Assembly (NCBI GenBank): GCA_041288045.1
Contig: JBGGMM010000212.1
Coordinates: 1-31,088 of the forward strand
Direction of reading: 5' to 3'
Origin: Pseudobdellovibrionaceae bacterium
GTDB taxonomy: Bacteria; Bdellovibrionota; Bdellovibrionia; Bdellovibrionales; Bdellovibrionaceae
DNA length: 31,088 nt
How positions within the stretch are numbered: the first letter of the stretch is position 1; the number at the start of each line of letters is the position of its first letter. Of this stretch, positions 1-31,088 are shown in pieces. The translations under genes and the position numbers were made by a program. The notes below the pieces were generated by a model. The model saw only the letters and a program-made list of their open reading frames with translations, ran no database searches and was not told the origin of the DNA.

Positions 1-633
1 CTTAAAGAACTTCCAGAGATTGAAGAAAAGATTGAATCCGGCGAAATTTCTTTAAGTCATATTAATCTGGCTCAAAAATACTTTCAAAAGACAAATCTCA
101 ATAAAGAAGAGAAATTAGAAATCTTTGAGCAGATTTCTTCTAGATCAGTCAGAGAAGCTGAAAAGATCACGGCCAGTCTTTTAGATCTGCCAATTGAAAA
201 ACCAGATCGCATTCAAGTTGTTGCAAAAGAAACAATTGAACTGAAATTTCAGGCGAATGAAGGATTAAGAGATAAGATAGAAACTCTGAAAGGCTATTTG
301 GCTCATTCTAATCCCAATATGAATTTAGGTGAGCTTTTTGAAAAGCTCTGTGATTTGGGGCTTCGGGAATATGATTCATCCCGAGCGTTCAGAAAACGTC
401 GCGTCATCAATTTGAAATCCAAAGCTCAAGTGAAAAGAGAGGTATTTCTAAGAGCCAAGAATCAGTGTGAGAACTGTCGGTCTACTTATGCTCTGGAAAT
501 AGATCATATTCAGCCCAAAGCTCTGGGTGGATCGGATGAATCCGATAATTTGAGACTTCTTTGCAAGTCTTGTAATCAAAGGGCTGCGATCAACGTATTT
601 GGTGTCAATAAAATGGAACGGTTTTTATCATGA
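1..633 (+). CDS. HNH endonuclease domain protein, 5'-truncated by the window edge
   Basis: Frame 1 is open from base 1 (LKELPEIEEKIESGEISLSHIN...) to TGA at 631-633, so the track start at 298 is internal. The C-terminus has CENC...LEIDHIQPKALGGSDESDNLRLLCKSCN, a zinc-binding HNH signature. Confidence 0.9.
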   Translation, partial: LKELPEIEEKIESGEISLSHINLAQKYFQKTNLNKEEKLEIFEQISSRSVREAEKITASLLDLPIEKPDRIQVVAKETIELKFQANEGLRDKIETLKGYLAHSNPNMNLGELFEKLCDLGLREYDSSRAFRKRRVINLKSKAQVKREVFLRAKNQCENCRSTYALEIDHIQPKALGGSDESDNLRLLCKSCNQRAAINVFGVNKMERFLS

Positions 634-638
634 ATATA

Positions 639-661
639 AAAGGGGCAAGGCTTGCCCCTTT
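639..661. terminator. Likely bidirectional intrinsic terminator between the convergent HNH and pepN genes
   Basis: AAAGGGGCAAG-G-CTTGCCCCTTT is a perfect inverted repeat with A/T tails, lying between two stop codons. Confidence 0.8.
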
Positions 662-664
662 GGT

Positions 665-3301
665 TTATTCGGCTTCGAAAGCCTTTTGGATGATTTCGTG
701 GGTGTTGCTGGAAAGGCCTGACCGAAGCAGGCGGCTCAGTTCCTGGTGAGCTTTCTTCTTTGATGTTTCTGGTAGTTTTGTCCAAACATCGAAGCAGCCG
801 GCCAGACGAGCTGCCACTTGGGGATTTAGGCGATCGACTTGTAAAATTTGATCGGCCATAAAACTGTACGTGTCTAGATCCGGCCGGTGAAATTGGGCCA
901 GGTTGCTGCCGAAAGTGGCCAGCAATGAGTACACTCGGTTTGGATTTTTCAATTCAAATTGGGGATGTGAAAGCAGTTTTTGCACAGTTGCAAAAGTTTG
1001 ACTGTGGCTGGACTGAGCTTGAATGGCGAACCATTTGTTGAGAACGATGGATTCATTTTTCCATTTGTCGTAAAACTGAGAAATCGCCTCATCGCGAAGG
1101 CTGCTTTGCATTTCAACCAGCATCAAAAGAGCGGCCTGCTGATCGGTCATGATCTCAGCTGAGCGAAATTGATCCATCGCTTTTTGCTGATAGGCTGGAA
1201 GGTAAGAGAGATATCCAAGAGCTTTATTTTTCAACCGACGACGACCGAAATCTTTGGGATCGAGGCTTTTCGCATTTTGTCCATGGAAGCGCTCGTAAAT
1301 TTCGAGCAAAGTCTTTTCACTCTTTTGCGCAAAAGCCAAAGCGATTTGATCGTGAGCTTTTAAAAATGCTGGCCCATCCAAAACAGGTTCCAGTTGAGCC
1401 AGGTAATCAAAGCCAGGAAGGCCCATCAGTTTTTCTTTTAAGTCTGGATCCAAATCCGCATTCTCAAGCACGGACTGAAAAGCGGAAACGACTGCCGGTG
1501 AAACTTCGCCGGTGGCGCCTGAGCGAAGCGAGCCAATCAACTCGTGATAAAGCCGCAAATAAATTTTTTGAGCAGACTCCCAACGGTTGAAAGCATCTGA
1601 ATCGTTCTGCATTAAAAACAAAAGCTCTTCAAAGCTCGCATCCCAGTCGAGATGAATGGGGGCGGAGAACTGTCGGTTCAAAGAAAGCACGGGTTTTGTA
1701 GAAACCCCTTCAAAAATAAAAGTCTCCCTTTCTTGTTTCAAGTGAATCAAATTTTGCTTTTCTGAATTCACCACGACCTGTGGGCTTTTCAAAAGAAAAT
1801 CTTTACCGGTTTTTGGATCCAATAGACCGATCATCAAAGGAATATGAAATGGCTTTTTTGCCAGGCCCTCAATTTTTTCCTGCGAAGTCGGAGGGCAGGT
1901 CTGTGAAAGTTCCAAAGTGTAGCGCTGTGAGGAGGAATCATAATCTTCCCTCACTCTCACTTGCGGTGTTCCAGCTTGAGAGTACCAAAGCTTGAACTGC
2001 TCCCAATTTTGAGCATTGGGCTCAGCAATCGCCCGAGCGAAATCCTCGATGATCACCGCTTGACCGTCGTGGCGCTCAAAATAAGTGTCCATGCCCTTGC
2101 GAAAGCCCGGACGGCCCACCATGGTCTGCATCATACGAATGATCTCGGCACCTTTTTCATAAATCGTAGAGGTAAAGAAATTATCCACGGCAAAGCAAGA
2201 AGCGGGGCGAATCGGATGAGCGTTTGGACCTGCGTCCTCGGAAAATTGCGAATTGCGAAGCTCATCGACGTTTTCAATTCGGATCAAAGCCCGAGAGGAT
2301 TGATCCATCGAAAATTCTTGGTCGCGAAAAACAGTGAGGCCCTCTTTCAGGCTCAAATGAAACCAATCCCGCAAAGTCACGCGGTTGCCAGTCCAATTGT
2401 GAAAGTACTCGTGAGCCACAACGGATTCGATGCGAAAGTAATCTAGATCTGTCGCCGTTTTCGAATCGGCAAAGACCAAGCGCGAGTTGAAAATATTCAA
2501 ACCTTTGTTTTCCATGGCGCCGGCATTGAAATCATCCACGGCAAGAATCATAAAAGTGGAAAGGTCGTACTCGCGGCCAAAGCGCTCCTCATCCCACTTC
2601 ATGGATTTTTTCAAAGACTCCATGGCAAAATGACAGCGGTCTTGCTTTCCATGAGCGGCATAGATTTCAAGATTCACCAATTTTCCTGAGCGAGTGGTGT
2701 AGGTGTCGCGAATGACTCCCAAGTCGCCTGCGACCAAGGCGAATAAGTAGCAAGGCTTTTTAAATGGATCTTCCCAGAGAGTTTCGTGGCGACCGCCGGG
2801 CAATGAACGCAAAGACAGACGATTTCCGTTTGAGAGAAGCACTGGATATTTTTTTTCATCGGCTTCAATGCGAACACGATAGGTAGTCATCACATCGGGA
2901 CGGTCCAAAAAGTAAGTGATACGGCGAAATCCTTGAGCTTCGCACTGAGTGCAGAAAGCTCCGTTGGATTTGTACAGACCTTCAAGTGCCGTGTTCTCTT
3001 GCGGTTTGATTTCGGTTTCGATTTCAAGCGTGAACTGATCCGGCAAATCAAAAATCTGCAAGCCGCCCTCTCTTATTTCAAAGCGGGGAGTGCTGCCGTT
3101 GACCTTCACAGAAATGAGCTTCAGGTTTTCGCCATCCAGCCACAGGTCGGATTCTGAGCCCGTTTTCCGCAGAGCCATTCGACTTTGCACGTGGGTGACG
3201 TCTTCGTTCAAATTAAAAAAAAGCTCCAAATTCTCGATGGAAAAATTTGGAGCTTGGTAATCTTTTAAATAAATTTTCTGTGGAGTTTGGGATTTCTGCA
3301 T
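665..3301 (-). CDS. pepN: Aminopeptidase N (M1 family zinc metallopeptidase)
   Basis: 878 aa; GAMENKGLN, HEYFHNWTGNRVT...LKEGLT (HExxH-18-E), TQCEAQGFRRITYFLDRPDV, C-terminal NPNRV and NPQVAARL. Confidence 0.97.
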   Translation of the reverse strand: MQKSQTPQKIYLKDYQAPNFSIENLELFFNLNEDVTHVQSRMALRKTGSESDLWLDGENLKLISVKVNGSTPRFEIREGGLQIFDLPDQFTLEIETEIKPQENTALEGLYKSNGAFCTQCEAQGFRRITYFLDRPDVMTTYRVRIEADEKKYPVLLSNGNRLSLRSLPGGRHETLWEDPFKKPCYLFALVAGDLGVIRDTYTTRSGKLVNLEIYAAHGKQDRCHFAMESLKKSMKWDEERFGREYDLSTFMILAVDDFNAGAMENKGLNIFNSRLVFADSKTATDLDYFRIESVVAHEYFHNWTGNRVTLRDWFHLSLKEGLTVFRDQEFSMDQSSRALIRIENVDELRNSQFSEDAGPNAHPIRPASCFAVDNFFTSTIYEKGAEIIRMMQTMVGRPGFRKGMDTYFERHDGQAVIIEDFARAIAEPNAQNWEQFKLWYSQAGTPQVRVREDYDSSSQRYTLELSQTCPPTSQEKIEGLAKKPFHIPLMIGLLDPKTGKDFLLKSPQVVVNSEKQNLIHLKQERETFIFEGVSTKPVLSLNRQFSAPIHLDWDASFEELLFLMQNDSDAFNRWESAQKIYLRLYHELIGSLRSGATGEVSPAVVSAFQSVLENADLDPDLKEKLMGLPGFDYLAQLEPVLDGPAFLKAHDQIALAFAQKSEKTLLEIYERFHGQNAKSLDPKDFGRRRLKNKALGYLSYLPAYQQKAMDQFRSAEIMTDQQAALLMLVEMQSSLRDEAISQFYDKWKNESIVLNKWFAIQAQSSHSQTFATVQKLLSHPQFELKNPNRVYSLLATFGSNLAQFHRPDLDTYSFMADQILQVDRLNPQVAARLAGCFDVWTKLPETSKKKAHQELSRLLRSGLSSNTHEIIQKAFEAE

Positions 3302-3310
3302 CCCCGTAAA

Positions 3311-3862
3311 CTACAAAGTTTTCTTTAGCGCCGTCAAGCCCTTGGTCACAGAGGCCATGCGAGCCAGATCATGGATTTTTTCAGGGTCTACATTGTGACC
3401 TCTCAGTGCTTTTTCATGAGAAGACACACAAGTCGGACAGCCATTCACCACGCTGACAGCAAAAGCCATCATTTCAAATCGCTCTTTGCCATTCTGTGGT
3501 TTCGCCAAAGACTGCATGCGAAGTCCGGCGCGTTGGTAGCTTTCCAGGGATTCAGGCGAAAGGTAGCCTTTGAACTTGTAATATGTGTTGAGCATTCCCA
3601 TAATCGCGGCTGATTCTTTGGCTTCTTGGATCTGCTCTTGCGAAAGGTCGCGGCTTCGCAGTTCTTCTTCGGCCAAGGCGATCAGTTCCTTGTTTTCCAA
3701 AGCTGAAGCGATGGACAGCAGTCCTAAAAATCGTTCCACTTCATCCAAAGGGCTTTCTTCGAGAATTTTTTTGAGATTCATCATCAGATCGCGAAAGATC
3801 GTTGTTTGGTGATTTGGAAACTGAGCTTCAAAATATTGATCGATTTTTTCTGAGATACTCAT
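3311..3862 (-). CDS. ahpD: Alkyl hydroperoxide reductase AhpD (carboxymuconolactone decarboxylase family)
   Basis: AAIMGMLNTYY and FEMMAFAVSVVNGCPTCVSSHE (CxxC...H); directly downstream of ahpC. Start moved to ATG at 3862 (MSISEK), which follows an AAGGAG RBS. Confidence 0.9.
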   Translation of the reverse strand: MSISEKIDQYFEAQFPNHQTTIFRDLMMNLKKILEESPLDEVERFLGLLSIASALENKELIALAEEELRSRDLSQEQIQEAKESAAIMGMLNTYYKFKGYLSPESLESYQRAGLRMQSLAKPQNGKERFEMMAFAVSVVNGCPTCVSSHEKALRGHNVDPEKIHDLARMASVTKGLTALKKTL

Positions 3863-3879
3863 TTCTTTCTCCTTTGGAA

Positions 3880-3910
3880 ATCCGAGGGCTTCCAATTGAA
3901 AGCCCCGGAT
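3880..3910 (-). other. Intercistronic stem-loop between ahpC and ahpD
   Basis: The minus strand reads ATCCGGGGCTTTC-AATT-GGAAGCCC-T-CGGAT, a GC-rich hairpin with one G-U pair and one bulge, with only a short U run. Confidence 0.55.
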
Positions 3911-3934
3911 GGATGGACGGGTTCCGTTTATAAA

Positions 3935-4498
3935 TTAGCCAAGTGTCGCTTGACCTTTTTCCCAGTTGCAGGGGCAAAGCTCGTCTGTTTGCAAAGCATC
4001 CAGAGTGCGAACGACTTCTTTCACGTTACGACCAACGCTCAAATCATTGACAGACACCCAGCGAACGATTCCTTCAGGGTCAACGATGTAAGTGGCGCGC
4101 AGGGGAGCACCGTTGGCTTTTGAAGCGATTCCCAATTGGTTGGTCAGCTCCTTGTTGTAATCAGCGATCATTGGGAATTTCAGATCCTTCAGATCGTCGT
4201 GATTGTTTCGCCAAGCCAAGTGCACAAATTCAGAATCTGCGCTCAAGCCCAAAAGCTTGGCTTCGCGATTTTGAAAATCTTTGATGTGCTTGTTGAATTC
4301 AGCAATTTCAGTGGGGCAAACGAAAGTAAAATCCAAAGGCCAGAAAAACAGAACAGCCCAGCTGCCTTTGAAATCGCGAGAGCCCATTTTTTGAAATTCT
4401 TTTCCCTTCTCGCGAGAGACACAGGCCATCAGTTCGAATTCAGGAAATTTTTCGCCGATTCCGAGCATTCTCTGGGGAGTGGTTGTTGTTAATTGCAT
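3935..4498 (-). CDS. ahpC: Peroxiredoxin AhpC (typical 2-Cys family, with C-terminal CPC)
   Basis: FFWPLDFTFVCPTEI peroxidatic motif, VGRNVKEVVR, and DELCPCNW. Start ATG at 4498 follows GGAGG. Confidence 0.95.
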   Translation of the reverse strand: MQLTTTTPQRMLGIGEKFPEFELMACVSREKGKEFQKMGSRDFKGSWAVLFFWPLDFTFVCPTEIAEFNKHIKDFQNREAKLLGLSADSEFVHLAWRNNHDDLKDLKFPMIADYNKELTNQLGIASKANGAPLRATYIVDPEGIVRWVSVNDLSVGRNVKEVVRTLDALQTDELCPCNWEKGQATLG

Positions 4499-4500
4499 TT

Positions 4501-4941
4501 TCAATCCTCCTTATTGGATTTGTTGATTTCACCTTTAATTAGCAAATCATAATTTTTGACCTTGAAGTTTCCCGCAAGATCCAAATCGAGCTGCACATTC
4601 TCTTTATGAATATCAAAAAGCCGACCGCTTTTCTCATCCAGAAAATGAGAGTGCTCCTCGAGATTATTGTCATAAATGACTTTGTCAGAATGAGAGAACT
4701 TAAATTCACGAAGAAGCCCAGCGGCAACCAAAGTCTTCAAAGTGTTGTACACCGTAGCAAGACTGATCGTTGCCAAATTCTTCTCAGCCCAAGCATGCAC
4801 TTCTTCTGCGGTGGGGTGATCCGCCTCACACAGCACATACTGACAAATCGAAATCCGCTGCAGAGTCGGTTGCACATTGGCAGCCCGAAGCCGATCCTCG
4901 ATCTCTTGAGTTGTCAGACAAATCCCTTTGCTTTTAGCCAT
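4501..4941 (-). CDS. Fur-family transcriptional regulator, probably PerR-like
   Basis: HPTAEEV, SLATVYNTL, YDNNLEEHSHF; first gene of the ahpCD run. Confidence 0.9.
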   Translation of the reverse strand: MAKSKGICLTTQEIEDRLRAANVQPTLQRISICQYVLCEADHPTAEEVHAWAEKNLATISLATVYNTLKTLVAAGLLREFKFSHSDKVIYDNNLEEHSHFLDEKSGRLFDIHKENVQLDLDLAGNFKVKNYDLLIKGEINKSNKED

Positions 4942-4962
4942 TTCTTTCCCTTTGTTCTAAGA

Positions 4963-4977
4963 TTAGAATAATTCTAA
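4963..4977. promoter_or_regulatory. Per/Fur-type 7-1-7 operator
   Basis: TTAGAAT-A-ATTCTAA is a perfect inverted repeat 21 bp upstream of the Fur-family start codon and resembles the Per box TTATAAT-N-ATTATAA. Confidence 0.8.
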
Positions 4978-4993
4978 AATGAGAGGAAGTCAA
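4965..4993 (-). promoter_or_regulatory. Sigma-70-type promoter for the perR-ahpC-ahpD operon
   Basis: Minus strand TTGACT (4993-4988), 17-nt spacer, TATTCT (4970-4965); the -10 lies inside the 7-1-7 box. Confidence 0.65.
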
Positions 4994-5087
4994 GAGGTAG
5001 AGTGAGTTTTGCCGGGTGCAGGTAAGTGCTTGAAATTATTGGAGGGTGAAAGACGAATATGAAGTCTATAGCCTCAAAATGAGAAGG

Positions 5088-5190
5088 TCTCTCACTGATT
5101 TAGTTCTCCGAAGAGTACCGGTCACATTGAGGCAACTCAATTCAGGAAGTAAATCGTTTTTCACGTGACCGATACCCATCAGTGCCGAGA
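5088..5190. ncRNA. Candidate structured RNA or structured DNA element (unassigned)
   Basis: Nested complementary segments: 5093-5099/5178-5184, 5115-5125/5165-5175, hairpin 5126-5141, and hairpin 5106-5115 (cUUCGg loop on the minus strand). Confidence 0.35.
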
Positions 5191-5236
5191 TTCAACGATC
5201 CCAACTGAAAATTTCTATGAGTTTACATGAATCCAG

Positions 5237-5680
5237 TCAGTGAGCTTCGGTATCAACAAAAACCACATAAGACACCTCACCCGGCAATGCATCTTCAACA
5301 TCCGCACGGACAGAAATCATCTGCGGAAAGTTAGACCAGGGGTTCATCCACCCATTTTCAAGACGCAAGAGAAAATGACCGGAAGGGTACCTTGAATTTG
5401 GGGAAACGAAAACAATTGTTCCTGGTTGCCGAAGCATTTCTGAAATTTTTGACAAATCAAATTCAGCAAAAGTGTAACTCAGTTCTGCCCTGGCCAGAGC
5501 TTGAACAATTTCGCTGCAGTAAAATCCGCGGATCCAGGCGAGCTCTGGAATTTCAAAAAGCTTCAGTGCCTCTTGATAAGACAGTCCACAAAGCGATGCC
5601 ACACAGGCGACAGCACAACCCAGAGGGTGCTCTTGAGGAACGGGCTTCATTTCGAACGAGTGGATAAGCCGCTTGGACAT
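5237..5680 (-). CDS. Stand-alone peptidase C39-like (papain-fold) cysteine peptidase domain protein
   Basis: PVPQEHPLGCAVACVASL matches the C39 Q-x4-5-C-x2-AC pattern; later GHFLL (catalytic His) and WMNPW (usually DP). Confidence 0.65.
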   Translation of the reverse strand: MSKRLIHSFEMKPVPQEHPLGCAVACVASLCGLSYQEALKLFEIPELAWIRGFYCSEIVQALARAELSYTFAEFDLSKISEMLRQPGTIVFVSPNSRYPSGHFLLRLENGWMNPWSNFPQMISVRADVEDALPGEVSYVVFVDTEAH

Positions 5681-5751
5681 GCGGTGAAAAGCTCAACTCG
5701 AAATTTGAAAGGGGTCAATCTGCCATTCGACAGTGCTTTAGATTCCGTAAA

Positions 5752-5768
5752 TTGGAATTTGTTTTGCA
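5752..5768 (+). promoter_or_regulatory. Possible sigma-54 (-24/-12) promoter for the accessory operon
   Basis: TTGGAATTTGTTTTGCA has GG-N10-GC spacing with TTGCA at -12, but two mismatches to TGGCAC; about 43 bp upstream of the ATG at 5811. Confidence 0.4.
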
Positions 5769-5810
5769 CCGAAAGCCTCGCACTTGAGTCCATCCCGAGG
5801 GAGTTATGGA

Positions 5811-8054
5811 ATGGAGAAAAAAATTTACATCAGTGGAATGCATTCGGGGCAAAATCCCTGTGCGGGAGTTGGCATTGCCCGCTCCTTACGCAAAGCTTTC
5901 CCAAATTTGCACCTGGTTGGCGTCGATCATTGGCAAGGAAGCTCAGGATTGCATCACGAAGTGGTGGACGATGTTCTGCTTTTGCCCCAGTGGAAGCAAA
6001 TCGACAGTCTCAGGCACAGCGAGTACTTGGAAACACTTTTAGATTCAGGAAATATTTGGATTTCGGGATTGGATGTGGAAACCCATTGGCTCGCGCAAAA
6101 CTTTGGCACTCATCCCAATCTTTTCGCACCACCGCAAGCCGCCCTTGAAAAGACCGCCAAGCCAGGAGTGCAAGCTTTCTGTCAGTTGGGTTTTCAAGTG
6201 CCAGAATCTATTTCTGCTTTTCTCTCTGATTCAGAAATCCATCACTTTCTACGTCAGAATTCTTGGCAATGCTGGCTCAAGGGGCCTTATCACGAAGCCA
6301 AACGAACCAGTTCATGGGACGGATTTGAAAGATCTCGAGAGGCTATGAAAAAAGAATGGAAAACCTCTCAGCTTTTCGTCCAGAAAAATGTGATCGGCCA
6401 TGAAGAGTCCATTTGTTTTTCGGCCTGTCGGGGAAAGCTCACAGCTTTGATCCACATGCAAAAACGATTGATCACCCCCGAAGGAAAGACCTGGGCCGGT
6501 CGAGTGAACCCGGTGTCTCGTGATTTTTTTGAAGAGTTTGAAGACATCATTGAGCAACTGAAATGGACGGGCGGGGGAGAAATTGAATTTGTTCGCGATT
6601 TAGATGGAAAAAAATGGATCATCGAGTGCAATCCGCGTTTTCCGGCTTGGATTTTTGGTGCGACACTTTCAGGAGTCAATTTGCCGGCAAAAATGATCGC
6701 AGCGGCCTGCAGTCTGCCCTTCGTAGAAGAGATTCAAAAATATCCCTGCTTCACTCGAGTGGTTCACGAAATTCCTGCCAAAGAAGCCGTCGGACTGCCA
6801 ATTCCGCAAGATCCTTCCTTGGTCGCTTGGTCCATCGAGGGAAAAGGAAAAGGGGGAGCTGTTCAAGCGGCGCTCATACCCCAACTGCGACAGCAATCCG
6901 AAACTACGAAAATGGAAGAGAGCGATCAAAAAATCCCGCCTCTCTACACAGAAGAAATCAAAAACCACCTAAAATCCTTTGAGGGTGAAACTCCAACTCG
7001 TATCCACCTGCACGATTGGACTTTCTCGCGCTTTGAAGCTCTGGTGACAGGCATACAAAAAGCTCACTCGCACCCCAAAATCCAAATCGCCTACAGTGTG
7101 AAGACCAGTGCCACCGATGCCCACCTGAAGCACGCCCAGAAGTGTGGGTTTTTCACAGAGTGCATCAGTCAGATGGAAATTCAAAGAGCTCTTCGTACTG
7201 GAGTGCCCCCGAAGGAGATTATTTTAAATGGGCCTGGAAAATTTTGGCCTCTGACAACAGAACCGGTCAAAGATCTGCACATGCTTTTTTGTGACTCGAT
7301 CGAAGAGTTTGATCGAGTGATTGAAATTCCAGATCTGGCTCGGGTGCTGGGATTTCGAATTCAGTTGCCAAAACTTCAATCCAGATTTGGCGTGCCCATC
7401 GATAAAATTGAAAATTTTCAAGCTCTCCTCAAATGTGTTCGACGACTGAAAAATCGCTCAGAGCTTGGATTTCATTTTCACATGCCAAGCTGGGCGATTG
7501 GAATGCAAAGGTGGAAAGAGGCCATGAAATCCCTGCTGACCTGGTGTCAGTCCATTGAGCAGCTGACCGAAGTTCCAATTCGTCATTTGGATTTGGGCGG
7601 CGGTTTTTTCCCTTCCGATTTGGAAAAAATCAATTTTAGCTGGGTTCAAGAAAGCGTGAGATCCGCTCTCCCAGAGGTCAAAGTGATTTATTTTGAACCC
7701 GGGCGTTCGCTCACTCAAGAAGGCGAGGCTCTGGTATCCCGAGTGCTGGATGTCAGAAAAAATAAAGACGAAGAAATTTCAGAAATTGTTGTTGATGCCT
7801 GCATTGCGGAGATGCCGCTCATTCACGCTTACTTTCACCGGGTGTTTTTCCAGTCGCAAACAAAAACAGACGAGAAACAGTTCCAGCCCTTACAAAAGGG
7901 GAAAACTAAAATCTTAGGTCGAATTTGCATGGAAAATGACGTGCTCAGCCCGGGTCTTAACATTCCCGCTTCGGTGCAATTGGGGGATTTGGTGATTTTT
8001 GGTGATGCTGGCGCTTATGAAAGGACAATGAGTTATGATTTTGGACGGGGTTAA
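5811..8054 (+). CDS. Fusion of an N-terminal ATP-grasp ligase (CarB/carboxylate-amine ligase-like) and a C-terminal PLP-dependent fold-type III (Orn/DAP/Arg family) decarboxylase
   Basis: N-half: WLKGPYHEA, FVQKNVIGHE, GGGEIEFV, IIECNPRFPAW. C-half: YSVKT (PLP lysine), LNGPGK, SRFG, HFH, LDLGGGF, FEPGR, GRICMEND, GAY. Start taken as ATG 5811 after GAGGGAG. Confidence 0.85.
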   Translation: MEKKIYISGMHSGQNPCAGVGIARSLRKAFPNLHLVGVDHWQGSSGLHHEVVDDVLLLPQWKQIDSLRHSEYLETLLDSGNIWISGLDVETHWLAQNFGTHPNLFAPPQAALEKTAKPGVQAFCQLGFQVPESISAFLSDSEIHHFLRQNSWQCWLKGPYHEAKRTSSWDGFERSREAMKKEWKTSQLFVQKNVIGHEESICFSACRGKLTALIHMQKRLITPEGKTWAGRVNPVSRDFFEEFEDIIEQLKWTGGGEIEFVRDLDGKKWIIECNPRFPAWIFGATLSGVNLPAKMIAAACSLPFVEEIQKYPCFTRVVHEIPAKEAVGLPIPQDPSLVAWSIEGKGKGGAVQAALIPQLRQQSETTKMEESDQKIPPLYTEEIKNHLKSFEGETPTRIHLHDWTFSRFEALVTGIQKAHSHPKIQIAYSVKTSATDAHLKHAQKCGFFTECISQMEIQRALRTGVPPKEIILNGPGKFWPLTTEPVKDLHMLFCDSIEEFDRVIEIPDLARVLGFRIQLPKLQSRFGVPIDKIENFQALLKCVRRLKNRSELGFHFHMPSWAIGMQRWKEAMKSLLTWCQSIEQLTEVPIRHLDLGGGFFPSDLEKINFSWVQESVRSALPEVKVIYFEPGRSLTQEGEALVSRVLDVRKNKDEEISEIVVDACIAEMPLIHAYFHRVFFQSQTKTDEKQFQPLQKGKTKILGRICMENDVLSPGLNIPASVQLGDLVIFGDAGAYERTMSYDFGRG

Positions 8055-8721
8055 AAAACAAAAACCAAATCGGTTTGAAAATCATTTTCAAGAGTTGATC
8101 GGACAAGAAGAGCATTACTCGCGTTGGATCGAGCACCCCTCATCCTCCATCCTGCATCATGGAAAGTCCTGTTGTGAAGAGGCGAGGCTCTGGTTTCTAT
8201 CTTACGCGCGCTCAATGGAAGGGGGAGTGTCTTCGCAGTACCAAATGCGGCCTCCCACTTGGCTTTCACAAGTGTTCGAATGGGGGCCTTCGGTGTGGCC
8301 CATTTCCTGGTGCCAGGTCTTTCAAGAAAAAACCATTGATTGCGGAGTTTTTGCCGCCTTATCACGAGAAGTTTTTACGGCGCAGGGTTTCGAAGTGCAC
8401 CCAGCCCAAGCTTTGATCTCTTACAATCAAACTTGCACCGATCACTGGAAAGATCTTTGGGAAACTGGATTGAGAAATCTGGAAAGTCATCAATCCGGAG
8501 ATGTTTTTCCATGGGTCGGCGATCAAATCGTCTATCACGAAATCTGCCTGCTTGAAATGCCTGAAGAGAAGGCTCGAATTTTTGATTCTACTTTCGGATA
8601 TTGGTTTGAACCTCAGCAGAGAGTGGGATTTGGAGCTTTGCTCAGCATCCGGAGCGAGTGTCCTCGGATTCTCGAGTGGGGTGACAAAGTTTTGAGTTAT
8701 GGAGAGTGGGTGGATTTATGA
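8035..8721 (+). CDS. Hypothetical protein with a transglutaminase-like Cys-His-Asp triad
   Basis: IDCGVFAALSR, then YHEICLLEM and RIFDSTFG, which parallel the transglutaminase-like core C-x3-A-x-L / H-x-W-x-E / FDPT. Overlaps both neighbouring genes. Confidence 0.55.
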   Translation: MILDGVKKQKPNRFENHFQELIGQEEHYSRWIEHPSSSILHHGKSCCEEARLWFLSYARSMEGGVSSQYQMRPPTWLSQVFEWGPSVWPISWCQVFQEKTIDCGVFAALSREVFTAQGFEVHPAQALISYNQTCTDHWKDLWETGLRNLESHQSGDVFPWVGDQIVYHEICLLEMPEEKARIFDSTFGYWFEPQQRVGFGALLSIRSECPRILEWGDKVLSYGEWVDL

Positions 8722-9677
8722 TGGCAATTGAAGCTGCGGTATTCAAACGGCACTTCAAAGAGTATTTGGAAGGCACCAGCCAAACTCTTTTTTTTAAAAA
8801 TGCTTATTTTGGTCTCTCGTTTTTGGCAATTGCACTTTACTTCAGCGGCGATGTTTTTCTCTATGGGTTTTTGGCCTCTTTGATCGGGTATTTGTATTCG
8901 ATTTTGCACCGCACGCCAAAAGTTCTCAAGCAAACAGGACTCATGACCATCAATGGGTTCTTTTTTGGTATTGCCTTCGCCAGTTTCTTTCAGCCCTCCT
9001 CGTCTTTTTATTTTTGCTTTCTCATGGGGGCTTTGGCCATTCCGTTGATGACAAAGATGTCTCTGGAAATTCTCCAGCACTGGAAATTATCCCCTTTGAT
9101 TGCTCCTTACATTTTGATCATATGGACTCTTTGGCTTGGAGCTTATGGAATTGGCCTTCAGCCTGCGATCAAGTCGTGGCAACAACCACCTTCGATGATT
9201 TTTGATTTTTTGCCGCAGACAGAGCCCCTGGTACAGCTTTTGGCCTCGATGTTTTTTAGTATCAGCCAGATTTTCTTTCTTCAGAATTCTGAATTTGGCA
9301 TGGCGCTTTTGGCGCTTGTGCTTCTTTTCAGTCCTCGTCGTGGACTTTTCTTTTTCATCGGTGCGGCGCTTTCAACTTTGGTTTTTTACGGGATTTCAAA
9401 TGAAGGAGAGTTCGCCTGGCAGCAAGGATTTTTTAGCTGCAGTGCTGGGCTTGTGGGATTAGGGCTTGCCTCCTTGCCAGAAAAATTTGCTTGGCAAAAT
9501 ATTTTGTTATTCTGTGTCTTATCTTTGTTTCTGACTTTGGCGGCAGAACATTTTTTCAGTGGATTTCGACTGCCGATCATGAGCCTTCCCTTTGTCTTGA
9601 CCTTTTGGTTTGCCATGCTCAGCCGAACTCCGCGCCTGAATGTGAGCTGGGCAGTGAATGAAAGTTCTTCGCTATGA
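8718..9677 (+). CDS. Urea transporter (UT/Utp) family membrane channel
   Basis: Very hydrophobic, with the UT internal duplication: GTSQTLFFKNAYFG / SISQIFFLQNSEFG, GLMTINGFFFG / GFFSCSAGLVG, LSPLIAPY / LPIMSLPFV. ATGA overlap with the upstream stop. Confidence 0.8.
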   Translation: MMAIEAAVFKRHFKEYLEGTSQTLFFKNAYFGLSFLAIALYFSGDVFLYGFLASLIGYLYSILHRTPKVLKQTGLMTINGFFFGIAFASFFQPSSSFYFCFLMGALAIPLMTKMSLEILQHWKLSPLIAPYILIIWTLWLGAYGIGLQPAIKSWQQPPSMIFDFLPQTEPLVQLLASMFFSISQIFFLQNSEFGMALLALVLLFSPRRGLFFFIGAALSTLVFYGISNEGEFAWQQGFFSCSAGLVGLGLASLPEKFAWQNILLFCVLSLFLTLAAEHFFSGFRLPIMSLPFVLTFWFAMLSRTPRLNVSWAVNESSSL

Positions 9678-10498
9678 AGAGGTGGCTTTTCATTTTTCTC
9701 ACCGGTTTTTTTGGTGGCCTCACGGTCCTCGCCCAAAGCCTGCCGATTTCAAAAAATGAAATGCGAGTCACTACGGACATCACTCTGGCCTCCAAGTACA
9801 TGCTCGATGGATTTCAGGTGGGTGGCGACCATCCTGTCTGGCAGCTGGCTGGAAAAGTGGACCTGTACGACACAGGATTTGCGTTTATGGCCTGGACCGC
9901 CATTCAAGTGGAAAGATCCAATAAGCAATTTGATGAGCAAGATCTTTTTCTTCTCTATTCCAAAGATTTTTTGCAAGACAAGTCCTATACCCTGAACTTT
10001 CATGGTTACTATGACTACTGGATGTTTCCGAACACCGATCCCGTTGTCGATGAATTCGGGGAAACAGTTTCAACCAGTGTGAAACAGGGAAATAAATTTC
10101 AACTGGGGTTTTCTCTTCCAAAGCTGATTTCTATTGCCGATTCTTTTTTGATTCCGTCCTACAATGCCTACCACTGGCTCTACTTTGCTCAAGATCGGGA
10201 AGACTTGGATCAAAGCGGCACTTATCATGAGCTACTAGCCGAGTATTACAAACCCACGCCGATTTTTATCCCCGGGGCGACTTATCAATATGCTGGCGGG
10301 ACGTCTAGCATCAATTATCATGAAGGGGCTTTCGATGTGGATCCCGGTTGGAGCCATTCGACGGCTTCGATCGTTGCTGGAGTTTACGCGCTGAAATCCA
10401 TTTTCACCATCAGTCTCAATCACCAATGGAGTTTTGAAGAAACCGTCAATCCAGAAAATGAATTCTGGTCCACATTTTCATATATCAAAAAATTCTAG
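9674..10498 (+). CDS. Outer-membrane beta-barrel protein, TorF/Gcw_chp-like putative porin
   Basis: Signal peptide; DITLASKYMLDGFQVGGDHPVWQ...GFAFMAW resembles the TorF-family N-terminus (SDYxFRG...PAxQ...GFYxGxW); aromatic-rich alternating strands; terminal Phe. ATGA overlap with the transporter. Confidence 0.6.
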   Translation: MKRWLFIFLTGFFGGLTVLAQSLPISKNEMRVTTDITLASKYMLDGFQVGGDHPVWQLAGKVDLYDTGFAFMAWTAIQVERSNKQFDEQDLFLLYSKDFLQDKSYTLNFHGYYDYWMFPNTDPVVDEFGETVSTSVKQGNKFQLGFSLPKLISIADSFLIPSYNAYHWLYFAQDREDLDQSGTYHELLAEYYKPTPIFIPGATYQYAGGTSSINYHEGAFDVDPGWSHSTASIVAGVYALKSIFTISLNHQWSFEETVNPENEFWSTFSYIKKF

Positions 10499-10512
10499 GA
10501 AAGGAGTCTCCC

Positions 10513-11310
10513 GTGAAAAAGCTGATTGGATTTTTTTCTCTTCTCATTCTCGTTTCCTGCGTCAAGGCTACCTCCAAAGCACCCGTCGAGGAGCATCTAC
10601 CGGATGTGTCCTCTGGCGAGGAGCGAACAAATGTCCTGATTTATGGTGGGCCTGGATCTTGGAAAGCTGAAATCGAATCTTTAAAAAAAATCCTCCTTGA
10701 GAATCACGCAACTTACGAAGTTCTCACTGCTCAAGAGCTCAATGAAATGTCCCAGGAGGATTATTCAAATTACGATGCCATTTTATTTGCAGGTGGTGAC
10801 GCGCCGACTGTGCGAGCCGCTTTGGACAAAGAAACCAGGATCCAAATACGTGAAGCAGTTCAAAAAATGGGGCTCAGCTATTTGGGATTTTGTGCTGGTG
10901 CTTGGTTGGCAGTGGCACCAAAGCCGGAACCTGGAGAGGATGTGGCTTATGGACTTGGAGTCGTCGAGGGACCTCTGTTGGAACCCAATTTTCTCACTGG
11001 TGAAGGAAAGTTATTTGCTCTTGATCGGGCTCTTTTTGCTGACGGCACAGAAAGAAATCTTCTTTGGTATGGGGGGCCGGTGACTTACCAAAATCCTGGC
11101 ACGGTTGTCGTGAAGTATTCAGACGGAACGCCCGCAATTTCGCAAGTGGAGTCGGGCCAGGGGTTGGTGATCATGTCGGGATTGCATCCGGCAGCGAACA
11201 AATTGATTCTCGGCCAGATCGGAATTTACAACAAAGAGGCCATTGCACCTGAAATCGCTTGGGCTCTGCTTGAAGCCGCCATTGCGAAAAAGAAACTTTC
11301 CACTTTCTGA
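10513..11310 (+). CDS. Lipoprotein with a BPL-N / class I glutamine amidotransferase-like domain (paralog 1)
   Basis: GTG start after AAGGAG; lipobox LVSC; VLIYGGPGS, FAGGD, YLGFCAGAW nucleophile elbow, WYGGP, SGLHPA. Confidence 0.75.
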   Translation: MKKLIGFFSLLILVSCVKATSKAPVEEHLPDVSSGEERTNVLIYGGPGSWKAEIESLKKILLENHATYEVLTAQELNEMSQEDYSNYDAILFAGGDAPTVRAALDKETRIQIREAVQKMGLSYLGFCAGAWLAVAPKPEPGEDVAYGLGVVEGPLLEPNFLTGEGKLFALDRALFADGTERNLLWYGGPVTYQNPGTVVVKYSDGTPAISQVESGQGLVIMSGLHPAANKLILGQIGIYNKEAIAPEIAWALLEAAIAKKKLSTF

Positions 11311-11454
11311 TTTCTAAATTTGAGCTATCGCACATTTTAAGACCAAGGGTCAGTGTTACATAACACCTTGAAATTTCCTTTCTCTGACCTCAATACTAAC
11401 TCGTTCAAAAAATTTAAAGATTGAATTTTCGATTTCAATTCGGAGGTATTCCTG

Positions 11455-12324
11455 ATGAAGAAGAACTCTGTGCTTTTTTCTATTTTTTTGACTGTGCTCG
11501 CGTTGCTGATCCTCAACGCCTGTGCGAATCCAGAAAGTTCGTCGCAAACAGATCCAATTGTTCAAGGCGAACCTCAAAAGTCACTTCCTGACTCGGGAAA
11601 AGAGGATCCCAACAATCCCAAAAGTGACATGGATCAAGATGGACTCATTTATCAGGTTTTGCTTTTTAATGGTGTTGGCACTTCGATTTCGGATTGGAAG
11701 TCTTTAGAGACCATATTGAAATCCATGGCTGTCACTTATCGCTTGGTCAACACGGCGGATCTCAATGCCATGAGTTTAACTTCACTTAAAACTTTCAAAA
11801 TGATTTTGATTCCTGGCGGAAACTCCAATGACATCAACAAAGCGCTGACTCTTTCGACAAAAATCCGAGTCCGACAAGCGGTTCGTGATTATGGAGTGAG
11901 CTACTTAGGACTGTGTGCAGGAGCATTTGCCGCCGTGGGCATTGATTCTCGCTCGAACACAACAGCCTATTATGGATTTGCAGTGGCCCAAGGGGATTAC
12001 CTCAAGCACTGGTATCCCAACGGCAATAGTTCATTGATTGCCGCTGTTCCAAAGGTGAAGTTTGCCGATGGGACGAGTCGATATTTGATGTGGTGGGACG
12101 GACCTTCAACTCCCGAGTGGAGCGGGGGAGTGGTGGCTCGATACCCAGACGGAAAGCCCGCCATTTCTCAGACGAGAACAGGTTTAGGATTTGTGATTGT
12201 CTCAGGCCCGCATCCAGAAGCTCCCGCCTCCTGGCAATATGATTCAGGTCCAGATCCAGACGGCCTCGATCACGATATAGCGAAAAAAATGATTCGAGCC
12301 GCCTTAGACCGAAAGCCGCTTTGA
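11455..12324 (+). CDS. Lipoprotein with a BPL-N / class I glutamine amidotransferase-like domain (paralog 2)
   Basis: GGAGG RBS; lipobox LNAC; IPGGN, YLGLCAGAF, WWDGP, SGPHPEA (complete Cys-His-Glu set); clearly homologous to the preceding gene (FADGT.R.L.W..GP, Y.DG.PAISQ). Confidence 0.78.
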   Translation: MKKNSVLFSIFLTVLALLILNACANPESSSQTDPIVQGEPQKSLPDSGKEDPNNPKSDMDQDGLIYQVLLFNGVGTSISDWKSLETILKSMAVTYRLVNTADLNAMSLTSLKTFKMILIPGGNSNDINKALTLSTKIRVRQAVRDYGVSYLGLCAGAFAAVGIDSRSNTTAYYGFAVAQGDYLKHWYPNGNSSLIAAVPKVKFADGTSRYLMWWDGPSTPEWSGGVVARYPDGKPAISQTRTGLGFVIVSGPHPEAPASWQYDSGPDPDGLDHDIAKKMIRAALDRKPL

Positions 12325-12440
12325 GCTTGGGGTGCCTTTCTCTTTTTCCTTCACCCAGCGCAGCAAACACTCGAAATCACAGTTTTAACAAAAGCCCTTG
12401 CTGCAGCGGGTGAAGGAAAAAGAGAAAGGCACCCTCAAGC
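12325..12440. repeat. Long inverted-repeat element (REP-doublet/MITE-like) filling a convergent intergenic gap
   Basis: 27-bp perfect inverted arms GGGTGCCTTTCTCTTTTTCCTTCACCC at 12330-12356 and 12408-12434, extended inward by GCAGCAA/TTGCTGC and outward by GCTTG/CAAGC. Confidence 0.85.
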
Positions 12441-13208
12441 CCGTTTCTCCTGCAGTTTCCGCACAAGCTTTCTCGTCACCGCTCGCGGAACAAAGCGAAC
12501 CGACGAAGCCATCATCTTATTTACGGTTCCATGAATGGCCACGGGCTTTCGTTGCATCAGAGCTCGGTAACCGTACAACGCGACGTCGCGGCTGCTGGGG
12601 AGGGGAGTGGTTTCGAACAAAGCGACGTTTCCCATGTTGGCCGCTTGTTGGAAACCAGATTTGGTGGGACCGGGGCAGAGAGCTGTGACGCTCACGCCGG
12701 TTCCCTGAAGCTCTTCGTAAAGTCCTTCGCTGAAAGAGAGGACGAAAGCTTTCGTCGCATAATAGACCGACATCAAAGGGCCTGGCTGGAAAGCCGCAGT
12801 AGAAGCGACGTTGAGGATTTTTCCGCTCTTTCTCTGAATCATCGAAGGCAGAAAAAGATGCGTGAGCTCGGTGAGAGCCATGATGTTCACCTGGATCATG
12901 TCTCTTTGTCGTTTCCAATCCGCATCGGCAAAAGCTCCGTAGTCGCCAAAGCCCGCATTGTTGACAAGGATCTCCACTTCGAAGCCTTGAGTTTTTCGAA
13001 ACAGATCCAAAGCTGCTTCTGGTTTCGCAAGATCCATTGGAATCACCTGAGCGCGGATTCTGTATTTCTTCTCGAGCTCTGTCTTCAGTTCATTGAGCTT
13101 CTCACCAGTGCGGGCGACCAGAATCAAATCCCATTCTTTCGCTGCCATGACGTGGGCCAGTTCCCAACCAATGCCGCTGGAAGCTCCTGTGATCAATGCG
13201 TAGGCCAT
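12435..13208 (-). CDS. Short-chain dehydrogenase/reductase (SDR family)
   Basis: TGASSGIG, LVNNAGFG, NVAST, YYATK catalytic motif, CPGPT; AAGGAG RBS. Confidence 0.95.
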   Translation of the reverse strand: MAYALITGASSGIGWELAHVMAAKEWDLILVARTGEKLNELKTELEKKYRIRAQVIPMDLAKPEAALDLFRKTQGFEVEILVNNAGFGDYGAFADADWKRQRDMIQVNIMALTELTHLFLPSMIQRKSGKILNVASTAAFQPGPLMSVYYATKAFVLSFSEGLYEELQGTGVSVTALCPGPTKSGFQQAANMGNVALFETTPLPSSRDVALYGYRALMQRKPVAIHGTVNKMMASSVRFVPRAVTRKLVRKLQEKRA

Positions 13209-13217
13209 ACAATCTCC

Positions 13218-13916
13218 TTAGTAATTTCCATAAAAATGGTAAGTCGTTTTTGATTCTAATTTTTCATAACCCAAAAGCAGCAAACAGATGCCTTCGCGCA
13301 GCTGTTCATCAAAATCCAGCTGAAAGAAAGAAAGCTCCGGATTTGAAATCACTTTCTGCATTTTCAAAGAGGGATTGCAGACCTGATCCAAACCCACGAG
13401 CAAGCTGTAGCATTTCATCAGAAAAGAAAGAGCCCGCTCCTGATCCATCAAAGAAGGCGTGCGCGCTTTTAAAAGCCCAGCGAGGTGAATCAAAAGTGCT
13501 TTCAGTCTCAATTTAAAATCGGTGGCTGCAGTTTCGGAAAGATTTCTCTCTAAAATCAAATGCAAATGACCGAGCAGTTTTGGCAGCTCTGGAAATTCCC
13601 GCAAAGTTCCCAGGAAAAAATCAGCAAATTGACTGGCCGAAAGGGGGGAAGAGATTTCATTCAGTCGAGCCTCGAGCAGCGAAATCCATTTTTCAAATTC
13701 TCTCTCTGTGCAGGCGAGAAAAACTTCTTCTTTGCTTTGAAAATAAAGGTAGAGGGTTCCTTTGGCCAAGCCCGATCGAAGGGCCAGTTGTTGCATGGCG
13801 ATCGAATCAAAATCCTGGCTGCGAAACAGCCGAAGGCCTTGATTGAGAATCAAATCTCTCTTGGCATTTTTGTCTTCGGGCTTTCGGGCCCGCAGTGATG
13901 ACATCTTTTTTGTCAT
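13218..13916 (-). CDS. TetR/AcrR family transcriptional regulator
   Basis: N-terminal HTH IAMQQLALRSGLAKGTLYLYFQSKEEVF; 9 bp upstream of the SDR gene. Confidence 0.93.
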   Translation of the reverse strand: MTKKMSSLRARKPEDKNAKRDLILNQGLRLFRSQDFDSIAMQQLALRSGLAKGTLYLYFQSKEEVFLACTEREFEKWISLLEARLNEISSPLSASQFADFFLGTLREFPELPKLLGHLHLILERNLSETAATDFKLRLKALLIHLAGLLKARTPSLMDQERALSFLMKCYSLLVGLDQVCNPSLKMQKVISNPELSFFQLDFDEQLREGICLLLLGYEKLESKTTYHFYGNY

Positions 13917-13917
13917 A

Positions 13918-13955
13918 AATGACCCATGGTCATTATGGTAGGTGACCCAAAGTCA
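13918..13955. promoter_or_regulatory. Tandem palindromic operators (TGAC-N5-GTCA), probably bound by the adjacent TetR
   Basis: AATGACC-CAT-GGTCATT (13918-13934) and TGAC-CCAAA-GTCA (13943-13955). They flank a possible minus-strand -10 (TACCAT, 13940-13935) with TTGATA (13963-13958) 17 nt upstream. Confidence 0.7.
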
Positions 13956-13977
13956 TTTATCAAAGATTTATCGTGGA

Positions 13978-15045
13978 TCACTTCAGATTCAGAGTGAACT
14001 CTTGAAGCTTCTGGCCGTTGATATCCTTGACCTCGACCAAAGCCTGCTTGTGTTCCCAGTCCAAAACAACTTCGCCAAAATTTTCCTTAGAATAAAGTGA
14101 ACCCATCCGGTGTTTGTTCTTTTCGCTCTCGATGGAGCCTGGGCGATTGATACTGCTGGCTGTGACATCGTAGAGATCGCCATAGCCTTTCAAGCTGAGC
14201 TTGCTGACTTCTGACAAATGGCGATCGCCACTGACAATCAAAAGATTTTTAGCACGGGTCTTTTTAATCAAATCGAAAAGCCTTTTTCGCTCATGTGGAA
14301 AGTTCGCCCACTTTTCAAAGCCATGCTCCTCTGCAATCACTTGGATACTGGAAACCAAAATGCGCAGCTCAGCCGGCTTTCGCAATTCATCTTCGAGCCA
14401 CTTCCATTGCTCACTTCCTAAAATCGTCTTTTTGCGATTTTTGGTCGGCACAAATTTATCCATGGATGATTTGGGTTTCGGATTTGCCTCAAGTTCCGAG
14501 CGAAAAGTGCGAGTGTCGAGCAAAATCACATTCACGCGACGGGGAGCTTCGCCAAACACAAACGAGTGATACACCCCTTTTTGCTGTTTCGAAATGCGAG
14601 TGGCATCGTAAGGAAAGAACTCAAGAAAAGCAGCGCGAGCTTCGTCCAATTTTGGATTCTTGGCGCCGCCATCATTCAGACCAAAATCATGATCATCCCA
14701 AGTGGCCACAATCGGCACCAACGATCTGAATTTCTGAAACTCAGGCACCTTGGCTTGCAGCTTGTACTGCTCAGCAATCGGCTGATCCTCAGATTTGGAG
14801 GCATAGATATTGTCCCCCATGGCAATATAGAGATCCGGCTGATCCGCCAAAAGCGTCGACCAAATGGGCTGCGGATTTTTCTGATGAGCACAAGAGCCAA
14901 AAGTGATTCGGCTCAATGTTTTCTCAGGCGCAACAGGTGCCACCAGAACCTGAGCCAAGGAGGCTTCGGTGCTGGCGGATTGAACTTTGGGACCAGAGCA
15001 AGATGCCAAAAGTCCCAGGAAAAGAAAGAACAATACCGATTTCAT
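13978..15045 (-). CDS. phoD: Alkaline phosphatase D (PhoD-like) family lipoprotein
   Basis: Lipobox LASC; FGSC, MGDNIY, TWDDHDFG, LLDTR, SGDRH metallophosphoesterase motifs. Confidence 0.88.
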   Translation of the reverse strand: MKSVLFFLFLGLLASCSGPKVQSASTEASLAQVLVAPVAPEKTLSRITFGSCAHQKNPQPIWSTLLADQPDLYIAMGDNIYASKSEDQPIAEQYKLQAKVPEFQKFRSLVPIVATWDDHDFGLNDGGAKNPKLDEARAAFLEFFPYDATRISKQQKGVYHSFVFGEAPRRVNVILLDTRTFRSELEANPKPKSSMDKFVPTKNRKKTILGSEQWKWLEDELRKPAELRILVSSIQVIAEEHGFEKWANFPHERKRLFDLIKKTRAKNLLIVSGDRHLSEVSKLSLKGYGDLYDVTASSINRPGSIESEKNKHRMGSLYSKENFGEVVLDWEHKQALVEVKDINGQKLQEFTLNLK

Positions 15046-16214
15046 CAGCCGCGCTCAGTAAGTGGTTTCACTTGGCGCTGAGGAGCACCGATGTACTCGC
15101 TCAAAGGACGGATGATGCGATTGTTCGCTGTCTGTTCCATAATGTGAGCGGACCAACCGGTGGTTCTTGCCATCACAAAAATTGGAGTGAAAAAATCAAT
15201 TTCAAAGCCCATCATGTAATAAGCAGGACCTGCCGGGAAATCCAAATTTGGATAGATTCGCTTTTTTTCCACCATGACTTTTTCCAAAGCTTCATACATT
15301 TGCATCCACTTGGGCTGACCAGTGACCTGAGCCATCACGCCCGCATATTTTTTCATGGTTGGAACTCGGGAGTCGCCTTTTTTGTAAACGCGGTGACCGA
15401 AGCCCATGACCTTGCGTTTCGCAGCCAGGGCATCGAGCATCCACTGTTCCGCTTTCGCCGGATCAGCGATCTCCATCATCATATGCATGACTTGCTCATT
15501 GGCTCCGCCATGCAAAGGGCCCTTCAGAGCGCCAATGCCAGCCACAGTCGCAGAATAAATATCAGATTCAGTCGAAGCCACCACTCGAGAAGTGAAAGTC
15601 GAAGCGTTGAAGCTATGCTCAGCATAGAGAATCAAAGACACATCAAATGCTTTGACCACTTCTTTCTGTGGAACTTTTCCAAAACACATGTGAAAGAAAT
15701 TTTCAGATAGGGACAGGTTTTTATCTGGAGCAATAAAATCCAAACCTTTTTTAAAGCGGTAATCCGCTGCAATCATGGTCGGAATTTTCGCCAGCATGCG
15801 GAGCGCTTTGTCTAAATTGGTCTTTGGAGTCGCATCCCAAACACGCTCATCTTCGCAACCCAAAAAGCTCACACCAGTACGAATCGAATCCATGGGATGG
15901 CATTTTTTAGGAAGACGACGAATGACTTCGAGATTGTCTTTGGAAATATCTCTGTAATTGCGCTCTGTTTTTGTGAATTCGGCCAATTGGCCTTTGTTCG
16001 GAAGCTCGCCATTGTACATCAGGTAAGCGACCTCTTCGAAAGTGCAAAGCTCAGCCAGATCCTGAACAGGGTAACCGCGATAGACCAAAGAGTTGGTGTC
16101 GGCATTCACTTTGGACACAGAAGAAGTATCCATCACAACACCTTCTAGGCCTTTTTTCACATTCACTTTTTCTGGTTCTGGAACATAATCCGGATTGACG
16201 TAATCTTGTGACAT
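15045..16214 (-). CDS. prpC: 2-methylcitrate synthase / citrate synthase
   Basis: KGLEGV, YAEHSFNASTF, GPLHGGANE, MGFGHRVY, PNLDF; clustered with prpB and prpD. Confidence 0.93.
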   Translation of the reverse strand: MSQDYVNPDYVPEPEKVNVKKGLEGVVMDTSSVSKVNADTNSLVYRGYPVQDLAELCTFEEVAYLMYNGELPNKGQLAEFTKTERNYRDISKDNLEVIRRLPKKCHPMDSIRTGVSFLGCEDERVWDATPKTNLDKALRMLAKIPTMIAADYRFKKGLDFIAPDKNLSLSENFFHMCFGKVPQKEVVKAFDVSLILYAEHSFNASTFTSRVVASTESDIYSATVAGIGALKGPLHGGANEQVMHMMMEIADPAKAEQWMLDALAAKRKVMGFGHRVYKKGDSRVPTMKKYAGVMAQVTGQPKWMQMYEALEKVMVEKKRIYPNLDFPAGPAYYMMGFEIDFFTPIFVMARTTGWSAHIMEQTANNRIIRPLSEYIGAPQRQVKPLTERG

Positions 16215-16229
16215 TGAAATCTCCCTCTC

Positions 16230-17129
16230 CTATGACAGTTTAAAATTAAAAATATTCTGATCAAAAGTGCTGTAGCGTTCGTAATCGGTGAGCTCATAGA
16301 GCTCTTTTCGATGCTGCATTTTATCCAAAATGCCTTCTTGGTTGCCCTCTTTCAGGATGTGTTTCAATCCCTCTTCTTGGGCTTTCATCGCCAATCGCAA
16401 AGTGGTTACCGGCCAAATCACGATATTGAAACCAAGGCCCTCAAGCTGTTTGATCGAAAGCAATTTGGATTTTCCAAATTCAGTCATATTCGCCAAAAGC
16501 GGGGCTTTCACAGCTTTGCGAAAAGCCTCGAATTCTTTTTCATCCTGCAAAGCCTCAGTGAAAATCACATCAGCGCCTGCGTCGACATAGGCTTTGGCAC
16601 GCTCGATGGCTTTTTCAAGCCCTTCGCTGGCCCGAGCGTCGGTCCGAGCAATGATCACAAAATTGGGATCCAGCTTTCGCGACATATCCGCCGCTTTGAT
16701 TTTTTGCAGCATATCTCCAGTTGAAACCAAAGATTTTCCATCGAGGTGTCCGCAGCGTTTGGGATTTTCCTGATCTTCCAAATGGCAACCAGAAAGACCA
16801 AGCTCGATGAATTCTTGAATGGTGCGTGCCGCATTCAGAGCGACGCCAAATCCAGTGTCGGCATCAATGATCGAAGGCAGCTTCGTGACCCGCGCAATTT
16901 GACGACCTCGCTGAGAGACTTCGCTCAAAGTTGTCAGTCCCACATCCGGATAGCCGAGATCATTCGAAAGCACGGAGCCCGAAATGTAAACGCCTTCAAA
17001 TCCCAATTTTTCAATCTGCATGGCGGAAAGTGGAGAGAAAGCGCCGGGAAACTTAAGCAGCTTCCCGGATTTCAATCCTTCACGAAATTTTTTTCTTTTA
17101 TCAGCCGGCTGGCTTTCGTTAAAAAGCAT
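16230..17129 (-). CDS. prpB: Methylisocitrate lyase
   Basis: DADTGFG, HLEDQENPKRCGH, IARTDA, LANMTEFGKS. Confidence 0.96.
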   Translation of the reverse strand: MLFNESQPADKRKKFREGLKSGKLLKFPGAFSPLSAMQIEKLGFEGVYISGSVLSNDLGYPDVGLTTLSEVSQRGRQIARVTKLPSIIDADTGFGVALNAARTIQEFIELGLSGCHLEDQENPKRCGHLDGKSLVSTGDMLQKIKAADMSRKLDPNFVIIARTDARASEGLEKAIERAKAYVDAGADVIFTEALQDEKEFEAFRKAVKAPLLANMTEFGKSKLLSIKQLEGLGFNIVIWPVTTLRLAMKAQEEGLKHILKEGNQEGILDKMQHRKELYELTDYERYSTFDQNIFNFKLS

Positions 17130-17132
17130 GAT

Positions 17133-18641
17133 TTAAAAAATCCCTTTTGTGTCACGTTTGTTGTTGGTTAATTTTTCCAGCGGAATCTGCACGTTCAGTT
17201 CTTGAACTTGCGCAGCTGTGAGTTCCAAAAGATTTTCGCTCAAAGTAATGAAGCGGTTTCTTTCGTCCTTGCTGATAATTCCTTCAGTCAGCTCATCAAA
17301 TTTGCGAACATAATCTTTGCGCACAAATGGTTTCGCACCAGCTGGGTGGGCATTGGCCACACCGAGCTCGTCCACTAATTTTTCTCCGTTGTTGAAAATG
17401 ATTTCAACTTGACCGCCGAAGCGTTTTTTATTTGGATCCTGATCGTGGTACCATTGGGTCCACTGAGAATCTTCCACAGTGCGAATTTTCTGCCACAGTT
17501 TGACAGTGTCAGGACGTTGAGCCCGCTCAGGAGCGTAAGAATTCACATGGTGCCAACGGCCGTCTTGGAGAGCCACTGCGAAAATGTACATGATCGAGTG
17601 ATCCAAAGTTTCACGCGAAGCTTTGGGATCCATTTTTTGAGGATCGCCAGCTCCAGTTCCAATCACATAATGAGTGTGATGAGACGTGTGAATGACGATT
17701 TCTTTGATATCGTCAAAATTGGTTATTTTTTGTTTCATTCGAGCTGCCAAATCAATCAAAGCCTGCGACTGGTATTCAGCCGAGTGCTCTTTGGTGTATG
17801 TTTCAAGAATGGCGCGCTTGTCTTCGCCCACTTCGGGAAGTGGTACTTCATATTTGCCGTCTTTTCCATCCAGCATATAAGAAATCACAGAATCTTCACC
17901 TTCATAGATCGGTGAAGGAGCTCCTTCGCCGCGCATGCAACGATCCACAGCTTCAATGGCCAATTTTGCCGCATGCGCTGGAGCATAAGCTTTCCAAGAA
18001 GAGATTTCACCTTTACGAGACTGACGAGTGGTGAAAGAAACATGCACTGCTTGTTGAACCGCTTGAAAAATCGTCTCTGTCGGAAGACCAAGCAAAGTTC
18101 CAATTCCAGCGGCTTGGGCTGGGCAAAGATGAGCAATGTGATCTTTCTTGTGTTTGTGCAAGCAAATGGCTTTCACCAAATCCACATGCACTTCATAGCC
18201 AGTGACAATCCCTTTCAGAAGATCTTTGCCGGATTTTCCCATTTGCTGAGCCACTGCCAAAATCGGTGGGATATTATCGCCTGGATGAGAGTAATCAGCT
18301 GCCAAAAAAGTATCATGAAAATCCAATTCACGAACGGCTGTGCCGTTAGCCCAAGCGGCCCACTCGGCATCAAATTTTTGTGAGTTCGGCATTCCAAACA
18401 CAGTGGCCCCCTGAGTGCGTGGGTGAGCCAGCGCCATGGAACGGGCCGAAGCCACAGGTCGGCGATTGGCAGAGGCAATGGCCACCGAAGCATTGTCGAT
18501 GATCCGATTGATCACCATGTCAGTGACATCAGCTTTGATGGGAGCATTGTCAGAAGCAATTTCTGCAATTTTCCACGCCAGTTGATTTTCGCGAGCCAGT
18601 TTTTCTTTCGAGGGATAAACACGAACAAGATGTTTTCGCAT
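17133..18641 (-). CDS. prpD: 2-methylcitrate dehydratase (MmgE/PrpD family)
   Basis: [47 protein letters not shown]. Confidence 0.93.
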
Positions 18642-18710
18642 GAGAATGTCCTTTGGTTTTGAACCAAAGAAGCTAGCACAGGTCTCAACAAGGGAGGAAA
18701 CCTTTGCAAT

Positions 18711-18730
18711 CGCGTTATGACAATAACGCG
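18711..18730. promoter_or_regulatory. Palindrome between the Omp85 gene and prpD (operator or terminator-like hairpin)
   Basis: CGCGTTAT-GACA-ATAACGCG has perfect 8-bp arms and no U-tract on the minus strand. Confidence 0.45.
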
Positions 18731-18734
18731 GATT

Positions 18735-21533
18735 TTAGAAAGTGCCGATGCTAAAATAGATGGGCCACTGGGATTCGTTGCGCTCTTCTTTGAGATCCAA
18801 TTTGTATCCCAGATCCAGAGACACTGGTCCGAGTGGTGTTGCATAGCGTAGACCAATGCCGACCGCATCTCGGTAGGGATCAGAAAAGCCCAGAGATTCA
18901 ACAAAGACAGCTCCACCATCGTAAAAGGCGGCGGCTCCCACGGGGCCAAAAAGTGGGAATCGAATTTCAGATTTGAGCAAGTACATGCTGGCCGATGTCG
19001 TCAATGGGTAATCGCGGGTCGTTTTATCTTTATCTGCCGGATCTGGAAAGAACTCGTGCTCATTTGGAAAAGCTTCATCCGGTTGAAAGCCTCGGATCGT
19101 GGTTTGTCCCCCCAAAGTAAATCCTTTGAGATCGTAAGGAACCCCGCCCTCACGACTGTAATTGCGGATGTAACCACCCCTCAGAGAGTTGGCCCAGACC
19201 CAACCGGCACGACGCAAAGAATGATAGTGAGTGAAGTTTCCGTAAGTGCGAATATAGTCCACTTCTCTTGAGCTTCCGAGTCGGGGTGAACTGTACTCTA
19301 AATTGACCCTTGTGAAAGATCCCTTGGTCGGATTGAAAGGGTGATCCCGGTAATCAAAATCAACCGTTGGTCCGGTGGAAACAATGACGACCTCGGTTCT
19401 TTCGATTTTCTCGTTGTCTTCATCGAGAGGGAAAGTTCGGATCTGCGAAGAGTTCCAAAGGTCATAGGAAGTGATTAAATTGGAAGTCACTGCTTGTTCC
19501 AAAGTGTAAGAGATCTGTTTGAGTTGAGTTCCCTGTCGAGCTTCATAATTCGAAACGTATTCCGCCAAAGTGTAATTGATTCGACCTTTCACTCGAGTAT
19601 CGAACAAGTAAGGTTCCAAATAGCCAAGCGTGACTTTCCGCTCGAGAAATTTCACTTTGTCGATGTTGTAATTTCCCTCTGCCCGAGCAGAGGCACCGCG
19701 GCCGGTTCCTAAAATATTTCGGTAAGCGATTCCGATATAACCGCGGACAGTGATTCCAAGCTCACTGTTGACCCCGGCTCCCATTGTGAACAGACCCGGA
19801 TCCCGGTCGAGCACTCGAATGACCACAGTTCGCTGTTGAATCTGGGTTTTTTCTTCTAAAGTTTTAATGCTGACAGAATTGAAATGTCCCAATCTTTGCA
19901 AACGACGAGTGGATTCTTCGATCAAGTGAGGAGTGAGAACATCTCCTTCTTTAAATTCCAATTCTTTCAAAATCACCGAATCCTTAGTGATGGAATTTCC
20001 TTCAATTAAAATAGAGGCAACTTGAATTTTGGGGCCTTCGTTGATTTTAAAGTGCACGGAAGCCTGCGTGCTATCCGAATTGTAGCGAACCAAATCCTCG
20101 CGCTCGTTAGTCAAGCGCATTTCGAGGAATCCTGAATTTTGATAAAATTCTTTGAGCTTGCCGATTCCTTCTTCGAGTTTGTTCAAACGCAAGGGTTCAT
20201 TGGCTTGAAAGCCTAACAACTTCGCCAACTGCTCAGAAGAAATGGAATTGTTGCCTTCAAAACTCAAATCTTGAAGCAAAGTGCGAGGTCCTTCATCCAG
20301 ATTGACTGTGATGACGATTTCATCTTTTTTCTCACCCGTGTAAGTGGTTTTGGTGCTGATGACTTTGGCTCGCAAGTAGCCTTGATTTTGCCGGTCAATC
20401 ACGAGGTTTTTCAAGCCAGTTTCAAAATCTTCGCGATTGTAATAGCCATCTTGAATCAACTCAGAAGAATGATCCTTCAGGAATTCAACGTAATATTTTT
20501 CAGGAGCTGCCTGGACACCGATGAGCTGGATGTCTTTGATTTTAACGAGAGGACCTTCTTTCACGTTCAAGATCACAGCTTTTTGATAAGCTTGCCTCAT
20601 TGTGGCCTCTTCTCCAGAGACTTCGACGCGAGCAAAGCCTTCTTTGAGATAATAATTTTTCAGCCGAGTCGCCAGTTCGGGTCCGATATTTGGATTCGGA
20701 GAATAGAACTGATCCAGTTCCAAAGCATCTTTCAAAGTGCCTAGCCCCTTGCGGGTCACTCCCTTAAACTCAATGAAATACTGATCCGTGTTGGCAACAG
20801 AAAAGGAAAGGTCCGCTCTGGATTCGTCGCTATTGAAATTGACTTGTGGCCCGACGAGCTCTGCTTTCAAATAGCCCTTTTTGCTGAAGCGTTCGCGAGC
20901 GTCTTTTCGCAGATTATTGAGGATCTGATCGTTCAAGGGTTCATCTTCCAGTTTGTTGATCAGAAATCTTTCGAACTGCTGACGGAACTCCGGATTGGCG
21001 GCTTTCAGTTCAATGTTTCGAATTCGAGATTGAGGACCCTCTTTGATTTTCATTGTGACGTTGACTTCGGTGGGCGACATTCTTGCAAATTCAAGGTCGA
21101 TCACAGTGTTTCGAAAACCTCGCTCCATATACATTCGACGGATTCGATCGCCAGCTTCAATCAGTGTTTGCTGGTCAAAAACTGCTTTTTCGGCCACGCC
21201 AAGTTCAGTGCGAAGGTCGCTTTCAGAAAAATAATGAGCGCCTTGAATGCTAAGGCTTGAAATCCTTCGGGTTCGGCCGACATTCAAATGGTAAACTTCG
21301 CTGGCGCCTTTCATTTCAAGATTCATCTGCACAGTTTCGTATTGCTCTTGAAGGACCAAAAGGCGAATGAGTTGATCCAAGTCGGCTTTGCTGGGATTAC
21401 CTGATTTCAAAAATGGAAACTGCTTTTTCAGCTCGTCTTGAAGTTGCGGCGAAAGGGCAGAGATGTCGACCTGGCGGTTCTGGGCAGCTGCGATGGATGA
21501 GACAAAGAGCATCACGCAAAAAAGAATTCTCAT
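18735..21533 (-). CDS. Omp85 family (BamA/TamA-like) outer-membrane assembly protein with multiple POTRA domains
   Basis: Signal peptide; repeated POTRA boundaries (IKEGP, VKEGP, LDEGP, INEGP); barrel with GGQTTIRGF, GIGLRYATPLGPVSLD, terminal FSIGTF. ATGA-coupled to tamB. Confidence 0.92.
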   Translation of the reverse strand: MRILFCVMLFVSSIAAAQNRQVDISALSPQLQDELKKQFPFLKSGNPSKADLDQLIRLLVLQEQYETVQMNLEMKGASEVYHLNVGRTRRISSLSIQGAHYFSESDLRTELGVAEKAVFDQQTLIEAGDRIRRMYMERGFRNTVIDLEFARMSPTEVNVTMKIKEGPQSRIRNIELKAANPEFRQQFERFLINKLEDEPLNDQILNNLRKDARERFSKKGYLKAELVGPQVNFNSDESRADLSFSVANTDQYFIEFKGVTRKGLGTLKDALELDQFYSPNPNIGPELATRLKNYYLKEGFARVEVSGEEATMRQAYQKAVILNVKEGPLVKIKDIQLIGVQAAPEKYYVEFLKDHSSELIQDGYYNREDFETGLKNLVIDRQNQGYLRAKVISTKTTYTGEKKDEIVITVNLDEGPRTLLQDLSFEGNNSISSEQLAKLLGFQANEPLRLNKLEEGIGKLKEFYQNSGFLEMRLTNEREDLVRYNSDSTQASVHFKINEGPKIQVASILIEGNSITKDSVILKELEFKEGDVLTPHLIEESTRRLQRLGHFNSVSIKTLEEKTQIQQRTVVIRVLDRDPGLFTMGAGVNSELGITVRGYIGIAYRNILGTGRGASARAEGNYNIDKVKFLERKVTLGYLEPYLFDTRVKGRINYTLAEYVSNYEARQGTQLKQISYTLEQAVTSNLITSYDLWNSSQIRTFPLDEDNEKIERTEVVIVSTGPTVDFDYRDHPFNPTKGSFTRVNLEYSSPRLGSSREVDYIRTYGNFTHYHSLRRAGWVWANSLRGGYIRNYSREGGVPYDLKGFTLGGQTTIRGFQPDEAFPNEHEFFPDPADKDKTTRDYPLTTSASMYLLKSEIRFPLFGPVGAAAFYDGGAVFVESLGFSDPYRDAVGIGLRYATPLGPVSLDLGYKLDLKEERNESQWPIYFSIGTF

Positions 21534-24500
21534 TTGAACTCCTTTTTCAGCTCCAGATCGATGCCGAGAATACTTTGGTCTTCATTGTTTGTGGTGGTGA
21601 TACCGCCCGAGTTGTTATTGGTGTTGTATTTCCGGTCTTCAAAACGCCCGACTGCTGAAAGGCTTTCAGTGAAATTGTAATGAAGAGTGTACTCTTGCGA
21701 GGAAAGAGAACCCGAAGTCTGAGTGGCAGCAGCGCGGACTTTATCCGAAAGTTTTTTTGACAAAGTCACTCTTTGCACAGAAACGTTGCGAGTGTCATCA
21801 TAGGTCGACGAAACTTGGATTTCGACACCGGTGGATTTTTGAATTTGCTTAATCAAACCGATTTGAGTGAAGGCGCTGGCGGCAATGGCCTGGACAGCTT
21901 TGTCTTTGGCTTCATTTCCGGCCTGCACCTGTCGCTCTAAAGACTGACTGGTCACACCAAGAGCAATCAAGGAAATGATGTCCTGATCACTCAGCGGAGG
22001 AACGCTGGAAAGCCTGACCACTGGATCTTTTGCTCGGCCTTGAATGACCATGTTGATGTCGTATTCAGTGATCCGCGACCTGGCAGTGAGATAAATCTCT
22101 GGATTGATTTCATCTTCCGAAGTAAATCTGACAGTGGCACTTTGCACTTCAAAAATCTTATCACGGAAAATGGCCTTGGTTGACTTTCCGGCGACCAGCT
22201 GTCCGCCCAGAATGGGATTGGCCGGGGCCCCTCGCACGATGACATTGCCACTGACTGTGCCATCGACCATAGAGTTTTTAATCTGTAGAGGCTCTTCGAG
22301 AATGATATTGATATCCAAAATCACAGGTTCAAAGGCGCTTCGCAAAATCATTTTCGGAAGATAAGAGCTCTGTTTCAGATTGTTGCCAGAGACTTCGTCG
22401 GCCAGTTCCTTGTCGACGAATCCGCCGCGAACATAATAAGTGCCCGAAAGTTTAAACGGAAACCAAGTTCCAGAGAAAACCAGGTCCGCGTCTCCTGTCG
22501 TGCGGACTCGATCGGGGACATTCAAATTGACGTTTTGCAGTCGAGCTTTCACTGAAGTGGGAAGGTTCTGAGGTCCGGCGATGATCACTGAACCGTCGCC
22601 ATCAAAAGTTCCGCCGGCGAGAGTTCCGCGAAAAGCATTGATGAGAATTTTTGATTGTGAAAACTGCACATCCGCCTGAGTCTTTTCAAAAGGATGGGGA
22701 AATCCCTTCAATTTGGCAAATGCATTTCGGACATTGGCATTGCCGAGGACTTCAGGTTTTAACAGGGGCCCTGAGACATCGGCAGCAATTGTAGCTTCGC
22801 CAGCGAGCTCCTCGAGAAAGGGAACAAAGATCTGAAACAATCTCAATTGGGCTTGTCCTTCGATGCGAAGATTCAATTCCTCATGGGAAATACGTCGGCC
22901 TTTGACTTCGAAATAAGTTTGATCTCCCTGAATTTTAAAATTTGTCAGCGAGGCGATTCCGTTGGTCATGCTGATTTCCATGGGCTGGGGATTTCGCAAA
23001 CTGAGGCTTCCACGTTGCAAAAGTAAGCTGTCGATTTTTCCAGTGCCCGAAGCCATCCAAGGCCCGCCCCGATCCGATGCCAGCTTCAGGTTGCCTGTGA
23101 GAGAAGCGCGGTATTCGCTGAGCAGCGAGCCGCCGCCCACCAGCGTGAACAGAGTCGTGTAATTCCAATCTTTGGCAATGAGACTGAGCTGAAAGGGAGC
23201 GTTTTCGGTCAATGGAAACTGAAACTGCCCCTGAAGCTGTCCGCCAAAGAGATTGGTTTTTCCCAACACGGATTGTCTGTCAAATTCTAAATCGAAAGTG
23301 GATTCTGCGAACTCCTGCTCTTCGATGACGAGCTGGTTGAGCTGACCCTGAATTTGAATATCCGGTTTGAGGATAAAACCTTTGAGTTTGGTCTGGACAT
23401 CCAGAATCCCAGAGATTTGAGTCCCCAGTTTTGAAATGTTTTCGGATTGTTCGATTGGCAGGCCTTTGCCTTCAACTAGGATGTCAATATCGCCATTGGG
23501 ATGTGAAATTCCAGAGGCTTTGATTTCGTGTTTGTTTTTGACAATCAAGGCTTTTTGGATTTTCATTTCGCCAGCATCAGAATGCAAATCCACTTCCAAT
23601 TTATCGAAAGTCTCACCAATCACGTCGCCGCGAGCAATGGACGCATTCAAATCATAAGAGAGCTTCCCCAATTCAAATGGCCCTTCGACTTTGAAGGTGG
23701 CGGTTCCTGTTCCGCCAACCGCAAAAGGAAACTGAAAAATTCGCTGCAGAATGCTCATCAGTTCATTCACTTCAAATTTGCTGATCTGTCCCGCAGTTTG
23801 CAAACGCTTTTTACCCAGATCGATGTCGAGATCCAATTTGTAATCTGTTTGGGGAAAGTGAGCTTCGACATTTTGGAAAAGCAAAAACCCTTTTTGATAG
23901 GAGAGATTGCCGCTCGGCGCTCCTAAAAAGAAATTTTCAAAAAACAGGTCCTGGGTTTTTAACTTCATTGTGAAGGTGGCTGCATGCGAATCACCTTGAG
24001 TGGACCCAAGAACTTCGCTGGCACCTTCGATTTTCAGTCCGGCCAGGCGGCGAATGTTTTTGAAATGAAAAAGAGGAGAAGAATAATTGATCTTAAAGCC
24101 GCTTTTGTAGTTGATGACTCCGTCTGAAGCTCCGCGGTCTTCGGCGACTTTCAATGCGGCTTTGTATTTGATTTCCTGATTGGAAATGCTGAAATCTCCA
24201 TCAGCTTCGAATTCGTCAATCTGCACGATCGTGTTACCCACTCCTTCGCCAGTGCGCACTTCCAGCTGTTCCCCCTTGGCTTTTCCGACGCAGCCAAGTT
24301 GAGTTTCAGGATAGACGGGACCCTGGCATTGAAAATTGGCTCCAATGAAAATTTCCAGGGGCAGATCGCCAATCCCCAGTCGGGCCAAAAGCTCATGCAA
24401 ATCAATTTGCTCAGATGTTAAGTTGGCCTTTAAAGTGATGTTTTTTTCTGGTCCGCTTCTACTGAAATCAATTTCCAGATCTTTGATGTCGGCCAGCCCA

Positions 24501-25501
24501 GCTTCATTGGTCAGCTCAACGGACGGAATGACAAGTCGATCATTTTCCATTTTTCCTTGAAATTGGAGATTGCCAATGTCGAATTGATTGACTTTCAACT
24601 GCTGACCGGAAAATTTAAAGCCAGCGTCGATTTTCCCCCCGCCTTTCAATTCCATTCGGCCAGAAGAATTGATTTTTCCCAAGATGCTGGGAAGTTCAAA
24701 CAAATTGCGCGAGGTCTGAACCACGCTTTCAAGTTCAGAGAAAATTTCAAACTCCAATGTGCCTTTGGGATCTGTCATCAATTTTGGCAAATCCACCAAA
24801 GAGCCTTTGGCGGTGAGCAAAGAGTTCATGACTCCCAATTTCAGGTTGTAGACGTCCAAAGTGTTGGGATTCAGGGCAGCTTCACCTTGCAGGCGGAAAG
24901 GCACTTGGCCGCTGGAGTCATACTCAAGAACAGAGTCACTGAAGTCAAATTGCAAGCTCAGCCGATCTGTGCCCTTGATCACCAAAAGATCCGAGGCGCC
25001 GAGGTAAATTTTAGTTTTGAATTTTTTTGAGTACAGAGAAATTTCGCTTTCTCTCAGTCCAAGACGAGAAAGCGGAACTCCCTTGATCAGTTCAAAAAAA
25101 GATTTCAATGGCAACTCTTCAGCCTTGGAATCATCACTTTTCAAATATTCATCCAGATCGATCACGGCTTTGGGTTTTTCGATCAACAGGCTTGAAATCG
25201 CCAGTCTTCCCCCGAGCATTGCCAATAAATCCAAGGACGCCGATATTCTTTCGGCCTCGACCGGCGGGAGGTCGAAATTTTTTTTACTGATGCGAATTCC
25301 CTGCAATTGAATTTCTGGAAAAAGCAGTGTCCAGTCGACATTTTGAATTTCAACTTGGACGGGAAGCTTTTCAGAGGAAATGCGATTGATCTGGCTCAGA
25401 AGCCAGCTTTGCATTTTGGGTTTCAAACTAAAATAAACACCGGCGATGGCAGAAAAGGCGATGGCCAGCGGAAGAAGGATCAAGAGCACTCGTTTGCTCA
25501 T
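21530..25501 (-). CDS. tamB: Translocation and assembly module TamB family protein
   Basis: About 1323 aa; N-terminal membrane anchor, long beta-rich body, C-terminal DUF490-like segment (LSSVPPLSDQDIISLIALG). Start ATG 25501 after GGAGG. Confidence 0.85.
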   Translation of the reverse strand: MSKRVLLILLPLAIAFSAIAGVYFSLKPKMQSWLLSQINRISSEKLPVQVEIQNVDWTLLFPEIQLQGIRISKKNFDLPPVEAERISASLDLLAMLGGRLAISSLLIEKPKAVIDLDEYLKSDDSKAEELPLKSFFELIKGVPLSRLGLRESEISLYSKKFKTKIYLGASDLLVIKGTDRLSLQFDFSDSVLEYDSSGQVPFRLQGEAALNPNTLDVYNLKLGVMNSLLTAKGSLVDLPKLMTDPKGTLEFEIFSELESVVQTSRNLFELPSILGKINSSGRMELKGGGKIDAGFKFSGQQLKVNQFDIGNLQFQGKMENDRLVIPSVELTNEAGLADIKDLEIDFSRSGPEKNITLKANLTSEQIDLHELLARLGIGDLPLEIFIGANFQCQGPVYPETQLGCVGKAKGEQLEVRTGEGVGNTIVQIDEFEADGDFSISNQEIKYKAALKVAEDRGASDGVINYKSGFKINYSSPLFHFKNIRRLAGLKIEGASEVLGSTQGDSHAATFTMKLKTQDLFFENFFLGAPSGNLSYQKGFLLFQNVEAHFPQTDYKLDLDIDLGKKRLQTAGQISKFEVNELMSILQRIFQFPFAVGGTGTATFKVEGPFELGKLSYDLNASIARGDVIGETFDKLEVDLHSDAGEMKIQKALIVKNKHEIKASGISHPNGDIDILVEGKGLPIEQSENISKLGTQISGILDVQTKLKGFILKPDIQIQGQLNQLVIEEQEFAESTFDLEFDRQSVLGKTNLFGGQLQGQFQFPLTENAPFQLSLIAKDWNYTTLFTLVGGGSLLSEYRASLTGNLKLASDRGGPWMASGTGKIDSLLLQRGSLSLRNPQPMEISMTNGIASLTNFKIQGDQTYFEVKGRRISHEELNLRIEGQAQLRLFQIFVPFLEELAGEATIAADVSGPLLKPEVLGNANVRNAFAKLKGFPHPFEKTQADVQFSQSKILINAFRGTLAGGTFDGDGSVIIAGPQNLPTSVKARLQNVNLNVPDRVRTTGDADLVFSGTWFPFKLSGTYYVRGGFVDKELADEVSGNNLKQSSYLPKMILRSAFEPVILDINIILEEPLQIKNSMVDGTVSGNVIVRGAPANPILGGQLVAGKSTKAIFRDKIFEVQSATVRFTSEDEINPEIYLTARSRITEYDINMVIQGRAKDPVVRLSSVPPLSDQDIISLIALGVTSQSLERQVQAGNEAKDKAVQAIAASAFTQIGLIKQIQKSTGVEIQVSSTYDDTRNVSVQRVTLSKKLSDKVRAAATQTSGSLSSQEYTLHYNFTESLSAVGRFEDRKYNTNNNSGGITTTNNEDQSILGIDLELKKEFK

Positions 25502-26562
25502 AAAAAGTCCTCCTTCCACTCGCGCAGCAAGGAAGTGGCGGCGCGGTAGGCAGGACGGGCTTCAATCATCCCCTCTAAAATTTCAATTGCCAGCTTTTTC
25601 TGCTCAAGCCCCCAAAGGGCTTGAGCGCGTAAATAATAAACGGCAAAAACAGTTTCAGCGTCTTCCGAGTATTTCGCTTCCAGGACAACCAGCTCATCTA
25701 AAAGTTCAAGAAAGCGCCGACTGCGAAGCAGAACTTCGGCCTTGAGCCAGTCTCTTTCGGGACTCTCTGGAGCTTTTTCAAGCAGTCTGAGAGCTCCTTC
25801 ATCGAAATCCCAGATCATCATCGCCAGAGCGAAATCTGAAGCCAACGACTGAGCGCTTTGCAGAGCTTCATGCATGGACTTTTCAATTTCAAAGAGAATC
25901 TTTTCTTCTTCTGGATCTTTTTTCTCAAACAATGGAAAGAAAATTTCTTTGCGGGGTTTGTCCGGGCGCTTGGCGATGTAGTCTTGGGCTAAACGCTCTC
26001 GGTGCTCCATCTGCAATTGATAGACTTTCATGTCTCCGGGAAAAAGATTGGAAAGCTTTTGCAGGGTTTGATCTTCTTCTTTTCTCAGTCCCTGGGAGCG
26101 AAAGACTTCCAGCTGCGACAGGAGCTCTTTCTTTTTTCGCTCCGCTTTTTCGACGAATTTTTTTCGCCGCAATTGGCGCTGATGAATGAGCTCTTCATCA
26201 AAATGATCCAAAACATGGGATCTTGCCAAATGGCCCATGCGTCGTTTTTCATCGGCACCTTCGATCAGCGCCTTTTTGATTTCATTGGAAACAGTTTCAA
26301 TGGAAAGAAAAATGGCTTCAGCAAAATGTCCCCAAGGAATTTTTGAGCCATCACTCAGTTTGCGAGAAATAAAATCACTCAAGGTGCCGGCGAAACCACA
26401 ATGCAAAAGATAAGTGGACAGCGCTTCGAATTCACTCAGGCTTAATTTTTCTTTTTCATATTTTTTGATCAGCGCATCGGCAGCCAGTTCGGGGCTTTCA
26501 AAATGACCCAGAAAAGCTTGGATTTCCATTTCAATTGAAGTGGCCGAACGCAGTTGTGACAA
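25498..26562 (-). CDS. Hypothetical alpha-helical protein with C-terminal TPR-like repeat(s)
   Basis: 354-aa ORF; VYYLRAQALWGLEQKKLAIEILEGMIEARPAYR is TPR-like; ATGA overlap with tamB. Start uncertain (TTG 26562 or ATG 26529). Confidence 0.7.
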   Translation of the reverse strand: MSQLRSATSIEMEIQAFLGHFESPELAADALIKKYEKEKLSLSEFEALSTYLLHCGFAGTLSDFISRKLSDGSKIPWGHFAEAIFLSIETVSNEIKKALIEGADEKRRMGHLARSHVLDHFDEELIHQRQLRRKKFVEKAERKKKELLSQLEVFRSQGLRKEEDQTLQKLSNLFPGDMKVYQLQMEHRERLAQDYIAKRPDKPRKEIFFPLFEKKDPEEEKILFEIEKSMHEALQSAQSLASDFALAMMIWDFDEGALRLLEKAPESPERDWLKAEVLLRSRRFLELLDELVVLEAKYSEDAETVFAVYYLRAQALWGLEQKKLAIEILEGMIEARPAYRAATSLLREWKEDFL

Positions 26563-26583
26563 AAGGGCTCCCTTGAGCCCTTT
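26562..26583 (-). terminator. Intrinsic terminator-like hairpin downstream of efp
   Basis: The minus strand reads AAAGGGCTC-AAGG-GAGCCCTTTT. Confidence 0.65.
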
Positions 26584-26655
26584 ATTTTAGAATAAATCCT
26601 AATAAATCATGAGACTTAACGCGGCAAATTAGGACTTCGGTAGGATCTCGTTTTT

Positions 26656-27219
26656 TTACTCGGTGACGCGAGAAACGTAGACGCCTTCGACAGTGTCAAT
26701 GCGAAGCAAATCGCCCTGATTGATGTGCAGAGGAACGTTCACAACTAGACCTGTCTCCAGAGTGGCGTGTTTAGTGGCGCCAGTGACTCGGTCGCCTTTC
26801 ACACCTGGCTCTGTGTGAGCCACTTTCAGGTTCACAGCCTTCGGGACATCAACGGAAACTGGACGTTCGTTGTAGAACAAAACCACAACCGGAAGGTTCT
26901 CAGTTAGGTAGTTGGCAGATTCGCCAATTTCATGAGGCAAAATACACAGCTGCTCATAGCTGGACTGATTCATGAAATTATAGCCGTTGTCGTCTTTGTA
27001 GAGAAAAGTCATTTCGATGTTTTGCACATCAGGCACTTCAAAGCGTTCGCCCGATTTGAAAGTTCTCTCCAGCAATTGGCCAGTGAGCAAATTGCGCAAT
27101 TTGGTGCGAGTGAACTGATTTCCTTTTCCAGGTTTCACGTGCTGAAAATCAATGACTTGATAGGGGTTGCCCTCCACCATCACGCGAAGACCTTTATGAA
27201 AATCCGAAAGTTCGTACAT
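26656..27219 (-). CDS. efp: Translation elongation factor P
   Basis: HVKPGKG, TFKSGE, TEPGVKGD, ATLETG, VPLHINQGD. ATG at 27219 sits 6 nt after GAGGT. Confidence 0.97.
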   Translation of the reverse strand: MYELSDFHKGLRVMVEGNPYQVIDFQHVKPGKGNQFTRTKLRNLLTGQLLERTFKSGERFEVPDVQNIEMTFLYKDDNGYNFMNQSSYEQLCILPHEIGESANYLTENLPVVVLFYNERPVSVDVPKAVNLKVAHTEPGVKGDRVTGATKHATLETGLVVNVPLHINQGDLLRIDTVEGVYVSRVTE

Positions 27220-27279
27220 AGCCACACCTCATCCGTCGAGTTGAAAGAAAGCTGAAGATGCCCAAGAAGCCAAGAAAGG

Positions 27280-28095
27280 TCAACCGTTCGAGAAATCCGT
27301 GATCAGACCCTCATTGTGATCTTTAATCCTCTGCAGCAAATTTTCCAAAAGCCGTTTCTTGCGATCAAAGACGACTTTTTCTCTCGATAAAAGGGGTTGC
27401 AAGGGCATGGCCTCTTCTTCAGGGGAATGCTCTTCCAAAAGCTCAAAGCGCTTGTTGATTTCGGGGTGGCCAGGGGTTTTTGCATTGAGCTCCATCAGGG
27501 CCGATCGAGCCTTTTCCAAATTATTTCGCACAATCAGCGCATCGACGAAGGACAGCTTTCGCTCCAATTCATTGGCGCTCAAAGCTGGAGCTGCAGGAGT
27601 GGGATTTTCTTTGGCTTGCGGAGCTTTTTCCGCTTTGTTTTTAGGGCCCGAGTACTCAAAGAGATCCTCTTCGTACTCATCGGCGCTCAGGCTTTCCAAT
27701 TTTTGAACTGCGTTGCGGGCCTTTTCGCTTTGTGGGTTCAAAAAAAGAACCCGCTTGAAAGCTTTCAAAGCTTCTTTCGGCTGACTGGTCTGCAAATACA
27801 ATGTTCCAAGCAGGTGCAAAGCCAAAAGATTTTCGGCATCTAGCTCGCAGGCTTTTTGCAAAATCGGCAGAGCTTCGCGGAACCGGCCCTGATCCAAAAG
27901 CAGTCGTCCAAGGGCGACGTAGCCGCCCACATACTCAGGATGACGCCGAATTCCATTTGCCGCCACTGTTTCTGCTTGGGGGAAATCACCGGATTCGCGC
28001 AAAGCTTCCGCAAGAGGCGCGAAAATTTTGGAATTGGGATCTTTTTGCAAAATGCGATGGTACTCTTCAATCGCTTTCGCTGGAATTTTAGCCAT
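27280..28095 (-). CDS. Tetratricopeptide repeat protein
   Basis: Consecutive TPR-like units (FAPLAEALRESGDFPQA, YVALGRLLLDQGRFREA, LHLLGTLYLQTSQPKEALKAFKRVLFLNP). Start uncertain (28095 or 28125). Confidence 0.85.
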   Translation of the reverse strand: MAKIPAKAIEEYHRILQKDPNSKIFAPLAEALRESGDFPQAETVAANGIRRHPEYVGGYVALGRLLLDQGRFREALPILQKACELDAENLLALHLLGTLYLQTSQPKEALKAFKRVLFLNPQSEKARNAVQKLESLSADEYEEDLFEYSGPKNKAEKAPQAKENPTPAAPALSANELERKLSFVDALIVRNNLEKARSALMELNAKTPGHPEINKRFELLEEHSPEEEAMPLQPLLSREKVVFDRKKRLLENLLQRIKDHNEGLITDFSNG

Positions 28096-28139
28096 ACTTG
28101 ATCTTTGCATTCCTGGCTGCGGCATGCAAGCATTCGGAG

Positions 28140-28664
28140 ATGATCATTCTCGGCATCGACCCGGGTTCCAGGATCACGGGTTTTGGAGTCATTCAAGTCT
28201 CAGGTCATGGTGCTCACACTCGCATTCAGCACATCAATCATGGCGTGATCCTGATGAAACCCACCGATCCTTTTCCTTTGCGAATGAAGGAAATTGGCGA
28301 GGGCATGCAACTGATTCTTCGCAAATACAAACCGGCGCAAGTGGCAATTGAAAAGATCTTTTTGGGTCGCAATGCCGACAGTGCTTTTAAGCTGGGACAT
28401 GCGCGGGGAGTGGCGCTTTATGAGTCGGCCCGATTCGGCTGCGAAGTTTTTGAATACGCCACTCGTTTGGTGAAAAAGGGAATCACCGGTCGCGGGGGGG
28501 CGAGCAAAGAAGAAGTGCAGGCCAGCCTTGAAAAACTGCTGAATCTCAAAGCAATTTCTCGCATTGACGCCTCGGATGCATTGGCGCTGGCGACTTTCCA
28601 CGCTTTTCGGATCACGAATCCCTTGCTTCGAAAGGCCGGTCGCAGTCAAAATCTAGATCTGTAA
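28140..28664 (+). CDS. ruvC: Holliday junction resolvase RuvC
   Basis: MIILGIDPGSRITGFG, AIEKIF, SAFKLGHARG, DASDALA; start corrected to ATG 28140. Confidence 0.96.
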   Translation: MIILGIDPGSRITGFGVIQVSGHGAHTRIQHINHGVILMKPTDPFPLRMKEIGEGMQLILRKYKPAQVAIEKIFLGRNADSAFKLGHARGVALYESARFGCEVFEYATRLVKKGITGRGGASKEEVQASLEKLLNLKAISRIDASDALALATFHAFRITNPLLRKAGRSQNLDL

Positions 28665-28679
28665 ATCAAAGGGGCCTTC

Positions 28680-29312
28680 ATGATTGCTCAGCTCAAAGGT
28701 TTTATTCTCGAAGTCACACCAGAACATGCCGTTTTGGATGTCAACGGTGTTGGCTACGAGCTCGTTTGTTCGCTGAACACTTTGGCTGAATTGCAGGCGG
28801 ATTTGATGGGCGGGACGGGAGCCACTGCCAAGCCCTCAAAACCTGTTCAGGTTTACACTTACACGCATGTGCGTGAGGATGTTCTGCAGCTTTTTGGATT
28901 TGCCACGAAAACGGAAAAGCAACTTTTCACCACACTTCTCAAAGTCAATGGCATCGGCCCTAAGATGGCCATCAATATTCTCTCAGGCGCCAGTGTGGAT
29001 CAGATTCTGGTGATGATTGAAGCTGAGGATGTGAAAGCTCTTTCGAAACTTCCGAAAGTTGGCAAGAAAACCGCTGAGCAGATGGTTTTGACACTTAAAG
29101 GAAAATTGGTGATTCACGAGCCAGAGGCCGCGCAGAAAAAAACTTCGGCGACTGGCAAGCAACTTTCTCTTTCTCATTCGGAAATTCATTCGGCTCTGGT
29201 GAATTTGGGATTTCGACCGCAGGATGTGGACAAAGTGGTTTCACAGCTTCCCAAGGAAATTGATTTGCAAGAGGGAATCCGCCAAGGCCTCTCGGCCCTG
29301 AGCGGAGCTTAA
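28680..29312 (+). CDS. ruvA: Holliday junction branch migration protein RuvA
   Basis: MIAQLKG, DVNGVGYE, HVRED, VNGIGPK, VGKKTAE, ALVNLGF. Confidence 0.97.
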   Translation: MIAQLKGFILEVTPEHAVLDVNGVGYELVCSLNTLAELQADLMGGTGATAKPSKPVQVYTYTHVREDVLQLFGFATKTEKQLFTTLLKVNGIGPKMAINILSGASVDQILVMIEAEDVKALSKLPKVGKKTAEQMVLTLKGKLVIHEPEAAQKKTSATGKQLSLSHSEIHSALVNLGFRPQDVDKVVSQLPKEIDLQEGIRQGLSALSGA

Positions 29313-29324
29313 GGAGACGGATCC

Positions 29325-30371
29325 ATGGCTATTTTTGAAAGCGAAGATTTTAAAGACGAAGAAACCCTCACGGCGGAAAAAAATTCCCGCGAGATGCTTT
29401 CCAAACAGCCACTGGAGGGGGAGAGCTCCTGGGAAAATGTGTTGCGGCCTTCTTCTTTTGATGAATTTCCGGGGCAAGACCAAGTCAAAGAAAAGCTCAA
29501 AGTTTTCGTGCAAGCAGCAAAAAGTCGCTCGGAGCCTTTGGATCACGTGCTTTTGTCGGGCCCTCCGGGGTTGGGAAAGACGACTCTGGCGAAAATCATT
29601 GCCAATGATTTGGGTGTGGATTGCAAAATCACTTCGGCGCCTGCTTTGGATAAAAAAGGGGATCTCGCTGCACTTTTGACTTCGCTGAAACCTTTCTCTG
29701 TGCTTTTCATTGATGAGATTCATCGCTTGAGCCGTGTGGTGGAAGAGTATCTTTACACGGCCATGGAAGATTATTACCTCGACATCGTCACTGGCGAAGG
29801 CTTGGGTGCTCGCTCGATGAAATTTCAACTGGTTCCTTTTACTTTGGTCGGAGCGACGACACGAGCCGGGCTTTTGAATGCACCTTTCCGAGATCGCTTC
29901 GGGATCACAGAGCGACTGAATTTCTACGATAAAAAATCACTGCAGCAGATTCTCACTCGTTCCGCTGAGATTTTGAAAATTGCGGCCAGCAGTGATGGTC
30001 TGCACGAAGTGGCGAAGCGTTCGCGTGGGACTCCGCGGATTGCCAACCGGCTTTTGAAGCGTGTCCGTGACTATGCGCAAGTCAAAGGCACCGGCATCAT
30101 CAACGAAGAAATTGCGCACTACGCGCTTGATCAGTTGGGAGTCGATCAATTGGGGCTTGACCCCATGGATCGTCGCATTTTGGAACTCATCGAAACCCGC
30201 TTCCAGGGCGGGCCTGTAGGGATCGAAACCATCGCTGCCGCTTTATCTGAAGAGAGCGACACGATTGAAGAAGTGTATGAGCCTTTCCTGATTCAGGAAG
30301 GACTTTTGCATAAAACCCAAAGGGGGCGAGTGATCACGGAGCTTGCCAAAAAGCATATCGCCCCCAAATAG
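29325..30371 (+). CDS. ruvB: Holliday junction branch migration ATPase RuvB
   Basis: [49 protein letters not shown]. Confidence 0.98.
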
Positions 30372-30381
30372 GGGGTTTTCC

Positions 30382-30906
30382 GTGTTTGATTTAGATGTTC
30401 CTGTATGGGAGCTCGTTTTCCGAGTTGTGGTTATCTATTTTTTTGTTCTGGCGGGGCTAAGACTTTCCGGGAAAAAACAAATCGGTGAAATGGCGCCCTT
30501 TGATTTGGTCGTGCTTTTGATTCTCAGTGAGACTGTGCAGAACGCGATGACAGATGGGGAGAATTCGCTGTTGGGGGGAATGATTTTGGCGGGTTCTCTT
30601 TTAGCAATCAATCACTTGGTCGCAGCAGTCACTTTCAAAAGCAAAATGCTAGAAGAGCTCGCCGACGGAAAGCCGCAAATCCTGATTCACCAGGGAAAAG
30701 TCGATCACCGAGTCGCCAAGCGAGAAAAAATCACTCACGACGAAATCCTCGAAACTTTGCGCGGGAAAAATATTTTCAATATTTTGGATGTTGAGTACGC
30801 AATTCTGGAAACCAACGGGACTCTGTCGGTGAAGAAAACGCAGAAGGCGGAGAAGAAAAACCAGGACCAGCAGGATTCGCCAGAGACAATTGACCGGGCG
30901 ACTTAG
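30382..30906 (+). CDS. DUF421 / YetF-like membrane protein
   Basis: RLSGKKQIGEMAPFDLVVLL, GKPQILIHQGK, AILETNGTLSV; GTG start at 30382 avoids overlap with ruvB. Confidence 0.88.
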   Translation: MFDLDVPVWELVFRVVVIYFFVLAGLRLSGKKQIGEMAPFDLVVLLILSETVQNAMTDGENSLLGGMILAGSLLAINHLVAAVTFKSKMLEELADGKPQILIHQGKVDHRVAKREKITHDEILETLRGKNIFNILDVEYAILETNGTLSVKKTQKAEKKNQDQQDSPETIDRAT

Positions 30907-31088
30907 GGTACTAGGTCCTGTTTCTGTGAACGGGGAGTCGTTGGAAAACTGATCACAAAAGCTTAGGAAAGTATTCAAGGCATTGTTTATGACCAGGTTC
31001 TAAGCTCTAAATGGAAATCTGGTGCCCAGGTGGGATTTGGTTTTGGACCACCTGTTAAAAGAATGCTACAAGGCCGATATGAGAATTT

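Follow-up and report, generated by a model that had tools for sequence, protein, structure and literature searches.

The enzyme pairs CtaD/CtaF of closthioamide and BtrJ/BtrK of butirosin biosynthesis provide a chemical precedent for ligation followed by decarboxylation (PMC7183216). In this study, we describe a gene cluster that arranges comparable enzymes differently, located in a window of 31,088 nucleotides (the whole stretch of DNA analysed) from a Pseudobdellovibrionaceae bacterium. The cluster resembles the closthioamide system (CtaD, CtaF, CtaG and CtaJ, with the PCPs CtaE and CtaH; PMC7183216; PMC12865890) in having an ATP-grasp enzyme, a PLP decarboxylase of the Orn/DAP/Arg family, a transfer enzyme of cysteine-protease/transglutaminase fold and, putatively, a tethered intermediate. 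However, it has no PCP gene, its ligase and decarboxylase are fused in one protein (A), its transglutaminase-fold enzyme (B) shows little likeness to CtaG, a UT channel and a barrel are added, and the proposed tether would be a lysine amide instead of a phosphopantetheine thioester. Butirosin biosynthesis (BtrI, BtrJ, BtrK and BtrH; PMC7183216) likewise proceeds by ligation and then decarboxylation while the intermediate is tethered; BtrK (2j66/7ru7) is a structural match to the decarboxylase of A, which bears out the likeness to BtrJ/BtrK proposed in a first-pass annotation of this DNA, and oxygenase tailoring is a further likeness in the Sphingomonad/Acidobacteria lineage of the cluster. On the other hand, the cluster contains no ACP or aminoglycoside genes, and the acyltransferase fold appears to differ.

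The closest solved decarboxylase is FigC of rhizoferrin biosynthesis (7kh2; PMC7857480), which shares the K-T, NGPxK, SRFG and C-M motifs with A, and both FigA/FigC and SbnH offer the parallel of a side-chain-acylated amino acid as decarboxylase substrate. FigA is nevertheless an NIS synthetase and not an ATP-grasp enzyme, export is by MFS and not by UT, and in FigC, which has no lysine arm, just about 9 residues precede the aligned core, compared with 30 in the enzymes of a split form of the cluster described below. This split form, with its discrete RRE and YxxP motif, also recalls the B1 RRE/B2 protease pair of lasso peptides (PMC12710340); it differs in lacking a cyclase and a separate precursor, with the 'leader' forming part of the decarboxylase, and the fused form found in the window has neither RRE nor YxxP.

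Organisation of the locus

The features are listed in Table 1. All open reading frames and junctions of the first-pass annotation were reproduced: A and B overlap by 20 nt, B/C and C/D share ATGA overlaps, and gaps of 14 and 144 nt separate D from E and E from F. Its domain calls for A, B, C, E and F hold in profile and fold searches, the sixth gene is indeed a paralogue of the fifth (36% over 248 aa), and the divergent gene matched a Peptidase_C39 cluster (Atlas TM 0.85). In contrast, the two elements thought to bound the block did not withstand analysis. The inverted repeat is real, but 30 other contigs match it at E<0.001, and it was discarded as a boundary, being a member of a genome-wide family; the 'structured element' upstream (4946-5236) is single-copy, folds no better than its shuffles (z -1.2, -2.0) and has no Rfam match. 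Three findings described below were not part of the first-pass annotation: a lysine kept throughout the linkers, an RRE-dependent split form, and the predicted docking of B on A.

Table 1. Features of the locus and its surroundings in window coordinates
Feature	Position	Strand	Remark
C39-like papain-fold protein, 147 aa	5237..5680	-	divergent accessory gene
Gene A, 747 aa, ATP-grasp + fold-III PLP decarboxylase	5811..8054	+	profiles, invariant residues
A arm, Pro-rich, flexible, with K345 (codon 6843-6845) and K347	6786..6920	+	proposed internal carrier
Gene B, 228 aa, putative cytoplasmic transglutaminase/NAT-fold enzyme	8035..8721	+	C103-H168-D184
Gene C, 319 aa, UT-family inner-membrane channel, pore motifs altered	8718..9677	+	PF03253
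Gene D, 274 aa, probable outer-membrane beta-barrel	9674..10498	+	signal peptide, C-terminal Phe
Gene E, 265 aa, BPL_N (class I GATase-fold) lipoprotein	10513..11310	+	
Gene F, 289 aa, second BPL_N lipoprotein, loosely attached	11455..12324	+	
37-bp inverted repeat, REP/MITE-like family	12330..12434	.	outside the system

Rfam and tRNA scans gave no matches, and a promoter/terminator scan gave chance-level sites only, including a promoter-like site at 11368-11397 in the E/F gap. None of the seven proteins was matched by PADLOC, thus there is no sign of a known defence system, and no urease-like protein was seen by eye among the long ORFs of the window.

Distribution of the cluster

Searches of species-representative genomes returned 439 matching stretches for the A family. 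A and B occur together in 76 of 80 fused loci from about ten phyla, and co-occurrence of the cluster genes is far above chance. The two-gene core is therefore A, the fused ATP-grasp/PLP decarboxylase, plus B, with its transglutaminase fold, and the expectation that the genes co-occur in other genomes was confirmed for this pair. The UT gene is present at 17 of the 80 loci, and the barrel, C39-like and BPL_N genes at 7-8, all of them in Bdellovibrionota/Oligoflexia; we therefore regard the UT channel, the first BPL_N lipoprotein, the C39-like gene and the outer-membrane barrel as lineage-specific additions. The envelope-spanning system proposed earlier thus describes the lineage of the window but not the cluster in general. 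In 59 of the 76 complete fused loci a nearby UT gene is missing, and 53 of these 59 have a 2OG-Fe(II)-like oxygenase instead, suggesting tailoring of a product. Four fused loci have stand-alone M23 genes downstream of B, so a strict rule of either B or M23 was dropped.

No description of the gene set was found in the freely accessible literature, although the supplements of PMC7470986 and PMC12710340 may list the RRE of the split form. The cluster is real, widespread and undescribed in bacteria, and the earlier proposal of an undescribed, co-inherited amide- or amine-building module holds.

The fused ligase-decarboxylase and its lysine arm

A consists of an ATP-grasp part (aa 1-~325; PF15632, E 2e-4, and NF009402, E 8e-7, both below cut-off), a linker with the lysine arm (~326-390) and a fold-III PLP decarboxylase (~392-747; PF02784, E 7e-20). 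The catalytic ATP-grasp residues K117, K157, E259, E272, N274 and R276 are invariant in all 36 aligned sequences. Lys431 (the PLP lysine), H557, E629 and C706 in the PLP domain are likewise invariant among the homologues aligned. Identity as the diaminopimelate decarboxylase LysA was rejected: A scored 99.8 bits against a cut-off of 297.9 on TIGR01048, and the substrate motif is C-M in 19/19 fused enzymes versus C-E in 6/6 LysA-like ones. On the profile of FigC-type decarboxylases (NF041039) it reached 83 bits against a cut-off of 500, while FigC is the best PDB match and the motifs are shared.

A lysine lies 23-28 residues past the last ATP-grasp strand in 197/197 fused homologues (at +25/+26 in 192), compared with 18% of background linker windows; these 197 proteins are not independent, since the searches overlap and the proteins fall into three motif lineages plus outliers. 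The linker is otherwise variable, and the residues around the lysine differ by clade, small ones following it directly (KGG, KYG, KHG). In the predicted structure aa 341-370 have pLDDT values of 46-55. K347 is conserved as well as K345 within the clade of the window, which makes the modified site ambiguous.

A carrier-protein gene (ACP/PCP) was found at 0/80 fused loci, searched by phmmer with the genome's own ACP and by a motif scan, and at 0/80 split loci; the single ACP of the genome (its sole PF00550 match) lies on another contig. Profile searches found no NIS (IucA/IucC) synthetase among the seven genes. No small ORF recurs as a separate precursor among the neighbour clusters, which were built from ORFs of at least 70 aa, and the operon from A to E leaves no room for one.

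A split form with a discrete RRE

A search for stand-alone ligases of the A type returned 49 matches, mostly fragments judging by length and 'partial' labels, among which four distant stand-alone ligases pointed to a split form. Its cassette (loci L110-L118 and L127-L206; the loci are often short, 38/80 having at least 2.6 kb downstream) comprises genes for PqqD/RRE, ATP-grasp, decarboxylase and UT::M23. It shares with the fused form a related ATP-grasp, a FigC-type decarboxylase, an aligned arm lysine and a UT-family channel, and differs in its separate genes, the RRE, M23 in place of B, a different outer-membrane barrel and a TPR protein. The RRE is present in 77/80 split loci versus 0/80 fused loci, and none was found in the present genome (83% complete).

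The N-terminal arm of the split decarboxylase carries YxKPxIxK in 116/120 homologues, with the lysine at +15 in 101, +14 in 14 and +16 in one, and the other four start downstream of the motif; a second set gave 65/67. YxxPxIxK was found in 0/196 fused arms. YxxP is a recognition motif of lasso-type RREs (PMC12710340). In a MAFFT alignment the arm lysines of both forms fall into a single column, occupied in 17/19 fused, 13/15 split and 0/6 LysA-like sequences. Three split loci have no arm lysine, L117 and L118 (TSPYEG, two ATP-grasps) and one with NPYG, and in one further locus it is displaced. Since RRE and YxxP occur only in the split form, fusion of arm and ligase coincides with loss of adaptor and binding site.

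Of the split ATP-grasps, 7/8 scored 108-148 bits versus 37 for an unrelated ATP-grasp, and split decarboxylases scored 89-138 bits on the fused-decarboxylase profile versus 86-101 for LysA-like enzymes. The decarboxylase scores do not prove common ancestry of the fused and split enzymes, and the three-group decarboxylase tree included only LysA-like outgroups (P0217 being omitted), so that sisterhood is beyond its reach. Fused and split UTs form separate groups, on long branches, in the UT tree.

Gene B and its predicted complex with A

B has a Cys-His-Asp triad, with C103 and H168 each conserved in 97/98 homologues and D184 in 93/98 (Asn in five). VIA gave Z 7.2-7.8 to Factor XIII, TG3 and TG2 (best Z 7.8, rmsd 4.1, 159 aligned), B scored 0.91 to PF01841 clusters, and Foldseek gave no match at E<=0.001, CtaG ranking 43rd at E 0.24. 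Judged by this fold, with Z-scores below 8, and by the triad, B is a transglutaminase-like cysteine enzyme; the B2 protease of lasso peptide biosynthesis has the transglutaminase fold as well.

The A-B complex was predicted with a score of 0.70, the best of three controls reaching 0.01; the mark applied is reached by 116/157 solved complexes and 2/215 mismatched pairs. At least 79% of the contacts are shared between runs, and the partner pLDDT is at least 78. B is thus predicted to dock on the decarboxylase barrel of A, with the arm outside the modelled interface. On the side of A, the interface contains F536, S574 and W578, which fused enzymes conserve and split enzymes do not; W53 of B is kept in 93/98. 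B homologues were found at none of 89 split loci.

Envelope genes

C belongs to the UT family (PF03253, E 1e-34, 120 bits, cut-off 25) and scored 92 bits against a cut-off of 274.6 on the Yut equivalog TIGR03441. In its LPxxTxPF repeats, whose Thr residues we take to line the urea pore, the first Thr is Ile and the second Ser; the first is Ile/Val in 17/18 fused-system UTs and Thr in 4/4 canonical UTs. These changes argue against the role in nitrogen or urea uptake that had been suggested. A plasmid search with gene C gave no match.

D is probably an outer-membrane beta-barrel, going by its signal peptide and C-terminal Phe; its TorF likeness is weak, as D has no match to Gcw_chp/TorF PF09694 at E<=0.1 and only 1/4 homologues has one (E 0.009, below cut-off). 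D was found in 6/301 genomes of the phylum, always on the contig of A.

E and F match BPL_N (E-values 2e-10 and 4e-10). E has a G-F-C-A-G-A elbow and H-P-A in place of the triad Glu, while F has a full Cys-His-Glu (H-P-E); Cys and His are invariant in 13/13 aligned proteins, whereas Glu is kept in F-type and missing in E-type ones. E adjoins the system in 8/80 loci, and a true F orthologue does so in only three relatives (G002, G003, L016), the family occurring in 32/301 genomes, also away from the system. A PDB sequence search with F gave no meaningful match. The C39-like protein has no signal peptide and no Pfam match; Q16, C23, His and Asn are conserved, the third residue being Asn in 9/9 where a C39 peptidase would have Asp. 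Its gene is present at 8/80 loci and in 5/301 genomes of the phylum, always on the contig of A.

Proposed mechanism and alternatives

We propose that A is a self-templating synthetase that would use the side chain of one of its linker lysines as carrier. The ATP-grasp domain would activate a small acid at its side-chain carboxylate, our best guess being an acidic amino acid such as Asp or Glu, and join it to the epsilon-amine of K345 or possibly K347. The arm would then swing to a PLP site of the dimer, where the free alpha-carboxylate would be removed, leaving a beta-alanyl or 4-aminobutyryl-type amine on the lysine, and both steps may repeat, as in closthioamide. Docked B would cut the isopeptide through its Cys, whereupon water or a small acceptor would take over the unit and the lysine would be free again. 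In the lineage of the window, the re-tuned UT channel may let the small product through the inner membrane, after which it may meet the GATase-fold lipoprotein(s) and leave across the outer membrane through D; this direction of transport we infer, like the chemistry. We give an even chance to this reading, in which the arm lysine is acylated by the ligase, the amino acid attached to it is decarboxylated in the PLP domain, and release falls to B.

Alternatively, the enzymes may use free substrates in the manner of FigA/FigC: free Lys, Orn or Dab would be acylated by the ATP-grasp on the side-chain amine and converted by the decarboxylase into an N-acyl-diamine, which B would transfer or trim. 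Both forms have their best solved match in FigC, an N-citrylornithine decarboxylase acting on free acylated ornithine (PMC7857480), a few split loci have no lysine, and a UT channel with a porin fits small diffusible compounds. This would, however, leave unexplained why an RRE and a lasso-type YxxP beside the lysine appear exactly when the ligase is separate, and why the segment that holds the lysine is disordered, and FigC itself has no such arm. We consider this account, in which the arm lysine would serve only in substrate binding, active-site completion or as a pseudosubstrate latch, unlikely, albeit with a real chance.

A stoichiometric, RiPP-like use of the arm as an embedded precursor appears improbable. 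Here the lysine would be acylated once, B and the C39-like protein would excise it (M23 would do so in the split form), and decarboxylation would follow on the released N-epsilon-acyl-lysine, a compound similar to the FigC substrate. The RRE and YxxP of the split form, a peptidase-fold partner always near (B, C39-like or M23) and the small residues after the lysine favour this, but it would cost one 750-residue protein per product and need two cuts in the fused arm, the surroundings of the lysine vary by clade, and the C39-like gene is rare. Uptake or scavenging is highly doubtful: D and C would import an amide or amine trimmed by the lipoproteins, A and B would trap or assimilate it, and arm modification would be regulatory. 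The gene order spanning the envelope, the hydrolase fold of the lipoproteins and the faint TorF likeness of D agree with import, yet most complete fused loci lack a nearby UT gene, and nearly all of these have an oxygenase instead, and the pore motifs depart from canonical channels. Finally, borrowing of a housekeeping fatty-acid ACP in trans, making this an ordinary closthioamide/butirosin-type member, has very little likelihood: enzyme families are shared with CtaD/CtaF/CtaJ and an ACP is encoded elsewhere in the genome, but a PCP is present in 95% of CtaD-type loci (PMC7183216) and at no fused or split locus, and the lysine and RRE would be left unexplained.

Implications

More tentatively than the mechanism itself, we suggest that the cluster represents templated biosynthesis with neither a carrier protein nor a separate precursor, in which a disordered-arm lysine would be loaded iteratively, oligo-beta-alanyl or oligo-GABA-type amides would form, and the docked transglutaminase (M23 in the split form) would release them at a re-tuned channel of the urea type; the two forms may then record a RiPP adaptor made redundant by fusion. 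The fused form is convenient for testing, with two soluble proteins and one predicted residue. Known ligate-then-decarboxylate pathways depend either on free substrates or on a phosphopantetheine carrier, and the RREs described so far bind separate precursor peptides, thus a carrier made of the enzyme's own lysine would, if confirmed, be a third assembly logic, and genome-mining rules that seek carrier or precursor genes would miss such pathways. It would also give a function to a family of hundreds of proteins annotated as 'diaminopimelate decarboxylase', and a role to the numerous urea-transporter homologues whose cargo is probably another compound.

Gene order and flanks of the locus

The seven open reading frames of the locus and all their junctions, as described in the first-pass annotation, match our ORF calls and junction check, and the best-matching homologues come from Bdellovibrio/Bdellovibrionales MAGs, which makes a Bdellovibrionota host probable. 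Both elements proposed there as boundaries of the block lie outside the system: the long inverted repeat matches 30 other contigs of the genome at E<0.001, and the upstream structured element folds no better than shuffled sequences and is without an Rfam hit. The AhpD-, AhpC- and Fur/PerR-like genes were not seen as conserved neighbours of the system. The downstream flank is ordinary in content, the SDR, TetR and PhoD genes being followed by what we take, by eye, to be methylcitrate-cycle, BamA/TamB-like, efp and ruvCAB genes.

Features flanking the system in the window
Feature	Coordinates	Strand	Basis or remark
Small HNH endonuclease ORF at contig start	298-633	+	PF01844, E 2e-13
AhpD-like, AhpC-like and Fur/PerR-like genes, directly upstream	3311-4941	-	named by eye
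Repeat	12330-12434		palindromic, REP/MITE-like, ~37-bp arms; copies often adjacent pairs
SDR, TetR and PhoD genes, downstream flank	within 12435-30906		profile search

Distribution of the core pair and accessory genes

A, the ATP-grasp ligase/PLP decarboxylase, is a conserved fusion: of 8000 candidate proteins, 980 match it at E<=1e-10, and each of the 120 matches listed (of 980) covers 93-100% of it. Species-representative genomes gave 439 matched stretches, and the best 80 of these 439, which were examined, belong to Bdellovibrionota, Myxococcota, Acidobacteriota, Alpha- and Betaproteobacteria, Methylomirabilota, Actinomycetota, Verrucomicrobiota and others. The fusion is patchily distributed, being present in 3 of 40 sampled relatives. 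B, the transglutaminase-fold enzyme, follows A in 76 of the 80 loci, and the remaining four stop inside A. Of the co-occurring gene block proposed earlier, the A-B linkage (76/80 loci) thus stands, but the gene of the UT-family channel, C, is lineage-limited and the BPL_N (GATase-fold) lipoprotein family of E and F is often found elsewhere.

Linker type sorts the partner genes in the 76 complete loci, which represent three lineages and not independent cases. A UT gene accompanies every locus of the GK type (8, the clade of the window) and the KY type (9), always without the oxygenase-like gene of the KHP type; the 59 KHP loci have no nearby UT gene, 53 of them carry a Pfam-less HxD...H...R protein, presumably a 2OG-Fe(II) oxygenase by its motif, and TauD is additionally present in 12. 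This oxygenase-like family (~240 aa, e.g. L047:3736-4482) replaces UT in KHP loci, sometimes in two copies. A survey of 301 genomes of the phylum found the probable outer-membrane barrel D in 6 genomes and the C39-like gene in 5, every time on the contig of A, which marks both as true accessories; members of the BPL_N family turned up in 32, often away from the system, which makes E a recruited member and leaves F only loosely attached. A and B also lie on a Streptomyces zaomyceticus plasmid (L126:7998-12431, NZ_CP108525.1), with a fatty-acid desaturase gene downstream of them and an IS630 element near, and in a close relative (L016:8135-9916) the C39-like gene and A are separated by an inserted lysyl-oxidase-like gene (PF01186).

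The enzymes and their predicted complex

The ATP-grasp residues of A, whose roles are general background, are invariant (36/36), as are its PLP residues, and the model of A is confident (pLDDT 88, pTM 0.85) except at aa 341-370 and the C-terminal end. LysA was rejected as the identity of the decarboxylase (99.8 bits against a cut-off of 297.9; C-M instead of C-E). Its best solved match is FigC/FslC, an N-citrylornithine decarboxylase of rhizoferrin synthesis, the enlarged pocket of which fits a side-chain-acylated amino acid (PMC7857480).

B gave no match to Pfam, nor any in a Foldseek search at E<=0.001. It retains C103-H168-D184, its resemblance to transglutaminases is middling (Z 7.8, rmsd 4.1, 159 aligned), most of its top 30 structural matches belong to the transglutaminase superfamily, and the Atlas structure-cluster comparison agrees. 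Beside the triad, H42, C46, C47 and C93 are kept (the cysteines in 90-95 of 98), a set that could form a structural metal site. B also occurs in fusions (P0217, P0207, P0162, P0235), behind A (944 aa, possibly a frame error) and, by eye, ahead of UT-like, radical-SAM-like and GNAT-like domains.

The A-B complex model scored 0.70 and the best of three controls 0.01; 116 of 157 solved complexes attain the mark for this score, against 2 of 215 mismatched pairs, counts that are valid only roughly here because our own alignments were used. The runs share at least 79% of contacts with a partner pLDDT of at least 78, and they support a predicted A-B binding, with the B helix 45-65 placed against residues 519-540 and 567-585 of A. 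Among 19 fused enzymes, F536, S574 and W578 of A are conserved in 16, 16 and 17, and at these positions the commonest residues of 15 split enzymes, encoded apart from the ligase, all differ. To our knowledge, no complex of this kind has been solved.

The lysine arm and the split form

In fused A, a Pro-rich segment separates the last ATP-grasp strand from a lysine, which lies 23-28 residues past the strand in 197/197 fused proteins (120 search hits, 76 loci and P0217, partly overlapping), at +25 in 168 and +26 in 24; elsewhere in the linker, 18% of equal windows have a lysine. The nearest stand-alone ligases stop short of this arm, and their neighbourhoods reveal a split form in the order PqqD/RRE, ATP-grasp, decarboxylase and UT, with the UT usually fused to M23 and a barrel and a TPR protein often present. 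In this form, 116 of 120 decarboxylase homologues open with YxKPxIxK and carry a lysine at +14 to +16, the remaining four sequences start only past the motif, and a second set showed the arrangement in 65 of 67. This lysine shares a column with K345, the arm lysine of A, in an unsupervised alignment, and YxxPxIxK is found in 0/196 fused arms. YxxP is the motif by which RREs of lasso type recognise their partner (PMC12710340). An RRE was detected by profile search in 77 of 80 split metagenome loci versus 0 of 80 fused loci, and none was detected in the genome of the window (83% complete); among 89 split loci, of which many are short, B was found in none. FigC is without the arm extension, its alignment starting at residue 29 of the construct, which is about residue 10 of the native protein given K63 in PMC7857480.

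Several variants were seen. L117:7967-11849 and L118 hold a tandem ATP-grasp pair, a lysine-free arm (TSPYEG) and a UT without M23, with a Sir2 gene following in L117; genome G122 (L111, L122) holds both forms together; and at the split locus L116:145-2256, F-type BPL_N and TGase_elicitor genes lie downstream of UT-M23.

Against kinship of the two forms, split decarboxylases score 89-138 bits on the fused profile versus 86-101 for LysA-like proteins, with no clear separation, and the UT tree separates fused-system from split-system channels. The link is drawn from common motifs, the arm, shared FigC affinity and ligase similarity, which is 108-148 bits for 7 of 8 split ligases, versus 37 for an unrelated ATP-grasp. 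Four fused loci have M23 genes downstream of B, so B and M23 do not strictly exclude each other.

Discussion

The simplest reading of these sequences is that the RRE would deliver the arm to the ligase, and that fusion left RRE and motif unneeded while the lysine was retained, a pattern pointing to the arm lysine as the ligase's acceptor, which we consider fairly probable. The leading account of the whole mechanism we hold about as likely as not: an acidic amino acid would be loaded onto the arm lysine and decarboxylated while tethered, perhaps in repeated cycles, B would release or transfer the product, and this would leave through C and D, trimmed by E/F. The roles of UT pore residues are established background, and 17 of the 18 channels from fused systems, C among them, have Ile/Val in place of the first pore Thr, which makes urea an improbable main solute.

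Three split loci without the arm lysine speak against a lysine carrier, and a pathway on free substrates, though unlikely, keeps perhaps one chance in a few. A one-use precursor role, with the arm cut out, is doubtful. C39 and M23 peptidases have Gly-Gly specificity. Uptake rather than export appears slightly more doubtful still. A borrowed ACP is very improbable, no ACP or PCP gene having been found near either form.

A RiPP cluster was rejected, the fused form being without RRE or leader, with the fold of lasso B2 taken as background; identity with an NIS siderophore pathway was likewise rejected. In its working, a lysine-carrier system would resemble closthioamide CtaD/CtaF, with transglutaminase-type release (PMC7183216; PMC12865890), and butirosin BtrJ/BtrK (PMC7183216); membership in that class was rejected on the carrier-protein test. 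The main text of PMC7470986 mentions no ATP-grasp, decarboxylase, urea or M23. The first-pass annotation recognised no characterised pathway, and our search of the open-access literature likewise found no description of the gene set.

The system is real, conserved and undescribed in the literature searched, and we count it as new, since each known system considered has a defining feature that it lacks. It would be less new if the free-substrate or borrowed-ACP explanation were true, and the idea of a lysine carrier is open to a specific and cheap test.
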